Positions 1 through 64,000 of a DNA stretch of 64,000 bases are shown here, one piece after another. Origin of the DNA: a virus. Its lineage: Duplodnaviria; Heunggongvirae; Uroviricota; Caudoviricetes. Position 1 is the first letter of the stretch. Every line of letters starts with the position of its first letter. The position numbers and the translations under genes are program-made. The notes beneath the pieces are model-generated. The model saw nothing but the letters and a program-made list of their open reading frames with translations. It had not been told where the DNA came from and ran no database searches. The stretch is taken from IMG/VR virus record IMGVR_UViG_3300009826_000019, positions 43,941 to 107,940 of that record. The stretch is one strand, 5' to 3'.

Positions 1-186
1 ATTTTTGACGTTTGGCGTGAGGGTTTGGTGTTGGAACGTGGCAAATATGATGCTCAGTGTATTGGTTTTCGTGATAGGGTTTATATGTTTATTTTCTCTA
101 TTGATGGCGAGGATATTGGTTCGGTATTAACATCGGAACGCAATTTAGCGTCTATGAATGGTTTTTTCAAGACGGTACAATTATAA

Positions 187-200
187 TACTCAAATGAGTA
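187..200 (+). promoter_or_regulatory. TACTCAAATGAGTA inverted-repeat motif
   Basis: 6-bp arms with an AA spacer; 11 identical copies, all in this orientation. Confidence 0.5.
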
Positions 201-239
201 TATTAAAAAAATAATCAATAACAATTAAAAAAAAAGAAA

Positions 240-536
240 ATGGGTTTTGTGAGATTAAATACTATTAAAAACAGTGGGTTTGAGCATACGATTACAGCCA
301 TATATGAGAATGATAGGTTTGTAAAAAATGAGGTTGTTGTTAGTGGTTTATTTAGGAATAAAATGCTTTCGGTTGTGCTTCATGTGTATCAAAACAGGGG
401 TAGTTTGGGTAATTTTGAATGGTGTCATTTTAATTGTGTGCGTGATAATTACGGCGTTGAGAGTGATAGACCGTCTTCCGTTCAAAACAATTTAAAGAAA
501 AAAATCCATAAAAGTATCAATCGAATATTGCAATAG
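240..536 (+). CDS. hypothetical early protein (98 aa)
   Basis: ORF track; A-rich leader before the ATG; the TACTCAAATGAGTA motif lies 40 nt upstream. Confidence 0.55.
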   Translation: MGFVRLNTIKNSGFEHTITAIYENDRFVKNEVVVSGLFRNKMLSVVLHVYQNRGSLGNFEWCHFNCVRDNYGVESDRPSSVQNNLKKKIHKSINRILQ

Positions 537-576
537 CATCGGAATAATATTTTAACATTATATTTAGGATAAATAA
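537..576 (+). promoter_or_regulatory. PeSL-like early promoter element P1
   Basis: CATCGGAATAATATTTTAACATTATATTTAGGATAAATAA; ATG at 612. Confidence 0.55.
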
Positions 577-611
577 AGATAACAATAACAATTAAAAATA
601 GATAAAATGCG

Positions 612-839
612 ATGGTGGTAGAATTTAACGTAGAGGATTGTCCTTTGTGTTTTGAAAAGGATGCGGGTTGGAGTAACAGTTGTTCGTATTGTGGTCAGCC
701 TGACCCACGATTTAATGATAATAATAATGATTGTCCTTTGTGTGGAGCCGAGGGGGAGGGTTTTACAAACAGTTGTATGTATTGTAGGGGTTGCGACCCA
801 CGATTGAAGCCCATTTTTGAATGTGAAGCATCGGAATAA
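612..839 (+). CDS. small protein with two tandem CPLC...SC.YC zinc-ribbon repeats
   Basis: ORF track; internal duplication DCPLCF..NSCSYCG / DCPLCG..NSCMYCRGC; element P1 upstream; ends ...ASE* inside the next element. Confidence 0.6.
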   Translation: MVVEFNVEDCPLCFEKDAGWSNSCSYCGQPDPRFNDNNNDCPLCGAEGEGFTNSCMYCRGCDPRLKPIFECEASE

Positions 840-868
840 CATTAAGATATTATATTTGATAGTATAGT
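829..868 (+). promoter_or_regulatory. PeSL-like element P2
   Basis: CATCGGAATAACATTAAGATATTATATTTGATAGTATAG; supplies the stop (ASE*) of 612..839. Confidence 0.55.
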
Positions 869-899
869 AAATAACAATAACAATTAAAACGATAAAAAA

Positions 900-1100
900 A
901 TGAGTGTATTTGTTGGGTGGTATGAGAGTACGAATGTACACAGTGTTGAAAAGCAATATAAAGAGCGTTGTGAGGCGTTGGGTGTGGAGTTTTCGAGGTA
1001 CGATTTTGAAGACTTTTTAGAGATTTGCGAAAGCAATTTTAGTGAATGGTTGGGTTTTCAGATTGAGAATTTTCACAGAGGCGAACCTCGAAAAGTTTAA
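900..1100 (+). CDS. hypothetical early protein
   Basis: ORF track; element at 829 upstream. Confidence 0.55.
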   Translation: MSVFVGWYESTNVHSVEKQYKERCEALGVEFSRYDFEDFLEICESNFSEWLGFQIENFHRGEPRKV

Positions 1101-1144
1101 AAAAAAAATATTATATTAGTATTTATTGCAGTGAATATTGATAT

Positions 1145-1218
1145 GTGCGCGTACCCAAAATGGTTAAGGGGGCAGTCTGCAAAACTGTTTTGTGCAGGTT
1201 CGAGTCCTGTCGCGCACT
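1145..1218 (+). tRNA. tRNA-Cys (GCA)
   Basis: Manual fold: acceptor GTGCGCG/CGCGCAC; anticodon stem GCAGT/ACTGT; loop CTGCAAA; T-arm GCAGG-TTCGAGT-CCTGT. Confidence 0.65.
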
Positions 1219-1317
1219 CTATAAAAACCGTATAAAATAATCGTATTAACATTAACGTTTCTGAATTTGGTTATATGCGGTTTTTTTCTTTTGATAACAA
1301 TAACAAATAAAAACATA

Positions 1318-1602
1318 ATGAAAAACATATTAAATACGGATACTGTTTCGGTTAAGGTATTATTTACGGGTGATGATAGTACATTTTCGTTTGATATACC
1401 ATTAGATGCTATTTTAGTGGGATTGGAAGCGGAGACTATAGAGTGGCGTGAATACGACCCTGTTTACTTTGAAAGTCAAGTTAGGGTTGAGGCGGTAAGT
1501 TTGGCAATGGATTTGTTTTGGGATAAAACAAAGAATTGGGATAACTTTGATATAAATGATTTCGAGGCAAGTTTTACATATATTCAAAGCGCAGGAAAAT
1601 GA
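1318..1602 (+). CDS. hypothetical protein (start moved to the ATG after the A-rich leader)
   Basis: ORF track 1267..1602; the ATG at 1318 follows the aacaataacaaataaaaacata leader seen at other starts. Confidence 0.5.
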   Translation: MKNILNTDTVSVKVLFTGDDSTFSFDIPLDAILVGLEAETIEWREYDPVYFESQVRVEAVSLAMDLFWDKTKNWDNFDINDFEASFTYIQSAGK

Positions 1603-1805
1603 AAATACCGATTGAAAATATTGCGATAGGGGAGACTTTTAAGTTTGTGCGTACTGCTAAAAACCCGTCTTCTCCTGTATGGCAAATAGTGGAAAAATAT
1701 GGATGGGGAGGTGTTTTAATTAAACAATTTGCTCAATATGTGGGAAATAAACCCAAAACCCGAATAATTGAGGGTTGTACTGTAGTTGTTTTAGATTTTG
1801 ATTGA
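1599..1805 (+). CDS. hypothetical protein
   Basis: ORF track; ATGA overlap with the upstream gene. Confidence 0.45.
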   Translation: MKIPIENIAIGETFKFVRTAKNPSSPVWQIVEKYGWGGVLIKQFAQYVGNKPKTRIIEGCTVVVLDFD

Positions 1806-1817
1806 ATTTCGGTATAG

Positions 1818-1857
1818 CATCGGAATAATATCTTAACATTATATTTAGGATATAATC
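1818..1857 (+). promoter_or_regulatory. PeSL-like element P3
   Basis: CATCGGAATAATATCTTAACATTATATTTAGGATATAAT. Confidence 0.55.
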
Positions 1858-1874
1858 AATTAAATATTTTAGAA

Positions 1875-2384
1875 ATGAAAATAAAAGATTTTATAGGCAC
1901 GTGTGGTTTGAGTTGGAGTGAGCATGAGCGCGACTTTGTAACTAAACTAATGGAAAAAGAGGGTTTTACCTTTGATGAGTGGGCTTACGTTGAGTTTGTT
2001 CGTGAAGACTTATCATTCATTAAGAAGTTGCCGAATGTAATGTTTCAAGGTGTTCACAAAAGTTGGTACACAAACAATCGCGAAATACAATTTAAGGCTA
2101 TTCCGCGTTACATACGTATAACGTTTTGTAAAAAGGAGGGTTTTATTCAGTTTCAACCAAAAGAAGACATAACACAGCAATATAGTTGTTTTGTTAAATT
2201 GGTTGGTGGGTTTGCCTACAAAGGAACGCACAGACAAGATGAGCAACAAGACGAATATAATGATATTCATAGTGATTATCATTATGATACGGAGTTGGAT
2301 ATTATAGTTGGCGAGGGGATTGAATCAGCGGCGACTATGGTGTTAAAAACAAAAAATTACGCAAAGAAACGGGGTTGGAAATAA
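1875..2384 (+). CDS. hypothetical early protein (169 aa)
   Basis: ORF track; element at 1818. Confidence 0.6.
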   Translation: MKIKDFIGTCGLSWSEHERDFVTKLMEKEGFTFDEWAYVEFVREDLSFIKKLPNVMFQGVHKSWYTNNREIQFKAIPRYIRITFCKKEGFIQFQPKEDITQQYSCFVKLVGGFAYKGTHRQDEQQDEYNDIHSDYHYDTELDIIVGEGIESAATMVLKTKNYAKKRGWK

Positions 2385-2400
2385 CCCCTTTTTTTCATAG

Positions 2401-2440
2401 CATCGGAATAACATTTCAATTTTATATTTAGGGTATAATA
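2401..2440 (+). promoter_or_regulatory. PeSL-like element P4
   Basis: CATCGGAATAACATTTCAATTTTATATTTAGGGTATAAT. Confidence 0.55.
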
Positions 2441-2463
2441 ATAACAATACAATATTAAACAAA

Positions 2464-3066
2464 ATGGTTAAGTTAGTAAAAGAGATTGAGGGTTTTACCT
2501 TTAGTGAGTTGAATAGTGATGCACAGCATACCGCAAAGGGTTGTGTTTTGGAATATGAGCGTGAGGCGGATTGGTTTTCCGAAGACATTGTAAACGATTT
2601 GTTGGAAAGTTTTGGGATAAGTGAATTGACTCCATATTTTTCTCTATCGTATTCACAGGGTGACGGTTTGTGTTTAAGTGGTTCGATTTCATTTAATGAT
2701 TTGTTGAATGAGAAGTTTAGAAAAATTGCTTTTGCTGGTATTCACCACACACAGATAAAAAGTATTGCACAGTATCTTTTTAGAGTTGAATTTTTGCACA
2801 GCGGCAATTATTATTATTCAAGTTCGGTTAATATTACCGATATGTGTGATAATGATGTACCCGATAACCAGGAGGCGATAATTGAAAAAGTTATTGCCAA
2901 CATTAAAAAATGGTATGCGGATTTTTGTCGGCAGTGGGAAAAGCGGGGTTATATGTATTTTTACGAAATTTCGGATGACGAAATGGTTGAAATTTGTGAA
3001 GACCGCGAGTGGTTTTTCACAGACAAGGGAAAAATCATAGGTTCGGATTTTCGACAAGTGGGTTAA
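2464..3066 (+). CDS. hypothetical protein, paralogue family A (with 15967..16611)
   Basis: Shared block TFSELN...LTPYFSLSYSQGDGLCLSGSISFNDLLNE vs LEPSFSLSHKQGDGLCLHGYISIDDILENE; element at 2401. Confidence 0.65.
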   Translation: MVKLVKEIEGFTFSELNSDAQHTAKGCVLEYEREADWFSEDIVNDLLESFGISELTPYFSLSYSQGDGLCLSGSISFNDLLNEKFRKIAFAGIHHTQIKSIAQYLFRVEFLHSGNYYYSSSVNITDMCDNDVPDNQEAIIEKVIANIKKWYADFCRQWEKRGYMYFYEISDDEMVEICEDREWFFTDKGKIIGSDFRQVG

Positions 3067-3103
3067 GAAAGTTTTTTGATTGATTATTATATGGTTTGGA
3101 GTT

Positions 3104-3135
3104 CCGCTGCCCCCGAAAACTTGGGGCGGCGTTTC
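3104..3135 (+). terminator. terminator hairpin
   Basis: CGCTGCCCC-CGAAAACTT-GGGGCGGCG followed by TTTCTCT. Confidence 0.55.
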
Positions 3136-3142
3136 TCTATTA

Positions 3143-3156
3143 TACTCAAATGAGTA
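3143..3156 (+). promoter_or_regulatory. TACTCAAATGAGTA motif
   Basis: Lies between terminator hairpin 3104..3130 and element P5. Confidence 0.5.
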
Positions 3157-3168
3157 TTGGTGGGATAG

Positions 3169-3208
3169 CATCGGAATAACATTTTACTTTTATATTTAGG
3201 ATATAATA
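3169..3208 (+). promoter_or_regulatory. PeSL-like element P5
   Basis: Consensus copy after terminator hairpin 3104..3130 and the TACTCAAATGAGTA motif. Confidence 0.55.
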
Positions 3209-3225
3209 ATTAAATAACAATAACA

Positions 3226-3462
3226 ATGAATTTTTATTACATAGTTAATTTTGACAATAAGTTTGTGGGTTGCGGGTTGTGTACTATGCAACAAATAAAT
3301 GATATTTGTAGTAATATACGTGGCGATAGAAACATAATTGTTTGTAAAGACGCAAATGATTATGAGCGCGCACAGGATGCGGTAAGGTATAGTTTGGGAT
3401 TACCTTTTTATAAATTGATTTCAATTATAAATGGTCAGTTCAATTTAATGCAAGTGAAATAA
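3226..3462 (+). CDS. hypothetical protein
   Basis: ORF track; element at 3169. Confidence 0.55.
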   Translation: MNFYYIVNFDNKFVGCGLCTMQQINDICSNIRGDRNIIVCKDANDYERAQDAVRYSLGLPFYKLISIINGQFNLMQVK

Positions 3463-3482
3463 CGATAAAAACAGACAATAAA

Positions 3483-3728
3483 ATGACTAAAAAAGAAGCA
3501 AAGGTTGTAGCCCTTACGATAATTAGGGATATGGAAAATAGATTGTCCGAGGAGTTGTACGGTGGTATGGGTCAGATTGACACAGAAACTAAAGAAAGGC
3601 GTTGGTATAACATGAATGAAACGGATATGATACAAAAGCAAATGACCGCTATATTTCATAAAATGGGAGTTGAGGTAACAAAGTTGGAAAACGAATTAGG
3701 TAGTTCCATAATTGTATTTGGCGGATAG
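3483..3728 (+). CDS. hypothetical protein
   Basis: ORF track. Confidence 0.5.
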   Translation: MTKKEAKVVALTIIRDMENRLSEELYGGMGQIDTETKERRWYNMNETDMIQKQMTAIFHKMGVEVTKLENELGSSIIVFGG

Positions 3729-3778
3729 TAAAATATTATGTGGTATGTAAGTAAGATTTACGTACCATATTTTTATTA

Positions 3779-3818
3779 CATCGGAATAATATTTTACTTT
3801 TATATTTAGGATATAATA
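3779..3818 (+). promoter_or_regulatory. PeSL-like element P6
   Basis: Consensus copy. Confidence 0.55.
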
Positions 3819-3841
3819 ATAACAATTAAAATTTTCATAAG

Positions 3842-4258
3842 ATGACAAAGACAGAGGTTAAACTTTTATATAATACATTACAGAGACAGGTTGAATTTGT
3901 AACTGAATTGGTGGACTCGGTAGACCAACACGTTGATATTTTGGGTTTGCCGTCATTTGCGGCGCAGTATTATAAAATGGTGGGTATGCGGCAAATGTTG
4001 GGTTTGACTGAAATTGCGAACAACAAAAGGCGGTTTTTTCTCTATGAGATAGATTTGCAGATAAATTACATTGAGCTACGTATTGCGTTGGATATGGTGG
4101 CAAAGGCCGAGGTTATTGAGGTAAAATGTGATTGTTGTGGCGGTTTAATGGATATTCATTCTGCGCACTATCCATGTGAAAATAACACAGACGTTGTTTT
4201 ATGTTACAGTTGTTTTTTAAGGTCGAATAACATATTTAGTAACAAAAATAAAGTATAA
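3842..4258 (+). CDS. hypothetical protein with Cys-rich C-terminus (CDCCGG...CYSC)
   Basis: ORF track; element at 3779. Confidence 0.55.
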   Translation: MTKTEVKLLYNTLQRQVEFVTELVDSVDQHVDILGLPSFAAQYYKMVGMRQMLGLTEIANNKRRFFLYEIDLQINYIELRIALDMVAKAEVIEVKCDCCGGLMDIHSAHYPCENNTDVVLCYSCFLRSNNIFSNKNKV

Positions 4259-4264
4259 AAAACA

Positions 4265-4453
4265 ATGGCAGCAGTTAGAAAATTACGTAAAGATCATGGT
4301 ATTCAATTAAGTGAATTAGGTTATGCAAACTTTCATTATACGGGTTCCATTAAGGGTATGAAAGCGAAATATTACGGTCGTAATGCGTTGTTGGTCAGAC
4401 AAGGTAGTTGGATTTACAATGTGGATGAGTATATTTATAACATAGCGTATTAA
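4265..4453 (+). CDS. hypothetical small protein
   Basis: ORF track. Confidence 0.4.
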   Translation: MAAVRKLRKDHGIQLSELGYANFHYTGSIKGMKAKYYGRNALLVRQGSWIYNVDEYIYNIAY

Positions 4454-4458
4454 AGAAA

Positions 4459-4755
4459 ATGAAAACAAAAATAGAAATAGGTCGCGGTGACGTTGTTAAG
4501 TACAAATTGAAGGGACAAAAAGTAACTTTTGGGTTTGTTTTATGTACGTTGGAATTTGGCGAAATACGTACCGAAACAGACGGCGTTATATGTGAGAGCG
4601 ATGTTATTAAGGTTTATAAAGATAAAAACGGTTTCGGTCGGGATTTAGCGGATTTGTACCACAAACGAGATACGAGTTCGTATGATATTGCGATAACATT
4701 ATTAAAAACCATGCAATTTTACAAAGACCTTTTAACAGCGAAAGTTCGGAAATAG
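4459..4755 (+). CDS. hypothetical protein, paralogue family B (with 19726..20013)
   Basis: GDVVKYK...DVIKVYKDKNGFG shared with 19726..20013. Confidence 0.6.
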   Translation: MKTKIEIGRGDVVKYKLKGQKVTFGFVLCTLEFGEIRTETDGVICESDVIKVYKDKNGFGRDLADLYHKRDTSSYDIAITLLKTMQFYKDLLTAKVRK

Positions 4756-4795
4756 CATCGGAATAATATTCTAATGTTATATTTGGGGTATAAGT
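4756..4795 (+). promoter_or_regulatory. PeSL-like element P7
   Basis: Consensus copy. Confidence 0.55.
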
Positions 4796-4821
4796 TAATA
4801 ACAATAATAACAATAAATAAT

Positions 4822-5034
4822 ATGGCACGATTTGTTTTAGATATAGCGAATTTGAGTGAGCAGGAAACCGAAGACATTATGCTTCGTATTCTCAATGATG
4901 AGGTGATTTCAAAAACGGTTGTAACAATATCTTGTATTGATACCACTAATGATAATCAGTTTCACGAGGATGGTGCGGACAATGTATTTTCCGAGCGTCA
5001 GATTGAGAAATTTCGGGAGTTGATGAGTGATTAA
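4822..5034 (+). CDS. hypothetical protein (start moved downstream of the element)
   Basis: ORF 4774..5034 begins inside the promoter-like element; the ATG at 4822 follows the AATAACAATAA leader. Confidence 0.5.
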   Translation: MARFVLDIANLSEQETEDIMLRILNDEVISKTVVTISCIDTTNDNQFHEDGADNVFSERQIEKFRELMSD

Positions 5035-5061
5035 AGTGATTAACATTTGATATTAAATAAA

Positions 5062-5226
5062 ATGAGAACGTTTATATTAAACAAATATGATTTTAGAAAA
5101 TCAAATTTTCCGTTGAAAGTAGAATATGTTGAGTTTGATTCGTTGTTTGCGGCGGAAATTTACGTATCCAGGCGTAATATGCGATTAAAGCATCATAAGT
5201 GGCAGGTTGGCGGTAGTATGCGATAG
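5062..5226 (+). CDS. hypothetical small protein (54 aa)
   Basis: Manual ORF; fills a gap before the element at 5228. Confidence 0.35.
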   Translation: MRTFILNKYDFRKSNFPLKVEYVEFDSLFAAEIYVSRRNMRLKHHKWQVGGSMR

Positions 5227-5227
5227 G

Positions 5228-5267
5228 CATCGGAATAATATCCTAATTTTATATTGAGGGTATAACA
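5228..5267 (+). promoter_or_regulatory. PeSL-like element P8
   Basis: CATCGGAATAATATCCTAATTTTATATTGAGGGTATAAC. Confidence 0.55.
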
Positions 5268-5291
5268 ATAACATAATAATAAATAATAATA

Positions 5292-5582
5292 ATGAAGACA
5301 GTAGGTTTAAAAGCGGCGATTAGCGCAGTATTTCCAGGTGCAACAAACATTGATGTACAATGTAGTTATCGTTATCGCAGTTGTTGGTTTGATTGGAATG
5401 GCGAAACGTGGAACCTTTTTACGAACAAAGTAGGTTGGCAGAGAAACAACGATGTAACTTATCGTGTTGTTGAACACAGAAAAGATTACTACGGCGGGGC
5501 TAATCAGTGGGGTTTTTTACGTACATTGGAACAACTGAAAATGCAGTTATATGTTTCGATTAAGAATTGCGATAAAATGTAG
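5292..5582 (+). CDS. hypothetical protein
   Basis: ORF track; element at 5228. Confidence 0.6.
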   Translation: MKTVGLKAAISAVFPGATNIDVQCSYRYRSCWFDWNGETWNLFTNKVGWQRNNDVTYRVVEHRKDYYGGANQWGFLRTLEQLKMQLYVSIKNCDKM

Positions 5583-5588
5583 GGTTAG

Positions 5589-5628
5589 CATCGGAATAAT
5601 ATCCTAATTTTATATTGAGGGTATAATA
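5589..5628 (+). promoter_or_regulatory. PeSL-like element P9
   Basis: Identical to P8 over 38 nt. Confidence 0.55.
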
Positions 5629-5645
5629 ATAAAAACAACAAAACA

Positions 5646-5903
5646 ATGCAAATAGAAATTGGTAAGAGTTACGGAGTAAAACATTACGGCGGTATATTTT
5701 TCGCAGGTGCGGAGGTTTGCCACCGTTACATATACAATGAGGCACGAAATGATTATTCGTGGTCGGCGACCGATAAACAGGATTTGCCGAGAATACCTGC
5801 CGCTTTACTTGACGTTCATATTAAGCAGATATATGCGGGAAAGGGTGCAAACATTATTGAATTAACACAGCGTCAAATAGACGTACATTCATTTAACTTT
5901 TAA
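5646..5903 (+). CDS. hypothetical protein
   Basis: ORF track; element at 5589. Confidence 0.6.
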   Translation: MQIEIGKSYGVKHYGGIFFAGAEVCHRYIYNEARNDYSWSATDKQDLPRIPAALLDVHIKQIYAGKGANIIELTQRQIDVHSFNF

Positions 5904-5915
5904 AAACAAACAGAC

Positions 5916-6143
5916 ATGACTAATAGATTAACGGGGGTAGTGGAATTGTTGGAAGAGCATTTATGGAATTACCACACTAACGATGACGTTGCGAGGCTTG
6001 ATGACCTATCGAAACATTTATCGGGAGAGGAAATTATCGAAGGTTTATCCACAAAAGATGCGTTTCACGAGTTTTTGGATATACAAGACGATTTGGTTCA
6101 AAAGGCGTTGTGGGGTATGCAATGTACGCATGATAGATTTTAA
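5916..6143 (+). CDS. hypothetical protein
   Basis: ORF track. Confidence 0.5.
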   Translation: MTNRLTGVVELLEEHLWNYHTNDDVARLDDLSKHLSGEEIIEGLSTKDAFHEFLDIQDDLVQKALWGMQCTHDRF

Positions 6144-6200
6144 AATAGATATTGATTGATTATTGTTATATAATATTTCCTGAGGCGGGAAATGTTTAAT

Positions 6201-6241
6201 GTGGTGGTTCCTGTTGTGAAACACGTTACCACCACTTTTTA
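6201..6241 (+). terminator. rho-independent terminator
   Basis: GTGGTGG...CCACCAC hairpin followed by T5. Confidence 0.6.
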
Positions 6242-6244
6242 TTA

Positions 6245-6258
6245 TACTCAAATGAGTA
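6245..6258 (+). promoter_or_regulatory. TACTCAAATGAGTA motif
   Basis: After hairpin 6201..6235. Confidence 0.5.
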
Positions 6259-6263
6259 TGAAG

Positions 6264-6303
6264 GATCGGATAACAATAGTATCTTTATATTACATATCAT
6301 ATA
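6264..6303 (+). promoter_or_regulatory. PeSL-like element, divergent variant
   Basis: GATCGGATAACAATAGTATCTTTATATTACATATCATA. Confidence 0.35.
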
Positions 6304-6322
6304 ATAATAAAAACAATAAAAA

Positions 6323-6880
6323 ATGACAGAAAATAAAAGAAAAATATTTGAGAAAATTACCGATGTGTTGTTTTCTTGTGAAACAAAAGAGCATTTTCAA
6401 ACGTACAAAGGGTGGATTGAGAGATTACGTTGTAGTGGTACATTCGACACAAATGATATGATACTTATTTCAACTTTGAATGAGAAAAAGTTGGAGGCGG
6501 ATATAAAAATATTGTCGGCAAAGAAAACAATTATTGAGGAGTTGGAACGAGGTGCTATGTTTGTGGAAAGTTTAACAACACTTGAAAAAAGAGAGGTTAT
6601 TCGCGGTTTTGGAGACTTTATTTTAAGGTTTTTCAATAATAGAAACGAACAAAAACATTATTGCGTACACAATTTACCGTTGGGTATCAATTTATTGGAC
6701 TTCACGTTTGAAGATTATGTACCAACGTTGAAAATATATTTACAGCGACCAGGTCTTTTGATTGGTAAGGCTGGCGAAACGATTGACAGTTTGACAGAGG
6801 GTTTGAGAGAATTTTCAAAACAACCCAATTTACAAATTTCGATTGTAGAAACATTTGGATACAAAGATTACGATTGGTAG
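6323..6880 (+). CDS. hypothetical protein with C-terminal KH-like motif (GLLIGKAGETIDSL)
   Basis: GxxGxxG-type KH signature near the C-terminus; variant element at 6264. Confidence 0.55.
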   Translation: MTENKRKIFEKITDVLFSCETKEHFQTYKGWIERLRCSGTFDTNDMILISTLNEKKLEADIKILSAKKTIIEELERGAMFVESLTTLEKREVIRGFGDFILRFFNNRNEQKHYCVHNLPLGINLLDFTFEDYVPTLKIYLQRPGLLIGKAGETIDSLTEGLREFSKQPNLQISIVETFGYKDYDW

Positions 6881-6974
6881 TTAATACCATTAAGAAATAA
6901 GTTATTTTTATTTATTGTTGTTGTTGTGAGCGGGGGCGTGTTTTATTCACTTCCGCTTTTTCTACATGAAATAA

Positions 6975-7014
6975 CATCGGAATAATATTATAACATTATA
7001 TTTTGGATATAATA
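6975..7014 (+). promoter_or_regulatory. PeSL-like element P10
   Basis: Consensus copy. Confidence 0.55.
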
Positions 7015-7037
7015 ATAACAAATAAAAACTTAAAAAA

Positions 7038-7379
7038 ATGGATATAGATAACAATGTAAAATTTTTATACAAACTCAAGGCGTTATTGAATGAATTTGAC
7101 GTTTCAATGCAATTTAATTGTGATGAGAGTTCCGATATGGGCGGAGTATATGATGCGCGGATTGAATTTGTTGATAACCATACGCACAAACCAATTTTCC
7201 GAACAAACTCGTCATTAGAAATAAATGCTTCGGATATAACGTTTGAAAATGAGGCGGAGGTACAAGGCGAGGTTATATACAGTGATTGTGATGCGTGGCA
7301 GTGTGAAATGTGTAACAGTGATTGTGCGCAGTACAAATATATGCGTAGGCAAATGGAGGGGCATCGGAATAATATGTAG
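7038..7379 (+). CDS. hypothetical protein
   Basis: ORF track; element at 6975; the C-terminus ...GHRNNM* is encoded by the next element. Confidence 0.55.
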   Translation: MDIDNNVKFLYKLKALLNEFDVSMQFNCDESSDMGGVYDARIEFVDNHTHKPIFRTNSSLEINASDITFENEAEVQGEVIYSDCDAWQCEMCNSDCAQYKYMRRQMEGHRNNM

Positions 7380-7401
7380 GAATTATATTTAAAGAAAATA
7401 A
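7362..7401 (+). promoter_or_regulatory. PeSL-like element P11 (degenerate 3' half)
   Basis: CATCGGAATAATATGTAGGAATTATATTTAAAG. Confidence 0.4.
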
Positions 7402-7540
7402 AAAAATTATCATTTTACTATGCAAATTTTGTTTCTTATCTTTATACCATTGATAAGGGATAACAGGAGGAAACCGCCAAGGGTATGGTGTGTCGAGAGT
7501 TGTAAGTAAAATGATAGTTTTTTAAATAAAAACAAAAAAA

Positions 7541-7750
7541 ATGACAGATAGAGAAATAAGAATGTGGGGCGAATTAAACGCCGCTAGTATGACCAAAAGA
7601 GAATACTTTATTAGTGTCGCAATAAGCGGCATATTATCGAGTGGGAATTGGGTTTCGCCTCAACGTGTTAATAGTATGGCGATACAAATTGCTGATGACC
7701 TTGTATTGAAAATGCAGGAACGTTACACTAACGCCGAAGCATCGGAATAA
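7541..7750 (+). CDS. hypothetical protein
   Basis: ORF track; ends ...EASE* within the element. Confidence 0.5.
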   Translation: MTDREIRMWGELNAASMTKREYFISVAISGILSSGNWVSPQRVNSMAIQIADDLVLKMQERYTNAEASE

Positions 7751-7779
7751 TATCCTAATTTTATATTGAGGGTATAGTA
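7740..7779 (+). promoter_or_regulatory. PeSL-like element P12
   Basis: Consensus copy. Confidence 0.55.
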
Positions 7780-7805
7780 AATAACAATAATAAACAACAA
7801 AAAAA

Positions 7806-8150
7806 ATGAATAGAATTGAAACAAACAGAGCGGTTGCTCAACTAAAGGAACAAATTTTGGTAGGAGCCGAATTGATTTACAACAACATTAGAAGTTTGTG
7901 TGACAGTTACGGCGGCGAAATTAGGGTATTTGAAATAACCATTGACAAGGGTATTGACCCAATTTCACTTTCGGATTACGAATGTGGCGTTATTTATCCA
8001 CAGGAATTATATGTGGATGAGGTAGACGGCGAAACTGTTTATCTTAGAGGTTATGACTCCGATGGAAACGACATTGGTAGTATGGATATCGGAGTTTTAT
8101 CTATCGAAGTTTTGATTGATTTTTATGAGTTTCTGTATAAAATCGTTTGA
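7806..8150 (+). CDS. hypothetical protein
   Basis: ORF track; element at 7740. Confidence 0.6.
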   Translation: MNRIETNRAVAQLKEQILVGAELIYNNIRSLCDSYGGEIRVFEITIDKGIDPISLSDYECGVIYPQELYVDEVDGETVYLRGYDSDGNDIGSMDIGVLSIEVLIDFYEFLYKIV

Positions 8151-8211
8151 TAGATCGGATAAAAAAGTTCTATTTATATTTATACAGTATAATTTATAAA
8201 AGAGTTAATCA

Positions 8212-8646
8212 ATGGAAAGTAGAAAAATTGTGTGGACAGGTTGTCAACTAATTGGAAAACTTATTGTAAAAGAATTTTCCACAGTATTTCCCGAATTTAA
8301 GATTAGCACTAAAGAGGAACAATATAATAGTAATGTGCAAAGACAAATTGTTATTGTAATGGAGTTCAATGGTGTGGACACTACGGATGGACTTATGGTT
8401 TTAACAGTTCAACAGCGATTAAATGAAGACAAACCCTTTGTTTATATGGATAGCATAGGTATCCCCGAAGCGATACGGGGTAATGGTTTAAGTAGAAAAA
8501 TATTGGATTGTTTTTGTAAAATGGTGCAGGCGGGGGTTTTCAATCACCTCAATATAAAAGATTGGAGTGACGGATATTGGGGTCATGTTAAAAAAGATTT
8601 CCCCTTTGTACGTGATAAATACACTAATGGTTGGTTAGCAGGTTAA
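8212..8646 (+). CDS. hypothetical protein, possibly a GNAT-like acetyltransferase (weak)
   Basis: IRGNGLSRKIL resembles GNAT motif A; weak. Confidence 0.45.
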   Translation: MESRKIVWTGCQLIGKLIVKEFSTVFPEFKISTKEEQYNSNVQRQIVIVMEFNGVDTTDGLMVLTVQQRLNEDKPFVYMDSIGIPEAIRGNGLSRKILDCFCKMVQAGVFNHLNIKDWSDGYWGHVKKDFPFVRDKYTNGWLAG

Positions 8647-8899
8647 ATTAGTGTATATTTAAAAAGTAATTTATTCATAGTTGTTAAGATAGTAATTTGG
8701 GGGTCGCATGGCGGCTATTCGGATAAAAAAAACATATTAGGCGATAGTATCAGTACCAATGTGCCTTCAGCAAGCACTACCCAGCTTTAATTGTTTTTCC
8801 CAAGCGGTAACAATGACCCCCGATTACTTTTTTGAGAATGGGCATGGAACGATAGAATCCTTGTTCGTTCTCTTTTTTTTTAATTTCTATCCACAATAA

Positions 8900-8939
8900 C
8901 ATCGGAATAATATGTTGTGATTATATTAAGAGTATAATT
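8900..8939 (+). promoter_or_regulatory. PeSL-like element P13
   Basis: Consensus copy. Confidence 0.5.
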
Positions 8940-8952
8940 AAAAATAATAACA

Positions 8953-9192
8953 ATGGACAAAAATAAAATTTCAGTAATACAGAGGTTTGCGCAGGAGGTT
9001 TATGATAATCTTTTGAAGTTATACCCCGAAAAAAGTGATTACACGTTGGAACATAATTTTCACTACCTATGTGGTGTGGATATGCTTGTATGTTCGGTGA
9101 TATGGGATGATGATAGGTGTTTATTCCAATTTTTTGATTACACGATAGAGAATTTTAACGCAATTAAAGACGGAGGTTTTCCATGCGAATGA
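8953..9192 (+). CDS. hypothetical protein
   Basis: ORF track; element at 8900. Confidence 0.55.
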   Translation: MDKNKISVIQRFAQEVYDNLLKLYPEKSDYTLEHNFHYLCGVDMLVCSVIWDDDRCLFQFFDYTIENFNAIKDGGFPCE

Positions 9193-9599
9193 CAGAAAAA
9201 CAGATAAAAAAAGGCGAACAACTTGCAAAAAGGTTTGAGGGTCTTATGTTAAAGGGTGTTATCGTAGCAAACACGTTTGAATTTTGGGATGCCATTATTG
9301 TTGACCCCAACAGATTTTTGAAAGGGTTTATTGATACAGAGGGTTTGAGGTCGTATGTTTATTACGATGGGTTTGACGATATTCTTGTCAGTAGCGATGC
9401 TCTTGCAGGGTTTAATTTCAGTGCATTGCAGGAAATTATGAAGTCGGTAAATGATTTCGTTACATACCTCAATTATCTTACGTGGTTGTTGTATAAGGAT
9501 TTACTCCACAATTACAGATACCACCACACAGGATTTGAATTGTTTGATATTTTCAGAACGGATGGGTTGTTCCTACGTTTGAAGTTATCGTATAAATAA
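9183..9599 (+). CDS. hypothetical protein
   Basis: ORF track; the stop abuts the TACTCAAATGAGTA motif. Confidence 0.5.
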   Translation: MRMTEKQIKKGEQLAKRFEGLMLKGVIVANTFEFWDAIIVDPNRFLKGFIDTEGLRSYVYYDGFDDILVSSDALAGFNFSALQEIMKSVNDFVTYLNYLTWLLYKDLLHNYRYHHTGFELFDIFRTDGLFLRLKLSYK

Positions 9600-9613
9600 T
9601 ACTCAAATGAGTA
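9600..9613 (+). promoter_or_regulatory. TACTCAAATGAGTA motif
   Basis: Abuts the stop codon of 9183..9599. Confidence 0.5.
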
Positions 9614-9654
9614 CAAATAAAAGATTTTTTGAAAAAAATTTACAATAAAATAAA

Positions 9655-9939
9655 ATGACAACAAAAGATATTAAGTTTATAGATACTTTGTTAAGACACG
9701 TTAGGGATGTCGATCAAATTATATGTGTTGCAGAGGGCAAAGATTACGATATGAAAACCTTTGCAGACGTTCCGAATGGTTGGGGCAAAGAAAAGGTAGA
9801 TAAGGGGTTCTATGTGTATGGTAGTGCGTTGGATAGCGATATTTTTCTTCAATTTCCTTGCACAATATCATTTCCTTTGTCGGATACAGACGAACAATTA
9901 TATTATTGGGATACGGATAATATCGTTGAACGGTTTTAA
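9655..9939 (+). CDS. hypothetical protein
   Basis: ORF track. Confidence 0.5.
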   Translation: MTTKDIKFIDTLLRHVRDVDQIICVAEGKDYDMKTFADVPNGWGKEKVDKGFYVYGSALDSDIFLQFPCTISFPLSDTDEQLYYWDTDNIVERF

Positions 9940-9980
9940 GTAAATAAAATAAGTTAATAACAATAATAAACAATAAAAAA

Positions 9981-10229
9981 ATGTACAAAGTAATATATTT
10001 AGGTTGGATGGTTGGTTGCACAGGTGCAAGCGAGCGCGACGTGGTTTTATCGGAAAAAGTTAAAACTTTAAAAGCGGCGATTGAAATGTGTAATTTACAC
10101 ACAGAAAAAGTAACAGGACACTCCCCGTATGTGTCGAATGGTGTGAAATTTAAAAGTGGTGGCAGAGGTCGCAATAATGTAATCGTAACAGGTTCGATAT
10201 TGTGTTATGAAATTCACAAAATTAAGTGA
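9981..10229 (+). CDS. hypothetical protein
   Basis: ORF track. Confidence 0.5.
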   Translation: MYKVIYLGWMVGCTGASERDVVLSEKVKTLKAAIEMCNLHTEKVTGHSPYVSNGVKFKSGGRGRNNVIVTGSILCYEIHKIK

Positions 10230-10232
10230 TAG

Positions 10233-10272
10233 CATCGGAATAATATCTTAATATTATATTTAGGGTATAAAC
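10233..10272 (+). promoter_or_regulatory. PeSL-like element P14
   Basis: Consensus copy. Confidence 0.55.
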
Positions 10273-10297
10273 AATAACAATTTAAAAAAGTTTTACA

Positions 10298-10534
10298 ATG
10301 GATAGAATACATGAATTTGACAATGGTGACGTGTGCATTTTGCGTGAATACTTTGACGCAGACGACGACGAACAAGGAATTGAAGTTTGGGATGAGGCGG
10401 ACACAGAATGTTTGTGTTACGTACCAATGGCGGAGTTTTTAGACGAAGATGACCCCGATGCAGCCGAATGGAATCCCAAAGAATTGGCGTATATTCAAGA
10501 AGTTTATTACGACCAGGGGTACAACAAAAAATAG
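10298..10534 (+). CDS. hypothetical acidic protein
   Basis: ORF track; element at 10233. Confidence 0.55.
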   Translation: MDRIHEFDNGDVCILREYFDADDDEQGIEVWDEADTECLCYVPMAEFLDEDDPDAAEWNPKELAYIQEVYYDQGYNKK

Positions 10535-10564
10535 AGGTTTAACAATTAAAAAACAATAACACAA

Positions 10565-10981
10565 ATGGAATTAAAAGAATACGTAGAATATTGTAGGGAT
10601 TTTATCATAGATAACATCCGCGATTTTGAGGGCGAAGAAACCCCAGCCGAAGATTTTGGTGCGAGAATGTGTGCAGGTCCTCACATGGATGGTAGTCTTA
10701 CATATAGCAGGTATGACGCGGAAAAATACATTATACATTGGTGGGGCGAATGTGGTGACTATATGGAATACCTTAAAGAAGCGTTTGGTTCGGAATGTGT
10801 TATAAACCCATTCAATGAAACAGAAAAATTTATGGTTTCAATGGTCTGTGACGGTGTGAACCAATTACTTTACAAGTCATTTGATATGCTTGAAATTGAG
10901 GGTGGCGACCACGTAGAAATAACCCCCGAATTGATTGAAAAAATATTGTTGGATTTAGATTCTTTCGACATACGGTTTTGA
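10565..10981 (+). CDS. hypothetical protein
   Basis: ORF track. Confidence 0.55.
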   Translation: MELKEYVEYCRDFIIDNIRDFEGEETPAEDFGARMCAGPHMDGSLTYSRYDAEKYIIHWWGECGDYMEYLKEAFGSECVINPFNETEKFMVSMVCDGVNQLLYKSFDMLEIEGGDHVEITPELIEKILLDLDSFDIRF

Positions 10982-11041
10982 GATTTTTGTTGATTATTAT
11001 TATAATTTGGGTTGAGGTTTTTATCTCAACCCATTTTTATA

Positions 11042-11081
11042 CATCGGAATAATATCTCAATTTTATATTTAGGGCATATAA
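11042..11081 (+). promoter_or_regulatory. PeSL-like element P15
   Basis: Consensus copy after hairpin GGGTTGAGG...CTCAACCC. Confidence 0.55.
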
Positions 11082-11111
11082 AAAAAAATAACAATAATTA
11101 AATTTAAAGAT

Positions 11112-11345
11112 ATGGAATACAAGGGTAAAGAAATAAGTTGTGAGGCTGAGGCGTTACGAATGATTGAGGTTGGTGACGAACTTTTGATTGGTTATTATGG
11201 TTCGGGCGGCGTTTTTGTAGAGTTTGACCGTTTTACCAACGAATTAGAAGCGGAGGAGGCGTTTGACGAAATTTACGGTACTCTATCCTATGAGGAGGAT
11301 GAGTTGTGGGAACCTAATGAGGATTGGGAGGAGGAAGCCGAATAG
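11112..11345 (+). CDS. hypothetical protein, paralogue family C (with 20893..21111)
   Basis: Shared IGYYG(S/A)G..FV..D pattern with 20893..21111; element at 11042. Confidence 0.6.
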   Translation: MEYKGKEISCEAEALRMIEVGDELLIGYYGSGGVFVEFDRFTNELEAEEAFDEIYGTLSYEEDELWEPNEDWEEEAE

Positions 11346-11385
11346 CATCGGAATAATATCCTAATTTTATATTTGATAGTATAGT
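11346..11385 (+). promoter_or_regulatory. PeSL-like element P16
   Basis: Consensus copy. Confidence 0.55.
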
Positions 11386-11412
11386 AATAACAAACAATAA
11401 TAGTTAAATAAT

Positions 11413-11724
11413 ATGAAAACAGTATTTCATGGTTTCTTTGCAGAAGACGACAATTTTATTCTAATGCAGGGACAGGGAAACGGATACGGTGATAACAACG
11501 TGTATATTGCTTTCACAAAGGAAATTGGTGGTAGGCGTTTTGCACGTTTCGCCAAAAAGGAAATAACCAACGCAGCAAAAGAAGCGTTCAACTACGGTTT
11601 TAGGACTTCATATCCTAATTTGAGTGACGCGGTTAATGACAAATTGAGAGGGCGCAATGTGTATTACAGTGAGTTGTTGCTTCGCACAATCGGACAAAAC
11701 ACGTTAAATATGATAGTTGGATAG
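11413..11724 (+). CDS. hypothetical protein
   Basis: ORF track; element at 11346. Confidence 0.55.
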   Translation: MKTVFHGFFAEDDNFILMQGQGNGYGDNNVYIAFTKEIGGRRFARFAKKEITNAAKEAFNYGFRTSYPNLSDAVNDKLRGRNVYYSELLLRTIGQNTLNMIVG

Positions 11725-11750
11725 TAATAACAATAAAAACAATAACACAA

Positions 11751-12140
11751 ATGAAAAATATAAAAGCAGAAAATTTTACCTCGTGGAGTGATTTATGGAA
11801 CGCGGGGGTTGCAAACAGTGAGGTTTATAAAAACATACGCTACTTTATGATTGGCGGCGAAACCTACTTTTTCAACGAACATGACGTAGAATGTAAGCAC
11901 AGTTTTTACAGATTACTTCATTTTCGCACAGAGAGTGAAATAGAAGCGTGGATTAGTGATAATTTAGTGTTTTTACAGAAACTGAATGAAAAAACCGTTA
12001 TCGGTAATTTGGAACGCAGATTAGAGGCTATCGGACAGGAAAAAGAAGCGTTGAATATGGAGGCTACTGAAATTTATATTCTCTTATCTAAAATTTATGA
12101 AAAGAGAGTAGACCAAGTAGAAACATTTTTTGGAAACTAA
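11751..12140 (+). CDS. hypothetical protein
   Basis: ORF track. Confidence 0.55.
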   Translation: MKNIKAENFTSWSDLWNAGVANSEVYKNIRYFMIGGETYFFNEHDVECKHSFYRLLHFRTESEIEAWISDNLVFLQKLNEKTVIGNLERRLEAIGQEKEALNMEATEIYILLSKIYEKRVDQVETFFGN

Positions 12141-12156
12141 AAAAAAGTGGGTAGCG

Positions 12157-12196
12157 CATCGGATTACTACCCTCTTTTTATATTAAGAATATAAAA
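12157..12196 (+). promoter_or_regulatory. PeSL-like element P17, variant embedded in terminator hairpin 12149..12172
   Basis: GGGTAG-CGCATCGGATTA-CTACCC then TCTTTTTATATTAAGAATATAA. Confidence 0.5.
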
Positions 12197-12219
12197 TAAC
12201 AATAAAAAATAAAATACAA

Positions 12220-12798
12220 ATGAATACAATAATTGTAAATGGAAAACAGAAAATCGTTTTGAGACAGGTGTGGATTGGCGATTTGTGTTATGTTAGTAGT
12301 GACGAAAAATGGTCGCAAATGTGCGATACAATGCAAAAAAACGATAATTGGGATGAGTTACTTGTACCAGGTGAATCGGCGTTACATGGCACTGCCCACG
12401 GTGACGGTAGATATTTTGGTCTTGAAGACCCACGTAGTCTTGAAGAACTACGTCTTGAAAATGATGACATTGATACTTCGCCATATTTGTATGGTGTGGA
12501 TAGCGGTACGTTGGGTGTGATTTGGTTTGACAAAATAACCAAACCCGAAGGTATACCATTTGGGCAAATATTTGACGTAGAATATGACGAAGATGAGGGG
12601 GAACCTCTATTGTCAGTTGCCTATGATTTGGGAATAATTGATTTCTACATTGGTACGGATTTGATTGAACAAATTGATACAAGCGGTGATGACGATTGGT
12701 CTGAATACGATTTTGAAGACGAAGACGGATTTTTGAAGACCGATTATGATGACGGGGATAACGAAGACGAAGACGGATTTCTTAAATGTAAGCAATAA
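12220..12798 (+). CDS. hypothetical protein with acidic C-terminus and EDEDGFLK repeat
   Basis: ORF track; element at 12157; overlapping ORFs in the other frames are rejected. Confidence 0.6.
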   Translation: MNTIIVNGKQKIVLRQVWIGDLCYVSSDEKWSQMCDTMQKNDNWDELLVPGESALHGTAHGDGRYFGLEDPRSLEELRLENDDIDTSPYLYGVDSGTLGVIWFDKITKPEGIPFGQIFDVEYDEDEGEPLLSVAYDLGIIDFYIGTDLIEQIDTSGDDDWSEYDFEDEDGFLKTDYDDGDNEDEDGFLKCKQ

Positions 12799-12814
12799 AA
12801 AAAAATGGGGGTAG

Positions 12815-12854
12815 CATCGGATTACTACCCCCTTTTTATATTTAGAATATAACA
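12815..12854 (+). promoter_or_regulatory. PeSL-like element P18, variant embedded in hairpin 12807..12832
   Basis: GGGGGTAG-CATCGGATTA-CTACCCCC then TTTTTATATTTAGAATATAA. Confidence 0.5.
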
Positions 12855-12873
12855 ATAATAAAACTAATAAAAA

Positions 12874-13158
12874 ATGGATTACATAAACATTAAAGAAATA
12901 AAAAGAAATTTATCGTGGTATCGCGATGAACTTTACAATCAGCTTGCCATTATTGTAAAAGAAAATGGGGGTCGAATGTATTTTGAGTGCAGTGGGTATA
13001 TTTTGTGGGAGTATAAACCAACAAAACTTTTTTTCCACAAAGAAAAATTGGCAGTAGGATTTGAGGAGCCCGATGGTCATGATAATTGGACTGTTGCTAC
13101 TAATTTGGGTGTTGAGGATTTGGTTAAAATATATGATGTTGTGGCAGCATCGGAATAA
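12874..13158 (+). CDS. hypothetical protein
   Basis: ORF track; element at 12815. Confidence 0.55.
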   Translation: MDYINIKEIKRNLSWYRDELYNQLAIIVKENGGRMYFECSGYILWEYKPTKLFFHKEKLAVGFEEPDGHDNWTVATNLGVEDLVKIYDVVAASE

Positions 13159-13187
13159 TATCCTAATGTTATATTGAGAGTATATAA
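13148..13187 (+). promoter_or_regulatory. PeSL-like element P19
   Basis: Consensus copy. Confidence 0.55.
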
Positions 13188-13223
13188 AAAACATAACAAT
13201 AACAAACAATAAAAATAAATACA

Positions 13224-13859
13224 ATGAGAGTATTAGAATTAAGTAACGATTTTTTTGGTAAAATGTTGTTGTACGGACATATTGATACGTACAGTGGTGA
13301 CTTAAACCCCGATTACTTTGATAACAGAGATTGGGATGAGGATGAAGATTCGGAATTTGATTACGAGGAGTTTCTTTCAGACGTTAACGATGAAATTGAT
13401 TATTGGTTTGCCGATACGGTTTTCGAGAGATATTTCAAACCATTGGGTTTCGCGGAAATTAGAAACTCCGAATTACAAAGACCAAAATATTACAATTACA
13501 CAGGCGACAAAGTAACATTTCAATTACTTTATGACCCCGCAAAGTTTGGTGGATTGTTTTTCACTTCGTTTGAAGACTGGGCAATCTCAATTTTAGAAGG
13601 TGTTGGGGGTAAGTTTCGCAGTGATATGGAAGCGTTTTTGGCGGAGGAATTTTCTTCACAACCAGGGTTTGTTTCCTGGACGCCTAATAACATTAAGGAT
13701 TTGAAAAAAGCGTTAGCAGATGACCACAATATTTTTCACGCAATTAACGCCTTTGTAGCAGCCTTTTTACACGCAAAAATAGCAGCGGGTGAAATTGAAA
13801 TATTAACCCCAAACGATTTTAATGAGATTGTTGAACGAATGAACAACAGGTACTACTAA
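13224..13859 (+). CDS. hypothetical protein (211 aa)
   Basis: ORF track; element at 13148. Confidence 0.6.
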   Translation: MRVLELSNDFFGKMLLYGHIDTYSGDLNPDYFDNRDWDEDEDSEFDYEEFLSDVNDEIDYWFADTVFERYFKPLGFAEIRNSELQRPKYYNYTGDKVTFQLLYDPAKFGGLFFTSFEDWAISILEGVGGKFRSDMEAFLAEEFSSQPGFVSWTPNNIKDLKKALADDHNIFHAINAFVAAFLHAKIAAGEIEILTPNDFNEIVERMNNRYY

Positions 13860-13873
13860 TACTCAAATGAGTA
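13860..13873 (+). promoter_or_regulatory. TACTCAAATGAGTA motif
   Basis: Abuts the stop codon of 13224..13859. Confidence 0.5.
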
Positions 13874-13893
13874 ACAAAGAATAATAGGGGTAG

Positions 13894-13933
13894 GATCGGA
13901 ATAATATCCTACCCATATATTTAGAATATAACA
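13894..13933 (+). promoter_or_regulatory. PeSL-like element P20 (hairpin GTAGGAT..ATCCTAC)
   Basis: The CGGAATAAT core lies in the loop of a 7-bp stem. Confidence 0.5.
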
Positions 13934-13957
13934 ATAACAAATAATAATTAAATAAAA

Positions 13958-14266
13958 ATGAAAAGATTTGATATAGCGGAAGCGCAAAAACAAGTTAATA
14001 AAGTAAGAAGCCAGGCGATAGATTTTATTCGCCATAGTATTCTTGAACAACACAGCGGACATCACGTTTTGTGTAACGAAAGTGAAACATTTATTGAATC
14101 ACCGTTTGAAGACGACGACGCTTGGAAAGTTGTTGAAATAAAAGTAGACGGCAAAGATGACGGTGTTTATTACACACACAGTAATCCATACGATGAGTAC
14201 GATTGGCATTACATTGGTGGTATGTGTATTGAAGACCTCCTTTACGTAGCGGGTTTATACTCGTAG
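13958..14266 (+). CDS. hypothetical protein
   Basis: ORF track; element at 13894. Confidence 0.55.
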   Translation: MKRFDIAEAQKQVNKVRSQAIDFIRHSILEQHSGHHVLCNESETFIESPFEDDDAWKVVEIKVDGKDDGVYYTHSNPYDEYDWHYIGGMCIEDLLYVAGLYS

Positions 14267-14358
14267 TTGAAAAAGATAAAAGCTTATTGTTTTTTTATTA
14301 TTGTGCGGGTTGTATGGGGATAGTAAATGTATTATCCCCACGCAATACCATTCCACAG

Positions 14359-14398
14359 CATCGGAATAATATTGCACAATTATATTAAAAGTATAACA
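14359..14398 (+). promoter_or_regulatory. PeSL-like element P21
   Basis: Consensus copy after hairpin 14316..14342. Confidence 0.55.
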
Positions 14399-14414
14399 AA
14401 TAAAATAAAACACT

Positions 14415-15179
14415 ATGTATTTAGCAGTTGATAGTAAAAACAAGGAATATCGTTTTTCATATTCACCATATAGAGTGTGGGTTGATAGAAACGATAAAAG
14501 TAAGGGTGGTGTTTGGCGACCATTAAAGTCTAATGACAGGTGGTTTAACCTTGAACCAGGTACGATTAAAAAATGGTCGGGTAAAGAATTAACATGGGCA
14601 GAATCGCCCATAAAAATTTCACAGGCGGAAATTAACACGAGATTATTATTCATTGCCCCGCAGGGATTGTTAGAGGTTTTGAGAAACGAAACAAACGATT
14701 TAAAAATTTTGTTTTTGGAAAAAACTAAAACCTATGCTCAAAGTGAATTTGATAAAGCAAAAGAAATATATCAAAGGACTGCAAAAGATTGGTGTGAAAT
14801 TTTTGAAATAGAACCTATGGTAGACGGCGATTACGTTGGATTTCCGAACAACTTTTGGAAAACGGATAACGGTCGCTATTATAGTAGTAAAAGTAGCGCA
14901 GCACGTGATATTGTGTGGAAAGGTAAGGATAAATTTGTTGCTGATGCTATTAAAAAAGCGGAACGCCATTATGTGAGTTCGTTACAAAAACTGATTGACC
15001 GATTGGTTAAAAAGGGTTTGACTGATACCAACTTTCAAATTATTGAAAAAAGTCTTGGTGTTAATTTTGATTTACTTCTCGAACATGAATTTGAGGGTCG
15101 CAAAATACAAACAAGGTGTTGGACTATCATAGCAGAGGGCGAAATACAAAAACCACACTATCGTTATTTAGTAAATTAA
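14415..15179 (+). CDS. hypothetical protein (254 aa)
   Basis: ORF track; element at 14359. Confidence 0.6.
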   Translation: MYLAVDSKNKEYRFSYSPYRVWVDRNDKSKGGVWRPLKSNDRWFNLEPGTIKKWSGKELTWAESPIKISQAEINTRLLFIAPQGLLEVLRNETNDLKILFLEKTKTYAQSEFDKAKEIYQRTAKDWCEIFEIEPMVDGDYVGFPNNFWKTDNGRYYSSKSSAARDIVWKGKDKFVADAIKKAERHYVSSLQKLIDRLVKKGLTDTNFQIIEKSLGVNFDLLLEHEFEGRKIQTRCWTIIAEGEIQKPHYRYLVN

Positions 15180-15349
15180 AAAACAAAAGATATGATAATG
15201 TTTTATGAAATATTAAATTATGTTTTGCTTGGTATGGTCATATTTTGGTCTATTTGGGGGGTTGCTTTGTGTGTTGGATTGATTGGCGCAATTATCAAAT
15301 TTACAATCGAAGCGTTTACAGGAAAATAAAAAATGTTATTCCGACATAA

Positions 15350-15389
15350 CATCGGAATAACATTGAAAAATTATAATGAATAGTATAAG
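15350..15389 (+). promoter_or_regulatory. PeSL-like element P22 inside a perfect 12-bp inverted repeat
   Basis: ATGTTATTCCGA-CATAACA-TCGGAATAACAT. Confidence 0.5.
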
Positions 15390-15435
15390 AAATTTACATA
15401 AAAATAATAGTAATAACAATAAAAATATAATAAAA

Positions 15436-15846
15436 ATGAATAACGAAAAAGCGAGAACGTTGTTAAAAGAGGCTTTAGAAGACATGAATAGCCGTGATTT
15501 GGTACAATTACACAATGTATATTGCGACCTATGCAATATGTGTGATGACGAAATTCATGCGAATGACGAGGACTTTTTTGAAACGTTTTTTAACGGTTCG
15601 CCGTATGATTTGTATGCTGCGGTTGCACGTGGCGACTGTAATCCTAACCACGATTGGATACGTTTCAATGGTTACGGAAATTTGCAAACCTCTAATTGTG
15701 TGAGCGATTGGATTGACGAAAGCGATATCGTTGATTACATGATTGAGAATGACGAAGACTTGGAAAACGAAGACATTCGCGACATTCTGAATGATTGTGA
15801 AAACGAAGATGACGAAGACGATTTTGACGGCGAAGATGACGAGTAA
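15436..15846 (+). CDS. hypothetical acidic protein (start moved downstream of the element)
   Basis: ORF 15376..15846 begins inside the element; the in-frame ATG at 15436 follows the A-rich leader. Confidence 0.5.
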   Translation: MNNEKARTLLKEALEDMNSRDLVQLHNVYCDLCNMCDDEIHANDEDFFETFFNGSPYDLYAAVARGDCNPNHDWIRFNGYGNLQTSNCVSDWIDESDIVDYMIENDEDLENEDIRDILNDCENEDDEDDFDGEDDE

Positions 15847-15900
15847 AAAATATTTGGGTGTGGGATTAACCTGCACCCATTTTTCATTAAAAACTGTTAG

Positions 15901-15940
15901 CATCGGAATAATATGTTACTTTTATATTAAGAGTATAGTA
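15901..15940 (+). promoter_or_regulatory. PeSL-like element P23
   Basis: Consensus copy. Confidence 0.55.
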
Positions 15941-15966
15941 ATAACAATAATAAAACAAATAATAAA

Positions 15967-16611
15967 ATGAAGCAGTATAAAAGAGAACAAACGGTAAATA
16001 CTTACAGTTTTGATGAGTTGAATGAACGGGCAAAAGCAAACATACGCAATACGTTTGCAGACCATTGCATAGAACCCGAAGACTTTAAATTCGATGTTAT
16101 TCATTTTTTAACGGAGGATTGGGGTATTTCAACTTTGGAACCTTCTTTTTCTTTGTCGCACAAACAGGGTGACGGATTGTGCCTACATGGTTATATATCC
16201 ATTGACGATATTTTGGAAAACGAAAATATGTGTATGGCGATTATACCAGGTGTTAGTGTTGATAAGACGTTTTTGCGTCAAATTGTAAAAGGGTTTGATT
16301 TGAAAAAAACGGGGCGATATTCTCACGCTAGTTCGGTAGATATTGAGATTTTGTTTAACGATTACGATGTCAATGAACATGAGTTTTCTATAGAGGTGTG
16401 GAGTGATACCCTTACCATTATTGAGGAAAATTTTATAAGGTGGTATTGGGAACGTTGCACTTACTTTGTGAGGATGGGATACGAGTTCTTTTACGAATAT
16501 GAAGACAAAGTAGTAAAAGAATGGATTGACGAGGCTGGATATTTGTTAAATATCAATGGACAAATTATTGGAACCATTGACAGTAATGAAAATATTGAGT
16601 GGAATATCTGA
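15967..16611 (+). CDS. hypothetical protein, paralogue family A
   Basis: See 2464..3066; element at 15901. Confidence 0.65.
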   Translation: MKQYKREQTVNTYSFDELNERAKANIRNTFADHCIEPEDFKFDVIHFLTEDWGISTLEPSFSLSHKQGDGLCLHGYISIDDILENENMCMAIIPGVSVDKTFLRQIVKGFDLKKTGRYSHASSVDIEILFNDYDVNEHEFSIEVWSDTLTIIEENFIRWYWERCTYFVRMGYEFFYEYEDKVVKEWIDEAGYLLNINGQIIGTIDSNENIEWNI

Positions 16612-16615
16612 TTAG

Positions 16616-16655
16616 CATCGGATTAAAATACTAAAATTATATTACAAGTATTAAG
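16616..16655 (+). promoter_or_regulatory. PeSL-like element P24 (variant)
   Basis: CATCGGATTAAAATACTAAAATTATATTACAAGTATTAAG. Confidence 0.45.
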
Positions 16656-16678
16656 TAACAATAATAAAATTTAAACAA

Positions 16679-17083
16679 ATGACAAAAAATAATAATCCCT
16701 TGTATTTGGGAATGACAGTAGAATTTGGTGATGGTAGTCAAGATTATAGCACTACTATTGCAAATGGTAGAGTTGGTTGGTATACGCCGAGAACATATTT
16801 ACGTGAATTAGCCAACGTTGTACGTGCTGATTACATTGAAACAAGTAGTTCGGCGGGCGATTGGAGTGGTTGGTACGCGGTTCGCGTTGCCGAAGACAGA
16901 ATTGAAATTGTGTCTTTTGCACAGGAAAACCTTTTTCCACGAGCAACAGGATACGTTTTACAAACAGGCGATGCGCCGTTTGCAGTTGTAAGCAATGAAG
17001 CGGATATTGACGAAGCCGTAAATGATTATGTGCGTTACCTTTTTGGTGACTATGACGATGATTTTGACGGCGAAGACGAATAA
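16679..17083 (+). CDS. hypothetical protein with DYDDDFDGEDE tail
   Basis: ORF track; variant element at 16616. Confidence 0.55.
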   Translation: MTKNNNPLYLGMTVEFGDGSQDYSTTIANGRVGWYTPRTYLRELANVVRADYIETSSSAGDWSGWYAVRVAEDRIEIVSFAQENLFPRATGYVLQTGDAPFAVVSNEADIDEAVNDYVRYLFGDYDDDFDGEDE

Positions 17084-17176
17084 AACATAAAAAGGTGGGG
17101 ACAATCTCAATTACTATATGTAAATGACAATCTCCCCACTCTTTTATTTTAACATAACAAATAATAAATAAAGATA

Positions 17177-17398
17177 ATGCGAAGACAAGGAATTAGTTTA
17201 CAGCAAATGGATTTGAACCAATTTAATGACAATTTGTTAGCAACAGCGAATTATCGTGAGGTGCGAATTTGTCAGAATTGTAGGTTTTTTAAAAACCACG
17301 AATTTTCGGGTAGAATGTTTTGTAATGGTATCGGTTTAGATATCCAATTAAAAACCGCTCTTAACGTTTGTGATGAGCATAAATTTGAAACAGAATGA
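17177..17398 (+). CDS. hypothetical Cys-rich protein
   Basis: ORF track. Confidence 0.45.
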   Translation: MRRQGISLQQMDLNQFNDNLLATANYREVRICQNCRFFKNHEFSGRMFCNGIGLDIQLKTALNVCDEHKFETE

Positions 17399-17598
17399 CA
17401 ATTTATTACGTAGGTGATCAACAGTTTTTCAAGGCTTCCTCCGCTAAAAAATATATGCGGGAAACAGGATTAACAGGTTCCAAAGTAAAAGTTTATTCAA
17501 ATGGCGATTGGATACCAATGGGCGAAATAACCCTCAAAGGTAGCAATAAGTCGTTTATTGCAAACAGTCCCCGAAATATGAAAAAGTCGAATTATTGA
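17395..17598 (+). CDS. hypothetical protein
   Basis: ORF track; ATGA overlap. Confidence 0.45.
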   Translation: MTIYYVGDQQFFKASSAKKYMRETGLTGSKVKVYSNGDWIPMGEITLKGSNKSFIANSPRNMKKSNY

Positions 17599-17638
17599 CA
17601 TCGGAATAATATCTTAATTTTATATTAAGGGTATAGTA
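17599..17638 (+). promoter_or_regulatory. PeSL-like element P25
   Basis: Consensus copy. Confidence 0.55.
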
Positions 17639-17661
17639 ATAACAATAATAAAAAATATAAA

Positions 17662-18183
17662 ATGGAAAATACCATAATTGAAAAAGTAAAAAGTTTTATT
17701 GACGAAGATGGTCATATTGATTTGGCTTGGGCGTTGGGAACCTCTGATGAATACATGATAACAGAGTATTTTAAAGAAGACAACGACGGCGAAGAGCCTA
17801 ATGATGGTGATTGGGATGTCATTAACGATAGTATTGAAAATTTTGAAAGTACGTATCGTTCTATTTTGGAAGAATTTGTCAGCGGCGGTTCTCGTAATGA
17901 GGGTCATGACAGCGATAACGATTTGGTTGGTAGTTGTTGGGCAACATTGAGAGAGGTGGTTGAAATAATCAATGGTGGTGAGTCAAATAGCCACGGTGAG
18001 ATTATTTTCAATACATCAAGCGGGTCACTTTCTTGTGAAGAAGTGGATTTGTTGGAGGGTTGTGTAAATGCACATTTGTTGTTTTTCATTCCCGAAGACC
18101 TGTTTGACTTGTTGGATGCAATGAGTTTTGCAGAACAAAACGCCTTGGTAGCGGAATTAGAAGCCGAAGGCGAAAATGAATAA
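17662..18183 (+). CDS. hypothetical acidic protein
   Basis: ORF track; element at 17599. Confidence 0.6.
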   Translation: MENTIIEKVKSFIDEDGHIDLAWALGTSDEYMITEYFKEDNDGEEPNDGDWDVINDSIENFESTYRSILEEFVSGGSRNEGHDSDNDLVGSCWATLREVVEIINGGESNSHGEIIFNTSSGSLSCEEVDLLEGCVNAHLLFFIPEDLFDLLDAMSFAEQNALVAELEAEGENE

Positions 18184-18215
18184 GATTATTTGATTTGTAG
18201 TTTGTGTTTGTTGTT

Positions 18216-18251
18216 GCGCCGCCACCCTAAATATGTGTGGCGGCGTTTTTT
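18216..18251 (+). terminator. rho-independent terminator
   Basis: GCGCCGCCAC-CCTAAATATGT-GTGGCGGCG followed by T6. Confidence 0.7.
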
Positions 18252-18255
18252 ATAA

Positions 18256-18269
18256 TACTCAAATGAGTA
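18256..18269 (+). promoter_or_regulatory. TACTCAAATGAGTA motif
   Basis: After terminator hairpin 18216..18245. Confidence 0.5.
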
Positions 18270-18272
18270 TAG

Positions 18273-18312
18273 CATCGGATAAACAAATTACTTTTATATT
18301 ACAATCATAACA
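18273..18312 (+). promoter_or_regulatory. PeSL-like element P26 (variant)
   Basis: CATCGGATAAACAAATTACTTTTATATTACAATCATAAC. Confidence 0.45.
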
Positions 18313-18328
18313 ATAAAACAATAATAAG

Positions 18329-18712
18329 ATGACAATAGAAGAAGTTGTAGATTACGCTCACTTTATTGGGGCAGAGTTGAACGGAGAGTTGGGTAAAATT
18401 GGTATTTACGCTCAGGTAAACGAAACTTTTGGGAACTTTTTTGCGTTCTATATTGATACAATGTATCGGACAAAAGACGGTGGAAACCTATTTCAACACA
18501 AACAATTTAGAGTTGAGGGTGGTGTGGATAATGAAATATTGCGTGAGCGTTTGAAAGCAGTTTATCACGAAATACTTTGCGAATACTTTGTATTTTCAAA
18601 AGAAACATATCTGAATTGCCGCTGTGAATATTGCGGCAGGGAGTTTACTCCGAAACAAAATGAGAGTGAAAACTTTTGCAACGAATATTGTGAGAGAAAC
18701 GCTTACGTGTAG
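18329..18712 (+). CDS. hypothetical protein with C-terminal zinc ribbon (CRCEYCG...CNEYCERN)
   Basis: ORF track; variant element at 18273. Confidence 0.55.
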   Translation: MTIEEVVDYAHFIGAELNGELGKIGIYAQVNETFGNFFAFYIDTMYRTKDGGNLFQHKQFRVEGGVDNEILRERLKAVYHEILCEYFVFSKETYLNCRCEYCGREFTPKQNESENFCNEYCERNAYV

Positions 18713-18752
18713 ATCGGAATAATATCCTAATGTTATATTAAGAGTATTAATA
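18713..18752 (+). promoter_or_regulatory. PeSL-like element P27
   Basis: GATCGGAATAATATCCTAATGTTATATTAAGAGTATTAA. Confidence 0.55.
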
Positions 18753-18772
18753 ACAATAATAAAAATAATAAA

Positions 18773-19069
18773 ATGGCAAAAGCAATAGAGTGTTTTGAGG
18801 TTATAGTAATTAACCAAAACGATGTTACGGATTGGGTTGAGGGTAATGATTTGGAATTTACCCCCGATGCAGCAGATATTGGTAACAACGAAATAATGGC
18901 AAACATAGCGCAGGGAATGGTGGAATACCTTGTTGAATGTGGTGCTTATGACGATGCTATGCGATTTGTTTTAACAAATATGGGTATCGTTAAGGAAGTT
19001 GAAGACATTGAAGACGATGTTTTTCTGAATGACAGTGATATTTTGGCGGGATTAATAGAAATTTTTTAA
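18773..19069 (+). CDS. hypothetical protein
   Basis: ORF track; element at 18713. Confidence 0.55.
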   Translation: MAKAIECFEVIVINQNDVTDWVEGNDLEFTPDAADIGNNEIMANIAQGMVEYLVECGAYDDAMRFVLTNMGIVKEVEDIEDDVFLNDSDILAGLIEIF

Positions 19070-19080
19070 TCATATACATA

Positions 19081-19130
19081 ATTGTATATATACAAAAACG
19101 TATATATACAATTTTGCATATATACAAAAA
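19081..19130 (+). promoter_or_regulatory. three TATATATACAA direct repeats (first is the palindrome TTGTATATATACAA) upstream of the DUF262 gene
   Basis: tgtatatatacaaaaacgtatatatacaattttgcatatatacaaaaatg. Confidence 0.45.
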
Positions 19131-19140
19131 TGAATACATA

Positions 19141-19680
19141 ATGAAAACTTTAGAACAATTAAGATTACATAACCCCTACGAAACGCGAGAGATGGGGTCT
19201 TCGCTGAAATATTTGAATAGGCGGTATCATGAGGGTAAAATTGATTTCAACGTTTATCTTACCTCAATAGACCAAAATTTACAACGCCCATTTGTTTGGA
19301 CACTGCATCAGAAGCAGGAGTTGGTGCGTTCAGTGTTTTATAGGCGACCGATTACCGATTTGACGATTATCAATCGTTTTGACGATACATTGGAAATAAT
19401 TGACGGAAAACAAAGATTACATAGTCTTTTGTTGTTTTTAAATAACGATTTCGGTTTGTGGTTTGACGAAAATGAATATCATAAATTTGAAACATTACCT
19501 CCCGATTATCAAAAGGAATTTGAAAATTATGTGGTACGTTATACTGAAATACTTGAATGGACAACCCCAATCCCCGATTTGTTTAAAATACAGTTTTTTA
19601 ATCAAATAAATTTTGCGGGTACTCCGCAGGATAGGGATCATATTAAGAGTTTAATGAAATTGTCAGGTACATCGGAATAA
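19141..19680 (+). CDS. DUF262 (ParB/GmrSD-N-like) domain protein
   Basis: QRPFVW...IIDGKQRLHSLLLFL matches the DUF262 DGQQR-type motif; unusual upstream region of three TATATATACAA repeats instead of the PeSL element. Confidence 0.55.
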   Translation: MKTLEQLRLHNPYETREMGSSLKYLNRRYHEGKIDFNVYLTSIDQNLQRPFVWTLHQKQELVRSVFYRRPITDLTIINRFDDTLEIIDGKQRLHSLLLFLNNDFGLWFDENEYHKFETLPPDYQKEFENYVVRYTEILEWTTPIPDLFKIQFFNQINFAGTPQDRDHIKSLMKLSGTSE

Positions 19681-19709
19681 TATCTGAATGTTATATTAAG
19701 GGTATAACG
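19670..19709 (+). promoter_or_regulatory. PeSL-like element P28
   Basis: Consensus copy; supplies the TSE* stop of 19141..19680. Confidence 0.55.
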
Positions 19710-19725
19710 ATTAAAAAACAATAAA

Positions 19726-20013
19726 ATGAATAATGAAATTGAAGTTGGTGATGTTGTAAAATACAAGTCCCGAAGCGAAGACAAGCAATTTGATATTGGA
19801 TTTGTTTTAAGTGTCTATGAGGGCGGGGATATAAAAATTGACGTTGATGGTATTATACCAACTAGCGATGTCGTAAAAGTGTACAAGGACAAAAATGGGT
19901 TTGGTTTAACTTTGAAAGTGTTGTATAACAAATGTATTGATATTAATATGCGACCTTTCAACATTTTTGATTTAATGGAAGATTACAAAGATTTTTTATA
20001 CAGACAAAAATAA
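19726..20013 (+). CDS. hypothetical protein, paralogue family B
   Basis: See 4459..4755; element at 19670. Confidence 0.6.
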   Translation: MNNEIEVGDVVKYKSRSEDKQFDIGFVLSVYEGGDIKIDVDGIIPTSDVVKVYKDKNGFGLTLKVLYNKCIDINMRPFNIFDLMEDYKDFLYRQK

Positions 20014-20021
20014 AAACTGAT

Positions 20022-20264
20022 ATGACAAAAGTAGATTATAAAGTACAAGGTGTACGCGGTGGTAATCCACAGTACAAAGAAAATGTTGGTTATGTGTCAA
20101 TTTTTGCTGACAATTTAACAATAACTGCCGATGCTTTTGAGGGTTTTGGTAGTGATTACAAAAGGCGTGAGCAAACGCAAATAACCATACAAACTAATGA
20201 AGACGGAATTTTGTTTGAGGGTAGTATAGACGACCTTCGGAAAATTCTGAAAACATCGGAATAA
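20022..20264 (+). CDS. hypothetical protein
   Basis: ORF track; ends ...KTSE* inside the element. Confidence 0.5.
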   Translation: MTKVDYKVQGVRGGNPQYKENVGYVSIFADNLTITADAFEGFGSDYKRREQTQITIQTNEDGILFEGSIDDLRKILKTSE

Positions 20265-20293
20265 TATCCTAATATTATATTAAGGGTACATTA
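20254..20293 (+). promoter_or_regulatory. PeSL-like element P29
   Basis: Consensus copy. Confidence 0.55.
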
Positions 20294-20324
20294 AAAGTAG
20301 TAACAAACATAAAAATAAATAAAA

Positions 20325-20627
20325 ATGAGTAGATTAAAGGTTTTTGTAGAAGTGGGTTATTATGAAATAACCATTCGCCCAATGAGAGAGGGTGATAAAC
20401 CATTATATTACGCGGGTGCTGGTGGTCTTTTTGAAAACCACAGAAACGCCTTTGTAAGTTTTGAAACCGCAATGCGCCATATTGATCGCAAAAAGTTTGA
20501 CGACCATTTTAGCGTACATAAAAGTTTTAAAGACGAATATTTGGATTTTTGTGGTAACAACATTTGTACCCCAATTTCCGAAGAGGATATACGTTGGAGT
20601 GATTGCGGCGAATGGATGCTTAATTGA
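20325..20627 (+). CDS. hypothetical protein
   Basis: ORF track; element at 20254. Confidence 0.55.
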   Translation: MSRLKVFVEVGYYEITIRPMREGDKPLYYAGAGGLFENHRNAFVSFETAMRHIDRKKFDDHFSVHKSFKDEYLDFCGNNICTPISEEDIRWSDCGEWMLN

Positions 20628-20855
20628 TTTAGGTACGAAAGAAAAAATAAAAAGAGTATATTTATAAAAGTATTAAGGGGGTTATTCACCTGAGCCGTTT
20701 CGGTTAATGTGTTAAAAGCACAACCCTAAGCTAGGCCACCTTCGGGTATTGGGTTATGTGACTATCCCACACGTAAAACCCCTTTGGAAACTTGTGGCGA
20801 ATACTCCACCATTGAGCGTTAAGTTATTATAGTTATAGACGCTCTTTTTTTATTG

Positions 20856-20869
20856 TACTCAAATGAGTA
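20856..20869 (+). promoter_or_regulatory. TACTCAAATGAGTA motif
   Basis: After structured GC-rich region 20690..20830. Confidence 0.5.
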
Positions 20870-20892
20870 TTAATCATTAACAAATAACAGTA

Positions 20893-21111
20893 ATGCAATA
20901 TAGAGGACAAAATATAGATATTGATACCGACAAATTGTGTGTATTAAAAGAGAATAACGAATTTGTTATCGGTTATTATGGTGCGGGTAGTATCTTTGTT
21001 ACGATTGATAAAACAGAAAGTTTTGAGGAGGCGGATGCTATTTTTGATTTACTTTACGATGGTTTACTTCAAGAAGAAGAATTTGAACGGAAAGTATTTG
21101 CATCGGAATAA
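20893..21111 (+). CDS. hypothetical protein, paralogue family C
   Basis: See 11112..11345. Confidence 0.55.
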   Translation: MQYRGQNIDIDTDKLCVLKENNEFVIGYYGAGSIFVTIDKTESFEEADAIFDLLYDGLLQEEEFERKVFASE

Positions 21112-21140
21112 TATTTTACTTTTATATTAAGAGCATAACA
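21101..21140 (+). promoter_or_regulatory. PeSL-like element P30
   Basis: Consensus copy. Confidence 0.55.
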
Positions 21141-21155
21141 AATAACATAACACAA

Positions 21156-21470
21156 ATGAAAACAACAGAGTTTGATATTTTAATCAATGATGACAATACT
21201 TTTTTAGCAGTAAAAAATGAGGTTGGCAACATAATAAAAAATAATCGTTTAATAGACGATAGAATTAACCAACTAAAAGAGTTGGGAATAAATTGTATAA
21301 ACAGGGCGGTTGGTTCGGGTGGTGTTGGTACTGTTCGTATTCAACGTAATGGAGTTGTAACAATGCAAATTAGTTACGGAAAATCAAATTGGAATTACGC
21401 TTGGTTGGCAGAAATTGGTTATTTTCGTAAAAACGAAAACAATCCTATTCAACGCACGTATTTTCTTTAA
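21156..21470 (+). CDS. hypothetical protein
   Basis: ORF track; element at 21101. Confidence 0.55.
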   Translation: MKTTEFDILINDDNTFLAVKNEVGNIIKNNRLIDDRINQLKELGINCINRAVGSGGVGTVRIQRNGVVTMQISYGKSNWNYAWLAEIGYFRKNENNPIQRTYFL

Positions 21471-21479
21471 AAATAATAT

Positions 21480-21642
21480 GGGAGTAGTGGCGGAGTTGGT
21501 TTAACGCAGGGGGCGATAAGGGAAAGCGAATGTCTGATAAGAAGTTGGAATAGCAATGCGAACCGTAAAACCCGAAACCCCACGATAACAACTAATTCGA
21601 CTTGTATGTTATCTCGTAGGTTCAAATCCTACCTATTCCCCT
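21480..21642 (+). ncRNA. aberrant tRNA-like element (~160 nt)
   Basis: Acceptor-like GGAGTAG...CTATTCC pairing; D-loop-like AGTTGGTTTAA; perfect T-arm GTAGG-TTCAAAT-CCTAC; ~85 nt inserted where the anticodon arm should be. Confidence 0.4.
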
Positions 21643-21654
21643 AATAAACAAACA

Positions 21655-21834
21655 ATGGATAATACTGAATGGAATCCTGGATATTCTCCTTGTTCAAATT
21701 GTTCGGAAACATATCGAAAAAGACCTCGTTGTAAAAAATTGGGGTGTCCTGTTTATGTGGAAATTGAACGTAAAGCAGATGATTTACTTGAAAAATACTC
21801 AAATGAGTATAGTATTAAAAGAAGATCGGAATAA
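21655..21834 (+). CDS. small Cys-rich (zinc-ribbon-like) protein, 59 aa
   Basis: Manual ORF; CSNCSE...CKKLGC; the stop is supplied by the next PeSL-like element (RSE*). Confidence 0.4.
   Translation: MDNTEWNPGYSPCSNCSETYRKRPRCKKLGCPVYVEIERKADDLLEKYSNEYSIKRRSE
21796..21809 (+). promoter_or_regulatory. TACTCAAATGAGTA motif
   Basis: Inside small ORF 21655..21834, where it encodes YSNEY. Confidence 0.5.
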
Positions 21835-21863
21835 TATTGTATTTTTATATTAAGAACATAACA
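21824..21863 (+). promoter_or_regulatory. PeSL-like element P31
   Basis: GATCGGAATAATATTGTATTTTTATATTAAGAACATAAC. Confidence 0.5.
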
Positions 21864-21881
21864 AAAATAATAATAATAAAA

Positions 21882-22103
21882 ATGGCAACAAAAATAGGAC
21901 AAACATTAGCAAACGCATCAAATAGACTTTTTGAATTGAGGTCTGATCGTATGTATTATGTGTGTGAACAAAGAAAGCAAATATACGCTGCATGGGCTAA
22001 TATGTATGCAGTAAAAATTGCGCTATGTGATCAAAACATATCATGGTATCAAAATACATTTAATAACCTTATAACAAGAGTAAGAAATGGAAAAACAGTT
22101 TAA
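21882..22103 (+). CDS. hypothetical protein (start moved downstream of the element)
   Basis: ORF 21837..22103 begins inside the element; ATG at 21882. Confidence 0.5.
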   Translation: MATKIGQTLANASNRLFELRSDRMYYVCEQRKQIYAAWANMYAVKIALCDQNISWYQNTFNNLITRVRNGKTV

Positions 22104-22623
22104 TTTCAAATTGGTAGAAAAGGATGGTATCCTTAGAAAAACCCTAAAAGTTAATGTGGAATTAGGTGGCGACGATACTGATCAACCACGTTTTTCGGCA
22201 AGTGGTTCTATACCACGAGTAACAGCAGGACAAATTTTGGACAGAGTAACTGACCACTATAATTTTCTCAACAAAAAAGATGGGGAAAAGTTTAATGTAA
22301 TTCGGTCTTTGTGGGAAAAATATCATTTGAACGATATGAACGCAGGAACTTTGAAACAGGAGGAGGCGTTAATAGTAGAATTTGGTAATACCCATGCAAA
22401 CGATTTTATGACACACTGTGAATATTTGAAATCCATTGGTTTGTATGAAGACGAAGGGTATAAATATGGGTCGGGTTGGTTGTATCGTGCAATTCCCGAA
22501 GATGATTTGAACGTTATTAAGGCGTTGATAACTTCCACTTCAAGACAAATATCGGAATCAATGGTTGAATATATGCAACGTCAAGGGGTTTCGGTTAATC
22601 ACGAAAACACAGATACAATATGA
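22087..22623 (+). CDS. hypothetical protein (178 aa)
   Basis: ORF track. Confidence 0.55.
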   Translation: MEKQFNFKLVEKDGILRKTLKVNVELGGDDTDQPRFSASGSIPRVTAGQILDRVTDHYNFLNKKDGEKFNVIRSLWEKYHLNDMNAGTLKQEEALIVEFGNTHANDFMTHCEYLKSIGLYEDEGYKYGSGWLYRAIPEDDLNVIKALITSTSRQISESMVEYMQRQGVSVNHENTDTI

Positions 22624-22814
22624 TAACCCTAAAAACAAAACTTATAAAGGGGGAAAAATACCTACTCGATGAAGGAACCACTTGTCAGAATAAGGTTATT
22701 TTGCTTGAATTTGGTAGAATTTACGGATTAGTTACCCCCGCTTCGCCAACTATGTATGCGGCAAATAGGGATACTTGGGAGGTGATGTTGAACCGATTAA
22801 CAAGGGTAATTTGA
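22620..22814 (+). CDS. hypothetical protein
   Basis: ORF track. Confidence 0.45.
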   Translation: MITLKTKLIKGEKYLLDEGTTCQNKVILLEFGRIYGLVTPASPTMYAANRDTWEVMLNRLTRVI

Positions 22815-22819
22815 TTAAG

Positions 22820-22859
22820 GATCGGATTACCTTTTTACATTTATATTAAGGGTATAGAA
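22820..22859 (+). promoter_or_regulatory. PeSL-like element P32 (variant)
   Basis: GATCGGATTACCTTTTTACATTTATATTAAGGGTATAGA. Confidence 0.45.
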
Positions 22860-22861
22860 AA

Positions 22862-22897
<36 letters not shown>

Positions 22898-22899
22898 CA

Positions 22900-23628
22900 A
22901 TGAAACAGTATACGGATTTTTATAAAACAATGATTGGAAATACCCAATTTGAAGAAATATTGGCGAACACAACATTTGGTGGTTCTACTGCAATAGATAA
23001 TTTGCATAAAATTTGTATGGAGTATGTTCTCGGACAAACACAAAGTCCTAAAGAGGTTGTGTATTGGAAAAAGGGTGGACCTAAAAACATAGAATTTCGC
23101 CCCGCTTATTTAAGTGAGGAGTACCGTAAAAAATGGAATGTGTCTAAAAGTTTGAAATATCTTGAAATATGGATGGATGGTCGTAAAATTGACAACAAGT
23201 TATACCGTTTTGGTTGGAATGATGAGTGGAGTGAGGGGTATATCTCTATACTTCAAGCAAGGGAAGCGTATTACGAATCTCATATTACAAAAAAAATAAA
23301 GGAACAACGTCATTTGGCTGAACACAAAACTATATTGAACGATCAAGGTAAAATTGTGTTTGTTAATGAAGAAAACTATCTTCGAGATGAACTATCACAA
23401 GTAAAGGGGTTTATTTGGAAACGTGGTAAAACGGTATTTAATATCGAAACCAACTTTATTTACACAAATTTCGGCGACAAATTTTTTACCAGCGATAGAT
23501 ATGCGTTTATTGAAATTGCGTATGCAGGTAACAAATATAACAACTCGGAAAACGAAGAAAATGGTGTTTTACAAATAGACTGTGTGTCGGGTGGTTCAAC
23601 GTTGTTTGTTCGGTCGGGGCGTAGATAA
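22900..23628 (+). CDS. hypothetical protein (242 aa)
   Basis: ORF track; variant element at 22820. Confidence 0.6.
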   Translation: MKQYTDFYKTMIGNTQFEEILANTTFGGSTAIDNLHKICMEYVLGQTQSPKEVVYWKKGGPKNIEFRPAYLSEEYRKKWNVSKSLKYLEIWMDGRKIDNKLYRFGWNDEWSEGYISILQAREAYYESHITKKIKEQRHLAEHKTILNDQGKIVFVNEENYLRDELSQVKGFIWKRGKTVFNIETNFIYTNFGDKFFTSDRYAFIEIAYAGNKYNNSENEENGVLQIDCVSGGSTLFVRSGRR

Positions 23629-23631
23629 CAA

Positions 23632-23645
23632 TACTCAAATGAGTA
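23632..23645 (+). promoter_or_regulatory. TACTCAAATGAGTA motif
   Basis: Three nt after the stop of 22900..23628. Confidence 0.5.
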
Positions 23646-23660
23646 TAAATACCCAATAAA

Positions 23661-23927
23661 ATGGTTGAGAAAGAAATAAAATGGATTGAAGTAAAAGATG
23701 GTGAGGGGTTTTTTAATAAACCCCCACACACTTTAGGTGTTTGTAAAAAATGTGGTGAGTCTGCGTGGATTATAAATGCTTGGGTTGAAGGTGCTGACCC
23801 CTGTACAAAATGTGGTGGGGTTATGGAACTTAAAAATGTTTTCGGTGGTAAATGTGATACTGCCATAAAAATACTTACAAATGGTTGCTTCGGAAGCCCA
23901 TTTATTATAAACAAAAATAAAATTTAA
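23661..23927 (+). CDS. zinc-ribbon protein (CKKCG...CTKCGG)
   Basis: ORF track. Confidence 0.5.
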   Translation: MVEKEIKWIEVKDGEGFFNKPPHTLGVCKKCGESAWIINAWVEGADPCTKCGGVMELKNVFGGKCDTAIKILTNGCFGSPFIINKNKI

Positions 23928-23933
23928 AATAAT

Positions 23934-24077
23934 ATGAAAATAGTAGAATGGATAGACAGTAGTATTACCTTATTTCCAGGTAATAATTGGATTTTAATAA
24001 CCCTTGCAGTATGGTTAGTCATTAGAGGAATATTATCCCTGTGGGGATACGCAAAACTCGTTAAAAAAATAAGATAA
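23934..24077 (+). CDS. small membrane protein (47 aa)
   Basis: Manual ORF; hydrophobic core WILITLAVWLVIRGIL. Confidence 0.35.
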   Translation: MKIVEWIDSSITLFPGNNWILITLAVWLVIRGILSLWGYAKLVKKIR

Positions 24078-24078
24078 A

Positions 24079-24249
24079 ATGACAACAGAAGAAATTAAAA
24101 AATGGTTGCAATCGGAAATTGATTTGATTGAAAAGGATTGGGATCAATTTCCACCACAATATTGTGGGGCTGTTGAAGCAGCGATTCAAACACGAGAAAA
24201 AGATGCTAAAATTGAATTATTGTATAGATTAATAAGTAATTTGGAGTAA
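24079..24249 (+). CDS. hypothetical small protein
   Basis: Manual ORF. Confidence 0.35.
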   Translation: MTTEEIKKWLQSEIDLIEKDWDQFPPQYCGAVEAAIQTREKDAKIELLYRLISNLE

Positions 24250-24250
24250 A

Positions 24251-24469
24251 ATGACAAAAAAACAAAGAGAATATAGCGAAGCTCGTGCTATCGGACAATA
24301 TGGTCTGAATAAAAGAGATTACTTTGCCGCATTAGCAATGCAGGGGATGATAGCAAACCCAACTTATCTTCACCCCACTATACTTGCAGAAAGAAGTGTT
24401 GAATACGCTGATGCTGTGATAAAAAGATTAGTAGAAACCGAACCATTCCCGATATATGATGAAGATTAA
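24251..24469 (+). CDS. hypothetical protein
   Basis: ORF track. Confidence 0.5.
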   Translation: MTKKQREYSEARAIGQYGLNKRDYFAALAMQGMIANPTYLHPTILAERSVEYADAVIKRLVETEPFPIYDED

Positions 24470-24737
24470 AAAACATTTATACGTAAAATACGGTCTTATA
24501 ACCTTTAAAGACGTTATGCGCATGTTATTTGGTGTGAAAAAGTATTTCTATTTGGAACCCTTCATATACATTAATGGTTGGGGGAAACCCTGTGAAACTC
24601 ACGAAATGAGTAGCGTGGTGCGTTGGTTGGATAAGAAAACTGTTTCTGAATACAGCGAAGTACGTGCTATGAGGTATTGGAATAATATTTTAACGGAAAA
24701 ATACAAACTCCAAAATTCAGCAATATATTATTTTTAA
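24456..24737 (+). CDS. hypothetical protein
   Basis: ORF track. Confidence 0.45.
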   Translation: MMKIKKHLYVKYGLITFKDVMRMLFGVKKYFYLEPFIYINGWGKPCETHEMSSVVRWLDKKTVSEYSEVRAMRYWNNILTEKYKLQNSAIYYF

Positions 24738-24805
24738 ATCATAATGTATAATATCCCGAACATTATCCTAATACAATGTTTAATATTTTGAACATTGTAT
24801 TGTAG

Positions 24806-24845
24806 GATCGGATTATGATATTAGAATTATATTTTGGTTTAAACT
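24806..24845 (+). promoter_or_regulatory. PeSL-like element P33 (variant)
   Basis: GATCGGATTATGATATTAGAATTATATTTTGG. Confidence 0.4.
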
Positions 24846-24861
24846 AAAAAAACAATTAAAA

Positions 24862-25437
24862 ATGAAATCTGAATATAAGTTATCAAAGGATGCGCGAACG
24901 CGTCATGTAAATAGTAAGGAACCTGATTTTTTACCTTATTCGACTTTGTGTGTAAAACCAAGTGAATATTGGCATAAAACCGTTCAAATGGAGGGGTTTG
25001 CTGAACAAATAGAAAATATGTGGAATAGCGAAAATAGTAGTTATACGGAGTTTATCCTAAAATTACCTATGCGTTTTCCGTATCGAATGATGCCCACAAT
25101 AATAAGGGTACATAAAGTTTTCGGTATTGTTAGGGGGGAAGATATTTTTACTAACCGTAAAGTAAATCATTTGGAAGTTGAAATTTTGTTTGACTGCGCT
25201 GTTACAAGTGTTGTTCGCTTTTCAATTCACATGTACGATTTAAAGGGAAATTTGAATACACGCGAACTCCTCGAATTGTATATTACAATGGGGTTTGAAC
25301 AATTTAACAATATATGGGAAGAAACAAATAAACACTTAAACAACGATTATCAAACCGCTCGTAGAGGTGGTAATGCTATCACAGACGTAAATTACACTAA
25401 AGAGGAATTATTGGTGTTACTCAAAGAGTATTTGTAG
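24862..25437 (+). CDS. hypothetical protein (191 aa)
   Basis: ORF track; variant element at 24806. Confidence 0.55.
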   Translation: MKSEYKLSKDARTRHVNSKEPDFLPYSTLCVKPSEYWHKTVQMEGFAEQIENMWNSENSSYTEFILKLPMRFPYRMMPTIIRVHKVFGIVRGEDIFTNRKVNHLEVEILFDCAVTSVVRFSIHMYDLKGNLNTRELLELYITMGFEQFNNIWEETNKHLNNDYQTARRGGNAITDVNYTKEELLVLLKEYL

Positions 25438-25491
25438 ATTGGATAAAAAAGTTGTTAATTTATTAGACAGTAAAAATTTTAATTAAAATAA

Positions 25492-25662
25492 ATGCAAATG
25501 GATAATATGTTCAAAGTAGTGGCAGTAGAGGATGACGGTAAGGTTAATAACCACTATTATCCCACGTTAAAAACAGCGATAAATGCTGCTGACGCAATTA
25601 GCGAGTTCTTTTCAGATGCTGTCGAGGTATTTGATAAAGAAGGCAAGCGTGTTCATTATTAG
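25492..25662 (+). CDS. hypothetical small protein
   Basis: Manual ORF followed by terminator hairpin 25673..25698. Confidence 0.35.
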   Translation: MQMDNMFKVVAVEDDGKVNNHYYPTLKTAINAADAISEFFSDAVEVFDKEGKRVHY

Positions 25663-25672
25663 TGATGGTACA

Positions 25673-25704
25673 TCCACCCGATTAAGTTTGGGTGGGTGTT
25701 TTTT
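25673..25704 (+). terminator. rho-independent terminator
   Basis: ATCCACCCG-ATTAAGTTT-GGGTGGGTG followed by T6. Confidence 0.65.
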
Positions 25705-25722
25705 CCATTAAATTCCGAATAG

Positions 25723-25762
25723 CATCGGAATAATATTATAAGATTATATTAGATAACAGTAT
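25723..25762 (+). promoter_or_regulatory. PeSL-like element P34 with flanking 7-bp inverted repeat ATTCCGA/TCGGAAT
   Basis: Last + strand copy. Confidence 0.5.
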
Positions 25763-25778
25763 TAACAAAAAAATAAGA

Positions 25779-26210
25779 ATGGTTAAGAGAAGCGTAAAAG
25801 AAATATTAGATAATTTATTGGCAGAAACTCGATTTGAGTTTGCTGTGCTTCATTATTCTGACGGCTGCGGTTATGTGCAGTGTGCAAAATTCGGGGCAGT
25901 AAATGTGGTGGCAACAAAAGACGGTAACATTGAAGTTGTCGTTGATAAACCATGCTCCAGGATAGGCGACAACGATTTATTAATAAATCAGTTGTTCGCT
26001 TTTTTTGCGTTGAAATATCCTGAATACAAAGGTCATGTTGGTATGGGTTTTCACTCACAAAAAGGGGTTATAACCCTGAAAGTACCTGAAAAAGCAAAAA
26101 TAAACAACATAGTTAGAATACTCCGAGAGAGTTTTGACGACAAAATAGATGGTTATTGTTGGAAGACCGAATATTTGGAGTTGGTGGCAAAAAGAATATT
26201 AAACAGTTAG
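25779..26210 (+). CDS. hypothetical protein
   Basis: ORF track; element at 25723. Confidence 0.6.
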   Translation: MVKRSVKEILDNLLAETRFEFAVLHYSDGCGYVQCAKFGAVNVVATKDGNIEVVVDKPCSRIGDNDLLINQLFAFFALKYPEYKGHVGMGFHSQKGVITLKVPEKAKINNIVRILRESFDDKIDGYCWKTEYLELVAKRILNS

Positions 26211-26212
26211 AT

Positions 26213-26452
26213 ATGCACTATTTTTGTATTAATGATACGTTGTATCGAATGACCGAAAAAAACTTTAAACGGTTATGTAAGAAATATCCTATGAAAAAGT
26301 ATCCGAATGATTATGAAACGGAACAATCATATATTCATAAAATAGGACAAGCCACTAGGTTTGATGAAGGTTCTACTCATGAGGAATGTTTAGATTGGAT
26401 TATTGATAATTCAAAATTAGTGAATCAAGTTGTTCATGTTCATAATTATTAA
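26213..26452 (+). CDS. hypothetical protein (start moved to the first ATG after the upstream stop)
   Basis: ORF 26156..26452 overlaps the upstream gene; in-frame ATG at 26213. Confidence 0.5.
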   Translation: MHYFCINDTLYRMTEKNFKRLCKKYPMKKYPNDYETEQSYIHKIGQATRFDEGSTHEECLDWIIDNSKLVNQVVHVHNY

Positions 26453-26469
26453 TTTAAAACCAAAATAAT

Positions 26470-26688
26470 ATGCCGATAGTTGAACAAGCACCATTAGTAG
26501 TGTGTGATATATGTGAAAAAAAGGAAGTGATGACGACTAATTCCTATATGTATCAATTTTGGAAAATAAGTCTGAAACAAATGTATTGTTCGGGAAAAAC
26601 CCGACAGTATCATAATGACGAATGGGGTATTCAAAAGGATTATATCCTGTGTACCGATTGTAAAAACAAACTAATAAATTTGAAGTAA
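26470..26688 (+). CDS. hypothetical Cys-rich protein
   Basis: ORF track. Confidence 0.5.
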   Translation: MPIVEQAPLVVCDICEKKEVMTTNSYMYQFWKISLKQMYCSGKTRQYHNDEWGIQKDYILCTDCKNKLINLK

Positions 26689-26854
26689 TGGATACAAAAA
26701 ATTTGTTTTCATCAACTAGTTTTTTGGTGTGTGGAATTACCAACACAGTGTTTCTACATTTAACACAACAATTTTTCTTTGTTGGTGTTGTTGCGTTTTT
26801 TCTATTGATGCTTTATCTCCAAGTACATTTTAAGAATAAACCTTGATTGTACTA

Positions 26855-26868
26855 TACTCAAATGAGTA
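26855..26868 (+). promoter_or_regulatory. TACTCAAATGAGTA motif
   Basis: At the 5' end of 26862..27068. Confidence 0.5.
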
Positions 26869-27068
26869 CATATATGAAGTTAGAAAACATAGAAACAGAA
26901 AAATATAAAGTAAAGAAACTCGGTCGAAACGAAGCATGTATCGGTGGATTACTTGTTAAAGTTGTTGAGAATAAAATCTCACCAACCAACACTTTTAAAG
27001 ACGCTGAAATTGGTTCGGTACTTGACCTATGGGGTAAATTGAACGGAGTAAGATTAATTTTAACATAA
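26862..27068 (+). CDS. hypothetical protein (start uncertain: 26862 or 26874)
   Basis: The ORF track begins at a TTG at 26847; the first ATG lies inside the TACTCAAATGAGTA motif. Confidence 0.4.
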   Translation: MSTYMKLENIETEKYKVKKLGRNEACIGGLLVKVVENKISPTNTFKDAEIGSVLDLWGKLNGVRLILT

Positions 27069-27079
27069 AAATAAAGAAA

Positions 27080-27301
27080 ATGTTTGTAATTGAAAAAATT
27101 GAAAATTTATATACCGATATTCTTGAAAAAGAAATTATTGGTTACGCTGATTCGGAAGCGCAAGCATGTGTTTCACTTTTACGCCTAAAACGTGAACAAG
27201 TAATGGGTGGAAAAACCTATGTGGGTGGAAATGGGGAAGATTATCCTCAATATAATTATTATACAATTCCCCATATAGATCAGATTCGTATTTATCATTA
27301 A
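27080..27301 (+). CDS. hypothetical protein
   Basis: ORF track. Confidence 0.5.
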   Translation: MFVIEKIENLYTDILEKEIIGYADSEAQACVSLLRLKREQVMGGKTYVGGNGEDYPQYNYYTIPHIDQIRIYH

Positions 27302-27313
27302 ACAAAAAATAAA

Positions 27314-27688
27314 ATGAAAGTAGAAGTTGAAATAAAAACACAACTCACTGTTGAGTTTGACGAAAACTCCAAAGAATTTTTGGAATTATACAAAAAATAT
27401 TGGAGTAAAGATACTGAAAATATTAAAGATAAGGATTATCGGTATTTCGCTGAAAGTATGGCTGAAAAACTTATGCTTGGCAATGTAGATAATTTTTATC
27501 AATTCATTGAACTTGATGCTGGTGGAAATGAAACCGGTTGTTTAAAAATAAATGGGGAAGCAGTTGGTTATAGTGAAGACGAGGAAATACCCAATTCCCC
27601 CATTAATTTTATTATCCCACAATTTGATAGGGGGGGTAGTGATGTTTTTCTTCATTGGGATACCGATTCATATATCATAGAAGAATAA
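27314..27688 (+). CDS. hypothetical protein
   Basis: ORF track; last gene of the + strand array. Confidence 0.55.
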   Translation: MKVEVEIKTQLTVEFDENSKEFLELYKKYWSKDTENIKDKDYRYFAESMAEKLMLGNVDNFYQFIELDAGGNETGCLKINGEAVGYSEDEEIPNSPINFIIPQFDRGGSDVFLHWDTDSYIIEE

Positions 27689-27722
27689 TATGATAATAGA
27701 ATGGTAGAAGGCATTGGTAATA

Positions 27723-27736
27723 ATACTCAAATGAGT
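27723..27736 (+). promoter_or_regulatory. TACTCAAATGAGTA motif
   Basis: Last copy, at the end of the + strand array. Confidence 0.5.
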
Positions 27737-27740
27737 ACTA

Positions 27741-28034
27741 TTACAATTTGAGTGTTGAACCTAGTGAACGTTTTATTGTGGATACTTCTTGATCGTTTAG
27801 AGCGATTTCACCCCTAACTTTTTTGGATAGGAGGCTTCGAGCGGTGTCTTCATCCATACCCGACCACACGGTTTTAATTAAAGCACGAGCAACTTCTGCT
27901 TGATTTATACCAGGTTGTTTAAGTTGGGCAATAAGTTTTGCTCTTTCACCGGTTGCTTCACCTTCGGTTAGTGCTTGTCTAACCTTACTTTCTATGATTT
28001 GTTTTAATTGACTTTCTGTTATTTGAACTTTCAT
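27741..28034 (-). CDS. hypothetical protein (convergent; start at MKVQITESQL)
   Basis: ORF track 27741..28100 trimmed to an internal Met. Confidence 0.45.
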   Translation of the reverse strand: MKVQITESQLKQIIESKVRQALTEGEATGERAKLIAQLKQPGINQAEVARALIKTVWSGMDEDTARSLLSKKVRGEIALNDQEVSTIKRSLGSTLKL

Positions 28035-28129
28035 GACGATTAATTGTTTAATATAAATAGAACTATTTGTGAAATCGAAACTGAAATAGTATCTTTCCAT
28101 TAAATAAAACTCTTAAAATAATAGGTGTT

Positions 28130-28321
28130 ATGGATGATATTCAAATAGTAGTCAAATTTCAAAGGAACAAGGGTGTTTACGTTAATTTTGAGAGCGTGAA
28201 CAAGAAGAAAGTAGATTGGGATAGTATAACTGACGAACAGTATATTAATATGATGGAAGTTGCTATCACAACAATTGCTGATTGGCGTGAGAAATATATA
28301 GCAATACCGGAAGTAGCATGA
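28130..28321 (+). CDS. hypothetical protein
   Basis: ORF track. Confidence 0.45.
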   Translation: MDDIQIVVKFQRNKGVYVNFESVNKKKVDWDSITDEQYINMMEVAITTIADWREKYIAIPEVA

Positions 28322-28500
28322 CAATGGATGTTGAAACCTTTGAAGGTATGGCGCGTGATAGTTTGGTGGAGTTTAAAAATCGTTGGTTGAACGCTGTTAA
28401 ATTTAACGATACTATTTATCCAATAGAATTACCGAGTTTTCCCGATTGGTTAGATATTTTCAAACATTGGTGCGAAACAGACGAAATATGTCTTACATAG
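28318..28500 (+). CDS. hypothetical protein
   Basis: ORF track. Confidence 0.45.
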   Translation: MTMDVETFEGMARDSLVEFKNRWLNAVKFNDTIYPIELPSFPDWLDIFKHWCETDEICLT

Positions 28501-28572
28501 AGCGGTGTATTTCAATGGTTAGAATGACGGTCTCCAAAACCGTAGATGGGAGTTCGAGTCTCTCCACCGCTG
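28501..28572 (+). tRNA. tRNA-Trp (CCA)
   Basis: Acceptor AGCGGTG/CACCGCT; anticodon arm ACGGT-CTCCAAA-ACCGT; T-arm GGGAG-TTCGAGT-CTCTC; discriminator G then an encoded CCA. Confidence 0.75.
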
Positions 28573-28617
28573 CCAAGTGGGTTTAACACCCCCTGTTATT
28601 CATATTTTTTAAGAAAA

Positions 28618-28648
28618 AACCCCACTCAATATGAATGGGGTTTTGTTT
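28618..28648. terminator. bidirectional rho-independent terminator
   Basis: Hairpin ACCCCACTCAATATGAATGGGGT flanked by an A-run and a T-run. Confidence 0.7.
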
Positions 28649-28705
28649 TTTCTCATAATTAACCCAAGGTGAAAAAAAAATAAATAAGAAGTTTTTTGAC
28701 AAACT

Positions 28706-29845
28706 TTATTTTTTGGGTTGTAATAGTTGTTTTGTTTTGTTACGTAAATCTTTTTGAATTGACGATTCGTTTATCGTGCTTCCACCGACCGCTTTTCTTG
28801 TGTCATATTCCCACAAATTTTTCATTCTTTCCAAATCTTTTCTTGCTTTTACAACATTCTTGTATTCAAGAACAAGTGCTTGTTTGTTAATATCACACTC
28901 TATTAGATATTCGTTACCGGCGTTGTCAATCATAACAAATTTGTTGCCGGGTGTTTTGTATTGTTCAGCTATCAACGATTTAGCGTGATTTTCATTAATG
29001 AAAGTGAGTTTCTTGAAGATAAGACGTTTGGTTTTATTTTCAGACACTTCCTTTTTATCTTCCTTTTCTTCGGTAGTAACAGCATCAACCACTTTTTTAC
29101 CTGCTTCATCTCCTGCCGAAGCAGCAGCAGATGTTGCCATTTGTTTTGCCATAGGTGCAGCGGCTCTTGCGCCGGCAGCAACTAATGGTGCAACTTCTGT
29201 AAGCATTTCAGCACCTTGTCTCACCATTTTATCTTCTTTAACAACTTGTTTGAATTTTGAAACCGCCAAAGAATATTTTTTACCTGACTCATCTATAAAA
29301 TTGATACGCGTTTTGTCTTCGTTCAATCCTGTAACTTTTAAGTTCAGATTGTCTTTTACGAAAATATCACCAACTTTGACTTTACCTTCGGTTGCAAATT
29401 GTGGTTTGGATTTAGGTGGGTGAGCAATCCTATCATTTATTTGTGTTGCACCCGATATTTCAGCATACTTTTTATTGTCCGCTGCCATTTTATCGAAAAA
29501 CTTCTCATTTCCCTTTGCGTCAACGCCAGCCGCTGTAACATCAATATCCGCCTGTTCAGGGGATGCTTTACCTTGAACCAATGCTTTTACCCTTTCTTGA
29601 TATTTTTTATCAATTCGGTCATAGTTCAAATTCAATGCGTTTCTACCTGACGGTGGTTGTTCACCTCTATAACCGTCTATCTGTGTAGAACTTTTTGTGG
29701 GCGTTGAATCGTCAATGCGTTCTTCGGCATCCTTTTCAACATTTTTACTCTCTTTCTCATTTTCAGAACGAATATCAGTAAAAAGTTTTTCTTCCACAGC
29801 CTCATTAACCAAGGCTTTCAAATCTGCTAAACTAATTGTAGCCAT
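28706..29845 (-). CDS. Ala/Glu-rich low-complexity protein, putative head/scaffold-associated; N-domain paralogous to 46444..46851
   Basis: ORF track trimmed to M22 (MATISL...) because a late-motif-like GCTATTTATAATAAA lies 26 nt upstream; KVGDIFV..NLNLKVTGLNEDKTR block shared with 46444. Confidence 0.5.
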   Translation of the reverse strand: MATISLADLKALVNEAVEEKLFTDIRSENEKESKNVEKDAEERIDDSTPTKSSTQIDGYRGEQPPSGRNALNLNYDRIDKKYQERVKALVQGKASPEQADIDVTAAGVDAKGNEKFFDKMAADNKKYAEISGATQINDRIAHPPKSKPQFATEGKVKVGDIFVKDNLNLKVTGLNEDKTRINFIDESGKKYSLAVSKFKQVVKEDKMVRQGAEMLTEVAPLVAAGARAAAPMAKQMATSAAASAGDEAGKKVVDAVTTEEKEDKKEVSENKTKRLIFKKLTFINENHAKSLIAEQYKTPGNKFVMIDNAGNEYLIECDINKQALVLEYKNVVKARKDLERMKNLWEYDTRKAVGGSTINESSIQKDLRNKTKQLLQPKK

Positions 29846-29869
29846 ACTCTTATTTTTTTTTAGTGATAA

Positions 29870-29884
29870 TTTATTATAAATAGC
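29870..29884 (-). promoter_or_regulatory. late-motif variant GCTATTTATAATAAA (minus strand)
   Basis: Lies 26 nt upstream of the MATISL start of 28706..29845. Confidence 0.3.
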
Positions 29885-29965
29885 AGTGTTTTCAAATAAT
29901 AACTGCAAACCAATAAAAAAGGACTCACTAATAAGTGAATCCTTTGTTTTCGCATTGTTCCGGGA

Positions 29966-30253
29966 TTATCCTTCGTCTTCTTCCTCTTCTTCGTAATCGA
30001 GATATGAGTCGAAAATGATTTCGTCGCTAAGGATTTCAGGCTTACCGCAAGAAATAACCACTACTTCTTTTTCTGTTGTGCCGCAATGGTTAGTTAAACT
30101 AAACGTTACAGGAAATTCACCATATTCAGTAGGATTACCGAATAATTCACCTGTTGCTTCGTCTAATTGTACGCCAGCTGGTAATACACCACTAACAAGT
30201 TTCCACTCACCAGGGGAGCCTCTAAACAATATTTGTTCTCTTTGTTCTTCCAT
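29966..30253 (-). CDS. Ig-like (He_PIG-type) domain protein
   Basis: G.PGEW...GVLP.G.QL.E.TGEL.G.P....FPVT motif shared with 45132..45821. Confidence 0.5.
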   Translation of the reverse strand: MEEQREQILFRGSPGEWKLVSGVLPAGVQLDEATGELFGNPTEYGEFPVTFSLTNHCGTTEKEVVVISCGKPEILSDEIIFDSYLDYEEEEEDEG

Positions 30254-30463
30254 GACTGTAATTTATTATAAGATTATTATTATATTATTTTTTACAATAA
30301 TAAATAGTGGAAAAAAAACAATTAATTATTGGTGGTGGTAAAATTCGGAAAGATTTTTTCTTCATGTTGTTTGTCATTAAAAAACGTTGTTTGTCAAAAT
30401 ATATCTAAAAAACTATTTTATGTAAATATTTATACTCGGTAATAATAAATAAATTTAAACAAA

Positions 30464-31534
30464 ATGAAAAGATTTTTTATGTATTTGGTAGCAGTAATGG
30501 TATTATTTACTGCGTGTGCGAAGGATGCTTTGCAGGATGAATCAGCTTTGAAAAGTGCGCAAAACATTGCAAAGGCTGTTGATGTGAAAACAATACTTTC
30601 AACTCATGGTGAGTGTATTGCGGATTTTAACGACATTGGTTATGACCAACAATGGTTTAACAAATTCGGAAAACAATTGAACGGTTCGGGTTTCCACAAA
30701 GTGGATAACGGAGTTAATTTTGAAAAGAAGGGTAACGATACGTGGTTACATTTTGATGAAGAAAACGAAGCGGGTATAGTAACCGTTGCTTATAAGAATG
30801 GTAATTATTTTGCGTTCTTCAATTTTGACGCACAGTGTTTAGCGGGTCAATCGGTGTATTTTGACGGTAAGATTTACAGTGTATTAAAATGGGATTATGA
30901 TGCGGAAGGAAGTTTTGCGAAAATTGAATGTCCTTATCCTGATACCGATTTCACTGAGTTGTTTGATAATATTGTGTTCGTACAAGAAATGGGGTTAGTA
31001 AATGGACAAGCGTGTTATACAGAAGATTCGTGGGCAACATTGTGGTTAGCACTTCAAACCGCTGCTGCTTTAACAACTGAAATATGTGTATCACAAGAAG
31101 ACGTTGACGCTGCTGCAAAGGATTTAATGGATGCGTTTGACGCTTTAATTTACAAGGTAACTGCTGACGCTTTCTTCATTAATTTGAATAACCTTACAAA
31201 TCAGGTTTCCCAATCCATTAAAGAAACGTATGTATATCCATTCTTCCCTGATATGACCGATGATGAAATTGAATCGAAATATGGTGGTGGTGCACAAAGA
31301 ACGTTGGTTGTATTAACCTTATTCAATGATTGTTTATACACACCATTCGGAACAGTAAAATCATGGCTTGCAGAGGGCACACAAGGCGACAGCGGTACAA
31401 CGGGTGTGAACACCTTTGCTGATGACAATGTAATTGTAACCGTTAATCATAGCGCACGTTCAGGTGAACAAGTATTTTCTTGTACCTACGGTTCTTTTGT
31501 TTATAAAGGAAATCCGGTTGTAACTTTGAAGTAA
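30464..31534 (+). CDS. lipoprotein (356 aa)
   Basis: N-terminal signal with lipobox LFTAC; direct repeat TTGTTTGTCA x2 upstream. Confidence 0.6.
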   Translation: MKRFFMYLVAVMVLFTACAKDALQDESALKSAQNIAKAVDVKTILSTHGECIADFNDIGYDQQWFNKFGKQLNGSGFHKVDNGVNFEKKGNDTWLHFDEENEAGIVTVAYKNGNYFAFFNFDAQCLAGQSVYFDGKIYSVLKWDYDAEGSFAKIECPYPDTDFTELFDNIVFVQEMGLVNGQACYTEDSWATLWLALQTAAALTTEICVSQEDVDAAAKDLMDAFDALIYKVTADAFFINLNNLTNQVSQSIKETYVYPFFPDMTDDEIESKYGGGAQRTLVVLTLFNDCLYTPFGTVKSWLAEGTQGDSGTTGVNTFADDNVIVTVNHSARSGEQVFSCTYGSFVYKGNPVVTLK

Positions 31535-31549
31535 TTTCTTACATTCATA

Positions 31550-31580
31550 TAAACAAAAAATCCGATATATTTCATATCGG
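31550..31580. terminator. bidirectional rho-independent terminator
   Basis: Hairpin AATCCGATATATTTCATATCGGATT between an A-run and a T-run, between convergent genes. Confidence 0.75.
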
Positions 31581-31606
31581 ATTTTTTTTGTTACTCTACA
31601 TAGTAT

Positions 31607-31987
31607 TTAATATACTATTTCAATGAAATTAAACTTTAATTTAATGATAAAGGCATACTCCTCTCCCGATTCTAACATATCGTCATCATCGTGTTCATAA
31701 AACCAATTGATTGTTACACCCTTGTTGGTTTCATTAACTTTTTCCAATTTCTTGAAAACATCTAACAAACATTTGGAAGTACCTGTATTAAAGTATTCCA
31801 ATTTTATGTTGACGATTGTTTCCGGTTTTGCTGTTTTAACATAACCGTCTATCCATTCGACCAGGGGTATGAAAAAATCAATTGAATTTTCAAGAAGTGA
31901 CCTTCCTTTAATTTCAAGTAATCCCTGTTCAGCATCAAATACAATAGTCGGGGTTCGTGCCGTTCCTTCTAATATTAGTGTGTCCAT
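31607..31987 (-). CDS. DUF1987 (SiaC-like) protein
   Basis: Recalled family signature: LEGT..TPTIVFDAE.G.LEIKGRS...FNTGTSKCLLDVFKKL...INWFYEHDDDDMLESGEEY. Confidence 0.6.
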   Translation of the reverse strand: MDTLILEGTARTPTIVFDAEQGLLEIKGRSLLENSIDFFIPLVEWIDGYVKTAKPETIVNIKLEYFNTGTSKCLLDVFKKLEKVNETNKGVTINWFYEHDDDDMLESGEEYAFIIKLKFNFIEIVY

Positions 31988-32037
31988 GTTGTTAAAAATA
32001 ATTCTGAATTAATTTCTTATAAATAGAATCATTTTAC

Positions 32038-32253
32038 CTACACAAGTCCCAAATTCTTCAAATAGTTATATTCATCGCTTCCCTCTTCAACGGTTTCTAT
32101 TTGATAGTTTTGAAGGCGTTTGGCAACGTGTTTTAAATATTCTAACTCTTCCTCACCCATTGCACAGTTGGGGATACAAGTATTAAGGTGCGACAATAAC
32201 CTTGTGGCAAAGGTTTTATCACCCCAAACTAATCTATCATTCTTTTCTATCAT
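32038..32253 (-). CDS. hypothetical protein
   Basis: ORF track; within a minus-strand operon. Confidence 0.45.
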   Translation of the reverse strand: MIEKNDRLVWGDKTFATRLLSHLNTCIPNCAMGEEELEYLKHVAKRLQNYQIETVEEGSDEYNYLKNLGLV

Positions 32254-32265
32254 TTTATTTATGTT

Positions 32266-32721
32266 TTAAATTTTCACACCCATTTTTAATAAACAAACTT
32301 TTAAATAGTTAAGTTCTTCGTTGATTTCTTCCACTATGTGCGGAATGAACTTATTGCGTAGTCGTTTAAAAGATAAATTTTGTACAGTGTCGTGTCCAAA
32401 TTTTGGGGCATCATGCATTGAATACTTATATGTATTTCCCTTTTCAAGAGTACCCCCATTTTCAGGATATTTCAACACAAACCCTATAAAACCATTATAG
32501 TTCATTTTTGGAGTTCCAAGTAGATTTTCTTTAATTTCGTTGAGAACATCCATCTGCTTCTTAACCTCTATCAACATATCAATATCTTCGTATTTCACAG
32601 TTGGTATGTTGGCAATTTTCTCACGCAATTCGTTTTTTTCTTGTATGTGTTGATCCTCGTCAAAGTTCGGTCCGGGATTCATTATTGACCGATATACCCC
32701 GCTTTCATCCATATATCCCAT
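32266..32721 (-). CDS. hypothetical protein
   Basis: ORF track. Confidence 0.5.
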   Translation of the reverse strand: MGYMDESGVYRSIMNPGPNFDEDQHIQEKNELREKIANIPTVKYEDIDMLIEVKKQMDVLNEIKENLLGTPKMNYNGFIGFVLKYPENGGTLEKGNTYKYSMHDAPKFGHDTVQNLSFKRLRNKFIPHIVEEINEELNYLKVCLLKMGVKI

Positions 32722-32725
32722 ATTC

Positions 32726-33772
32726 TTAAATATTTTTATTATTAATTATCACTTGTCTATATACACCCGCCATGGTTGCTACATTTACGGTTGATTCTCC
32801 CCAATGTATTATTGTATTTTCTTCCACATATTTATTAACCAACCCATTAAAATTTTCTGCTATAATACCACTATTTTTTAAATCATCAAAAAACTTGGTT
32901 CCATACATATTTTCATATTCAGCGATTGTTCGACCCCTCCAATATGAACCATATAATCCCCCCCATGAAAACCTTGTTGCCGCTTTTAACCAATCAACCA
33001 TAACTCCTTTATCACCAATGTTGGGGTTTTCCAAATGACAATCATGACATAAGAGAACAATGTTATCAGGAGTATTAGTGCCTCCCAATGCTTTGGGAAC
33101 TATATGACACTCTGTTAATCTTCTTTTTTCACTACAACGCCAACACCGCTCATGCGCATCAGACCAATCCACATTTAGTTCACCCTCATATATTTGTTGT
33201 TCCCAATACCTCACAATTTGTTCACGCCTTGTTGATAAGTCTTTTGTATAATAATGGGTTTCGGGGGATATTTCGTTCTTTGTATAGTTTTGTTCTTCAA
33301 ACACTTCACCCATTTTATTTTTAGTGGGTTGCAATATTATTTTTAATACATTATTCAAATATCTTTTACTTTTGAAAAAATTTTCCGCACGTCTAATTAA
33401 TCCATTTACAATTTCTTTTGTTTGATATTTGGGTTTTGGTATTATAATAATCATTTTACCGTATTCTTTATCATTGAAAAGGTGTGTTTCTTTACCCATT
33501 GCTACAAACCCCAAAATTATTCCTTCCGGTGTAGCGTCATCTAAACTTGTTTCTGCTTTCACCACTTCAATATCATAGTTATCTATTAGAAATTGATCTT
33601 TTCCAAAATATTTATTACCAATTTGAATAATTTCTTTTATATCTGTTTTGGATTTTTTATTTAATGTTTTTATTTCACATATTAAGGGATATTTTTCACC
33701 CTTTTCATGTATATAACCACCAACTTTTAATGCTTTCATTATATTAATTGTTTTAAACTTTCTATATTCCAA
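32726..33772 (-). CDS. HNH endonuclease-domain fusion protein
   Basis: CWRCSEKRRLTECHIVPKALGGTNTPDNIVLLCHDCH is an HNH motif, flanked by unknown N- and C-terminal domains. Confidence 0.65.
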   Translation of the reverse strand: MEYRKFKTINIMKALKVGGYIHEKGEKYPLICEIKTLNKKSKTDIKEIIQIGNKYFGKDQFLIDNYDIEVVKAETSLDDATPEGIILGFVAMGKETHLFNDKEYGKMIIIIPKPKYQTKEIVNGLIRRAENFFKSKRYLNNVLKIILQPTKNKMGEVFEEQNYTKNEISPETHYYTKDLSTRREQIVRYWEQQIYEGELNVDWSDAHERCWRCSEKRRLTECHIVPKALGGTNTPDNIVLLCHDCHLENPNIGDKGVMVDWLKAATRFSWGGLYGSYWRGRTIAEYENMYGTKFFDDLKNSGIIAENFNGLVNKYVEENTIIHWGESTVNVATMAGVYRQVIINNKNI

Positions 33773-34416
33773 GCGTCTTCATACAATTTTTTGATTGCTG
33801 CTAACGCTACTTTTTTAAGGTCATCACCAACATAGTCTTTGTTATCAACCCATTCATTGGTGGTTTTATCTTTTACTTGATATTTCTGAATAGAGCGTGA
33901 ACCTATACCCGCAAAATTCGTAAATAATAACGGTGTGTCGTGAAATCGTTGAAACCCTTCCATCTTGTTTACCCAAACATACCAACTTTCTTGACTAAAA
34001 TCAAAAACATAAACCAACTTATTTAATGATATTGCGTATTGAACAGCGTAATTTGTTCCACCCCTCACGCCTTGAAAATCAGGTTTCATTTCAGCAACAG
34101 CGTAGATTGCTTGTGCGTGTTTAACCTGATAATAGTTTCGTGCTTTGAGGTCGTCTGCATACGTTCTCTTAACTGTTTTTAACTTTTTTTTATCAAAACA
34201 TTGTGCCATGAACTTATAACACTCTTCCATTTGAATATTATCCATAATGGTAGGGTGGATATTAAATTCTTTCAGTTGTTTAGATACATTGGGGTTTTCT
34301 TCCGGTCTGAAATGAAATTGTCTATCAGGAGTAATACCATACTTCAAACCATACACACCAAATGCTGTATCTGCGCCGTATGCGCCACCACTATATAATT
34401 TGTGATTTGTTAACAT
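33739..34416 (-). CDS. SLOG-superfamily (DprA/YpsA/LOG-like) Rossmann-fold protein
   Basis: N-terminal YSGGAYGADTAFG glycine-rich nucleotide-binding motif. Confidence 0.45.
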   Translation of the reverse strand: MLTNHKLYSGGAYGADTAFGVYGLKYGITPDRQFHFRPEENPNVSKQLKEFNIHPTIMDNIQMEECYKFMAQCFDKKKLKTVKRTYADDLKARNYYQVKHAQAIYAVAEMKPDFQGVRGGTNYAVQYAISLNKLVYVFDFSQESWYVWVNKMEGFQRFHDTPLLFTNFAGIGSRSIQKYQVKDKTTNEWVDNKDYVGDDLKKVALAAIKKLYEDAWNIESLKQLI

Positions 34417-34709
34417 GGTATGGGGTTTTTATGATATTTACTTTCATATAACGAAGAAAGATTTTCATCCAAAGTACCTGTTATACCTGCGGTAAAATCT
34501 AATATTTCCCAATCCTTTTCTTCCCACGTTTTTTCTTCAATGCGTTCCAAATATTCTTTAAAACAACTTATCCACTCGTGAACCGTAAATTCTGTTGGGT
34601 GATTTTCATCCTTTTCTATATCGTCTGCTACACCCAAGATATATTGGTCTAAACCCCTTTGAGCAAATTTAGCAAACCCCTCTAACGTTAATTGTCTTTC
34701 CTGTATCAT
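34410..34709 (-). CDS. hypothetical protein (first gene of the minus-strand operon)
   Basis: ORF track. Confidence 0.45.
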   Translation of the reverse strand: MIQERQLTLEGFAKFAQRGLDQYILGVADDIEKDENHPTEFTVHEWISCFKEYLERIEEKTWEEKDWEILDFTAGITGTLDENLSSLYESKYHKNPIPC

Positions 34710-34749
34710 ATTATTTTAAATGTTTCTATGTCGTAAATTTACATTTAAT

Positions 34750-34765
34750 TCTATTTATATTAAAA
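34750..34765 (+). promoter_or_regulatory. candidate late promoter motif TCTATTTATATTAAAA
   Basis: Lies 11 nt upstream of the gp21-like protease ATG. Confidence 0.4.
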
Positions 34766-34776
34766 TTTAATGGTGT

Positions 34777-35496
34777 ATGAATAATATTCAACAACAATTA
34801 CTAAAAGAGGTTAAGCGTGGTCAATCAGGTTACGGATTTCTATTTGAGAATGACGGATTTGTTGATCCTACTAACCAAAAACATATGTTAAATGAAGACA
34901 GAGATAGAAGTGAATGGTATATACCATTTCCTTATATTATCCACGCCGTCTTTCAAAAAGCGGATACCCCAAACGCCAACGGTAGAATATACCCAAGACC
35001 AATATTAGAAAGAGAACTTATAAAATATCAACTAAAAATCAGTGAAAGAAGGGCTTATGGTGAAAGTGACCACCCCGAATCAACCATTATATCCACAAAG
35101 GGTATTTCAATGAACATTATTAAATTATGGTGGGAAGGAAAAACTATTGTGGGTGATTTGGAAGTACCACTATCACATGGATTTGTGAAGAATGGTATTT
35201 GTAGCACTCCGGGAGATATTATTGCGAATAATATTTATTATAATAGGTTGAAACTTGGTGTTTCTTCGAGAGGTGTGGGTTCCGTGGAAGCAGGAAAAAA
35301 CAATATTAATGTTGTTGGAGACGATTTTGAACTTTTGTGTTGGGATTGGGTGACTGACCCTTCAACACCGGGTGCTTGGACAGCAAAAGATATGAGTGAT
35401 TTGAAACCTTATATTGAAAACACAGAAATCAAAACTTGTGAAAAGAAAATATTCATCATTGAAAAAGTTGATAAAGTATTACAAATTATAAAATAA
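34777..35496 (+). CDS. prohead core protease, T4 gp21-like
   Basis: Recalled T4 gp21 blocks: GRIYPRPILERE~KRLYPKRILEKA, GESDHP~GELNHP, IIKLWWEG~IIEDMWWKG, GVSSRGVGS~GVSSRGLGS, DPSTPGAWT~GPSAPDAWV. Confidence 0.8.
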   Translation: MNNIQQQLLKEVKRGQSGYGFLFENDGFVDPTNQKHMLNEDRDRSEWYIPFPYIIHAVFQKADTPNANGRIYPRPILERELIKYQLKISERRAYGESDHPESTIISTKGISMNIIKLWWEGKTIVGDLEVPLSHGFVKNGICSTPGDIIANNIYYNRLKLGVSSRGVGSVEAGKNNINVVGDDFELLCWDWVTDPSTPGAWTAKDMSDLKPYIENTEIKTCEKKIFIIEKVDKVLQIIK

Positions 35497-35500
35497 AGTT

Positions 35501-36076
35501 ATGTTAGATTTTTTTTCCAATTTTCATTTGTCGTGGCTGTTTTACATGTCATTTACCGTTCTCTTCGGTTGGGTTGGAGTACTGTTATTTAAAATTAAGG
35601 GTATCCCTGTAAGTCTTAGTGAAACAAGATATTTAGTTAATCACCGAAAAGTTGGACACCTTCTATGGTATCTTATGTGTACCTTAACCGCAATACCATT
35701 AATGATAGTATGGATATACTATTTGAATAAGTATGAAATGGAAGGACAAATACTTGCTTATTTGACCTGTTTGGCTTTGGTTGGTGTCGGAATTGCGGGT
35801 GATTTCAAAGACGCTGGGTGGAAGTTTTTTATTCATTGTTTGTTTGCTTTAATTAGTGCCGGTGCGTGTGTTGTGTGGATTTGTCTATATTCACCACTTG
35901 CTTTTATTATCATACCGATTGCAATATTCTTTACATTGGTAGGATTGTGGACAGGTGGTCGGTCAGCAGAAAACCGTGTGGGAAAACCAAAGAGAAACGC
36001 TATTGTATTTTATCTCGAATTTGTTTGTTTTTTAGCAATTTACCTCTGTATCTACGGTTTGATTATTGGTATCTGA
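35501..36076 (+). CDS. polytopic membrane protein
   Basis: Five to six hydrophobic helices. Confidence 0.55.
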   Translation: MLDFFSNFHLSWLFYMSFTVLFGWVGVLLFKIKGIPVSLSETRYLVNHRKVGHLLWYLMCTLTAIPLMIVWIYYLNKYEMEGQILAYLTCLALVGVGIAGDFKDAGWKFFIHCLFALISAGACVVWICLYSPLAFIIIPIAIFFTLVGLWTGGRSAENRVGKPKRNAIVFYLEFVCFLAIYLCIYGLIIGI

Positions 36077-36292
36077 ATCGGTGATACAATAACTTAACAT
36101 TTGAAGTCGCTTCTGTTTTGCTGTCTGACATTTTGGACAAAGGTGTTTGAATTTTCTACCTTTTGGGTCACTATACCAACCATGTTCCAAAAACCGTTTA
36201 AGGAGTTCTTCCCAACTACTACCCCAAACATCACTATTACAACATTTGTCACAATGTGCTTCAAAAATTACATTACCTATACTCTTAATCAT
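36032..36292 (-). CDS. small Cys-rich zinc-binding protein
   Basis: HCDKCCN...CPKCQ. Confidence 0.45.
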   Translation of the reverse strand: MIKSIGNVIFEAHCDKCCNSDVWGSSWEELLKRFLEHGWYSDPKGRKFKHLCPKCQTAKQKRLQMLSYCITDSDTNNQTVDTEVNC

Positions 36293-36330
36293 ATTATTTA
36301 CCTATTATTTGATCAGTTACCTATGTTGGG

Positions 36331-36372
36331 TAACTGTGTTAAAAAAAATAACACCCCCAAAGTTATGAGGGT
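36331..36372 (-). terminator. rho-independent terminator (minus strand) ending the SPFH operon
   Basis: Minus-strand hairpin AACACCCTCATAACTTTGGGGGTGTT followed by T8. Confidence 0.65.
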
Positions 36373-36387
36373 GTTAAAAATTATAAT

Positions 36388-36660
36388 TTAATTACTTAAA
36401 TACCGGTTGAGTTTTGTGTCTTTCATTTTCACTCTTGGGGTGTCGGATACACCGCAGTCAAAAGAGTTGAACATTAATACAAGTATATACACCGCACCTG
36501 CAACTATGTTCACAACCGGTACTAATCCCAAGACAAGAAGTAAGAGTATAAAACCTTTTGGTATTGGTTTATCTTTCCACAATAAGTGCCTTCTTGAAAA
36601 CCACGCCGCTATTAAACATATAGTGAATGGTATTAAAATTAATCCCAAATTAAGTCCCAT
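36388..36660 (-). CDS. small two-helix membrane protein, possible NfeD-like SPFH partner
   Basis: Two TM helices; immediately downstream of the SPFH gene. Confidence 0.45.
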   Translation of the reverse strand: MGLNLGLILIPFTICLIAAWFSRRHLLWKDKPIPKGFILLLLVLGLVPVVNIVAGAVYILVLMFNSFDCGVSDTPRVKMKDTKLNRYLSN

Positions 36661-36665
36661 AATGC

Positions 36666-37499
36666 TTACCTCCCCACTTGTGGTAAATTAATCAAAGGTA
36701 CACCGGAACCACCACTATACATAGGGAGTTTTCCATCCCACTTTTCGATAGCGTATTGTTGAACGAGTAACATATTAAGTGATGCTGCAACAACCCTGTT
36801 GTAGTATGCTTCGCCGTCACCCTTAATTTTCAAGGCTTCCGCTTCACCACGCGCTTTAGTTACTTCGATTTCCGCTTGTGCTCTTGCACGAGCGACCTCA
36901 TTTTCCGCCCTCATCGCTTCCTGTACCATTCGGTTTCTTGAATCAATCGCCTCTACCAAACTTGCCGGTGGTGCAATCGCAGCCGTAAATTCAACAACCT
37001 GAAAACCTTGACTACCTAACGATTGTTCGAGCATTTCTCGGACTTGTGCCTCAAACTCACCACGCTTCGCCATTAATTCATCGGATGTGAAGAGGTTCCC
37101 AACAGTTCGATAAGCGTCAAACACACAGGTTAGAATAAATCCTTGTTCGATTTCCTTTATGGGTCTACGATATGTTAAAAACACATCAATCGCCTTATCG
37201 GGATTCAAACGGTACGCCAAGTTTGGTGTGATACGGAAAATTGCCGCATCCTTCGCATTAACGGTGATTTCACCATACGAAACTCGTTGTACGTACACCG
37301 GATACTGATGTACACTCTGTGTAAAGGGGTTAAACCACACAAAACCACGTACAGTTCCCATTACACCACCTTGTTTCTCTTCCGAAACACTCCACTTGTG
37401 GAATTTAATACCAACCGAGGTCGAATCGACCGTGGTACAACTTTGGGCGAACATCATAATCGCCACTAAACTCAAAATCCAAAAACTTCCTTTCTTCAT
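36666..37499 (-). CDS. SPFH/band-7 (stomatin/prohibitin/HflC-like) lipoprotein
   Basis: Signal with lipobox MFAQSC; SPFH core plus coiled-coil EAMRAENEVARARAQAEIEVTKARGEAEA. Confidence 0.75.
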   Translation of the reverse strand: MKKGSFWILSLVAIMMFAQSCTTVDSTSVGIKFHKWSVSEEKQGGVMGTVRGFVWFNPFTQSVHQYPVYVQRVSYGEITVNAKDAAIFRITPNLAYRLNPDKAIDVFLTYRRPIKEIEQGFILTCVFDAYRTVGNLFTSDELMAKRGEFEAQVREMLEQSLGSQGFQVVEFTAAIAPPASLVEAIDSRNRMVQEAMRAENEVARARAQAEIEVTKARGEAEALKIKGDGEAYYNRVVAASLNMLLVQQYAIEKWDGKLPMYSGGSGVPLINLPQVGR

Positions 37500-37563
37500 C
37501 TGTTCTAAAAAAATTTAATGTTAAAAACTTATTTTACTTATCAAATATACATAATATATTTCA

Positions 37564-38562
37564 TTACTTAAAAACGTTACGATTTTCCCTAAAGAATTTC
37601 AATAACGTGGTTTCAGACCAACTAACCCTTTCGTCTGAACGAGAGGTTGGGGCAAACTTTTGTTCTATCGCGTCAATATACATTGTGTGAGAAAAATCAT
37701 CACCTTGATAATTTTCTTCCCAATATTTCGGCGGAATCTTGTTTTCCATATCCAACTGCTCAATAGAGAGGTTGTCGAAACTGATAACATTGGTGTAAGA
37801 TACAATTTTAATAATATTCCGATCCCATTCCACAATATTATTCTTAATATCCTCTGAATAAGATTTATAGTAATCTAATCCTCTACCAAACTCTTTATAA
37901 CCAAGCAATAGAAACTTTCGTAATCCGAAGCGGTCTCTTAACTGTGTTATAATTTCCGGTGTGTGTAGACCTATAATAAGGTGCGCAACTGTGTGTTCAT
38001 ACTTCAAAAAATACTCTTCGTCTGCTGAACACTTATCAATACCTTCTATTGGAATTGATACACCTAACCCATAAATCAATTTTTCTTCCATATAACGTTT
38101 CAATTCAACCGCATTACTTCCATGTAAGTGGTGAAAATTAACCGTCAAACTAGGGAATATCTTTTTTGTTTGACAGAATTGAAGAAGTAGTGGGAGGTCG
38201 GGATGTGATAATGGATTACCGCCGCCGACTGCCATTTCCTGTCCACCTGGTAACACATCCAAAACTTCTATCAACGCATTTATATCAGCGTGTTTTCCGT
38301 GAAAATGTGATTTTTCATGACAAAAAGCACAGGGTTTAAAATCACCCATACCATATTTAGATGGTATGCCCACACATTGGTTTGTGATTTTTATATCCAT
38401 ACTGTTCGGATAGTCAAACACAACAGGTTTGGTTTCGTCAAACTCCATTATTCGTGTACCATCTTCAAAAAGTTGGACTTTTACATTACCGTTTTGGTAG
38501 TTTATTATTTCTTTCATTGTGTTTTTTAAATTAACAATCATTTCCGAATTTTCCAAAAGCAA
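37564..38562 (-). CDS. radical SAM-like enzyme with non-canonical Cx14CxxC cluster motif
   Basis: NQC-VGIPSKYGMGDFKP-C-AF-C (C-x14-C-x2-C) followed by GGGNPLSHPDL, a GGEP-like SAM motif. Confidence 0.5.
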   Translation of the reverse strand: MLLENSEMIVNLKNTMKEIINYQNGNVKVQLFEDGTRIMEFDETKPVVFDYPNSMDIKITNQCVGIPSKYGMGDFKPCAFCHEKSHFHGKHADINALIEVLDVLPGGQEMAVGGGNPLSHPDLPLLLQFCQTKKIFPSLTVNFHHLHGSNAVELKRYMEEKLIYGLGVSIPIEGIDKCSADEEYFLKYEHTVAHLIIGLHTPEIITQLRDRFGLRKFLLLGYKEFGRGLDYYKSYSEDIKNNIVEWDRNIIKIVSYTNVISFDNLSIEQLDMENKIPPKYWEENYQGDDFSHTMYIDAIEQKFAPTSRSDERVSWSETTLLKFFRENRNVFK

Positions 38563-38869
38563 CTATTTTATCACCGCTCGGGGTGGTGTGATCCATTTCA
38601 AAACATTCTAAACACTCATCTTCCAACCACTCCTCATAGGTTTGAATGTTTTCATTTTGATATTCTTCAAAAGAATCATAATAAGTCCTTTCGTCATTAT
38701 CTTCAAACTCTTTCTGAAATTGTGTTAGTGTTCCCAACGTTTCTTCATCACGATTGAAAACTAACATACCGTCTTTCCACAAATCAAATTCTGATCTCGC
38801 CACTATCGTTAGTGTGTGGGTCGAAGAAGAATTGGTTTCAAAAACCCCTAATCTACATACCTGTTTCAT
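38531..38869 (-). CDS. GVFETNSSSxH-motif protein, paralogue 1
   Basis: N-terminus MKQVCRLGVFETNSSSTHT matches the N-terminus of 39251..39802. Confidence 0.5.
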   Translation of the reverse strand: MKQVCRLGVFETNSSSTHTLTIVARSEFDLWKDGMLVFNRDEETLGTLTQFQKEFEDNDERTYYDSFEEYQNENIQTYEEWLEDECLECFEMDHTTPSGDKIVAFGKFGNDC

Positions 38870-38890
38870 ATTATTTACATTTAATTTATA

Positions 38891-39250
38891 TTATTTTACT
38901 AATTTATCTACCATTTCAATCACATCCCCGTGTAACAACATTTCTGCTTCCGATATTTCCTTAACCACAACGGGTTTAGGTTTGGGTTTCTGAAACACAT
39001 CAAATAGTCTTTTTATCCATCCAACCCCACTATCAACGGGGGTTGATTCAATGTTCACTTCTTGTTCACGAATAAATATTCTGTGTCCTACCCGCGCTGC
39101 TTCTTCTTGTTGTCGTCTTTGCATTTCTTCAAGACGTTGTTGGAACTTCGACTTTCGTGGTGGTATATCTGTTACGATAAAACGACCATTACCTTCTTGT
39201 AAACGCGCTTGCATTTCTTCAAGGCGTTGTTGAAATTTTGACTTTCTCAT
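38891..39250 (-). CDS. coiled-coil protein with internal 30-aa duplication (RKSKFQQRLEEMQ x2)
   Basis: Direct repeat visible in the protein and in DNA 39120..39250. Confidence 0.5.
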   Translation of the reverse strand: MRKSKFQQRLEEMQARLQEGNGRFIVTDIPPRKSKFQQRLEEMQRRQQEEAARVGHRIFIREQEVNIESTPVDSGVGWIKRLFDVFQKPKPKPVVVKEISEAEMLLHGDVIEMVDKLVK

Positions 39251-39802
39251 TTAATTTCTCCCCTGTCTTACTAAAATATATTTAGTTTCATCTTTGATAA
39301 CTTCCAAGAATGGATCAATTATCTTTTCCATAATTTCGTCAAATGAAAAATTCATTGTGTTCGTAAACTCTTCAATAAAACTAAATGTTACTTCACCCCT
39401 ATCTTCGTAAATAGAAATAGAGGTATCTTCGAGTACAACGTCATTATATGGTAAGTTCATTTTAATATAATGTATTGCTTTATAAACAATATCTTTGTCA
39501 AGACACAAATATCTTTGAACTGTACCATCACAATCACGTTTCATTTCATTCATATACAACATTAATAATGCCGCCTTTTCGTCAAATGTGTAAGCCACCC
39601 ATTGTTTTCCATTATAAAGGTCCCCACCACATTGGGTTTCGGTTGGTTCAGTGTATGTGTGATAGAAAACACTTGGGTATAAAATGTTTTTCTCAACCAA
39701 ACCCATTTTCTTCAAAGGAATTTTGGATTTCAGTTGAACTACCATTGTGTGAACTGAACTAGAATTTGTTTCAAATACACCTCTTCTAATAACTTTCTTC
39801 AT
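39251..39802 (-). CDS. GVFETNSSSxH-motif protein, paralogue 2
   Basis: N-terminus MKKVIRRGVFETNSSSVHT. Confidence 0.5.
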   Translation of the reverse strand: MKKVIRRGVFETNSSSVHTMVVQLKSKIPLKKMGLVEKNILYPSVFYHTYTEPTETQCGGDLYNGKQWVAYTFDEKAALLMLYMNEMKRDCDGTVQRYLCLDKDIVYKAIHYIKMNLPYNDVVLEDTSISIYEDRGEVTFSFIEEFTNTMNFSFDEIMEKIIDPFLEVIKDETKYILVRQGRN

Positions 39803-39892
39803 TTCAATTATTTTTTACGTTAAAAACTAATTCAAAAATACAATTAGAAATCATAGAAAACAAATGTATATTTGGGGTAACAAAAATTTAAT

Positions 39893-40579
39893 ATGATGGT
39901 AAACATAAAAAAATTGTACAAGTATGGTTACTTGGAAATAGAAGGTGATAGTGAAAATATATGGTTCACATCGGACTTACACTTATATCACAAAAACATT
40001 ATCAAACTTTGTAATAGACCATTTGCTGACGTTGAGGAAATGTCAAATACATTGGTCGAAAATTGGAATAGTGTGGTTAAAGAAGATGATTTGGTATTCA
40101 ATCTTGGGGATTTCTGTTGGTCAGAATGTTCTATCGTTTGGTCAAAACTCATAGATAAACTTAATGGTCGTCAAATTTTGATAAAAGGAAACCACGATCA
40201 CCCCAAAACATTACAAAAATTATCCGATAAATATTCTCTTATTGAAGTTTGGAAACCAGGGTCTAATTTCCCAATTAAGAATTTGAATAAGTTATTTATG
40301 ATAAGAGAAAGTTTAGAGGTGCGCCACAACGGGGAACGCTTTCTACTTAATCATTACCCACAAGCACATTATGTTGGACAATATCATTCCGTTAGACAAA
40401 TATTTGGGCACACCCATGAAAAATCATGTGCATATTCACCCAATCATTACAACGTTTGTGTTGAGCGAAACCTGTATCGCCCTGTATCATTGGAAGAGGT
40501 GGGAATGTTGCTGACAATGCAGTGTCGGGATAACGAAACAAATTATTTTTTAGAAGACCTACTATATAAAGAAACATAA
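39893..40579 (+). CDS. calcineurin-like metallophosphoesterase
   Basis: TSDLHLYH ... LGDFCW ... KGNHDHP metallophosphatase motifs. Confidence 0.7.
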   Translation: MMVNIKKLYKYGYLEIEGDSENIWFTSDLHLYHKNIIKLCNRPFADVEEMSNTLVENWNSVVKEDDLVFNLGDFCWSECSIVWSKLIDKLNGRQILIKGNHDHPKTLQKLSDKYSLIEVWKPGSNFPIKNLNKLFMIRESLEVRHNGERFLLNHYPQAHYVGQYHSVRQIFGHTHEKSCAYSPNHYNVCVERNLYRPVSLEEVGMLLTMQCRDNETNYFLEDLLYKET

Positions 40580-40619
40580 AAACATTTATCTCCTATTTAT
40601 TTATAAAAAAGGAGATATA

Positions 40620-41108
40620 ATGGAAGCGTTAGATTTTAGATTGACCGATATATTTGCCATTTTATCATCATTGGTTGTGGTGGTAACGGCATTAGCAGCA
40701 CTGTTCAAAAAACTACGAACCAATCTTGTGACCAATATGGCTTCACTGATTGATGTGGATAGTTTGAATAGAAATTCTTCTTTGTATAAAACATTGGAGA
40801 TTAACAACCAAATATTGGATCAAGTGAACAATATTAATATGAAAAACATTGATGCGTTTGATAAAATAAACGACCAATTTTCCAATATTAATAAATCGCT
40901 GCTGCGGTTGGAAATTTTATCACTTATGGATCACAGGTCGAATGACATGGCAACTATCTATAAGATATATGAAGATTACAAAGAAAATGGTGGAAATTCA
41001 TATATAGATAAGTTGATAAAAGATTGGGAGAAGGGTAACTATCCTTCTGTTGATAAAATAGTCGAAAAAATACTCGAAGAAAAAGAGAGAGAAAAGAATA
41101 TTAAATAA
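40620..41108 (+). CDS. bitopic membrane protein (N-terminal TM + coiled-coil)
   Basis: Hydrophobic segment DIFAILSSLVVVVTALAALF. Confidence 0.5.
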   Translation: MEALDFRLTDIFAILSSLVVVVTALAALFKKLRTNLVTNMASLIDVDSLNRNSSLYKTLEINNQILDQVNNINMKNIDAFDKINDQFSNINKSLLRLEILSLMDHRSNDMATIYKIYEDYKENGGNSYIDKLIKDWEKGNYPSVDKIVEKILEEKEREKNIK

Positions 41109-41109
41109 T

Positions 41110-41490
41110 ATGGTACATACAATTATAATCGGTGTTTGGATGACATTGTTATTTATAACATTGTCTGTTGTTTTCGTATATATGTTTAAGAAACCAAAAC
41201 ATAATATAAACGAGGTTTTTGAACAAATATTTAAGAAACAAGTTGATTTGTTAAAAAAAATTGACGAAGAAAACACAATGCAAGTAGAGGTGTTTGATAA
41301 ACTTAACCATAATATTGTAGAGAATTATCGCATACTATTGCAAATACAAATAAAAGAATCTATTAAACACAACCCCTTTGAAACAGAACATATTCTAAAA
41401 TTATATAACGATTACATTGGTATTGCCAAATATCCGAACACAGTTTTAGATGATGCGGTTAATGAGTGGAGAAACCTATACGGTTATTAA
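41110..41490 (+). CDS. bitopic membrane protein
   Basis: Hydrophobic segment IIIGVWMTLLFITLSVVFVYMF. Confidence 0.5.
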   Translation: MVHTIIIGVWMTLLFITLSVVFVYMFKKPKHNINEVFEQIFKKQVDLLKKIDEENTMQVEVFDKLNHNIVENYRILLQIQIKESIKHNPFETEHILKLYNDYIGIAKYPNTVLDDAVNEWRNLYGY

Positions 41491-42086
41491 CAAATAAATT
41501 CCACCATACCACTATCCAAATAGAGATATGCGCCAACAATTTTTATATCACCATTTTTTTCCTTTTCACGTAAAAAACGATATTCCCGAATTGTATTTAC
41601 AGATTGTTGAACATTTGTTCGACACACCAAATCAAAGAAACCAGGATTAGACGATACGGTTTCACCACCATAAATAATATCCGCACTTGCTCGTACCGCC
41701 GGTAGTATTGGGCGAAGTTTTCCTAACAAACCCCAATCCTTTTCCTCTGTATCAATAACACGTTTGACAGCAGCACAATTATCATGTCCCAAAACCATTA
41801 CCAAATTCACGGAAGGAAAACTACAAGCAAATACCAAATCAAATAAAATTTCATTGGTAATAACATTCCCCGATGTGCGAATTGTAATAACATCACCCGC
41901 ACCCAATTTAAAAATATCTTCAACCACAATACGAGAATCTATACAAGTTACTATCACCGCTTTCGGTGTTTGTTCCTTAATACTATGGGGTTTGTCGTTA
42001 ACATATTCTTTGTTACGACATTTTAAAACTTCAAGTGTCGGGTGAGGCACTTCTTCTTTCTTTTTGAATTTAAAAAAATCTTCCAT
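41487..42086 (-). CDS. beta-class carbonic anhydrase
   Basis: CIDSR...GDVITIRTSGN...VLGHDNCAAV carries the Cys/His/Cys zinc-ligand pattern. Confidence 0.75.
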   Translation of the reverse strand: MEDFFKFKKKEEVPHPTLEVLKCRNKEYVNDKPHSIKEQTPKAVIVTCIDSRIVVEDIFKLGAGDVITIRTSGNVITNEILFDLVFACSFPSVNLVMVLGHDNCAAVKRVIDTEEKDWGLLGKLRPILPAVRASADIIYGGETVSSNPGFFDLVCRTNVQQSVNTIREYRFLREKEKNGDIKIVGAYLYLDSGMVEFIC

Positions 42087-42093
42087 TTTGATA

Positions 42094-42918
42094 TTATTTA
42101 AGGTTTTCAGTTTCGAGTTGTAATATTTCTTTCTCCAACGATGCTGTTATTTTCATAAGTGTTTTTAAATAAAACGTGTTTATAATCCACTTGTTTAAGT
42201 GTCGCCACCTGCGCTTATCCCAATCAGCCAATGGTGTATAAAACCCCAATAGTGTGGAACGATTATAAGCAGTAGGTGTATTAAGAAATGATTTACGAAA
42301 AGATAAAAAACTCCGCAATTCCCTAAACATAGCATGAAACACGGTGGCGCGACAAATTGTTCCACCACAATTTTTATCACGATACAATCCCTTGAATTTT
42401 ATCCAACGTTTTAAGACTTCACCCATATAATTTGCTTTGTATTTAAACTCTGCAACAATACCCCAATTGAAGAAAAACCATTTTGGTTCAATCCTAAACA
42501 AATGGTCTCTTACACCCATTTTGTATATTTCAACATTCGACTGACGGCGAATAGAATTAAACGGTGCCGGATTTTGACCAATAGCAAGATTACTCCAATC
42601 GCCAAAGAACATTTTGTTTTTACGCTCACCCCAATCACCCATAAAATAATAATCTCCGTAAGTGTCATATTGATAATCTGCTGAAGGACAATCTGTCATT
42701 GGACAACGATACATGTCTTCTATCGAACCATTCCCATTAGGATCAGTTACATGATCTAACGACGTTTCAACCCGTGCCTCACCAACATATTCAAGCCGCA
42801 CACGAGGTCCACAAAACGCACAACGAAAATCTTCTTTCTGACCATCTATTCTATTATCACATACCCCATAGGTTGGGGATTCATTCATACTTTCCATTTT
42901 CATATTTATTTTAAACAT
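42094..42918 (-). CDS. hypothetical protein (274 aa), co-transcribed with the carbonic anhydrase
   Basis: ORF track; minus-strand PeSL-like element upstream. Confidence 0.55.
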   Translation of the reverse strand: MFKINMKMESMNESPTYGVCDNRIDGQKEDFRCAFCGPRVRLEYVGEARVETSLDHVTDPNGNGSIEDMYRCPMTDCPSADYQYDTYGDYYFMGDWGERKNKMFFGDWSNLAIGQNPAPFNSIRRQSNVEIYKMGVRDHLFRIEPKWFFFNWGIVAEFKYKANYMGEVLKRWIKFKGLYRDKNCGGTICRATVFHAMFRELRSFLSFRKSFLNTPTAYNRSTLLGFYTPLADWDKRRWRHLNKWIINTFYLKTLMKITASLEKEILQLETENLK

Positions 42919-42954
42919 TTATATCAAATATAATATCACAAAATTATTCCGATC
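42915..42954 (-). promoter_or_regulatory. PeSL-like early promoter element (minus strand)
   Basis: Minus strand reads TAGGATCGGAATAATTTTGTGATATTATATTTGATATAAATG...ATG of 42918. Confidence 0.5.
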
Positions 42955-43062
42955 CTATAAAGATATTATTCTGAATGAAATGTTTGTGTAACTAAAAATA
43001 CACTATTTTCCACTGTTTCCCAATTTATTTTATTTTTCTATTTATAAAAAATACAAAAAACC

Positions 43063-43827
43063 ATGAGTATTCAAGAAGAAGAAATAAAGAAATTGAAGGA
43101 GGAAAATGAGTTGTTGAAAAAGCGTTTGGATAACGCAAACAAACTCAAATCAACCTTTCTTGCTAATATGAGCCACGAAATTAGAACACCGTTAAACGCT
43201 ATTGTGGGGTTTTCTAATTTTTTAACCGAATGTGAAGAATTAACCGAAAGTGAGCGCAACGAATTTATTAACATTATTCAACAAAATAATGATTACTTAT
43301 TGAAAATCATTGACGATATTTTAGAACTCTCTAAAATTGAAAGAGATCAAGTCTTTATTAATAATGTTAAACTGAAACTAAATCAGTTTTTAGGTGGATT
43401 GATTAATGAGAATAAGAAAAAAATTAACCCCAATAGGAAAGTCGAATTAATATTAGACGATGTGGATTTTATTGAAAATTGTCTTATTGAAGTTGATGCC
43501 ATAAAATTAGAGCAGATACTTAATAATCTTATTGATAATGCTATTAGATTCACATTGAGTGGATATGTGTTAGTTGGGTATAAACAAATACCGGGTTTCA
43601 TTGAATTTTATGTTGAAGATAGTGGAGTTGGAATACCCAAAGAAAAATTAGAACACGTTTTTAATAGTTTTTACCAAATCAATAGTGCTATATGTCCCGA
43701 TTCGGGAATGGGCGTTGGGTTATTTATTTCAAAAAACTATGTTAAAAGAATGGGTGGTGTTATGGGTGTAAGTTCAGTCGAAGGTGAAGGTAGTAGATTT
43801 CATTTTACCATACCATATCTTGTATAA
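43063..43827 (+). CDS. orphan cytoplasmic histidine kinase (HisKA + HATPase_c, no TM, no receiver)
   Basis: H-box MSHEIRTPLNAI; N/G boxes LNNLIDNAIRF, DSGVGIP, GMGVGL, GGVMGV. Confidence 0.8.
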   Translation: MSIQEEEIKKLKEENELLKKRLDNANKLKSTFLANMSHEIRTPLNAIVGFSNFLTECEELTESERNEFINIIQQNNDYLLKIIDDILELSKIERDQVFINNVKLKLNQFLGGLINENKKKINPNRKVELILDDVDFIENCLIEVDAIKLEQILNNLIDNAIRFTLSGYVLVGYKQIPGFIEFYVEDSGVGIPKEKLEHVFNSFYQINSAICPDSGMGVGLFISKNYVKRMGGVMGVSSVEGEGSRFHFTIPYLV

Positions 43828-43903
43828 TAATTAAAACACAGATAAAAAATAAATATTTAACTATTTATTCATAAAGAATAAAAATAAATTATGATATAAT
43901 GCT

Positions 43904-44395
43904 ATGAGCGATTTATTGATTAAAATGCCGTTGGTTTACGAACCATTAAGACAAAATAGGTTTCTGTTGAGGTTTCCTTCTGATCTTGGAATACAAGAAT
44001 GGTGGGTAAAAGACACTGTTAGACCAACTTTGGAACTACCGTCAAAAGAAATTGAATTTATGAATACCTCAACTTGGATTACAGGAAGATACAAGTGGAA
44101 GGCAATGACTGTTAAGTTAAGAGATACTATTGGTCCTTCTACAAGTCAAGCTGTGATGGAGTGGGTACGTTTACATGCGGAATCTGTGACCGGCCGTATG
44201 GGTTACGCCGCTGGTTACAAACGTAATTGTGAATTGGAAATGTTAGACCCAACCGGTGTTGTTGTTCAAAAATGGATATTGGTGAATTGTATGTTATCAG
44301 GTGATATTAATTTCGGAAGTTTAAGTTATACATCGGAAGAAATTGCTGAAATAGATTTTTCTATACAACCCGACTATTGTGTATTAGCATACTAA
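43904..44395 (+). CDS. tail tube protein, T4 gp19-like
   Basis: 163 aa; recalled T4 gp19 ends F.RPN.F and LALDYWE resemble YEPLRQNRFLLRF and SIQPDYCVLAY. Confidence 0.6.
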   Translation: MSDLLIKMPLVYEPLRQNRFLLRFPSDLGIQEWWVKDTVRPTLELPSKEIEFMNTSTWITGRYKWKAMTVKLRDTIGPSTSQAVMEWVRLHAESVTGRMGYAAGYKRNCELEMLDPTGVVVQKWILVNCMLSGDINFGSLSYTSEEIAEIDFSIQPDYCVLAY

Positions 44396-44422
44396 TACAA
44401 CACAATATTTACAGAATACAAG

Positions 44423-44458
44423 CGAATTATGATGGTATTACCATCATATATTCGTTTT
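44423..44458. terminator. bidirectional terminator hairpin
   Basis: Near-perfect inverted repeat CGAATTATGATGGTA / TACCATCATATATTCG followed by TTTTGT. Confidence 0.65.
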
Positions 44459-44459
44459 G

Positions 44460-44660
44460 TTATTTGTATATGTATTGAATGTTCAACTCTTTTTCTGAAC
44501 GCACGTGTTCTCTCCAATTATCAAGACACTCCGCGCTTAATTCTTGTTTATCTGACGTGAACAAGTAATTTACGCCACCGTCATCGTCTATGATTTCTAA
44601 AAATTGAACGCCGTAGTGCATAACGTCATTTACTTTATCGTAAGCCTGTACTGTTAACAT
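44460..44660 (-). CDS. hypothetical protein
   Basis: ORF track. Confidence 0.4.
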   Translation of the reverse strand: MLTVQAYDKVNDVMHYGVQFLEIIDDDGGVNYLFTSDKQELSAECLDNWREHVRSEKELNIQYIYK

Positions 44661-44953
44661 TGTTTTAATATGGTATTATTAAGTTTATTACCCATCCATT
44701 CACAAAGTCGGATTAGGTGTTCTATTGTTAAATCTGTATCGTCTGTGTATTCTTGTAATTCACATGGGTCATCACAATACTTACCGAGACAACCTATTAG
44801 TTGTTTTCTTGGATACAACTCTTCGTTATTTGTCCAACCCTTTTCAATAAGGTCGAGTTCGTGGGTACAACCACCACAAACTTCTTGACATGATTTACAG
44901 ACAAAGTGTCCTCTTAATTTCCATTCTATATTATTCATATTACAAATATACAA
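44654..44953 (-). CDS. Cys-rich protein
   Basis: CKSCQEVCGGC...C..C. Confidence 0.45.
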   Translation of the reverse strand: MYICNMNNIEWKLRGHFVCKSCQEVCGGCTHELDLIEKGWTNNEELYPRKQLIGCLGKYCDDPCELQEYTDDTDLTIEHLIRLCEWMGNKLNNTILKQC

Positions 44954-45131
44954 TAAATGCTATTTATATAAAATTAGAATACGATATGAGTGAAAAGGAT
45001 ATTGAGAAATGGTTTAAGAAACAACTTGAAAGTCGTGATTTTGAAAAGACGATAAAAAAAATAATCTCCAAGAGTTTTGAAGATTATTTAACTATGATGT
45101 ATCAGCAACGTCATTTTCTCAAAAACCAACT

Positions 45132-45821
45132 TTAAACACAACTTATAACACGTAAGGTGTGTGTTGAACTATTTAACAAAGTACCTTGTGCTGTGTTCAT
45201 TTCCGTAACGGTTATTCTAAACTGATAAATTTCGCCAACTTGTGCGGTTGCGGGAATAGTAACAGAAATAACACTATTATTATTACCATTCAGATTGTAA
45301 TACGGACCCGCACTTCCGGTTAACCCCCTATCCCAAATTGTTAATAGACTTGGATTATTATAGATTGTTCCACTCGGATAACTTTCTTGTGCAAATGTTG
45401 TAACATTTCCTGTTATATTTGTGTCTTTTATTCCAAAAGCAATTGTTACCACATGTCGTGTACCATTACTTCTTCCTCTCCAACTACCACCTAAATAAAC
45501 TGTGGTTTGTTGTCCAGCACAAACACCTGTGATTTGTGGTGGGTTGGGGTTGTTTGTTCTTGGTGCTGTCAAATGGTAATTTATATTAGTACCGTTACTT
45601 ATATCCGGCGTATCCGGTGGTTTTAAGGTAATGATATTAATATCTTTTATTGCTTCGCCGCAGCGATTAGAAAACTTTATTGTAACGGGAAATACAGCAT
45701 CTTGTTCGGGAGTGCAGGATATTTCCCCTGTTCGCTCATTTAATTGTGAACCTGGGGGTAACACACCTTCTGTGATTTCCCAAAATCCTGGTATCCCTTT
45801 ATGTAAAATTTGTCGTATCAC
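45132..45821 (-). CDS. Ig-like (He_PIG-type) domain structural protein
   Basis: GIPGFWEITEGVLPPGSQLNERTGEISCTP...FPVT; GTG start. Confidence 0.5.
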   Translation of the reverse strand: MIRQILHKGIPGFWEITEGVLPPGSQLNERTGEISCTPEQDAVFPVTIKFSNRCGEAIKDINIITLKPPDTPDISNGTNINYHLTAPRTNNPNPPQITGVCAGQQTTVYLGGSWRGRSNGTRHVVTIAFGIKDTNITGNVTTFAQESYPSGTIYNNPSLLTIWDRGLTGSAGPYYNLNGNNNSVISVTIPATAQVGEIYQFRITVTEMNTAQGTLLNSSTHTLRVISCV

Positions 45822-45898
45822 AATTCTTGGTTTTTCTTATATGGATAAATATACGAAATTTTGAAATAATTCTAAAATTAAGTAAAATAATATTCCCA

Positions 45899-46243
45899 TT
45901 AGGATTTTTCTAACATTTCGATTGCAGCACCGATATTGGGTGTGATATTTAATATAGTATCAAGTTGTGATATAAAAATCAGGCGTTCCACCGCTTCGTT
46001 CAATCCACTGAGGATAAATTTACCACCGGCGTTTTTACACAACCTGTGGGCAACAAGAATTGCACCTAAGCCGGAAGAGTCACAGTATTTGCACATTTCC
46101 AAGTTCAAAATAATGTTCTTCTCACCATTCCCTGATATTAAGACTAATTCGGATTTGAGTGTTGGTGCAATATGTGTGTCTAATTTTTGTTGTTGTACAC
46201 TGATAACGGTGTGTGTAACGTTTTGGTCAATTTTTAAGTTCAT
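45899..46243 (-). CDS. STAS-domain protein (anti-sigma-factor antagonist-like)
   Basis: 114 aa; LDTHIAPTLKSEL...LEMCKYCDSSGLGAIL...GGKFILSGLNEAVERL has SpoIIAA-like topology. Confidence 0.65.
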   Translation of the reverse strand: MNLKIDQNVTHTVISVQQQKLDTHIAPTLKSELVLISGNGEKNIILNLEMCKYCDSSGLGAILVAHRLCKNAGGKFILSGLNEAVERLIFISQLDTILNITPNIGAAIEMLEKS

Positions 46244-46415
46244 TGCAATAAAATTTTTATAATAAATACTTATTTCTTTCTATAAATATACATGTTTTTC
46301 AAAAATAAACCCCTACAAATTTTATATGTAAGGGTTTAATGGAAAAATATAATGAACTACATTAGGACAAGAATGTAGGTAAGTCAAATATACTATTTTC
46401 GTTTTACATATTAAC

Positions 46416-46431
46416 TCTATTTATATTAAAA
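46416..46431 (+). promoter_or_regulatory. candidate late promoter motif TCTATTTATATTAAAA
   Basis: Lies 12 nt upstream of the ATG at 46444. Confidence 0.4.
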
Positions 46432-46443
46432 ATCGTATTTATC

Positions 46444-46851
46444 ATGAAAAAAATTAAAGTTGGAAGCGTATTGGTTGAAACAAAACGCAACTTACAATTA
46501 ACGTATGTTGGTTTGAATGAGGATAAGACACGAGCAAAGTTTGTGGGTGGAAATAATCAACAGTATTCAATGTCTAAACAAAATTTATTAAATGGTTTGA
46601 AGGAAGGAAGAATAATGGAAACAACTGAACCGATAGAAGAAGATGGTAGTGCAGCGGGTGGTGGGGCCATTTCGGGTGCTGGTGGTGGTGCGGGAGCAGG
46701 TGCTGCTTTTGGTGGAACGTATGACGCACCCGCTTTTGGTAAAGCACCCAAAAGTGTTATAAAGAAAAAACCATATACTATATGCGCCGAAGAAATTAAG
46801 AAAAACGTCATTCGCCCTATAGTAGAACAACACCTTAAAAAGTATTTTTAA
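46444..46851 (+). CDS. Gly/Ala-rich small protein; N-domain paralogous to 28706..29845
   Basis: KVGSVLVETKRNLQLTYVGLNEDKTRAKF; late motif 12 nt upstream. Confidence 0.5.
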   Translation: MKKIKVGSVLVETKRNLQLTYVGLNEDKTRAKFVGGNNQQYSMSKQNLLNGLKEGRIMETTEPIEEDGSAAGGGAISGAGGGAGAGAAFGGTYDAPAFGKAPKSVIKKKPYTICAEEIKKNVIRPIVEQHLKKYF

Positions 46852-46860
46852 TTTAATCTA

Positions 46861-46876
46861 CTATTTATTATTAAAA
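46861..46876 (+). promoter_or_regulatory. late-motif variant CTATTTATTATTAAAA
   Basis: Upstream of 46899. Confidence 0.3.
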
Positions 46877-46898
46877 TAAACGAATAATATAATTAATT

Positions 46899-48599
46899 AT
46901 GTACAAAAATAATTATGCAACCATAGAAGAGAGTATAGGTAGGATGCAGAAACTTATGGGCAACACCGCGCCGGTGGTTCGCACGGAACAAGTGCTTGGA
47001 AACATTGAAAAGGTGTATAGGGGTCATGATAATAATGCTTATGCTATTGTAAAAGAAAATTCACACTACTATTTAAAAGTATCAGGAAAAACATCAGATT
47101 TGTCTTTGAACGATTTTGAATATTTGGGTGGAAACAGACAATGTAAAAATCTGTATGAATATAGTTCCTTTGCCAATGCAGAGAAGTTCCTTAAAGAACA
47201 TTTAATTACCTTGAACCAACAGGTTAACAACCAAGAATTACTTAAAGAAGAAGCAAAACGTGTTGATACCAACCTTGAAAAAACCGCTACTTCAACAGCA
47301 ATGCGCAGTGAAATAGACCGTATTCGTGAGATTATGGAAAACACCAATAGAATTAATAAAGGTGGTAGTGCAAGTGTTGTTAAGAAATCTCTAAACGAAA
47401 AAGTAAATATCGCTAACGAAGAGAGTGGTATGATTACCGATAGTGTGAACGAAGAACCCGTAAACGAAATTATTAGCAATGCTATTAAAAATGTTGCTAG
47501 TGGAATTGGTAATATGGGTGCCGGTGTTATTCACGGTCAAACAACAGAAGGAAGCGAAGAACCTGTGAATGAATTTGTCAGTAACGCCATAAAAAACGTT
47601 GCTAGTGGAATTGGTAATATGGGTGCCGGTGTTATTCACGGTCAAACAACAGAAGGAAGCGAAGACGACGAACTTGAACTCGAATTAGACGGTGATGACG
47701 AATTTGATTTAGACGACGAATTTGACAGCGAAGAAGAAAATGAATTTGAAGAAGATTTGGAAGACGAATTTGACGGTGAAGAAGACGAAGAAATGTCAAT
47801 GCTAAATGCTTTAATGGATAAGTTGAATAGTATTGAAGAAAAATTAGACGGTGCTGACAGCGAAGAAGGTGAATTTGAAATAGATTTAGACGACGATAGC
47901 GAAGGTGAATTTGATTTAGACGAATGTGGTGTAGTTGGTGAAGGTGACGATATTGAAGAAGCGTTTCTATCTGACAAACTCAACGCAAAATATGGTACAT
48001 TACCAAAACAAGCCGATGAAGCAAAAGCAAATTTTGAAAGAGTTATCACATCTTGGTTGGAAAGAGACCGACCTGGTATGAGTCCAACAGAATTAGCAAA
48101 CGCACTTAAAGCAAAAATAGACGAAATAGTTGCCGAAGAAGAATCAGACGATATTGATAACCCACTGTTTGATGACCCCGATGACAGAATGACGGGTACT
48201 ATGGGTGAAGCCAATATGAAAAGAATGGTTCAAAAAATTATTAAAGAAACTATTAGTACAATCGCTTCTGATGTAACAAAAGATAATTTTGGATATACTA
48301 ACGCCGAACCGGATAGTAAAGGTAGAACGAGTTTTGATAACCCAAAAGCCGAAAAAGAAATTGGTTTAGGTAATCACCACGAAGATACACTTGATCAAAT
48401 TAAATCAACAACAGGAAATCATTCTAAACCTTCAACAGGTAGTACACCAGCAGGTAAAGTTGCTAACGTTATTGACGATATAGAAGTTGAAATCGTTGAT
48501 TGTTGTGAGTCAAAAAACAAAAAACCTCTCTACATTGTAGAACAAGACGGAACAGTTATTGGTAAAATTGCACGTGAAACGTTGAAGAAGCGTAAATAA
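46899..48599 (+). CDS. highly acidic low-complexity protein (566 aa) with 37-aa tandem duplication; putative scaffold/internal head protein
   Basis: EEPVNE(I/F)(I/V)SNAIKNVASGIGNMGAGVIHGQTTEGSE x2; long D/E tracts; antisense ORFs rejected. Confidence 0.55.
   Translation: MYKNNYATIEESIGRMQKLMGNTAPVVRTEQVLGNIEKVYRGHDNNAYAIVKENSHYYLKVSGKTSDLSLNDFEYLGGNRQCKNLYEYSSFANAEKFLKEHLITLNQQVNNQELLKEEAKRVDTNLEKTATSTAMRSEIDRIREIMENTNRINKGGSASVVKKSLNEKVNIANEESGMITDSVNEEPVNEIISNAIKNVASGIGNMGAGVIHGQTTEGSEEPVNEFVSNAIKNVASGIGNMGAGVIHGQTTEGSEDDELELELDGDDEFDLDDEFDSEEENEFEEDLEDEFDGEEDEEMSMLNALMDKLNSIEEKLDGADSEEGEFEIDLDDDSEGEFDLDECGVVGEGDDIEEAFLSDKLNAKYGTLPKQADEAKANFERVITSWLERDRPGMSPTELANALKAKIDEIVAEEESDDIDNPLFDDPDDRMTGTMGEANMKRMVQKIIKETISTIASDVTKDNFGYTNAEPDSKGRTSFDNPKAEKEIGLGNHHEDTLDQIKSTTGNHSKPSTGSTPAGKVANVIDDIEVEIVDCCESKNKKPLYIVEQDGTVIGKIARETLKKRK
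47449..47660 (+). repeat. 111-bp tandem duplication (two units) within 46899..48599
   Basis: The 3' ~65 bp of each unit are identical; the 5' halves differ at synonymous or conservative sites. Confidence 0.85.
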
Positions 48600-48621
48600 T
48601 ATCAATAATACATAAGGCGAT

Positions 48622-49047
48622 ATGGATAGAAATATATATGAAGCATTTCTTGAAATTAAACAAGAAATGAAAGAAGAAATATTAGAGGTGTTGGTTCCAA
48701 CGATCCAACAGGTCGCCGATTCGGTTCACAACAGTAATGTTAAAACTTTGGAGGCAATAACTGCTGAAAATAAAACATTAAAACAAGAACTTGATGGTTT
48801 ACGCCGTGTTGTAATAACTAAAAATCACTTAGGAATAATATACACAATATTATTTATGTTATTATTCACTGTTGGATTTTTATTTATTTCAAACAGACAA
48901 TTGGAACAACGTGAATTAACGTTGGAAAAGGAGTTTAGAGAATTAATGGTTAAATTGATAGATTATCGAATATTAGTTAATGACAGAGGTATTTATATCC
49001 CCGAACACAGTCCCAACTCAACTCCCGACCCAAATCCAAGAAGATAA
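48622..49047 (+). CDS. bitopic membrane protein
   Basis: TM segment LGIIYTILFMLLFTVGFLFI. Confidence 0.5.
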   Translation: MDRNIYEAFLEIKQEMKEEILEVLVPTIQQVADSVHNSNVKTLEAITAENKTLKQELDGLRRVVITKNHLGIIYTILFMLLFTVGFLFISNRQLEQRELTLEKEFRELMVKLIDYRILVNDRGIYIPEHSPNSTPDPNPRR

Positions 49048-49054
49048 AATAGGA

Positions 49055-49252
49055 ATGGAAGAAGAGGTTTTGTGTAAGATTAATCAACTTATTATGGAGA
49101 AAACCGGTAAAAGCATTGAGGATTTAGAATATGCGCCATTACCGGAAGAGGATCATAGATACAACACACAGCGTTTTGGTAGAGCGGAAGATATTCTAAC
49201 ACCAAGACAAGCAAATGAAAAAATACAAAAATTTCTATCATTAAAATTTTAA
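49055..49252 (+). CDS. hypothetical small protein
   Basis: In-frame ATG of ORF 48980..49252 lying after the upstream stop. Confidence 0.4.
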   Translation: MEEEVLCKINQLIMEKTGKSIEDLEYAPLPEEDHRYNTQRFGRAEDILTPRQANEKIQKFLSLKF

Positions 49253-49259
49253 AAAGAAA

Positions 49260-49290
49260 AATCCCATTCAAACTCGAATGGGATTTTTTA
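49260..49290. terminator. bidirectional terminator
   Basis: Hairpin ATCCCATTCAAACTCGAATGGGAT followed by T6. Confidence 0.75.
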
Positions 49291-49394
49291 TTTGGGGTGG
49301 GGTTTTTCTCAGGAAATGAATTTTACGTTGTGCACTACGTACCCCACAAAGCTTCACTTGACACTACTACTGTCTCTTCGTAACTCTTCCCAAT

Positions 49395-51311
49395 TTAATT
49401 AACTTCTTCCGCTTCCTGTGGTCCACCGGCGGTTGCTTTACTGAAATCAAAATCACCAAATGGGTTGTCCGCACCCATATTAGCAAACGGATTGCTTGGG
49501 TTTCCACCACCAGGGTTATTTGCCGCATACAATCTTGTTGAAATCGGTATCCACACCTCATCCATTTTCTTTGCTAACTCATCCACCTTTTCGTGGTTTT
49601 CGGTTTTAATAACTTCCTTCAATTCGTCAATCACCGTTTGGATTTTTATTTTTTCCTCATCGGTAATTTTATCACCCATTTCGTCAATTTGTTTTTCGGT
49701 TGAGAAAATTATGGAGTCCGCCTTATTCATAGCTAAAACCTTTTCCATTTTTTTCTTATCCGCTTCGGCGTTATCTTCTGCTTCACGTTTCATTCTTTCA
49801 ACCTCTTCTGACGATAATCCTGATGAAGATTGAATGGTGATATGTTGTTCTTTGTTTGTCCCTTTATCAGTTGCTTTAACAGACATAATACCGTTGGCAT
49901 CAATACTAAATGTTACCTCTATTTGTGGTGTACCGCGCCTTGCCGGTGGAATACCATCTAAATCAAATTGACCTAATAGTTTATTATCATTGAAAGAGGG
50001 GCGTTCACCTTGGGCTACGCGAATGGTTACTGCCGGTTGGTTATCAACTGCTGTGCTGAAAATTTGTGATTTTGAAACAGGGATTGTTGTGTTCGCATCA
50101 ATAAGTTTTGTGAACACACTACCCATAGTTTCGATACCTAATGAAAGTGGTGTGACATCTAAAAGTAGAACGTCTTGTGTTTCACCACTTAACACAGACC
50201 CTTGAACTGCTGCTCCAAGGGCAACAACTTGGTCGGGATGTACACTTTTGTTTGGTTTTCTCCCAAAAAACTTCTCAACAGCCTCTTGTACAGCGGGAAT
50301 ACGAGTACTACCACCAACAAGAATTACTTCGTCAATATCACTTGTGGTTATACCTGCGCTTTTCAATGCTGATTTACAAGGTTCGATTGTGCGTTTAACG
50401 ATAGTTTCTATCATTTGTTCAAATTTCGCACGTGTAATCGTTTGCACGAGGTGTTTTGGTACACCGTCAACCGGCATAATGTATGGAAGATTTATTTCTG
50501 TTTGAACTGAACTTGACAACTCAATTTTCGCCTTCTCAGCGGCTTCTTTCAGGCGTTGTAATGCCATTGGGTCTTTTTTCAAATCAATGGCGTATTCCTT
50601 ATTAAATTCGTCAGCAAGATAATTTATAATGACATGGTCAATATCATCACCCCCCAACCTTGTATCGCCGTCAGTGGATTTGACTTCAAACACACCACCA
50701 CCGAGTTCAAGTATTGATATATCGAATGTACCCCCACCGAAGTCAAATACAGCAATTTTCATATCGTCTTTCTTATCTAAACCAAAAGCCAATGCTGCTG
50801 CCGTAGGTTCATTAATTATACGAGCGACTTCTAATCCGGCTATTTCACCCGCTTCTTTGGTTGCTTGACGCTGTGAATCGGAAAAATAAGCCGGTACAGT
50901 GATAACTGCTTTAACCACCTCTGTTCCAAGAAAATCTTCCGCTGTTTTCCGCATTTTTTGCAGGATTATTGCTGAAATTTCTTGTGGGGAATATTCTTTA
51001 TTTTCAATTTTAACACGAATAGTGTCATTAGTACCACTTACAAGTTCGTATGCAACTTTATCCTTTTCGTTGTTGATTGAACTATATTTTTCACCCATAA
51101 AACGCTTTATGGAATAAACCGTTTTTGTTGGATTAGTTACCGATTGGCGTTTCGCGGAATCTCCCACAACACGCTCACCGTCTTTTATAAAACCAACAAT
51201 TGAGGGGGTGGTGTCCTTCCCCTCACCGTTTGGAATAACCATTGGCTTACCACCTTCTACTACTGAAACACAAGAGTTACTTGTGCCTAAATCTATACCT
51301 ATTATTTTCAT
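49395..51311 (-). CDS. dnaK: Hsp70 chaperone DnaK
   Basis: [17 protein letters not shown]...; full-length 638 aa with canonical ATPase and substrate-binding regions. Confidence 0.9.
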
Positions 51312-51328
51312 ATTAAATATTTATTTTT

Positions 51329-51796
51329 TCAATTTATATCAATTTTTCTAATTGTGGGTTGTTCGGTAGAACTCCACATTTTATCTATAACAATCTCCAA
51401 AATACCATCCACAATATGTGAAGTAGTAGTATCTAAATCACAATCTTTTGGAATGGTAAATGTTTCTTTACCGGGTTTTGTGTTGAAATGAAAACCATTA
51501 TCACGTGGTTTATACTCCACAGTTAGAGTATAATCTTGTAATGTGATTTCAATATCATTTTTTGATAATCCTGGAACCAACAATTCAATCGAATGAGTGT
51601 GTGCATCACTCTCGATATGACAGTTTGATCTACCTATACCGTATGATACAGTATAACTTGGTGGCGCAATTATGTCTTGCGCACGTGGGAGAATACCCCA
51701 CCATGGGCTTGTATCCTCACTTGGTAAAAAATCACCCACATGAAATCTATATGGATAATTACCTGTACCTGTTCTTATGTTACAACAACTTTTCAT
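51329..51796 (-). CDS. small heat-shock protein (Hsp20/alpha-crystallin family)
   Basis: 155 aa; ACD-like LLVPGLSKNDIEITLQDYTLTVE...GILEIVIDK. Confidence 0.75.
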   Translation of the reverse strand: MKSCCNIRTGTGNYPYRFHVGDFLPSEDTSPWWGILPRAQDIIAPPSYTVSYGIGRSNCHIESDAHTHSIELLVPGLSKNDIEITLQDYTLTVEYKPRDNGFHFNTKPGKETFTIPKDCDLDTTTSHIVDGILEIVIDKMWSSTEQPTIRKIDIN

Positions 51797-51908
51797 ATTA
51801 TATAATTATTATTATTATTTATTTTTACATTTACCACTATTCAAAGAGTGTGCCAAAGGATTTTTGTCACAAAAAAAGATGTTTTTTGTGACAAAATATG
51901 ACAGATTG

Positions 51909-52160
51909 TCATACTTGTCCTTCATCTACTGACACCTTTGCAGTATTGAACCGGCGTGAAATACGACCTCTTGTCAGATCGTATGGCGACATTTCTATTT
52001 CGACTTTATCACCAACTAAAATTTTAACGTAGTTTTTGCGTATTTTACCTGATATTACACACAGCACCATGTGTTCGTTTTCCAACTCAACGCGAAAGGT
52101 GGCGTTACCCAACGCTTCTGTAACTATACCTGTTTGGATTATAAGATTCTTTTTACCCAT
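51909..52160 (-). CDS. infA: translation initiation factor IF-1
   Basis: [57 protein letters not shown] nearly collinear with bacterial IF-1 as recalled. Confidence 0.85.
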
Positions 52161-52521
52161 TTTCTTTTTTTATAAATTGTTTTAAATATTTCATTTCGAT
52201 ATGTTTCTTAATAATATCCCCATGACATGACTTCGGCGCACAAAAACAACCAAGACATATGTTTTCACCACGTATATACATATCATATATTTCGTCTATT
52301 TTCTCTCTAAATGTGGGGTTATTTTCATAGTTTTCAAGAAAATATTCTTGGTATTTTGCAATTGCGGTTTCTCTATCTGATACCGTGTATTGCGCTAACG
52401 TTCCTGTTTTGGTACTATATGGATTACCCAATATGTTATTTTCTCTGTTTCTACCTATGTAGAAATACACACCATCGTTTGGGGTGTGTTTATTAATGTT
52501 TATTACTTCTATACTTCCCAC
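52153..52521 (-). CDS. DUF4326-family protein
   Basis: [15 protein letters not shown] ... [15 protein letters not shown] signature. Confidence 0.55.
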
Positions 52522-52709
52522 TATCTTATTACCATTACTGATTTTTCACCGATACCATTTTCTTCTTTGTGGTCTATATAATGACACACAACTTCTTCTG
52601 TAATAGATTCAATGTGGTCAAAACCCGTACCACTACAATTAACAATAAGAACTTCCATTGTTTTAGGAAGACCTTCCAACGCATTTTCTATATCAAGTAC
52701 TGTTAACAT
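52521..52709 (-). CDS. hypothetical protein
   Basis: ORF track. Confidence 0.4.
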   Translation of the reverse strand: MLTVLDIENALEGLPKTMEVLIVNCSGTGFDHIESITEEVVCHYIDHKEENGIGEKSVMVIR

Positions 52710-52750
52710 ATCAATTATTTTGTTTCAAATATACAAAAAATAACAAAAAT

Positions 52751-53758
52751 TTACAAGTATGTTGCTGTTTGAAGTAGTTTAATTACACCATCAATACCTC
52801 TTTCTCTATACAGGTCGGAAACGTCTTTACATTTCTCCGGCAGCGTTAATTTAGACCAATCTACTATGCGTATCCGCCCACACAATCTACCTACGTTCAA
52901 CGTTTCATAAATCTTTATCCAATCCTCATACGCTTTTTCTTCATAGTCGGGTATTAACAAAACACTGTTTGCTCTTTCCAACAATACGTTGAATAATCGG
53001 AAGTCGGAGTTTAATTTCTTTCCTAATATTGGAATAGCATTTGAAGGTAATGGAATAGCGTCTAAAACACCTTCGACTAATCTAACTTCACCGTCAAATT
53101 GTGTTTTATTGTATCCCCATATTATTTCACGTTTATCGTGATCTGATGGTAGAACAAATTTTGTTTGATATTTGTTTTCCTTATACAGACGACCAACAAA
53201 ATAATCTATGCTACCGAATGACCAATTAGTAAAGATTATTCGATTACGAATACTTTTTGTGTATTTACAACCGGTTGTGCATTTGTTACAAACATTTGTT
53301 GTGCAATGTATGTTATTTTTTTCGATTTCATAATCAACCAAACCACGATCAATCAAATAATTGTATGCGTCTTTATGTTCGGGTCGAAGTTTGTTTAATG
53401 GAACACAGCACTTGGGTAGTTTAAAGATGGGTTTTTCAAAACACTCTTCGTCAAAATGTAATAGGTACAAACGACTTTCCCTGATATTCTTAATCTCATC
53501 GAAATATTCTTTGTATATTCGTTCATTGCCGAATTGTTTGATTAAATAGGATAATCTACCTGATTGTTCGGGGCAACACCAAGAGTTGTATATACCTTTG
53601 GGAAAATTTACTTCCAAATTACCTTTACCCACACCCCCACAGTAGGGACAATCGTACTGCGACTGTCCATTTTCACTAACACCACGTTTAGTGCTACCTA
53701 AAAAGGATTCAAATATTCTTTCTAATTTGTTGTACATCAATCCATTTTTTGTGAACAC
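52751..53758 (-). CDS. DNA primase, T4 gp61-like (zinc finger + TOPRIM)
   Basis: CPYCGG zinc finger; blocks LPKCCVPLNKL, VRLVEGVLDAIPL and KDVSDLYRERG recall gp61. Confidence 0.7.
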   Translation of the reverse strand: MFTKNGLMYNKLERIFESFLGSTKRGVSENGQSQYDCPYCGGVGKGNLEVNFPKGIYNSWCCPEQSGRLSYLIKQFGNERIYKEYFDEIKNIRESRLYLLHFDEECFEKPIFKLPKCCVPLNKLRPEHKDAYNYLIDRGLVDYEIEKNNIHCTTNVCNKCTTGCKYTKSIRNRIIFTNWSFGSIDYFVGRLYKENKYQTKFVLPSDHDKREIIWGYNKTQFDGEVRLVEGVLDAIPLPSNAIPILGKKLNSDFRLFNVLLERANSVLLIPDYEEKAYEDWIKIYETLNVGRLCGRIRIVDWSKLTLPEKCKDVSDLYRERGIDGVIKLLQTATYL

Positions 53759-54036
53759 CTTTTACAATGCCCATATTCTTTTGCACAATCAATACACAAA
53801 TCATCGGTGTAGGTGCTTTCAAAATATAATTTTTTACCACAACAATCACAAGGTTTTGTTGTCATCGAAGCACCACCTATTTTAGAGGATACATATTTAC
53901 AATACTTACATAGACAATGTTCTCTACGTTCTTTTTTTTCTGTATCGTTGGTGTAATCTTCGATTGTTTTTTTATAACCGTCTATAACACGTTTATTTCG
54001 TGCTTTACTATCCAACGCTCTTGTTTTACTAACCAT
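53737..54036 (-). CDS. zinc-ribbon protein
   Basis: HCLCKYCKY...CDCCGKK...CIDCAKEYGHCKRC. Confidence 0.45.
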   Translation of the reverse strand: MVSKTRALDSKARNKRVIDGYKKTIEDYTNDTEKKERREHCLCKYCKYVSSKIGGASMTTKPCDCCGKKLYFESTYTDDLCIDCAKEYGHCKRCSQKMD

Positions 54037-54040
54037 ATAA

Positions 54041-54805
54041 TTACACTATATTTTGAATATTCCACTTCCTCGCTGACTTACAAAACTTTTTATATTCAGG
54101 ATATTCGTTATAAGAATGTTTCCAATACCATTCTCTGAACATATGTGGTGGGTGGTTGTTTGATAAGTCATAATAAATATCACACATACTAACGGTTACT
54201 TTACCTATTTTACAATCACCACCAATTCGGTTTTTAACCCATTTAACATCATCATGAAAAAGGTCGTGTTTATCACAAAAACACCTTACCATATTATCGC
54301 ACCACTCCTCATATTGTTCAACGGTGTTTCTAATTCTAGTATTCAACCACGTTTTTCTGTCCTCTACTTCGTCATCGTAATCTTCGAGAGAGGAAATCAT
54401 TTCCCTTTTTTCCTCATTGTAGAAATCCACATCAAACCTCAATTCATCTTCGGTATATATTAGGTCTTCCTCATATCTAGTGTCATTTGTTCTCAGGATA
54501 ACATATTTATTCTTAACAGCACCGTTGATTTCATACAGTGAAGTTGTGAAATTTGTTTCAGAATATATGTTCTCATATTCATAGATATAAGGGGCGTTGT
54601 TGTTTATTGGTGAGGATTTATCAACCAATTTCGCCTTATATAAATACATAGGGCAACCAACACCATCACACATTGCATATCTGTTTAATAATGTTAATGT
54701 ACCGTCATCGTTACCATAAATTTTACTTACACCCACCCTAGTTGTGGTAATTGCTATCAATTTTATTCCATTCATATTATTATATTTTTTTAATAAACCA
54801 ATCAT
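54041..54805 (-). CDS. hypothetical protein (254 aa)
   Basis: ORF track. Confidence 0.5.
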   Translation of the reverse strand: MIGLLKKYNNMNGIKLIAITTTRVGVSKIYGNDDGTLTLLNRYAMCDGVGCPMYLYKAKLVDKSSPINNNAPYIYEYENIYSETNFTTSLYEINGAVKNKYVILRTNDTRYEEDLIYTEDELRFDVDFYNEEKREMISSLEDYDDEVEDRKTWLNTRIRNTVEQYEEWCDNMVRCFCDKHDLFHDDVKWVKNRIGGDCKIGKVTVSMCDIYYDLSNNHPPHMFREWYWKHSYNEYPEYKKFCKSARKWNIQNIV

Positions 54806-54816
54806 ATCATTTTTTA

Positions 54817-55647
54817 CTAATTTAACCTTTCTTCTCTAAATTCACAAATATCCAACAAACAAAAGTCTATGTTATTTACCCTCGTTGTTTGTGTTGCATG
54901 AAAATGCCCATAATACCATTTTGATAATATTTTCTGATTATCTTTAATTTTATAGAAATTATTATCCATTGTTTTACGCTCTGTATCCACATCATATTTC
55001 AATTGCATATCCACCATTATCCAACTTTGGATACCGCTCTTTGTATATGGATAAACAAATGACGGTGCAGTATGTGATGCAATAATATCAATGTTATTCG
55101 GGAATTTTTTATTGATTTCATCTATCTTTGATTCATTATATATGGGCATTTCACCTTCCCAATAATATTTTCTACCGGGTTTTTCACGTTCCCACCTCCA
55201 ACGTTCAGTTCTATCAACACTCAATCCACCACCAATACATAATATATTTTTAGAAATGGTAAAGATTGGGGGTGCAAAATATAAAGAGTTGTCATCTTGT
55301 GGAAGTTCTCTTGTGTAAAATATTTCAATAACAGTGTAATCAGATACTAAATGAATGTTGGAATATGATTTGGAATATACGCCGTCAAAATATTTTGGGT
55401 CATCGTGATTTCCTCGAACTACAACAAGGTGATTCTTTTTCTTTTTTAGTTTGCTGTTGAGTTTCTTCAACTCCACTTTATTGTGTTCTTCGGAATGAAA
55501 ACCAATACCAAAATCACCAAGTTGAATGATTACATAGTTTTCCAATTGGTATTGTACACTTGCTTTGTGTGCAAGGGTACTCCATTGTCCGTGAACATCG
55601 CCAACAAAGGTTAATCCATTGGCATCATTAAATTTTATTGTATTCAT
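54817..55647 (-). CDS. metallophosphatase (PPP/ApaH-like)
   Basis: GDVHGQ ... GDFGIG ... RGNHD motifs. Confidence 0.65.
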   Translation of the reverse strand: MNTIKFNDANGLTFVGDVHGQWSTLAHKASVQYQLENYVIIQLGDFGIGFHSEEHNKVELKKLNSKLKKKKNHLVVVRGNHDDPKYFDGVYSKSYSNIHLVSDYTVIEIFYTRELPQDDNSLYFAPPIFTISKNILCIGGGLSVDRTERWRWEREKPGRKYYWEGEMPIYNESKIDEINKKFPNNIDIIASHTAPSFVYPYTKSGIQSWIMVDMQLKYDVDTERKTMDNNFYKIKDNQKILSKWYYGHFHATQTTRVNNIDFCLLDICEFREERLN

Positions 55648-55648
55648 T

Positions 55649-55975
55649 TTATCCGTTACTTAATGTTCTAACTCTTTTATTACCACCCATTTCAACAACT
55701 TTAATACCACTTGGATCAACAAATGGTTGTTGTTCAACCATCGGTTCAACAACAGGTGGAACAACTTCTTTTTCTAAAACTACATCATTTTTCGGAACTT
55801 CCAAAACGGAGGGTGTTACCTCTTTTGGTTTTACAAACGCCGGTTCTTCACCATACACATAGGATACGTGCACCTTTTCTATTAGTTCGTTAATATATTC
55901 ATTAACGTCTAAATCATTCGCAGCACAATATTCTTCAATAGATTTAATCAATCTTTTCTTAAAAACAAATTTCAT
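55649..55975 (-). CDS. hypothetical protein
   Basis: ORF track. Confidence 0.45.
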   Translation of the reverse strand: MKFVFKKRLIKSIEEYCAANDLDVNEYINELIEKVHVSYVYGEEPAFVKPKEVTPSVLEVPKNDVVLEKEVVPPVVEPMVEQQPFVDPSGIKVVEMGGNKRVRTLSNG

Positions 55976-56037
55976 ATAAGTTCAATTTTATTAAAAATAC
56001 TATTTATAATAAAATAAAACTAATTATATTAAAAGTC

Positions 56038-56508
56038 ATGGCGTTAATTAATGGTCAAAGTTGTCTTGAAAACATAGGTCTGGGTCACAGACCGGTTTTG
56101 TTGATGAAGAACGAATATCAAAAAGAAGAAGCATACGATGTCAATCACCCCAACGCTCTTGCTACCGGTGATGGGCGTGGTCGTGGTACGGCACATGGTG
56201 GTCATACACACTCAATACCTGATTGTACAAAAGCAGAATATATTGGTGAACATTTTCAATCACCTATTGAAGCACAAATAGATAGTAATATTGATTCAGG
56301 TCCGAACCAAACAGGTGCGGGAGATTGTGTTGACGTGAATGGTCGTCTTGGTTTAGCACACAGTGGGCGTAATGCTCTAATTGGAATAAATATTTATGAT
56401 CATATAAATACTTATGGTGCGCACTCTGTAAATACTGAATTGAACGTTAATGACGGTCAGTTCGTTGTTGGATATAACGAAAGAACACCGATTCTTTGTG
56501 CAACATAA
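56038..56508 (+). CDS. hypothetical protein
   Basis: ORF track. Confidence 0.5.
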   Translation: MALINGQSCLENIGLGHRPVLLMKNEYQKEEAYDVNHPNALATGDGRGRGTAHGGHTHSIPDCTKAEYIGEHFQSPIEAQIDSNIDSGPNQTGAGDCVDVNGRLGLAHSGRNALIGINIYDHINTYGAHSVNTELNVNDGQFVVGYNERTPILCAT

Positions 56509-56514
56509 CATATT

Positions 56515-56697
56515 ATGATTTGGTTTCTTATAATACCGATTATTGTAATTTTCATTTTATTTTGTTTTCCACAAAAAAGCAGAAGTGGAAGAGGTGCTGG
56601 TTGGTATAGCGATAGAAAAACTTCCGGTGGTCTCGCTTTTAACACTGAAACAGGTGAATTAGAAGCAGGTGCCGGCAAATTGATTTTACCGTTTTAA
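56515..56697 (+). CDS. small membrane peptide
   Basis: MIWFLIIPIIVIFILFCF. Confidence 0.35.
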   Translation: MIWFLIIPIIVIFILFCFPQKSRSGRGAGWYSDRKTSGGLAFNTETGELEAGAGKLILPF

Positions 56698-56715
56698 TAT
56701 TAAAAATGAAAAATA

Positions 56716-56898
56716 ATGAAGTACGCAGGAGGAATAATCTTATTGGCAGCAGCCTTTTGTTGTGTGTACATCTTTTGTGTATGTCTAATCTTCTTTGTAA
56801 GGACAATACAAAGTATGTTCGCACGAACAAGGTCTGTACACGACCGTATATTGAAGAACAAACGAATTAAACGTTTATTTAGAAGTAAACAAACATGA
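56716..56898 (+). CDS. small membrane peptide
   Basis: GGIILLAAAFCCVYIFCVCLIFF. Confidence 0.35.
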   Translation: MKYAGGIILLAAAFCCVYIFCVCLIFFVRTIQSMFARTRSVHDRILKNKRIKRLFRSKQT

Positions 56899-57008
56899 AT
56901 GTAGGTGGATTAATGTGTGTTATTTTTGCGTATTATATTGCAATATGTGTGTGGGCAGTATTTGCGTTTAGAGGTGCGGATGACGAAACCAATCACCATA
57001 ATCTCTGA
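56895..57008 (+). CDS. small membrane peptide (37 aa)
   Basis: Manual ORF MNVGGLMCVIFAYYIAICVWAVFAF; ATGA overlap with the previous gene. Confidence 0.3.
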   Translation: MNVGGLMCVIFAYYIAICVWAVFAFRGADDETNHHNL

Positions 57009-57313
57009 TTCCAACGTTTCTTAATCCAATTTCCCGATTTATTCGGCCAAGCAATTTGATTGTTTGCACTTGCTTCGGCAAAACTAATTATTAATAGAAG
57101 TAGTACCCAAGCAATATTAATTACCGGTATCCAACCAAATAAAATACCCAAAATAAGATGTTTGGTTTTGAAACCATATTTTTGTGGTATTTCATTACCA
57201 TTATCATCAAAGATTTTATCCTCTTTGGAAACCCATATATTTATTACACGTGCCCTGATAGCATAACCACACAACACCGCTAATATCCCTGCTATTCCAT
57301 ATATTATTGTCAT
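56993..57313 (-). CDS. membrane protein
   Basis: Two to three TM helices. Confidence 0.5.
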   Translation of the reverse strand: MTIIYGIAGILAVLCGYAIRARVINIWVSKEDKIFDDNGNEIPQKYGFKTKHLILGILFGWIPVINIAWVLLLLIISFAEASANNQIAWPNKSGNWIKKRWNQRLW

Positions 57314-57325
57314 ATCATTTGTATA

Positions 57326-57802
57326 TTATTCTTCCTCAAAATCACTTTCATCACCAACACGATGGTTAATTAAAACAGAATCTAATGGTATAGAAAGCGT
57401 ACACTCATATCTAATAGGGTCATCATTTACAAGATTAAACCCTGTAATATAATATGGTTGTCCGTCAATCATTATTTCCATTTGTCCTTTAAAATCAATG
57501 GTAGTACCCTCTTTGTGAAGGCGACACCACTCCATAAGTGCTTCGGATACGCTGGGTTCGGTGTCTTTTTCGGTAAATGTCATTTCAATATTACTCCAAT
57601 GTAATTCTTTATGATTATTCGCAATCTTATCCACAAGTTGTTCTTCCAAAGATATTTCACTTTCAAGTCGTTTTTTACATTCTTGAAGAACTTCTTGGAT
57701 AATATTATCTTCCGGCGTTACATATTCATATTTAGTAAACATTGGACTATCTACTTCCCCAATATTGAGAGGGGGTGTCATTTCATTACTTTCATTATTC
57801 AT
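57326..57802 (-). CDS. tail-tube-family paralogue (158 aa)
   Basis: ORF 57326..58111 trimmed because its N-terminus overlaps tRNA genes; EALMEWCRLHKEG resembles QAVMEWVRLHAES of 43904..44395. Confidence 0.45.
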   Translation of the reverse strand: MNNESNEMTPPLNIGEVDSPMFTKYEYVTPEDNIIQEVLQECKKRLESEISLEEQLVDKIANNHKELHWSNIEMTFTEKDTEPSVSEALMEWCRLHKEGTTIDFKGQMEIMIDGQPYYITGFNLVNDDPIRYECTLSIPLDSVLINHRVGDESDFEEE

Positions 57803-57855
57803 ATCATTTTTTCTATAAATATACAGTATTTTAAAATAACATTGAATTATATGTG

Positions 57856-57936
57856 AGCGGATAGTGGGACTCGAACCCACACGCCTTTCGGCACTAGTTC
57901 CTAAGACTAGCGCGTATACCATTCCGCCATATCCGC
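57856..57936 (-). tRNA. tRNA-Leu (TAG), class II
   Basis: Acceptor GCGGATA/TATCCGC; anticodon arm CTAGT-CTTAGGA-ACTAG; long variable arm GCC-GAAA-GGC; T-arm GTGGG-TTCGAGT-CCCAC. Confidence 0.8.
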
Positions 57937-58002
57937 ATATTATCACAAATATTTGCACTGTTATCATAGGTATTGATAATAGTGCAATTTTATTTGATAA
58001 TG

Positions 58003-58075
58003 TATGAGTGGAGGGATTCGAACCCCCGATTTCGTGGTCCCAAACCACGCGCCATACCAACTTGACCACACCCAT
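58003..58075 (-). tRNA. tRNA-Pro (TGG)
   Basis: Anticodon arm CGTGG-TTTGGGA-CCACG; acceptor ATGGGTG/CACTCAT with one G-U. Confidence 0.7.
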
Positions 58076-58082
58076 GTTGTTG

Positions 58083-58154
58083 ATGTTCCACCAGGACTTG
58101 AACCTGGACAAACAGATTCAAAATCTGTTGTGCTAACCATTACACAATGGAACA
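58083..58154 (-). tRNA. tRNA-Gln (TTG)
   Basis: Acceptor TGTTCCA/TGGAACA; anticodon arm ACAGA-TTTTGAA-TCTGT; T-arm CCAGG-TTCAAGT-CCTGG. Confidence 0.75.
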
Positions 58155-58160
58155 ATGTAG

Positions 58161-58233
58161 CTGGGATAGTAGGTCACGATCCTACGACCTGCGGATTAAC
58201 AGTCCGATGCTCTACCAACTGAGCTATATCCCA
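58161..58233 (-). tRNA. tRNA-Asn (GTT)
   Basis: Anticodon loop CTGTTAA; T-arm GTAGG-ATCGTGA-CCTAC has an unusual A54/T58; acceptor TGGGATA/TATCCCA. Confidence 0.6.
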
Positions 58234-58240
58234 ATTTTGC

Positions 58241-58311
58241 GGTCGATGTGGGATTCGAACCCCTCCTCTACCGTGACAGGGTAACGTGCTAACCATTACA
58301 CTACACCGACC
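58241..58311 (-). tRNA. tRNA-Asp (GTC), possibly non-canonical T-stem
   Basis: Anticodon arm TTACC-CTGTCAC-GGTAG; acceptor GGTCGGT/ATCGACC; T-stem has two mismatches. Confidence 0.5.
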
Positions 58312-58317
58312 ATTTTG

Positions 58318-58393
58318 GGTGAGAGAGGAGAATCGAACCCCCGACCTTCTGATCCACAATCAGACGCTCTAACCTACCTGAGCTACCCTCACC
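58318..58393 (-). tRNA. tRNA-His (GTG) with encoded G-1
   Basis: Extra 5' G pairs with discriminator C73; anticodon arm TCTGA-TTGTGGA-TCAGA. Confidence 0.75.
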
Positions 58394-58401
58394 ATATATT
58401 G

Positions 58402-58474
58402 TAGTCGGTACGGGACTCGAACCCGTTTCTCCACCTTGAAAGGGTGGTGTCCTGACCAATTAGACGAACCGACC
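58402..58474 (-). tRNA. tRNA-Glu (TTC)
   Basis: Anticodon arm CCACC-CTTTCAA-GGTGG; T-arm ACGGG-TTCGAGT-CCCGT. Confidence 0.8.
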
Positions 58475-58483
58475 ATATTTTTG

Positions 58484-58568
58484 TGGAAAGGGTAGGATTC
58501 GAACCTACGAAAGTCCGAAGACAGCGGAGTTACAGTCCGCCCCAATTGACCAACTATGGGACCTTTCC
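58484..58568 (-). tRNA. tRNA-Tyr (GTA), class II
   Basis: Acceptor GGAAAGG/CCTTTCC; anticodon arm GCGGA-CTGTAAC-TCCGC; variable arm GTC-TTCG-GAC; T-arm GTAGG-TTCGAAT-CCTAC. Confidence 0.75.
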
Positions 58569-58569
58569 A

Positions 58570-58609
58570 AACATTTTATCCAAAATAATATTCACATATT
58601 ATTCCGATC
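58570..58609 (-). promoter_or_regulatory. PeSL-like promoter element inside the tRNA cluster (minus strand)
   Basis: Minus strand reads AAGATCGGAATAATATGTGAATATTATTTTGGATAAAATG just upstream of tRNA-Tyr. Confidence 0.5.
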
Positions 58610-58614
58610 TTATG

Positions 58615-58687
<73 letters not shown>

Positions 58688-58774
58688 ATTATTTTTTCGT
58701 TTATACGTTGCTATTTTGTGGTATTTTTACCCACTTTTAGCAACCTATTTTATGTCAAAGAACTTCAAAAAAAA

Positions 58775-58807
58775 ACTCCCATTCATTCGGATAGAATTTA
58801 TGGGAGT
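58775..58807 (-). terminator. rho-independent terminator after the portal gene (minus strand)
   Basis: Hairpin ACTCCCAT...ATGGGAGT with a T9 run on the minus strand. Confidence 0.65.
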
Positions 58808-58970
58808 GTGAAAATATATGAGTTTTACAGAAATTACATAGAAATTCCTCCCAATGGTTTATTATCCTCTGGTTGATCATTATGATACGTTTCGGGTAGT
58901 CCCGCACTGTATGTAATATACTTTTTCATTTCTTTAAAAATAAATTCTATTATAAATAGACAGTTTTTTT

Positions 58971-60950
58971 TTAATTAACCAAAATTTTTTCACTATTTTC
59001 TAAATATTCATCAATTCGTACTATTAAACGTTCAAATTCTTCATTTATTACAGGAGAACCTGTTAAAGTTGGTTTATTTTGTACTACAATATTTTCTGTG
59101 ATAATTTTTTCTTTGTTATGTTTTTTATTTTCCATTGGTGCTGCTTCTGCTGCCCCAGCCTCTGCGCCACCCACATCGGGTGCACCACCTTCGGCAGGTG
59201 CTTCGCCACCACCTTCTTCTGCGCCGCCGCCCATATCATCCATACCCATATCGCCACCTGGTGCACCTCCACCGCCGCCACCGGCAGCCGCTTCTGCTTG
59301 TCCTATTTCAGTAGCACCATAATTATATTCTGCATTTGCTTCACCATATAATGTATCAACTCTATCAAAAAGACCTGTTTTCTTAATAATTTGTTGTGTT
59401 AATACTAATTCGGTTGCCAATGCTTTTTCAAGTCGAAGGTCTTCCAATATCTGATTAATTTCGCTTTCAGGGAATTTCATAATTTCCCTTAACGCTTTTC
59501 TCCACGAATATACTGCTAATCCACCACCCGGATCTGAAAGAGCATCTTTACAAACAAGAATCTTCTTCTGCATTTCTTCAATACGTTGAATTTCTGCTTG
59601 TGTTGAAGGATTGTTCATTGTTATTGTAAAGTTATTCAGTTCGTCTGTAAAACCTAACAAATAAAGATGTATGATAGCAATTTTATTTAGTTCAAGAATA
59701 ACACATTGTTGAATACGTGTAATTATTTTGGCAAATCTTACGTCAGTCATTGATAGTGTTCTACCTTCGGCTGGTGATGCTTCAAAATTTAAAAATACCT
59801 TTGGAATACCCAAGGCGGTGAGCATTTGCAAATGAAGATATTCTAAAATATCTTTAAATTTTTCAAATGCTGAACTACCACTTAACGCCTCGATTTTACT
59901 TGCGTCATTGTTACCTCTAACCGGGATAAAATAATCGTCTAAGGGTGACATTACGTTTTTAGATAAGTCAATATGACCTGTTTGTGGGTCAATTCGGGAA
60001 GTTCTTTTAAATCTGTTTGCTATTTCTTGTACGTATGGTTCAATGTCAGCATCGTCAATTAATCCAACGTCTATTTTGTATATTAATCTATCGTATGCTC
60101 TCTCCATCATATGTATTAACATATGATCTTCCGCCATCATTAATCTTCGCCATTGTTGTCTTGCACCATTAATATATGAACAACCATAGGGGGCGGCAAT
60201 CATATCATTCATTAGTCTGAAATGTCCCACTTGCCAACTATGAAATGTTTGTGGTGCACCTGCGCCAATATATTGAAAATGTGGTTGAAGTTGTGATACG
60301 TCATTGTTGGATACACTACCAGCGTTTTGTGGCATAACACCGTAGGGGTGTAAACTTTGAAATCTTCTCATTTCGACCACAGGTACGGAGTGCCACGCCA
60401 ATATACCGTTTTTAGATTGAATGTTTAACAGTTTATATTCGTTACCATATTTTACCATAGTACGGACTAGGGGTAATAGTTCCAAATGTATTTGAAGTCT
60501 ATTAACGAAAAGGTCTTCTAAAATAAACTTAATTCTATCTGATTTTGAGGTGATATTAATTAGTGAACCGTCAGGTCCTAAAGTACATGTTTCTGATGCT
60601 ACCAAATTTAAAGCCTGATATATTTCAGGTCTTTGGCACATATTTTCAATATCACGATACATTAAGTCAACATAACCCATTGACTGTAAATCACGCATAT
60701 TAGTACGTGCTTGGGTATGTATCCACGTTGAACTTAACCATTTGTCTTGTTTACCTTGAAGTAGTGCCGCATCATATTCCGCTTTATTCTTTGTTTTAAG
60801 AATAATATCGTTATTGTAATCATAGGTGCTCGGGTGAGATGACTGAACAGTGGTGTTGTACTGCCCTTTATCCCACCCTGTTAAAGTTTTTATCAGTGCG
60901 CTATATATACTTATAGGTTTTTCTTGTTTCTTATCCATTATCGAATACAT
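58971..60950 (-). CDS. portal protein, T4 gp20-like, with Gly/Ala/Glu-rich C-terminal extension
   Basis: 659 aa; LDDYFIPVRGNNDASKIEALSG region resembles gp20 [22 protein letters not shown] as recalled; late motif immediately upstream. Confidence 0.6.
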   Translation of the reverse strand: MYSIMDKKQEKPISIYSALIKTLTGWDKGQYNTTVQSSHPSTYDYNNDIILKTKNKAEYDAALLQGKQDKWLSSTWIHTQARTNMRDLQSMGYVDLMYRDIENMCQRPEIYQALNLVASETCTLGPDGSLINITSKSDRIKFILEDLFVNRLQIHLELLPLVRTMVKYGNEYKLLNIQSKNGILAWHSVPVVEMRRFQSLHPYGVMPQNAGSVSNNDVSQLQPHFQYIGAGAPQTFHSWQVGHFRLMNDMIAAPYGCSYINGARQQWRRLMMAEDHMLIHMMERAYDRLIYKIDVGLIDDADIEPYVQEIANRFKRTSRIDPQTGHIDLSKNVMSPLDDYFIPVRGNNDASKIEALSGSSAFEKFKDILEYLHLQMLTALGIPKVFLNFEASPAEGRTLSMTDVRFAKIITRIQQCVILELNKIAIIHLYLLGFTDELNNFTITMNNPSTQAEIQRIEEMQKKILVCKDALSDPGGGLAVYSWRKALREIMKFPESEINQILEDLRLEKALATELVLTQQIIKKTGLFDRVDTLYGEANAEYNYGATEIGQAEAAAGGGGGGAPGGDMGMDDMGGGAEEGGGEAPAEGGAPDVGGAEAGAAEAAPMENKKHNKEKIITENIVVQNKPTLTGSPVINEEFERLIVRIDEYLENSEKILVN

Positions 60951-60956
60951 TTAATA

Positions 60957-60971
60957 TTTAATATAAATAGA
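60957..60971 (-). promoter_or_regulatory. candidate late promoter motif TCTATTTATATTAAA (minus strand)
   Basis: Immediately upstream of the portal ATG. Confidence 0.4.
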
Positions 60972-61046
60972 TGTGGTAGTATTTCAAGATTTAACTATTG
61001 AAATTTTATATTGCAAGGTTATATTATCAATGTATTTAAAATTTAT

Positions 61047-61061
61047 TCTATTTATATAAAA
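61047..61061 (+). promoter_or_regulatory. candidate late promoter motif TCTATTTATATAAAA
   Basis: Lies 15 nt upstream of the ATG at 61077. Confidence 0.4.
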
Positions 61062-61076
61062 AACTGATTATTTAAT

Positions 61077-61907
61077 ATGAAACAGATAAGATCATTTAAT
61101 AAAATGCATGCTTTTTTTACCTCAAAAATCACTGATTTGTATGAAACAGTGGAAGGTAAGAAAATAATCGGCAATTATATAAAACTGTTGAAGGAAAACG
61201 CTATATTGCGAAGACAATTTGATTTATATACACAACTTGAAGAGGGTGTAACCAAATATATTAAGGAAAGTGGTAAAGAGGAATATGTCAATGAGATTTT
61301 AAAATCTTTTGACGGTATGACAAAAAAACAACTTACCGAGGCTAACAACAAACTCTTTTGGTTCTTGATTGAGAATGAGGTTATCACCGAAACTGAAAAT
61401 CCATGGGGAAAACGAAAAGGTGGTGTAATTTTAAAAGAAGGCAAAGAAACATTTGATTGGATATTTACCAAAACCCCTGTGGTTTTCAGGAGTGCCGACT
61501 ATTTGTTGTATGAAGGAAAAAAGGATTTATCCCTGTTTATTGAAAATAAGAAAAGACTTGGGGATAACCTAATTTTGAAAGAAAAAACAGTTAACGAAGA
61601 AGTTACTCCCGAACAACGAATAAAAAATTTCAACCAAAAATATCGTGGTAAATTGACTAACGAAGAAATGAATCTCGTTAGAGAATTGGTTAAAACAACC
61701 AAACCACAAGGTGTAATAGTTGAATATCAAAAGTCTGTAACCAATTCTATTAACGACTTAATCAAAGAAACAGAAGATTTTGAATTGAAAAACAAATTTC
61801 TTCAACTGAAAGAACAAGTTTTATTTGAAGATTATTCTAATCTTGATAAAGCAATGAAACTGTTTGAGATTAGACAGGTAATAGATGAAATTAAAACAAA
61901 TAAATAA
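61077..61907 (+). CDS. hypothetical late protein (276 aa), Lys/Glu-rich
   Basis: ORF track; late motif 15 nt upstream. Confidence 0.55.
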   Translation: MKQIRSFNKMHAFFTSKITDLYETVEGKKIIGNYIKLLKENAILRRQFDLYTQLEEGVTKYIKESGKEEYVNEILKSFDGMTKKQLTEANNKLFWFLIENEVITETENPWGKRKGGVILKEGKETFDWIFTKTPVVFRSADYLLYEGKKDLSLFIENKKRLGDNLILKEKTVNEEVTPEQRIKNFNQKYRGKLTNEEMNLVRELVKTTKPQGVIVEYQKSVTNSINDLIKETEDFELKNKFLQLKEQVLFEDYSNLDKAMKLFEIRQVIDEIKTNK

Positions 61908-61915
61908 TTAATAAT

Positions 61916-62149
61916 ATGTTACAAAGATTTAATAGAAAGCACATACATCACATGCCAAAATTGGTTTATCCTGCTCGAACAGTGTCTAATAAAACACCAA
62001 AAGTAGAAGTTGAAGAAGTTGTTGTACCACAACCAACAGGAAGACCAACTCAAACTGTTACAAGAACCGTTCAACCGGTTGTTGTACCTGTTGCCCCCGT
62101 AGTTACACCTGTACAAGAGGATGAAGAAATAACTATGGAAGTAGAATAA
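61916..62149 (+). CDS. hypothetical protein with Pro/Val-rich tail
   Basis: ORF track. Confidence 0.45.
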   Translation: MLQRFNRKHIHHMPKLVYPARTVSNKTPKVEVEEVVVPQPTGRPTQTVTRTVQPVVVPVAPVVTPVQEDEEITMEVE

Positions 62150-62166
62150 CGGAATAAAAAACAGAA

Positions 62167-62334
62167 ATGATGACAATACAAGAACAAAAGAATAAAATTG
62201 GTTCGCTGTTGGGTGAACCTGTTGTTAATAGGGTACAACCAATCAAAAAAAATGACGGTCTATTTGAAAAAAAGGCGACAACTTGTTCTAAAATTTTGAT
62301 TACAGAAGATAATAAATTATTATTAACCGACTAA
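62167..62334 (+). CDS. hypothetical small protein
   Basis: Manual ORF. Confidence 0.3.
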   Translation: MMTIQEQKNKIGSLLGEPVVNRVQPIKKNDGLFEKKATTCSKILITEDNKLLLTD

Positions 62335-62339
62335 TAATC

Positions 62340-63278
62340 ATGGCAAAATATAATAGAAAAATATATTCATACAAAGGATATAAAATAAAGGAAAACTTGG
62401 AAACAGGTGGTTTCGATATTTTTAAACCTTCGTGGGACCCGAACTATCCGGTTTTTGAAGAATTACCGGATTTGGAACACGCAAAGGTGTGGATCGAATC
62501 TGATAAAAAATCAGACGATGAGGAAAGAATTATGAAGGAAAACGCTGTCAGGAATTATGCACAAAGATTCAAAATAATATGCGAATATAATTTTAATACC
62601 CGACTTGAAGAGGAAGGTGAAGGAGACCCCAACGCCGACCCTAACGCCGCACCACCCGCCGATCCCAATGCAGCACCACCAGCTGACGCTGGTGTGGAAG
62701 GTGATCCAAATGCAGCACCACCGGCAGACCCCAACGCTGCACCACCAACAGACGCTGGTGTGGAAGGTGATCCAAATGCTATGCCAATGGAAGGGGAAGG
62801 TGATTTTGAGGATGTTGAAATGGATGAAGGTGGACTACAACCTGACGACAACGTAATAGACGTGTCTGAAATTACCGGTAATCAAGAACAGACCAATAGT
62901 GAAATGGAAGAGTTGAAAAGTAAATTTGAACAATTGGTTCAACTCAATGATAGAGTTACACAAACATTGGAAAAATTGGCACAGTCGGCAGAAAGTAGTC
63001 AGAGTGCCATTCAATCTGTAAAAGATGATTTAGCACAACGTGTTCCAACTGAAATTGAAAAGTTACAAGCAAGACCAACACAAAGCGGTCCCTTTGAACA
63101 CACAGTAGAAGATTATTGGAAAAACAGACCGGGTGGTGATAAATATGATATTTACCCCGATACCGAAGAAGATGGTGAACCTGAATATGTGTTGCGCAAA
63201 TCTGACATTGAAAATATCAACCCACAATCGGTTTATAACTCATTCAACCAAAAATTAAGAGATATTATCAATTTTTAA
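62340..63278 (+). CDS. protein with (A/T)DAGVEGDPNAAPPADPNAAPP tandem repeats and coiled-coil C-terminus
   Basis: ~60-nt DNA tandem repeat at 62625..62790. Confidence 0.55.
   Translation: MAKYNRKIYSYKGYKIKENLETGGFDIFKPSWDPNYPVFEELPDLEHAKVWIESDKKSDDEERIMKENAVRNYAQRFKIICEYNFNTRLEEEGEGDPNADPNAAPPADPNAAPPADAGVEGDPNAAPPADPNAAPPTDAGVEGDPNAMPMEGEGDFEDVEMDEGGLQPDDNVIDVSEITGNQEQTNSEMEELKSKFEQLVQLNDRVTQTLEKLAQSAESSQSAIQSVKDDLAQRVPTEIEKLQARPTQSGPFEHTVEDYWKNRPGGDKYDIYPDTEEDGEPEYVLRKSDIENINPQSVYNSFNQKLRDIINF
62625..62790 (+). repeat. ~60-bp tandem repeat (~2.5 units) encoding DPNAAPPAD.. repeats
   Basis: Read directly from the sequence. Confidence 0.8.
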
Positions 63279-63350
63279 TTGTTAAAATTCCTTAACATTT
63301 GTTAAATACAAAAATTTTATGTTATTTTATTGAAATAACATAATTTAAGT

Positions 63351-63926
63351 ATGATATCCCGCAAAGGTAAAACGGTCTCATTGGATATAAACAATAATTG
63401 GAAAATCAGTTATGGTACATTTGACGTTAAACATCCAATAACATTATATATTAAATTACAAACGTATGTAATACCATTAGAGGATAAAATAGATACGAAC
63501 ACTATTTTAAATTCTATTGGTGGTTATCAGATTCCATACAGCAGTATATTTTGTTCTCGATTTATTCATAAAACCACATTTGCCACAGCAAAGGTGAAAA
63601 AGAATAAACCGAGTTGTTTAGTGATAACACTAACCGTAAAACAAGAATACAAGGGTATGACACCGTTTGATTCCATACAAAAACATGTGGTTAATCTTGT
63701 AATTGATTTTATGGCAAAAATAACAACCCAATGGAATTTCAAATATAATTTATCAGTTGGTCGTCATCAGGTGGAAATATCACCTACCGACATTGAACTT
63801 GGTAGAGAATATAAGAAATTACTACATTTGGGTTGGGAACCGGAAGAGGTCGCTCAAAAAAACCACAAAACCGTGGAGTTTATAATGAATTGTATTACAA
63901 AATCAAATCAGACTTTGTTGGGGTAA
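63351..63926 (+). CDS. hypothetical protein (191 aa)
   Basis: ORF track. Confidence 0.5.
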   Translation: MISRKGKTVSLDINNNWKISYGTFDVKHPITLYIKLQTYVIPLEDKIDTNTILNSIGGYQIPYSSIFCSRFIHKTTFATAKVKKNKPSCLVITLTVKQEYKGMTPFDSIQKHVVNLVIDFMAKITTQWNFKYNLSVGRHQVEISPTDIELGREYKKLLHLGWEPEEVAQKNHKTVEFIMNCITKSNQTLLG

Positions 63927-64000
63927 AAATTACCGGGACCTGTTTTTCGGGGAAATTTAAGTTCACGTGCAGGTTTCATACTACCACTCGTTCCTGTAAA

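Follow-up and report, generated by a model that had tools for sequence, protein, structure and literature searches.

Described tRNA-shaped RNAs and the present locus

The closest known analogue of the element described here is T4 species 1 RNA (rnaC; NC_000866, 70908-71046), a 139-nt RNA of T4-type phages. Its function is unknown (PMC3014915, PMC12685909). The ends of rnaC form an acceptor-like stem beside a canonical T arm (CCGGG-TTCGAAT-CCCGG), one hairpin stands where the variable arm would be, and a second, long one replaces both the D arm and the anticodon arm. We found homologues of rnaC in 748 phage records, nearly all of them from Enterobacterales phages, at 80-100% identity and in T4 relatives only.

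Several other systems share parts of this plan. RNase P matures the C4 antisense RNA of phages P1 and P7 and the M3 RNA of phi80, although neither is a tRNA, and in engineered 'tRNA scaffold' RNAs a cargo stands where the anticodon arm would be. YrlA (bacterial Y RNA-like; RF02553), which also occurs in phages, is a noncoding RNA with a tRNA-like module made up of a T arm, a D arm and an acceptor-like stem; Ro60 binds the stem made by the two ends of this RNA, and its acceptor-like stem is capped. In tmRNA, acceptor and T arms flank a large insert at the anticodon-arm place.

We analysed a 64,000-nt stretch (the window) of the 368-kb genome of an uncultured giant phage that holds, at 21481-21640 on the + strand, a 160-nt element in which a 73-nt domain and a 30-nt variable-arm-like hairpin lie inside a tRNA shell. 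Like rnaC, its ends form an acceptor stem beside a canonical T arm, but rnaC lacks a D arm and adjoins the T4 tRNA cluster; a blastn comparison of the element with the T4 locus (word size 7, E ≤ 5) returned only tRNA T arms and not rnaC (3909-4047 of that locus). The class II tRNAs (tRNA-Leu, -Tyr and -Ser) of bacteria and phages have in common with the element a 7-bp acceptor stem, U8, a 3-bp D stem with a GG-containing loop, a long variable arm and a T arm, and differ in that theirs is an anticodon arm of 5 bp and 7 nt where the element has a branched domain of 73 nt. Set against tmRNA, the element keeps a genuine D stem, is only 160 nt long and shows neither a series of pseudoknots nor a convincing tag reading frame. 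It differs from YrlA in that its own ends form the acceptor stem, and RF02553 was not matched at E ≤ 10. With C4, M3 and the engineered scaffolds it may share a logic, by analogy, in which a tRNA-like module recruits processing enzymes to a non-decoding RNA and stabilises it. A local antisense target, as P1 C4 has one, was looked for and not found, the interior of the window element showing 9.5 nt of complementarity to its own ±4 kb against 9.3 nt for unrelated loci.

Anatomy of the element and tests for a decoding tRNA

The acceptor stem of the preliminary description was borne out in full. GGAGTAG (21481-21487) pairs with CTATTCC (21633-21639) at 7 of 7 positions, with one G.U at 4:69, and a covariance model of related elements (R1, below) aligned it in the same way; the discriminator is C73 (21640). 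To judge from the sequence, G-1 (21480) pairs with C73 to add an eighth base pair, which makes the stem tRNA-His-like, and the phage's own tRNA-His likewise has G-1:C73. The trailer CTA (21641-21643) encodes no CCA; the phage's own tRNA genes have trailers of comparable form (N73-C-N-A), again with CCA not encoded. U8, G9, the D arm and A26 occupy 21488-21508 according to the sequence, the fold and the R1 alignment. The D-arm-like segment noticed earlier (21490-21507) consists of GCG (21490-21492), the loop GAGTTGGTTTAA (21493-21504), which holds GG, and CGC (21505-21507); the 3-bp stem with G18G19 is of class II (Leu) type, and stem and loop together resemble those of tRNA-Leu. The T arm (21616-21632) is the textbook one that had been reported, GTAGG (21616-21620), TTCAAAT (21621-21627) and CCTAC (21628-21632), and is identical in 19 of 20 bases to that of the window's own tRNA-Tyr (58491-58510). 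The conserved tRNA bases U8, G18G19 and T54-T55-C56 are thus all in place.

What lies between the D and T arms had been described as a single insertion of about 85 nt; the insert is real, but it is better split into the 73-nt domain and the separate 30-nt hairpin. Minimum-energy folds predicted that the domain is closed at the anticodon-stem position by GGGG (21509-21512) pairing with CCCC (21578-21581), a helix that would enclose 65 nt. For this interior (21513-21577), which takes the place of the anticodon loop, thermodynamic folding predicted an internal loop followed by GGG (21520-21522) with CCC (21571-21573), and the hairpins TCTGAT-AAGAA-GTTGGA (21533-21549) and TGCG-AAC-CGTA (21557-21567). 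The 30-nt hairpin (21584-21613) is the 7-bp helix already recognised in the preliminary description, GATAACA (21584-21590) with TGTTATC (21607-21613) across a 16-nt loop, and it stands at the position of the long variable arm of class II tRNAs. The folding energy of the whole molecule was not unusual relative to shuffled sequences (z = -0.5).

Two repeats within the element were also considered. The second acceptor-like strand that had been pointed out at 21547, GGAATAG (21547-21553), is present, but its occurrence is compatible with chance (p ~0.04 in shuffles) and it does not recur in the class of related elements introduced below, where an internal repeat of the acceptor strand was found in 4 of 70 members against 3.3 expected; a conformational switch built on such a strand was accordingly rejected as a class feature. 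A CGATAA direct repeat flanking a 69-nt block was not significant as a target-site duplication (p = 0.22 in shuffles), and it too is not a feature of the class.

The claim that no canonical anticodon arm is found was upheld. ARAGORN in its default mode called nothing in the element, nor did Rfam at gathering score; the 17 nt following position 26 are unable to pair as a 5-bp stem with a 7-nt loop containing U33. The sole Rfam match at E ≤ 10, to the tRNA model (RF00005), scored 18.9 bits (E 0.22), below the gathering score of 29 bits, and began only at the internal GGAATAG at 21547. When the Rfam search was relaxed to E ≤ 10, families of group I introns, ribozymes, riboswitches, tmRNA and YrlA were still unmatched.

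An intron-interrupted tRNA gene whose transcript would be spliced to a decoding class II tRNA, one of four candidates put forward earlier, would account for the normal tRNA ends of the element, and the ARAGORN intron check, silent at its default setting, did return a candidate when stringency was lowered to 80%, namely tRNA-Ile(aat) with a 77-nt intron. Some single deletions also produced ARAGORN calls, for example tRNA-Arg(tcg) on removal of positions 28-108. The anticodon stems so proposed contain mismatches, however (in tRNA-Ile(aat), two non-Watson-Crick pairs, one G.U and one G.A), and a scan of 3486 single-segment deletions gave 129 calls where shuffled interiors gave between 3 and 399, so that the scan uncovered no hidden anticodon arm or intron better than the controls did. 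In addition, the insert of 73 nt is far below the size of a group I intron core (RF00028; ~200 nt or more), and an anticodon arm is also missing from the related elements, down to the short ones of 108-117 nt. We therefore regard a spliced tRNA as very improbable.

Two further candidates, an integration-site (att) remnant and a tmRNA-like rescue RNA, are in our judgement barely credible. tRNA genes are frequent integration targets, and the GGAATAG inside the element echoes its 5' acceptor strand. Yet the portion of a tRNA that is copied on integration is the 3' part, not the 5' strand; the repeat occurs at chance frequency across the class; the element retains both halves of the tRNA, base-paired to one another; and a Pfam scan of five neighbouring ORFs gave no family match, and so no integrase among them. 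For the tmRNA-like reading it can be said that GCG AAT GTC TGA TAA (21526-21540) is readable as a short tag beginning with Ala and followed by two stops; against it, ARAGORN in tmRNA mode and the Rfam tmRNA families found nothing, the D stem is genuine, and the acceptor stem has A3-U70 and G4.U69 instead of G3.U70. Identification of the element as a decoding tRNA, an intron-bearing tRNA, a tmRNA or a ribozyme is thus not supported. The fourth candidate, a tRNA-derived regulatory RNA, was the only one consistent with the evidence, and we retained it because nothing of the shell is missing, a structured domain stands in for the anticodon arm and the design recurs in many phages.

Related elements in other phages

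Viral contigs were searched with a two-anchor pattern, TGGCGGARTTGGT-N(100-130)-GGTTCRAATCC, whose motifs were taken from the window element, and a locus was counted as an element if its ends, 108-170 nt apart, gave 6 or more of the 7 acceptor pairs. The long tRNA-shell design was found in 78 of 119 pattern-matching viral loci, against 1.6 expected by chance. When the R position was fixed as A, an equivalent pattern matched bacterial genomes 120 times, but only about 5 of these matches were true elements; the remainder were mostly tandem tRNAs. Sorted by interior, 77 related elements fell into at least 57 unrelated types carried on a constant shell of tRNA-Leu type, and no motif common to the 58 interior types compared rose above the shuffled expectation. 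We delimit the class by ends more than 100 nt apart that form a 7-bp acceptor stem around a class II D arm and a T arm, and by an insert of 50-110 nt folded in the anticodon-arm place and closed by a helix from position 27, a plan into which the predicted GGGG/CCCC helix of the window element fits. Several related elements (L129, L121 and L049) also have a hairpin at the variable-arm place.

Standard tools passed over this class. None of the long elements in 18 loci was called by ARAGORN, and Rfam ribozyme, riboswitch, tmRNA and YrlA families were unmatched in the same 18 loci; some members only just exceed the threshold of the Rfam tRNA model, of which the window element falls short. Neither a search of Rfam 15 nor one of the full-text literature turned up a family for, or a description of, such long tRNA-shell elements, and rnaC is likewise without an Rfam family. 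One 94-nt member on the phage contig L036 was called tRNA-Ser by ARAGORN.

Model R1, built from 57 related elements with the window element left out, matched the latter end to end over 21481-21643 with 51.4 bits (E 6e-12), a score that is partly circular because the related elements had been retrieved with window-derived motifs. Decoys having only the two search motifs scored 13-25 bits, and the rnaC region, which resembles the window element in outline but has no D arm, scored only 18.7 bits. The tRNA shell of the window element is thus more than a product of chance. The outer three T-stem pairs of the related elements, which entered no filter, were 100% paired and covarying. In one subfamily, the same interior of which was found on four different acceptor stems, compensatory changes affected 13 of 43 predicted pairs, six of these in interior helices. 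Interiors of related elements are therefore under structural selection. Covariation, which had been suggested as a check, was accordingly found for the T stem and for the interior helices of one subfamily but did not extend to the interior helices of the window element, because the only other contigs that carry it belong to the same phage at 99.9-100% identity and are uninformative.

More distant homologues of the window interior were sought in three ways. A blastn search of 50,697 phage records gave T-arm matches only, and neither an exact 24-mer in viral contigs nor a G-variant of the two-anchor pattern in viral and metagenome contigs retrieved a homologue. Relatives of the neighbouring genes were found at two distant loci and in one 63%-identical relative, all of which lack the element; the last of these is the nearest relative of the upstream gene, and the corresponding position there is empty of any such element. 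No second copy turned up in the 10 kb preceding the window, so that one copy was found in the 74 kb of this phage examined.

These results bear on the view that the element is a decaying class II tRNA, an inert duplicate of a Tyr- or Leu-type phage tRNA that lost its anticodon arm by insertion or drift. The 95% identity of the T arm to that of the phage's tRNA-Tyr, the tRNA-Leu-like D stem, the score under the Rfam tRNA threshold, an interior with neither homologues nor special stability, and the CGATAA repeat around the 69-nt block (p = 0.22) can all be placed on its side. Neutral decay, however, would not be expected to spare every one of the 15 pairs of the shell, along with the conserved bases of its loops, while removing the anticodon arm entirely, nor to leave an element that exactly fills an intergenic gap in a densely packed genome, and the same 'defect', with structured interiors, recurs in 78 viral contigs. 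We consider decay rather improbable; the occurrence of the same unannotated design in many other phages suggests that the element is probably a working small RNA and not a broken tRNA.

The window element departs from the class at its ends. Base -1 is T, the base preferred by bacterial RNase P at that position, in 54 of 77 related elements, an enrichment, and A73 together with the exact D arm of host tRNA-Leu is kept in 66 of 77; trailers of the form N73-C-N-A, most often ACAA (30 of 70) or ACTA (10 of 70), resemble those of real tRNA genes. Where the class has these Leu-type marks (T at -1, A73 and the D loop GAATTGGTAGA), the window element has G-1, C73 and the D loop GAGTTGGTTTAA, and the G-1/C73 combination was seen in 1 other of the 77. 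These differences, in the D loop and at G-1/C73, leave room for convergence: the window element may not be homologous to the class and may have arisen independently, from the phage's own class II tRNAs.

The identity of the end bases also raises the possibility of an aminoacylatable tRNA mimic or decoy. In E. coli the main determinant for HisRS is G-1:C73 and that for LeuRS is A73 with the tertiary core, and the window element, which shares G-1:C73-C74 with the phage's tRNA-His, could by its sequence be addressed to the former, as the related elements with A73 and the Leu-type core could be to the latter. As a decoy, such an RNA would titrate out a host factor directed at tRNAs, whether to attack or to sense them, for example tRNA-directed defence nucleases or toxins that modify the acceptor end; phage tRNAs are reportedly used to counter tRNA-cleaving defence. 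A G at -1 together with a C at 73 could nevertheless have arisen by chance, and a decoy leaves the large, structured and diverse interiors unexplained; we think this alternative quite improbable.

Genomic setting and a candidate role

The element lies between two early ORFs of the same strand (21156-21470 and 21655-21834), 10 nt past the stop codon of the first and 14 nt ahead of the start codon of the second; the latter is the small Cys-rich ORF that had been noted directly downstream, and encodes 59 aa from its start at 21655. Upstream of both ORFs, at 21097-21155 on the + strand, is a promoter-like intergenic repeat (CATCGGAATAATAT...TTATATT...GCATAAC) that heads the transcription unit of the element. 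About 34 copies of this repeat occur on the + strand between 538 and 25735, and the pattern ATCGGAWTAMYA had 40 matches against 4 expected; its putative promoter function is suggested by its position ahead of small ORFs. Near the end of the downstream ORF, at 21796-21809 on the + strand, stands the palindromic hairpin TACTCAAATGAGTA, which belongs to the repeat families D11/D12 and occurs 11 times in the window (0.02 expected). The next promoter-like repeat (21820-21878) follows it, and the hairpin is probably the end of the transcription unit, with a putative role in termination or processing.

Related elements have a similar setting: they are intergenic, lie in early or replication modules on the strand of their neighbours, and are separated from the adjacent ORFs by a few bases. 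L036 has 12 or more non-tRNA copies, their ends nearly identical, in alternation with small ORFs. In Bacteroidota phages a gap of 7 nt separates the element from the preceding gene and one of 19 nt from the NinG-like gene that follows, to which the downstream Cys-rich ORF of the window is unrelated. No neighbouring protein was found to be shared across lineages; the neighbours in Bacteroidota phages are ordinary replication and recombination genes. One syntenic slot holds at least four different interiors.

This packing is what would be expected of 'tRNA punctuation', in which the element is a cis-acting processing site whose shell only draws RNase P and the 3' enzymes. Cuts between the two flanking ORFs would then set mRNA ends and half-lives, the interior would be structural filler and the released RNA would have no function. 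The tight same-strand spacing here and in the Bacteroidota phages, the alternation with small ORFs on L036, the lack of a sequence motif shared by the interior types and the enrichment of T at -1 are all in keeping with it. A minimal acceptor/T-arm helix or a 75-nt tRNA would serve the same purpose, however, whereas interiors average 97 nt in compact genomes; moreover, interior helices are preserved through compensatory changes, and the different interiors at the one syntenic slot have been retained and not lost. Punctuation alone is in our view unlikely.

The explanation that we prefer, to which we would give an even chance, is that the locus encodes a tRNA-shaped small RNA which does not decode and is cut from a short early transcript, a reading drawn from sequence comparison. 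The element would be transcribed together with the neighbouring ORFs, RNase P would cleave at its 5' end, and the 3' trailer would be trimmed before CCA is added, a step we propose because the gene itself lacks CCA. The product would be a stable RNA of about 160 nt, whose excision would also cut the mRNA between the two ORFs. The shell would be a handle for processing and stability, comparable to that of engineered tRNA scaffolds, and the interior would be the acting part, a lineage-specific module aimed at some target; our searches found neither a target nor a partner protein, and no motif common to the interiors.

More tentatively, and with rather less confidence than we attach to the small RNA itself, we suggest that the elements make up a widespread class of 'cargo tRNAs', of which we found no published account, extending from temperate Bacteroidota phages to giant phages, in which a host-processed shell carries a hypervariable structured module and of which the window element would be a divergent member. 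The shell would usually be of tRNA-Leu type, with up to a dozen paralogues per genome, and the window element is possibly a histidine-type (G-1:C73) member. The alternation of unrelated interiors at the same slot suggests, on this view, diversifying selection, as in immunity or counter-defence functions. If this reading is true, a whole layer of phage small RNAs has been missed by standard annotation, T4 species 1 RNA gains a broad comparative context, nature employs the 'tRNA scaffold' trick of RNA engineers, and dozens of structured RNA modules are open to target search. Experimental access to the class would be provided by the cultured Bacteroides phage BF1-TP2, which infects Bacteroides fragilis and carries one element (PQ571263.1, 3829-3945), annotated in GenBank as a protein (gp8).

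Anatomy of the element and its candidate identities

The features listed in the preliminary description (acceptor stem, D arm, T arm, GATAACA hairpin, internal GGAATAG and following ORF) were all present at 21481-21640 (+) of the window, an AT-rich phage DNA that encodes a T4-type portal protein and Hsp70, contains 11 tRNA genes, and is also present on a 368-kb metagenome contig, and the observation of a tRNA-like element without an anticodon arm was confirmed. The acceptor stem (GGAGTAG/CTATTCC; 7/7 pairs, with G4.U69) was followed directly by U8 and G9, a D arm (GCG, GAGTTGGTTTAA, CGC) and, toward the 3' end, a T arm (GTAGG, TTCAAAT, CCTAC), with the internal GGAATAG at 21547 and a 59-aa Cys-rich ORF starting at 21655, all on the + strand. 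Because G21480 pairs with C21640, the acceptor stem can reach 8 bp with G-1:C73, an arrangement also found in the phage's own tRNA-His. Fold prediction placed the GATAACA/TGTTATC hairpin at the position of a class II variable arm, while a thermodynamically predicted closing helix after position 26 (GGGG 21509-21512 with CCCC 21578-21581) would enclose a 65-nt interior, in which a GGG/CCC helix plus two small hairpins are expected to form. These interior pairs are predicted only, and the overall folding energy was ordinary (z = -0.5).

The Rfam search proposed in the preliminary description identified the element neither as a tRNA or tmRNA nor as an intron, ribozyme or Y RNA (gathering score; E ≤ 10), the sole match at E ≤ 10 being an 18.9-bit tRNA alignment that started at the internal GGAATAG; ARAGORN with default settings likewise called no tRNA in the element. 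Its intron mode was empty at default and at 80% stringency returned a tRNA-Ile(aat) whose anticodon stem contained one G.U and one G.A. When all single segments of 30-114 nt were removed (3486 variants) and ARAGORN was run on each, 129 calls were obtained, mostly of a nonsensical 'Pro(ggg)', compared with 3-399 calls for 15 elements with shuffled interiors; thus, a hidden anticodon arm has no support. The internal GGAATAG and the CGATAA direct repeat both occurred at chance level. An intron-containing tRNA, one of four explanations previously offered, was not supported, since the element lacks defining features of that kind, as it does those of tmRNA and of YrlA. Among those earlier options only a tRNA-derived regulatory RNA survived, as an explanation whose mechanism is inferred.

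Recurrence of the tRNA shell in phages

Searches of phage records and of viral and metagenome contigs detected no homologue of the element's interior; the other contigs with the element represented the same phage (99.9-100% identity), and a phage with a 63%-identical upstream gene had no element at that site. In the related phage without the element (L006), a 190-nt intergenic gap with several hairpin-forming stretches, not tRNA-like, was seen at 6763-6952, a few genes downstream.

The pattern TGGCGGARTTGGT-N(100-130)-GGTTCRAATCC matched at least 119 viral loci. Tandem tRNA genes had been anticipated, but long elements were obtained instead: in 78 loci among the matches listed, the heptamer preceding the first motif formed at least 6/7 acceptor pairs with the heptamer that follows the T stem, against ~1.6 loci expected by chance. 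At least 85 elements were delimited, with lengths of 108-170 nt (median 153). Control scans gave the expected outcome: in bacterial genomes, searched with the R position set to A, 109 of 120 matches failed the acceptor filter and ~5 were true long elements, and the G-variant scan of metagenomes returned mainly tandem tRNAs and two true elements. The shell of the class is of the tRNA-Leu type (D arm TGGCGGAATTGGTAGACGC, A73) and matches host tRNA-Leu genes. Between these arms, D on one side and T on the other, the sequence was extremely diverse, with 57 unrelated interior types among 77 elements and no k-mers common to the interiors above shuffled expectation. The Rfam tRNA model scored some members at 32-46 bits, just over threshold, by accommodating the interior as a local insertion of 48-90 nt; class members matched no further Rfam family, and none of the long elements in 18 scanned loci was called by ARAGORN. 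One member belongs to a cultured phage, Bacteroides phage BF1-TP2 (L262 2501-2617, equal to PQ571263.1 3829-3945; 117 nt), where the overlying CDS, listed as hypothetical protein gp8 (55 aa), is probably a mis-annotation.

When 57 representatives were aligned, each of the seven acceptor pairs took many Watson-Crick forms, which is not independent evidence on its own because acceptor pairing had served as a selection criterion; the three outer T-stem pairs, which were unselected, were 100% paired and covarying. In one interior subfamily, in which four different acceptor stems carried the same interior, compensatory changes affected 13 of 43 predicted pairs, and six of these lay in interior helices; in a second subfamily compensation lay mainly within the acceptor stem.

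A covariance model of the class shell (R1), built from the 57 representatives with the window excluded, matched window 21481-21643 end to end (51.4 bits, E 6e-12), and the long insert was read directly off the alignment. Non-element stretches holding both search motifs scored 13-25 bits, the window's own tRNA-Leu 31.9 bits and ordinary tRNA-Leu genes up to 47 bits, so R1 recognises the shell but does not separate long elements from tRNA-Leu. Three traits set the window element apart from the class: G-1 and C73 (class, T-1 in 54/77 and A73 in 66/77), a different D-loop sequence, and a T arm identical at 19 of 20 positions to that of the phage's own tRNA-Tyr. It is therefore regarded as the same kind of object, possibly with a separate derivation from this phage's class II tRNAs. 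The element thus exemplifies a design that recurs in phages and for which we found no Rfam family; nor did full-text literature searches yield a description of phage tRNA-shell elements with large variable inserts, a survey of viral structured RNAs mentioning 'tRNA or tRNA-like' candidates only generally (PMC10690425).

Genomic setting and proposed expression

Small + strand ORFs fill window 500-26000, and a conserved intergenic repeat of ~55 nt stands before every ORF or pair of ORFs (CATCGGAATAATAT-N8-TTATATT-N5-GTATAAT-like; ~34 copies, +), with an extra copy inside the tRNA cluster at 58597-58608 (-). The repeat pattern ATCGGAWTAMYA gave 40 matches against 4 expected; the repeat resembles an early promoter specific to the phage, although no sigma-70 -35 box can be recognised in its upstream half. 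The palindromic hairpin TACTCAAATGAGTA occurred in 11 exact copies in the window against 0.02 expected (187, 3143, 6245, 9600, 13860, 18256, 20856, 21796, 23632, 26855 and 27724) and often directly preceded the promoter-like repeat, an arrangement that resembles the promoter-early stem-loop cassettes of T4-type phages.

The unit that holds the element is headed by a promoter-like repeat (21097-21155) and an upstream ORF (21156-21470), continues with the element and the downstream ORF (21655-21834), and carries the hairpin (21796-21809) before the next repeat (21820-21878), all on the + strand. Directly upstream of the element, no copy of the promoter-like repeat was present and a sigma-70-type scan gave no promoter-like site; TAATAT at 21474-21479 is too near to serve as the -10 box of a start at G21481, so the 5' end must come from processing. 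The element would be co-transcribed with its neighbouring genes, cleaved at its 5' end by RNase P, and trimmed and given CCA at its 3' end, releasing a stable tRNA-shaped RNA whose interior may be the functional part. Alternatively, cleavage alone may matter ('punctuation'), a reading less easily reconciled with the size, conservation and compensatory changes of the interiors. No local antisense target was found (9.5 nt versus 9.3 nt in cross-locus controls).

In Bacteroidota phages, related elements lay between DUF2303-like and NinG-like genes of a replication/recombination module, on the same strand as their neighbours and 7 and 19 nt away, and this slot held at least four different interiors; across the class no common neighbouring protein was found. 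Contig L036 (IMGVR_UViG_3300042888_001929) carried 13 full-length R1 matches of 89-145 nt at 7183-12210, alternating with small ORFs and sharing near-identical ends (AGTCAGGTGGCGG... / ...ACAGGTTCGAATCCTGTCCTGACTACAA) around unrelated interiors, in addition to 16 ordinary tRNA genes; three of the 13 scored below 47 bits, a level ordinary tRNA-Leu can reach with R1, and one (7688-7781, 94 nt) was called tRNA-Ser(gga) by ARAGORN. On two Bacteroidota phage contigs the DUF2693-FD RNA motif (RF02926) lay shortly upstream of a long element on the same strand (L010 791-839, -, 76.5 bits; L026 576-626, +, 59.9 bits, ~80 nt upstream).

Elsewhere in the window we noted a full-length Hsp70/DnaK homologue (49395-51311, -; 638 aa; Pfam HSP70 E 3e-245), a small early ORF (19114-19680, +) with a GmrSD_N domain (N-terminal domain of type IV restriction endonucleases; E 2e-13), and acidic-codon-rich tandem and dispersed repeats at 47450-47930 (+; a 105-nt unit x2 plus 33-nt GA(C/T)GA-type repeats) within a 566-aa ORF (46899-48599) that had no Pfam or phage-database match. 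On the 368-kb contig, two unusually long gaps of ~450 nt without called genes, located ~4.6 and 3.6 kb before the window begins (L263 5170-5616 and 6166-6643) interrupted an otherwise tightly packed early region and matched neither the tRNA-shell model nor ARAGORN.

Comparison with T4 species 1 RNA

Among known RNAs, T4 species 1 RNA (rnaC) comes closest. This phage RNA of 139 nt combines acceptor-like ends and a T arm with two hairpins, one long and one like a variable arm; it has no Rfam family, and its role is unknown (PMC3014915; PMC12685909). Unlike the window element, rnaC has no D arm, and the two are not sequence relatives. The window element may be a variant of the little-understood kind that rnaC represents. 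In rnaC (L003 3909-4047, -) the internal stretch ACGGAACG can pair with its own 3' acceptor-like strand, and the Rfam tRNA-Sec model aligned from the start of this stretch (17.5 bits). The window element, with its internal GGAATAG, has a parallel oddity, a feature no commoner in the class than chance predicts. In GenBank record OQ599310.1 the rnaC region bears a tRNA-Lys annotation.

What the first reader, a model, noticed from the sequence alone, without database searches (positions are those of the whole stretch)
31607..34709. Six-gene minus-strand operon with a SLOG-fold protein, an HNH-nuclease fusion and DUF1987
34410..34709 (unknown), 33739..34416 (YSGGAYGADTAFG, a SLOG/DprA/LOG-like nucleotide-binding Rossmann motif), 32726..33772 (348 aa with a central HNH motif between two uncharacterised domains), two unknown ORFs and the DUF1987 gene lie head-to-tail with small overlaps, between a bidirectional terminator and the divergent gp21 gene. 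SLOG and HNH domains are building blocks of nucleotide-signalling conflict systems; in a virulent phage the block could be counter-defence or a homing-endonuclease cassette carrying passengers. The HNH fusion is not a typical short free-standing HNH homing enzyme.
Basis: partly seen in the sequence, partly recalled or inferred. Interest (0 to 1): 0.65.

Follow-up and report, generated by a model that had tools for sequence, protein, structure and literature searches.

The report
Mosaic accessory gene cluster beside gp21
The six genes are real, but they look like a patchwork of unrelated add-on genes in a jumbo T4-like phage of Bacteroidota, not one defence-related machine; the most unusual piece is a host-derived signalling protein (SiaC) that has lost its partner kinase.

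Summary
All six minus-strand ORFs, the domain calls, the gp21 neighbour and the bidirectional terminator are confirmed. The block is not a conserved unit.

- **Indel:** a related phage (L052, gp21 66-76% identical) keeps only the 71-aa gene's homologue next to gp21. The 99-aa, SLOG, HNH, 151-aa and SiaC genes are absent there.
- **SLOG protein:** it belongs to a widespread phage family (phrog_768, "DprA-like"). It is SLOG at superfamily level only, with no Pfam family above threshold. Its 60-74% relatives follow SSB in the order SSB-SLOG-homing endonuclease(s)-gp23. Most of its closest relatives are domains inside giant proteins, repeatedly AlkB-like/SLOG/SF1-helicase. This points to work on DNA rather than a signalling system with the HNH.
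- **HNH protein:** residues ~165-337 match a ~200-aa free-standing HNH family. Only the N-terminal 165 residues are orphan, and their DNA is AT-rich (27% GC). A selfish homing-type insertion is the likeliest reading.
- **SiaC:** 55-60% identical to Bacteroidota SiaC and keeps Y65/N67/T68. Bacterial homologues follow a SiaB kinase in 31 of 33 loci, and the window has none. There is no match in 50,697 phage genomes. A STAS gene and a short histidine kinase lie nearby.

Interest is modest.

The parts
34752..34759 (-). TATAAATA motif (T4 late-promoter consensus), 43 nt upstream of the 99-aa start codon; candidate promoter for the block
   Evidence: 26 copies in the window against 12.8 expected, with 0 of 100 shuffles reaching 26. 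Many copies lie upstream of genes in the correct orientation. Function is inferred, not shown.
34410..34709 (-). 99-aa ORFan. Its stop overlaps the SLOG start by 7 nt. Residues 58-90 resemble the N-terminal region of gp23 in related phages.
   Evidence: no family match; local alignment score 71-75 against a shuffle mean of 25 (sd 4.7), 0 of 1000 shuffles; it is the only window hit to that gp23 N-terminal segment (E ~1e-4).
33739..34416 (-). 225-aa stand-alone SLOG-superfamily protein (phage 'DprA-like' family phrog_768). Motifs: SGGAYGAD, RNYYQV, GGTNYAVQ, FAGIGSR.
   Evidence: There are 1128 representative relatives at E <= 1e-3.
33245..33739 (-). N-terminal ~165 residues of the HNH ORF. Orphan sequence, 26.9% GC against 34% for the window, not modelled by AlphaFold2.
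   Evidence: no homologue covers it; pLDDT below 50 for residues 1-98 and 138-168; GC content.
32726..33244 (-). HNH nuclease core plus C-terminal helical region, homologous to a ~200-aa free-standing HNH_5 family
   Evidence: PF01844, PF14279 above cut-off. (26 relatives of 185-223 aa, 35-45% identity, plus one weak 270-aa hit; invariant C-x2-C...H...N...C-x2-C-H). (McrA, Gme and Cas9-type HNH folds).
32266..32721 (-). 151-aa ORFan
   Evidence: only itself among 5.8 billion proteins; no family match.
32038..32253 (-). 71-aa protein (phrog_24038). It is 65% identical to the C-terminal 65 residues of a 189-aa protein that lies divergent from gp21 in relative L052. It is the only block gene conserved at this position.
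31607..31987 (-). 126-aa SiaC/DUF1987 partner-switch phosphoprotein, host-derived, with no SiaB kinase found in the window. Y65, N67 and T68 are conserved.
   Evidence: (136.5 bits), (55-60% identity to Bacteroidota; a SiaB-family kinase precedes it in 31 of 33 bacterial loci; none in the window), and PMC8457831 for residue roles.
31555..31587 (.). Bidirectional intrinsic-terminator-like hairpin closing the block and the convergent 356-aa lipoprotein gene
   Evidence: and the sequence.

Best explanation
The six genes are a co-directional accessory ('moron') cluster. They are probably transcribed together from the gp21-proximal intergenic region to the hairpin at 31555-31587, but they were assembled from parts with separate histories and separate jobs.

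1. **SLOG protein.** It is a stand-alone copy of a widespread phage SLOG module. I infer that it binds single-stranded DNA or a nucleotide moiety on DNA and assists replication, recombination or repair, or protects phage DNA. Elsewhere the same module sits next to SSB, or is fused between an AlkB-like repair domain and an SF1 helicase.
2. **HNH gene.** It is a selfish, homing-type free-standing endonuclease lodged immediately 3' of the SLOG gene, where relatives carry other homing endonucleases. It has picked up an orphan AT-rich N-terminal extension, possibly its DNA-recognition part.
3. **SiaC.** It was captured from a Bacteroidota host without its SiaB kinase. I infer that it plugs into the host SiaA/SiaB partner switch as an extra substrate, decoy or output protein.
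4. **The 99-, 151- and 71-aa genes.** These are small phage-specific proteins. Only the 71-aa one is ancestral to this position.

Shown: gene content, homologies, synteny and the indel. Inferred: co-transcription, all biochemical activities and homing.
For: **Not a conserved unit**
- Relative L052 (gp21 66-76% identical, flanking membrane protein 68%) has only the 71-aa gene's homologue next to gp21. It has no match to the 99-aa, SLOG, HNH, 151-aa or SiaC genes.
- Relatives of the SLOG protein at 60-74% identity share nothing else with the window.

**SLOG context**
- The order 334-aa gene, SSB, SLOG, homing endonuclease(s), gp23 recurs in L004, L008, L009 and L058.
- SSB lies 1.4 kb away, and a DNA methylase upstream, in the 360-kb contig L056.
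- In Caulobacter phage Cr30 the gene directly follows gp46/gp47.
- Of the 150 best representatives, 87 exceed 1000 aa, 24 carry an SF1 helicase, and in 11 the helicase follows directly.
- The order AlkB-like, SLOG, SF1 helicase is seen in P0037 and P0045. L055 has SLOG followed by an AlkB-like domain.
- The family's invariant polar residues (D16, R93, Q97, T121) do not include a glutamate, unlike the LOG motif PGGxGTxxE as I recall it.

**HNH**
- The C-terminal half matches free-standing ~200-aa HNH proteins found in phage or mobile contexts.
- The N-terminal half has no homologue and 26.9% GC.
- Genes downstream of SLOG in relatives hit the homing-endonuclease PHROGs 559 and 3339 at 1e-51 to 1e-76.

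**SiaC**
-; no hit in 50,697 phage genomes or in PHROGs.
- A STAS antagonist and a 254-aa HisKA+HATPase_c kinase lie 11-14 kb away.
Against: - The tight packing (1-nt SLOG/HNH overlap, 7-nt 99-aa/SLOG overlap) could also mean functional coupling.
- SLOG-HNH fusions have been reported in phages (PMC9503650).
- Finding an endonuclease gene directly after SLOG in three lineages besides this window, and one gene further on in a fourth, could reflect function rather than homing.
- The only independent relative with this gp21 locus is L052. Contigs L001-L003 are 100% identical to the window, so the direction of the indel (insertion here or loss there) is unknown.
- The SLOG fold assignment rests on a poor model (pLDDT 56) and sub-threshold profile hits.
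- The same SLOG family also occurs with NADAR and near thymidylate synthase, which fits a nucleotide or ADP-ribose substrate as well as DNA.
- No biochemical property was tested.
Confidence: 0.55

Rival explanations
1. The SLOG protein and the HNH nuclease form a functional sensor-effector pair. SLOG senses a nucleotide or ADP-ribose derivative made by host immunity and controls the nuclease, as a phage counter-defence or anti-restriction device.
For: - There is a 1-nt stop/start overlap between the two genes.
- PMC9503650 reports sporadic SLOG-HNH fusions in phages and proposes 'SLOG sensor-activated systems'.
- An endonuclease gene follows the SLOG gene directly in three other lineages, and after one intervening gene in a fourth.
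- An HNH gene lies 1.3 kb upstream of the SLOG gene in the jumbo phages PHA46 and Hallingskeid.
Against: - The endonucleases next to SLOG belong to unrelated families: HNH_5 here, PHROGs 559 and 3339 in relatives. Those PHROGs are annotated HNH or homing endonuclease, and the genes vary in number (one or two).
- None of the 150 closest SLOG relatives contains this HNH.
- The HNH's own relatives are free-standing and sit in unrelated neighbourhoods.
- There is no PADLOC hit of note.
Confidence: 0.15
2. The SLOG protein acts on its own as an anti-immune enzyme or sponge. It would bind or cleave the N-glycosidic bond of NAD+-derived signals (cADPR isomers and similar), as proposed for viral SLOG domains. 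The rest of the block is unrelated.
For: - PMC9503650 predicts this role for most viral SLOG domains.
- Close relatives are modules of giant multi-domain proteins of the kind injected with phage DNA: the crAss-like cr130_1 5.8-kaa gene and the Schitoviridae Pylas virion RNA polymerase. One of them (P0045) also carries NADAR.
- A late-promoter-like motif lies upstream of the block.
Against: - The repeated neighbours are SSB, gp46/47, an SF1 helicase and AlkB-like domains, all DNA-centred.
- No Macro domain was found in the relatives examined.
- There is no match to ThsA-type or other defence or anti-defence models.
- No conserved acidic catalytic residue is evident.
Confidence: 0.2
3. The whole segment 32266-34709 (151-aa, HNH, SLOG and 99-aa genes) is one mobile cassette. 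A homing endonuclease moved it together with its passenger genes from the SSB-gp23 region to the gp21 locus.
For: - The segment is missing from L052, while the flanking 71-aa homologue and gp21 are adjacent there.
- In relatives the SLOG gene lies in a different place, between SSB and gp23.
- The 99-aa ORF carries a short gp23 N-terminus-like segment, which could be a recombination scar.
Against: - Only one comparison genome is available, and the region around it is otherwise rearranged: an inversion of the He_PIG/379-aa genes and different lipoprotein and ThyA genes.
- No repeats or target-site signatures were looked for or found.
- The SSB-gp23 region of this phage is outside the window, so relocation as opposed to duplication cannot be judged.
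Confidence: 0.1

Closest known systems
Phage 'DprA-like DNA recombination-mediator' proteins (PHROG 768), e.g. Caulobacter phage Cr30 gp147 (YP_009098905.1) and the stand-alone SLOG proteins of jumbo phages surveyed in PMC9503650 and PMC7824862
   Same: - Same family by profile (E = 8.6e-17).
- Same motifs after strand 1 (SGGAxGAD) and in the RN and GGT segments.
- Similar size, and location among DNA-metabolism genes in relatives.
   Different: - In this phage the gene is away from SSB and recombination genes. It sits between an ORFan and an HNH gene next to gp21.
- No Pfam SLOG family (DprA, YpsA, cpYpsA, YAcAr, LOG) is reached at threshold.
- It lacks the extra DprA domains; the protein is only 225 aa.
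Free-standing HNH (HNH_5/PF14279) endonucleases of phages and mobile elements; homing endonucleases of T4-like phages
   Same: - HNH core with C-x2-C...C-x2-C-H zinc ligands above the Pfam cut-offs.
- The ~170-aa C-terminal half is 35-45% identical to ~200-aa stand-alone proteins.
- The gene sits between conserved genes and is absent from a relative.
   Different: - It carries a 165-residue N-terminal extension with no homologue anywhere and unusually low GC.
- Homing activity and target are untested.
Pseudomonas aeruginosa SiaC (DUF1987) of the SiaABCD partner switch (PMC8457831)
   Same: - Full-length PF09345 match.
- Y65, N67 and the phospho-acceptor T68 are at identical positions (residue roles from PMC8457831).
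   Different: - It is below the NCBIfam equivalog cut-off (84.7 against 150 bits).
- Position 69 is Gly rather than Ser.
- It is encoded by a phage with no SiaB kinase in the window, and no SiaA phosphatase or GGDEF protein in the scanned part 29966-64000, whereas Bacteroidota homologues follow a SiaB-family kinase.
- Its target in Bacteroidota is unknown.

Membership tests
SLOG superfamily (Burroughs/Aravind definition) | [quoted passage not shown] | tested here: met
   SGGAYGAD at residues 9-16 and GGT at 119-121 are invariant or nearly invariant across 28 family members. This is read from the sequence alignment, not from a solved structure.
SLOG superfamily (Burroughs/Aravind definition) | Significant profile or structure match to an established SLOG family | tested here: inconclusive
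   - phrog_768 'DprA-like' matches at 8.6e-17.
- Pfam gives only sub-threshold hits: cpYpsA 8 of 28 members (best 0.0065), YAcAr 3, DprA 2.
- PDB profile searches are empty.
DprA/Smf (PF02481) | Pfam gathering score; DprA domain architecture (SAM-like N-terminal domain, Rossmann fold, C-terminal winged helix); ssDNA and RecA binding | tested here: not met
   - The window protein has no PF02481 hit, and 2 of 28 relatives hit below threshold.
- hhalign against E. coli Smf gave nothing (the template was a single sequence, so this is a weak test).
- The protein is a single 225-aa domain.
- ssDNA and RecA binding cannot be tested with these tools.
LOG (cytokinin riboside 5'-monophosphate phosphoribohydrolase) family | PGGxGTxxE catalytic motif (from my own knowledge of the family) | tested here: not met
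   The corresponding segment is GGTNYAVQ, with no conserved Glu. There is no PF03641 hit.
Thoeris ThsA-type SLOG or other catalogued defence and anti-defence proteins | Match to a PADLOC model | tested here: not met
   no hit for five of the six proteins. The HNH protein gives only weak HNH-core hits (mREase_IV 0.0033, DpdF 0.02).
HNH endonuclease (PF01844 / PF14279) | Pfam gathering score; beta-beta-alpha-metal core with the catalytic His and Asn and Cys4 zinc ligands | tested here: met
   - 30.2 bits against a 21.4 cut-off, and 30.7 against 27.5.
- C199, C202, H212, N226, C231, C234 and H235 (337-aa numbering) are invariant or nearly invariant.
- Foldseek hits are to McrA, Gme HNH and Cas9 HNH (weak E-values).
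Homing endonuclease gene (functional class) | Presence/absence polymorphism at an otherwise conserved site; cleavage of the endonuclease-free allele | tested here: inconclusive
   The gene is absent from L052, but so are three neighbouring genes, and only one relative is available. Cleavage cannot be tested here.
SiaC family (PF09345 / DUF1987) | Pfam gathering score over the full domain; conserved phospho-acceptor threonine | tested here: met
   136.5 bits against a 24.5 cut-off, covering residues 7-123 of 126. T68 is present, with Y65 and N67 (PMC8457831).
SiaABCD-type partner-switch module | SiaC encoded with its SiaB kinase (and SiaA phosphatase and a target such as SiaD); NCBIfam equivalog score | tested here: not met
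   - There is no SiaB-like sequence in the window (tblastn E > 0.4).
- The Pfam scans that cover 29966-64000 found no PP2C or GGDEF domain; most of 1-29900 was not scanned.
- The NCBIfam SiaC equivalog scores 84.7 against a cut-off of 150.
- In bacteria, 31 of 33 homologous loci have SiaB immediately upstream.
Operon (single transcription unit) | One promoter, no internal terminators, one terminator; transcript evidence | not testable with these tools
   Spacing is compatible: overlaps of 7 and 1 nt, then gaps of 4, 12 and 50 nt. No minus-strand terminator-like site lies inside the block, and the hairpin sits at its end. A TATAAATA motif lies upstream. There are no expression data.

The most novel reading that the evidence does not exclude
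The phage carries a set of 'orphan' partner-switch and phosphorelay parts taken from its Bacteroidota host. These are SiaC without SiaB (31607-31987), a STAS anti-sigma antagonist (45899-46243) and a 254-aa kinase in which only HisKA and HATPase_c domains were detected (43063-43827). It would use them to rewire host serine/threonine partner-switch signalling during infection, for example by titrating the host SiaB kinase or SiaA phosphatase, or by directly switching on the host's SiaC target. This would be a class of host take-over genes not matched in any of the 50,697 phage genomes searched.

A second, less likely reading concerns the 99-aa protein with its gp23-propeptide-like segment and the translationally coupled SLOG protein. 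They could be made late and packed into the head, making this the stand-alone equivalent of the SLOG modules found in giant injected proteins.
Probability: 0.3. Interest if true: 0.6.

Novelty: new member of a known kind. Interest (0 to 1): 0.33.

Why it matters
As a candidate conflict system the block does not hold up, which saves follow-up effort. Its parts are new members of known families in an uncultured jumbo T4-like phage (contigs up to 368 kb).

Three points have some wider value:
1. The phage SLOG family annotated 'DprA-like' occurs mostly as a module inside giant multi-domain proteins, repeatedly next to AlkB-like and SF1-helicase domains, and otherwise next to SSB. That gives a concrete, testable DNA-centred hypothesis for a domain whose viral role is so far only predicted, as ADPr-signal processing.
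2. The 3' flank of this SLOG gene looks like a recurrent landing site for different homing endonucleases.
3. A host-derived SiaC without its kinase, alongside STAS and histidine-kinase genes, suggests that phages of Bacteroidota may tamper with partner-switch signalling.

Tried and rejected
- **DNA similarity.** blastn of 30000-36500 against 50,697 phage records found no match.
- **Single-protein scans of IMG/VR.** The SLOG and SiaC proteins found nothing. The alignment-based scan found only four SLOG loci. The metagenome scan added one new locus.
- **PADLOC.** Nothing meaningful.
- **PDB by sequence profile.** Alignments A1 and A3 returned only chance-level hits.
- **hhalign of the family against E. 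coli Smf.** No alignment. The template was a single sequence, so this is not informative.
- **AlphaFold2.** Both models are of low confidence (pLDDT 56 and 58), so I use the fold searches only as weak support. The N-terminal 165 residues of the HNH protein remain unassigned.
- **151-aa protein.** An ORFan.
- **99-aa protein.** Unrelated to the 64-aa ORF that precedes SLOG in L008.
- **SiaB in the phage.** I looked for the kinase in the window and found none.
- **Is the 151-aa ORF the missing N-terminus of the 189-aa L052 protein?** I considered this and found no similarity.
- **L001-L003 as independent relatives.** Rejected: they are 100% identical to the window.
- **Sigma-70-type promoter scan.** Not above shuffle expectation (23 found against 19 expected), and it is not appropriate for Bacteroidota or T4-like late promoters.


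Full report
**1. Observation**

The six minus-strand ORFs are present exactly as listed. Public gene calls on identical contigs start the HNH gene at the ATG at 33739, giving 337 aa, rather than the TTG at 33772. With that start the junctions are a 7-nt overlap (99-aa/SLOG), a 1-nt overlap (SLOG/HNH), then gaps of 4, 12 and 50 nt.

A 15-pair hairpin at 31555-31587, flanked by A and T runs, scores as a terminator on both strands. The divergent neighbour at 34777-35496 is a Peptidase_S77 (gp21-type) prohead protease. No minus-strand terminator-like site lies inside the block.

A TATAAATA motif, the T4 late-promoter consensus, lies 43 nt upstream of the first start codon. The motif is about twofold enriched in the window: 26 copies against 12.8 expected, with 0 of 100 shuffles reaching 26. 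Co-transcription is therefore plausible but not shown.

**2. Source**

- No DNA match exists in 50,697 deposited phage genomes.
- Proteins identical to the window's occur on metagenomic contigs up to 368 kb.
- The gp21 protein is closest to Flavobacterium and other T4-like phages.
- The window also holds a portal-sized gene, 11 tRNA genes, DnaK, Hsp20, IF-1, carbonic anhydrase and a Band-7 protein.
- SiaC is 55-60% identical to Bacteroidota proteins.

This is an uncultured jumbo T4-like phage, probably infecting Bacteroidota. Contigs L001-L003 are 100% identical over the block, so they give no independent information.

**3. SLOG protein (33739-34416)**

*Family assignment.* Pfam gives no hit above threshold. 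PHROG 768, 'DprA-like DNA recombination-mediator protein', matches at 8.6e-17. An exhaustive HMMER search of 1.84 billion representatives finds 1128 relatives.

An alignment of 28 stand-alone members shows these invariant or near-invariant motifs:
- hSGGAxGAD
- RNYxQV
- GGTxxAVQ
- PVYVFD
- FAGIGTR

The SLOG call therefore stands at superfamily level. Membership of DprA, LOG or ThsA-type families is not supported.

*Context of relatives.*
- Relatives at 60-74% identity sit in a conserved order: 334-aa gene, SSB, SLOG, one or two homing-endonuclease genes, gp23. This holds in four lineages (L004, L008, L009, L058).
- A 43% relative on a 360-kb contig has a DNA methylase upstream and SSB 1.4 kb downstream.
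- In Caulobacter phage Cr30 the gene directly follows gp46/gp47.
- In the jumbo phages PHA46 and Hallingskeid it lies two genes from thymidylate synthase.
- Of the 150 best representatives, only 27 are 300 aa or shorter and 87 exceed 1000 aa. Of the 150, 24 contain an SF1 helicase, and in 11 it follows the SLOG domain directly.
- The order AlkB-like, SLOG, SF1 helicase recurs in P0037 and P0045. L055 has SLOG followed by an AlkB-like domain. NADAR and DUF7831 also occur.
- Hosts of the domain include a 5.8-kaa gene of crAss-like phage cr130_1 and the virion RNA polymerase of the Schitoviridae phage Pylas.

*Literature.* Viral SLOG domains are described as common (31% of jumbo phages) and typically stand-alone. 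They are predicted to process ADPr-derived immune signals, with sporadic fusions to HNH and SF1 helicase (PMC9503650). A DprA/Smf-like ssDNA-binding role has also been suggested for jumbo phages (PMC7824862).

*My reading.* The recurring partners (SSB, gp46/47, AlkB-like, SF1 helicase, methylase) are DNA-centred. The conserved polar residues do not include an obvious catalytic acid. I therefore favour an ssDNA- or DNA-nucleotide-binding accessory role, at roughly 50-55%, over signal degradation, at roughly 20-30%. Neither was tested.

**4. HNH protein (32726-33739)**

The HNH core passes the Pfam cut-offs. Residues ~165-337 are 35-45% identical to 26 free-standing proteins of 185-223 aa that share both the HNH core and the following helical region. 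Those proteins sit in unrelated phage or mobile neighbourhoods, for example next to Fic/HTH genes.

The 'C-terminal unknown domain' is therefore part of a known HNH family. Only the N-terminal 165 residues are orphan:
- no homologue in 5.8 billion proteins;
- not modelled by AlphaFold2;
- 26.9% GC against 34-35% for the neighbouring genes.

That pattern suggests a chimeric gene. Foldseek places the core with McrA, Gme and Cas9-type HNH domains.

Genes downstream of SLOG in relatives hit the homing-endonuclease PHROGs 559 and 3339 at 1e-51 to 1e-76. These families are different from this HNH. Different selfish endonucleases occupying the same flank is the pattern expected of homing in T4-like genomes.

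**5. SiaC (31607-31987)**

The PF09345 match is full-length at 136.5 bits. It scores below the NCBIfam SiaC equivalog cut-off. Y65, N67 and T68 are conserved at the positions shown in Pseudomonas aeruginosa to contact SiaD and to be phosphorylated by SiaB (PMC8457831).

In 31 of 33 Bacteroidota loci the homologue is immediately preceded by a SiaB-family kinase (PF19788/NF038262). The window has no such gene. SiaC has no tblastn match in 50,697 phage genomes and no PHROG.

A STAS anti-sigma antagonist and a 254-aa HisKA+HATPase_c kinase lie 11-14 kb away. I infer that SiaC is a captured host gene acting on the host partner switch, independent of SLOG and HNH.

**6. The small ORFs**

- **151-aa protein:** an ORFan.
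- **71-aa protein:** matches phrog_24038. It is 65% identical to the C-terminus of a 189-aa protein that lies divergent from gp21 in L052.
- **99-aa protein:** no family match. Its residues 58-90 resemble residues 20-53 of gp23 in relatives: score 71-75 against a shuffle mean of 25 (sd 4.7), 0 of 1000 shuffles. It is the only such hit in the window. This is a short match and only a lead. It could be a capsid-interaction motif or a recombination scar.

**7. Is the block a unit?**

L052 is the one independent relative with this locus: gp21 is 66-76% identical and the downstream membrane protein 68%. There, the 71-aa homologue and gp21 are separated by ~240 bp. No match exists to the 99-aa, SLOG, HNH, 151-aa or SiaC genes. 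A different lipoprotein and ThyA lie downstream. Conversely, the SLOG loci of other relatives share nothing else with the window.

The six genes therefore have different histories. Segment 32266-34709 is an indel of unknown direction.

**8. Verdict**

The interpretation as a nucleotide-signalling conflict operon is not supported as a unit. The 'homing cassette' alternative and a possible counter-defence role for SLOG alone remain open. The parts are new members of known families, and the orphan SiaC is the least ordinary element.

Scores: interest 0.33; confidence in the mosaic explanation 0.55.

Noticed in passing
window 43063-43827 (+) and 45899-46243 (-): The phage encodes a 254-aa histidine kinase in which Pfam finds only HisKA and HATPase_c (no sensor domain detected), and a 114-aa STAS anti-sigma-factor antagonist (TIGR00377, 63 bits). 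Together with SiaC these make three host-type signalling parts in one phage window. The kinase is partly conserved in relative L052.
   Followed up: partly
window 49395-52160 (-): A cluster of host-like chaperone and translation genes: DnaK/Hsp70 (638 aa, identified by eye from the sequence), Hsp20 and translation initiation factor IF-1 (the last two from Pfam hits).
   Followed up: no
window 57855-58687 (-), 1145-1219 (+), 28501-28575 (+): An array of nine tRNA genes (Leu, Pro, Gln, Asn, Asp, His, Glu, Tyr, Thr), plus single tRNA-Cys and tRNA-Trp genes. The long ORF 57326-58111 overlaps the array and is probably not a gene.
   Followed up: no
L052 6624-8435: In the related phage the gp21 protease gene is 603 aa, with an in-frame insertion of ~360 aa that looks like an intein carrying a homing-endonuclease part (it begins CYTPDT... 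and ends ...HWTNN before SDHPESS). The window's gp21 has no insertion.
   Followed up: partly
L052 8451-15221: A 2256-aa protein made of dozens of ~45-residue repeats (...TSQIFNGKLYIP...TLEIFDL.TETTRTVTLP...) lies between gp21 and the conserved membrane protein. The window has nothing there.
   Followed up: no
window 34410-34709 (-), residues 58-90: The 99-aa ORFan shares a 33-residue segment (WEILDFTAGITGTLDENLSSLYES core) with the N-terminal region of gp23 major capsid proteins of relatives. In T4 that region is the propeptide (from my own knowledge). This could be a capsid-targeting motif or a recombination scar.
   Followed up: partly
window-wide, e.g. 34752-34759 (-), 61049-61056 (-), 60962-60969 (+): TATAAATA, the T4 late-promoter consensus, is about twofold over-represented (26 against 12.8 expected). 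It often lies just upstream of genes in the right orientation, including the portal-sized gene and this block.
   Followed up: partly
proteins P0037, P0045, P0038, P0041; locus L055 76-8343: Giant (1.6-4.9 kaa and larger) proteins carry this SLOG domain in a recurring order: AlkB-like 2OG-Fe(II) oxygenase, SLOG, SF1 (RecD/Pif1-like) helicase. One also has NADAR. DUF7831 is another repeated partner (P0035, P0051, P0057). PMC9503650 describes viral SLOG domains as typically stand-alone.
   Followed up: partly
window 33245-33739 (-): The part of the HNH ORF encoding the orphan N-terminal 165 residues has 26.9% GC, against 34-35% for all neighbouring genes. This suggests a different origin from the HNH half.
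   Followed up: partly
window 41487-42086 (-), 36666-37499 (-), 29966-30253 (-): Further host-like accessory genes: a beta-class carbonic anhydrase (Pro_CA), an SPFH/Band-7 lipoprotein and a small He_PIG Ig-like protein.
   Followed up: no

Follow-up and report, generated by a model that had tools for sequence, protein, structure and literature searches.

Six co-directional minus-strand open reading frames (ORFs), identified by ORF calling, occupy positions 36388-39802 of a jumbo phage sequence; positions are counted along the window, i.e. the whole stretch of 64,000 nucleotides that was analyzed. The question raised by this locus is which of the six genes form a conserved unit, and what that unit does. 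An earlier note took all six to be one membrane-anchored module. Here, we propose instead a two-component phage cassette, in which a single-cluster radical-SAM (rSAM) enzyme is combined with proteins carrying a common N-terminal tag (the FET tail), the tail being a docking handle and most likely the substrate. We give this reading about an even chance of being correct.

Layout of the locus

All six ORFs described in the earlier note were found, in the same direction, with spacings of 0, 21, 13, 64 and 5 nt. The features referred to below are as follows.

39803..39892, no strand: divergent intergenic region, 90 nt
39746..39802, minus strand: gA tag, codons 1-19, MKKVIRRGVFETNSSSVHT (tail profile)
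39251..39802, minus strand: gA, 183-aa FET-tail protein (ORF call)
38891..39250, minus strand: g2, 119-aa orphan protein between both tagged genes (ORF call)
38813..38869, minus strand: gB tag, codons 1-19, MKQVCRLGVFETNSSSTHT (tail profile)
38531..38869, minus strand: gB, tagged protein of 112 aa, B-type subfamily (ORF call)
37564..38517, minus strand: rSAM enzyme, 317 aa from ATG (identical to public protein P0001)
38320..38376, minus strand: cluster-binding triad C48-x14-C63-x2-C66 (alignment)
38194..38226, minus strand: GGE-type SAM-binding motif GGGNPLSHPDL (profile alignment)
36666..37499, minus strand: SPFH/Band-7 protein with lipoprotein-like signal (PF01145)
36388..36660, minus strand: g6, possible 90-aa membrane protein, uncertain gene call
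36339..36376, minus strand: intrinsic-terminator-like element, hairpin and eight T

The terminator previously placed at the end of the putative operon is also there: a hairpin with an 11-bp stem (36376-36349, minus strand) is followed by eight T, and the last stop codon lies 12 nt before the element. At the other end, the region 39803..39892, which separates gA from a plus-strand phosphoesterase gene, is likely the promoter region. It contains a sigma-70-like match (39835-39807, minus strand, 9/12 positions); promoter-like matches show no enrichment over shuffled sequence.

The radical-SAM enzyme

[quoted passage not shown] The assignment is made through the family because the window protein by itself scores 21.7 bits against Pfam Radical_SAM (PF04055), below the gathering cut-off of 29.5. 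Among the 35 family members, 33 match PF04055 at E up to 0.01 (best 7.7e-12), and the family profile matches solved rSAM structures at E 4e-6 and weaker. In addition, PHROG 16999 matches the window protein (E 2.5e-43), and two public annotations name family members 'organic radical activating enzyme'. The previously reported length of 332 aa corresponds to an alternative TTG start at 38562; the start is most likely the ATG at 38517, as in the identical P0001, and the gene therefore does not overlap the upstream gene gB.

The triad C-x14-C-x2-C and the following GGGNPLSHPDL are both present as described, and in profile alignments GGGNPL is aligned with the GGEP of SuiB (5v1q), GDGT-MAS (7tol) and 7wzv. 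In the alignment of 35 homologues, cysteine is invariant only at C48, C63 and C66, so that no invariant auxiliary-cluster cysteine was found, and Pfam gave no SPASM match. The enzyme also has a conserved N-terminal beta-rich extension (Y-x-N-G-N ... D-G-T-K). The extended first spacing, by contrast, does not characterize the family, whose consensus ITNYCDxGCxFCHE in the same alignment is the canonical CX3CX2C. An 11-residue insertion between the first two cysteines occurs only in the window protein and in its close relatives P0003, P0005 and P0006, and is absent from P0002 (65% identity); the x14 spacing is a recent, clade-specific insertion.

Some QueE proteins carry a C-x14-C-x2-C cluster motif. 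Since the x14 spacing is specific to the clade of the window protein and its three relatives, any such resemblance would be convergent. QueE was rejected as a candidate: with E up to 10 allowed, the family profile matched no QueE chain in the PDB, and NCBIfam gave no match. Neither queC, queD nor folE is found among the cassette neighbors, which upholds the earlier view that no deazaguanine pathway is involved.

The FET tail

Both gA and gB begin with M-K-x-V-x-R-x-G-V-F-E-T-N-S-S-S-x-H-T. This N-terminus, noted earlier as common to the 183-aa and 112-aa proteins, is far beyond a chance similarity, as both proteins match family profiles (E 1e-13 to 1e-39). We define the FET-tail family by the N-terminus M-x-x-[IV]-R-x-x-x-[FWY]-E-T-N-S-S-S-x-H together with a gene adjoining an rSAM gene; gA and gB carry the tail, and both genes lie upstream of the rSAM gene. 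The family corresponds to PHROG 28997 and is absent from Pfam; in line with the earlier note, family searches placed these proteins in no described family. The tag itself occurs in at least 7,400 protein clusters.

The tail profile was built on 195 distinct sequences and gives the 18-mer consensus M-K-x-I-R-x-x-V-F-E-T-N-S-S-S-x-H-S. The arginine is conserved in 99% of the sequences, the phenylalanine in 98%, and E-T-N-S-S-S and the histidine in 100%; the start methionine lies 8-10 residues ahead of the phenylalanine in 176 of the 195 tails. Each serine position of the tail uses all six serine codons, and therefore selection acts on the protein, with synonymous codon variation, rather than on a DNA or RNA site. 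In AlphaFold models of both A-type and B-type proteins, tail residues 1-15 are coil (pLDDT 48-74) and the cores are confident (pLDDT 90.8 and 84.2), so the tail is predicted to be a flexible N-terminal segment. Note that the nine consecutive invariant residues exceed what a recognition motif usually needs, an observation against the main reading.

Linkage of the enzyme and tagged genes

Forward linkage was determined for the 152 rSAM loci in which the upstream sequence extends over at least 1.5 kb. At least one tagged gene is present in 143 of these loci, in 1-6 copies, and in 114 it is the adjacent same-strand upstream neighbor. As to gene order, 139 loci have tagged genes upstream of the enzyme gene and 8 have them downstream. 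When viral loci are seeded with an A-type protein, an rSAM gene is found within 5 kb on the same strand in 79 of 80. In the set of 125 dereplicated loci, the tagged family occurs in 115 and the next commonest family in 9, and the pair has no regular companion among proteases, transporters or other enzymes. The linkage is thus near-obligate. It is found in hundreds of uncultured phages and spans very different ones, such as Lak megaphages, Ma-LMM01 and gut phage contigs. What recurs as a unit is the rSAM gene together with one to six tagged genes, mostly upstream.

In Salmonella phage Arash, tail, A-type domain and rSAM enzyme are fused in one protein, gp146c. Residues 5-139 are tail plus A-type domain (E 4e-14), residues 171-453 are rSAM (E 2e-38; PF04055 E 1.9e-13, 51.4 bits), and the GGE-type motif of the fusion is GGGEP. 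The functional tie between the GVFETNSSS proteins and the enzyme, suggested earlier, is therefore supported by linkage from both sides and by fusion.

Two observations run against the main reading. A few rSAM homologues have no tagged gene beside them (loci L015 and L077, and the Christensenellaceae MAG contigs L103, L117, L122 and L129), and one tagged protein, P0375, has a second tail internal to the protein.

An improbable alternative gives the tail a role of its own, in self-processing or targeting and independent of the rSAM enzyme, to which it would be linked for some other reason. It could be a site of Asn/Ser autoproteolysis or pyruvoyl formation, a capsid-targeting signal likened to the conserved N-termini of T4 internal proteins, or a protease recognition site. 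The window phage encodes an S77 prohead protease (34777-35496), and V-F-E would fit the hydrophobic-x-Glu pattern cut by T4-type prohead proteases; the beta-strand/loop/beta-strand layout around E-x-N-S-S-S-x-H may recall self-cleaving pyruvoyl proenzymes. However, across very different phages the tags are linked to the rSAM gene and not to head genes, the strongest conservation comes after the putative cleavage point, and the Arash fusion places the tail on the rSAM enzyme.

Domains attached to the tail

The tagged partners are folded proteins of 90-295 aa that fall into separate subfamilies past the tail. Profiles of the two types, A and B, can be aligned only in their first ~45 columns, so that the tail is their sole common element. 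The gB protein is a full-length B-type match (E 1.6e-39). The gA protein belongs to a small, divergent A-type subfamily, with ~20 full-length relatives among 1.84 billion representatives; its alignment to the A-type profile is full-length (E 2.9e-13) but owed mainly to the tail. Canonical A-type proteins have the motifs GEFGWE, K..Y, YIDHQS and a C-terminal DNDNH. Of these, gA retains only the K..(A/L)Y helix; GEFGW, YIDHQS and DNDNH were not found in gA or its ~20 close relatives. This loss of polar, active-site-like motifs in gA is a further observation against the main reading.

These motifs bear on a second alternative, which we regard as possible but doubtful: the tagged proteins may be accessory subunits or substrate carriers that dock via the tail, with a small molecule, nucleotide or nucleic acid as the true substrate. 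This substrate would be held by the A-type or B-type domain, and paralogues would present different substrates. The linkage and fusion fit such a docking-subunit or substrate-carrier role equally well, and fused domains, as in Arash gp146c, are most often subunits of a single enzyme. Moreover, the canonical A-type motifs resemble a ligand or metal site, the rSAM core weakly matches viperin-type nucleotide-modifying enzymes, and the cassette often lies amid replication and nucleotide-metabolism genes (for example, DnaE, ERCC4 and a PurA-like gene in L006, thymidine kinase in L096, and MetK in L015). On the other hand, no neighbor gene is conserved across loci, and up to six paralogous subunits per enzyme would be unusual. 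In addition, the putative ligand-site motifs are missing from gA and two tagged copies in L002, all of which keep the tail intact, and B-type proteins have none of them.

Passenger genes

The SPFH/band-7 identity claimed for the protein at 36666..37499 was confirmed by a Band_7 match (PF01145, E 1.7e-18) whose score of 67.7 bits exceeds the Pfam cut-off of 23.6. Its N-terminus is signal-like, ending in ...FAQSC, and PHROG 200 'lipoprotein' matches it with E 3e-50. Such a gene was thought to be unusual in a phage; in fact, homologues are encoded in 819 of 50,697 phage records, and related phages likewise pair an SPFH gene with a small membrane protein. The window resembles SPFH/NfeD operon pairs in that the Band-7 protein is followed by a small membrane ORF, but the pair is not linked to rSAM elsewhere and the 90-aa ORF lacks an OB-fold domain. 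This ORF, previously called NfeD-like, has 2-3 hydrophobic helices with only about 25 residues after the last one, and no NfeD/OB-fold (PF01957) match in Pfam. Note that in a public gene prediction for this phage an opposite-strand gene was put in this region, and codon usage (0.026 against 0.027) favors neither. We favor the minus-strand ORF because of its ATG with GGAGG upstream, its 2-3 hydrophobic helices and the terminator just downstream.

The 119-aa protein g2 contains an exact repeat of 13 aa, RKSKFQQRLEEMQ, the second copy beginning 30 aa (90 nt) after the start of the first; at the DNA level, the repeat covers 54 nt with 81% identity. An internal repeat thus exists as the earlier note stated, but the exact part is 13 aa, the reported 30 aa being the offset between copies. 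Neither g2 nor the 90-aa protein has a homologue in any related locus; Ma-LMM01 gp129 occupies the position of g2 there but is unrelated to it.

In the model of the earlier note, the SPFH protein and the small membrane protein organize the rSAM enzyme and the tagged proteins into a six-gene membrane-anchored device. The co-directional, tightly spaced ORFs with a single strong terminator at the end agree with this model, which we nevertheless consider very improbable. Only two other loci have an SPFH gene within 6 kb of the rSAM gene (L085 and L094, non-adjacent in the latter), g2 and g6 are without homologues in related loci, SPFH genes are also widespread outside the cassette-bearing phages, and gA, gB and the rSAM enzyme match no membrane-protein family in Pfam, PHROGs or NCBIfam. 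By these comparisons, the 119-aa gene, the SPFH gene and the small membrane ORF are bystanders of the cassette in this phage.

Comparison with known systems

The anaerobic sulfatase-maturing enzymes (anSMEs) and their sulfatases offer the best analogy for one enzyme with one to six tagged proteins. Like the cassette, anSME/AtsB combines one rSAM enzyme with several paralogous folded proteins, and in the sulfatases a short invariant Ser/Cys motif near the N-terminus is converted to a catalytic residue. However, anSMEs carry two auxiliary clusters in a SPASM domain, whereas the phage family has three invariant cysteines only; the anSME target motif is (C/S)-x-P-x-R rather than E-T-N-S-S-S-x-H; and sulfatases have the alkaline-phosphatase fold, whereas no solved fold was matched by either the A-type or the B-type domain. 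No anSME is among the PDB sequence matches of the rSAM family profile.

The best of these matches are RiPP maturases, namely SuiB (E 4e-6), PqqE (0.015) and SkfB (0.06). In the SuiB/streptide, PqqE/PqqA and SkfB systems, precursor genes likewise lie upstream, sometimes in several copies, and the maturases recognize and modify a linear peptide segment. The matches are, however, confined to the rSAM core, and the phage enzyme has no SPASM, twitch or RRE domain. RiPP precursors have a conserved leader and a variable core; the tagged proteins reverse this, with an invariant extreme N-terminus and a variable folded domain. Assignment to the SPASM/twitch peptide-modifying enzymes was rejected, as a C-terminal cysteine-rich auxiliary-cluster domain is lacking. 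Auxiliary-cluster cysteines are present in most known peptide-modifying rSAM enzymes, and their absence here weighs against a peptide-modifying role.

The activases PflA and NrdG resemble the phage enzyme in being small (about 250-310 aa) and single-cluster, with the protein substrate encoded alongside, and the C-x-x-C-H-[NE] end of the cluster motif is similar to the C-H-N of PflA. Here, too, a single activase can serve several glycyl-radical enzymes, a parallel to the proposed one enzyme for several tagged proteins. A glycyl-radical activase was nevertheless rejected, since the PflA match is insignificant (E about 0.86-1) and the tail has no invariant glycine. The target in glycyl-radical enzymes is a C-terminal R-V-x-G-[FWY], whereas the phage tag is N-terminal and its sole glycine is 52% conserved (n=195). 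Viperin and prokaryotic viperin were also rejected: viperin PDB matches (E 0.01-0.35, profile positions 33-113) and a PADLOC pVip model match to P0041 (residues 40-164) cover the N-terminal core only, without full-length similarity or the C-terminal nucleotide-binding extension.

Proposed mechanism

Taken together, the sequence comparisons point to an undescribed enzyme-plus-tagged-protein system. In the two-component cassette that we propose, the basic and hydrophobic front of the tail, I-R-x-x-V-F, would pair with the N-terminal beta-rich extension of the enzyme, and the E-T-N-S-S-S-x-H segment would enter the active site. The 5'-deoxyadenosyl radical would then take a hydrogen atom, leading to a post-translational modification (oxidation, cross-link or protein-derived cofactor) that matures or activates the attached domains; a single enzyme would serve one to six diversified tagged proteins per phage. 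We tentatively infer, at somewhat less than even chance, that this is a previously unknown radical-mediated modification of the tail, producing a cross-link, an oxidized serine or a protein-derived cofactor. As to the biological role, our guess is that the tagged proteins may be phage effectors for host takeover or counter-defense.

If this reading is true, the cassette would be a phage-restricted maturation system, in which one enzyme activates rapidly diversifying effector domains with new folds and can even share one polypeptide with its own substrate (Salmonella phage Arash).

Genes of the region

The earlier note took six contiguous minus-strand open reading frames (ORFs) to suggest one membrane-anchored module. 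All six ORFs and their coordinates were reproduced in our analysis, as was the terminator that follows them:

39251-39802, minus strand: gA, tagged protein of 183 aa
38891-39250, minus strand: g2, protein of 119 aa
38531-38869, minus strand: gB, tagged protein of 112 aa
37564-38517, minus strand: radical-SAM enzyme, 317 aa
36666-37499, minus strand: SPFH protein
36388-36660, minus strand: sixth ORF, 90 aa
36376-36349, minus strand: terminator hairpin, 11-bp stem followed by eight T

The gaps between the ORFs are, in order, 0, 21, 13, 64 and 5 nt, where the third is counted from the ATG at 38517, most likely the start of the radical-SAM gene. For the sixth ORF, a public gene caller picked the opposite strand and codon usage is uninformative; we favour the minus strand on the basis of an ATG after GGAGG, two to three hydrophobic helices, and the terminator. 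The 30-aa exact duplication that had been reported in the 119-aa protein is in fact a 13-aa exact repeat, the copies of which start 30 aa apart; at the DNA level, it covers 54 nt with 81% identity and a spacing of 90 nt.

The radical-SAM family

The cysteine triad C48-x14-C63-x2-C66 and the GGGNPLSHPDL that follows it are present as the earlier note had read them. A database search in which 3,248 candidates were scored yielded 2,510 homologues of the enzyme. The family belongs to the radical-SAM enzymes, since PF04055 is matched by 33 of 35 members; the window protein itself scores under the Pfam gathering cut-off. When 35 diverse members are aligned, only the three cysteines of the cluster motif are invariant, and the family consensus, ITNYCDxGCxFCHE, has the canonical CX3CX2C form. 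The x14 spacing results from 11 extra residues, which are found only in the window protein and the homologues P0003, P0005 and P0006 and are missing from P0002 (65% identity); therefore, the extended spacing is a recent insertion confined to these four proteins rather than a signature of the family.

When compared with the PDB, the single window sequence gave no match, and only the family profile matched solved enzymes, over the cluster and GGE region: SuiB (4e-6), GDGT-MAS (1e-5) and 7wzv (9e-5), and more weakly viperins (~0.01), PqqE (0.015) and PflA (~1). QueE was not among these profile matches. The enzyme has neither a SPASM nor a twitch domain. The family carries a conserved beta-rich N-terminal extension of 35 residues (Y7, N9, G10, G20, T21), and its C-terminal half is conserved and matches nothing known. 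The radical-SAM isomerase of thymidine hypermodification (M6 gp53) belongs to another, SPL-like family. A 108-kb relative has a second and distinct Radical_SAM gene, located two genes further downstream than its homologue of the enzyme gene (L096:7837-8754).

Linkage of tagged genes to the radical-SAM gene

The common N-terminus that the earlier note saw in gA and gB, which flank g2, is an 18-residue tail, M-K-x-I-R-x-x-V-F-E-T-N-S-S-S-x-H-S. In the first homologous loci opened, genes starting with MK..IR..[VF]FETNSSS.H stood immediately upstream of the radical-SAM gene. Of 152 radical-SAM loci drawn from collections of viruses and of genomes, each with 1.5 kb or more of upstream sequence, 143 contain at least one tagged gene, with one to six copies per locus, and in 114 the tagged gene adjoins the radical-SAM gene upstream on the same strand. 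In the reverse test, 79 of the 80 viral loci seeded with a protein of the A-type subfamily (described below) have the radical-SAM gene on the same strand at a distance of no more than 5 kb. After dereplication, the tagged family was the sole recurrent neighbour (115 of 125 loci, the next family reaching 9).

This cassette of a radical-SAM gene and one or more tagged genes occurs in Lak megaphages, jumbo phages, Microcystis phage Ma-LMM01 and gut phages; among deposited phages, the Ma-LMM01 group (gp130, gp128) and Lak megaphages have the two parts as separate genes. A search of 185,579 species genomes gave just 141 matches, almost all of them on MAG contigs, and the cassette hardly occurs outside phages. 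Lone radical-SAM homologues on Christensenellaceae MAG contigs (L103, L117, L122, L129) have no tagged gene nearby and have chromosomal-looking neighbours (ABC transporter, BirA-like, sugar metabolism); they may represent a branch that is cellular or has been domesticated. Among the few viral loci without a tagged gene is one that encodes a MetK-like S-adenosylmethionine synthetase two genes upstream of the radical-SAM homologue, with a 277-aa ORF intervening (L015:3984-5150). In a group of gut phage contigs (L006:170-9177), the cassette is flanked by DnaE-type polymerase and ERCC4 nuclease genes and, on the other side, by an adenylosuccinate-synthase-like gene, whose product may be of the PurZ type associated with diaminopurine genomes; this group also encodes a vWA-like protein.

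Local neighbours

Band-7 membership of the SPFH protein is secure, and its signal resembles that of a lipoprotein. Homologues occur in 819 phage records; an SPFH gene lies near the radical-SAM gene in just two other loci and is non-adjacent in one of them (L094). The 90-aa ORF, which had been likened to NfeD, is not an NfeD protein. No homologue of the 119-aa gene is present in any related locus; the small gene between the tagged and radical-SAM genes of Ma-LMM01 was considered as its counterpart and rejected, the two having no similarity. Because they are scarce or absent at related loci, we regard the SPFH, 90-aa and 119-aa genes as local neighbours of the cassette, and a single six-gene module as very unlikely.

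Of the PADLOC defence models, only the candidate model HEC-01A gave a hit, a weak match to residues 35-118 of the 119-aa protein (E 1e-4), which may be an artefact of composition or coiled coil. Promoter-like motifs in the region occur at chance level only, and the Bacteroidota-type motif TANNTTTG was rejected as an internal promoter, with 103 occurrences against 104.8 expected.

The tagged proteins and their tail

At 90% identity, the tagged family forms at least 7,402 clusters. Neither Pfam nor NCBIfam includes a model for it; gA and gB, when scanned against these collections, gave nothing meaningful, and ten further tagged proteins, including forms of 240-295 aa, contain no Pfam domain. The family corresponds to PHROG 28997, "unknown function", and its only public label is "hypothetical protein".

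Past the tail, the proteins divide into A-type, B-type and several small groups. A-type proteins are 140-295 aa long with the motifs GEFGWE, K..Y, YIDHQS and a C-terminal DNDNH, whereas B-type proteins are 90-146 aa long and end in ...SGDKIVAFGKYGYDG; in profile-profile comparison, the two types can be aligned only across the first ~45 columns. The window gB is a clear B-type protein (E 1.6e-39). The subfamily of gA is small (about 20 representatives) and divergent; it retains the tail and is missing the polar motifs of the A-type.

In 195 distinct sequences, R(-4) of the tail is conserved in 99%, F in 98%, and E-T-N-S-S-S and H in 100%, and the start Met lies 8-10 residues ahead of the tail F in 176. 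All six Ser codons are used at each Ser position of the tail, so the constraint acts on the protein level; because of this synonymous variation, we rejected a DNA or RNA element in the conserved 5' gene segment. AlphaFold models of the A-type protein P0251 and the window gB have confident cores (pLDDT 90.8 and 84.2), and in both residues 1-15 are low-confidence coil. The metagenomic protein P0375 (395 aa) contains two full tagged units in tandem, the second tail (MKKVLRVNVFETNSSAVHS) being internal; it is either a true fusion or the product of a missed stop or frameshift.

A natural fusion and a proposed role of the tail

The two parts of the cassette are joined in a single protein of Salmonella phage Arash, annotated as "methyltransferase":

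L258:3491-4921 (OQ632216.1 84334-85764): gp146c, 476 aa, fusion of a tagged A-type domain and a radical-SAM enzyme

Residues 5-139 form the A-type domain (E 4e-14; tail MYLTQIRYGFATNSSSSHS), with A in place of E in the tail (FATNSSSSHS), and residues 171-453 form a radical-SAM domain of the cassette family (E 2e-38; PF04055 E 1.9e-13).

The tail is an invariant, terminal 18-mer, predicted to be flexible, and the sole element shared across unrelated domains, and its genes are linked near-obligately, and in one case fused, to the radical-SAM gene. These features are best explained if tagged proteins engage the enzyme through the tail. The leading reading, at about even odds, is that the tail is also the substrate, so that a radical-mediated modification would mature the attached domains; anSME with sulfatases and activases with glycyl-radical enzymes follow the same logic. 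The fusion and the linkage fit equally the main rival explanation, which we consider less likely: tagged proteins would serve as docking subunits, or would carry a substrate that is a small molecule or a nucleic acid.

The phage

The window comes from a large phage with a T4-like head, ~34% G+C and numerous small genes. A public protein identical to the window radical-SAM enzyme sits on a 367,985-bp contig, which makes the window phage a jumbo phage. A near-identity search of 50,697 deposited phage records found no close DNA relatives of the region, and tblastn with gA gave no match. Other features are as follows:

Window: T4-type portal (PF07230, E 1.8e-55)
Window: S77 prohead protease
49395-51311, minus strand: full-length Hsp70/DnaK homologue, 638 aa (PF00012, E 3e-245)
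39893-40579, plus strand: metallophosphoesterase (PHROG 547, E 2e-44), divergent from gA
57855-58687 (minus strand), 1145-1219 (plus strand), 28501-28575 (plus strand): tRNA genes, eleven in the window

A phosphoesterase comparable to that of the window lies close to the cassette in 6 of the 125 dereplicated loci. The portal gene (58971-60950, minus strand) is followed directly downstream by a tight array of nine tRNA genes (Leu, Pro, Gln, Asn, Asp, His, Glu, Tyr, Thr). Genes of the signalling type are present as well, for a HisKA/HATPase_c histidine kinase, a STAS-domain protein and a SiaC-family protein, all components of partner-switching systems, and so is a gene for a beta-carbonic anhydrase (43063-43827, plus strand; 45899-46243, 31607-31987 and 41487-42086, minus strand); a public gene table for this phage is the source of these Pfam assignments. 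In window positions 1-28000, GC skew is strongly positive (+0.18 to +0.37) and the small ORFs are mainly on the plus strand; the skew reverses beyond ~28 kb, where genes change orientation.

Novelty and significance

The literature searched contains no mention of the FETNSSS or ETNSSS motif or of the tagged family, and its papers on radical-SAM enzymes in connection with phages, RiPPs or huge phages contain nothing on the cassette; gp128-130 go unmentioned in the transcriptome paper on Ma-LMM01. A radical-SAM enzyme with a dedicated protein partner is already known as a general kind. The novelty lies in the partner family and its folds, in a tag at the N-terminus of folded proteins, and in the restriction to phages. 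Since the cassette is nearly confined to phages, its function is probably infection-specific; this restriction, together with the rapid diversification of the domains, suggests that the tagged proteins could be infection-specific effectors. The cassette can be tested in cultured systems, namely Ma-LMM01 (gp128/gp130) and Arash, the latter a cultured phage with a tractable host. A modification of the tail, if it takes place, would be a reaction new to radical-SAM enzymology: its targets would be folded proteins instead of short peptides, and it would require no auxiliary clusters. The tag also offers a way into a very large phage protein family whose members are so far labelled only "hypothetical protein".
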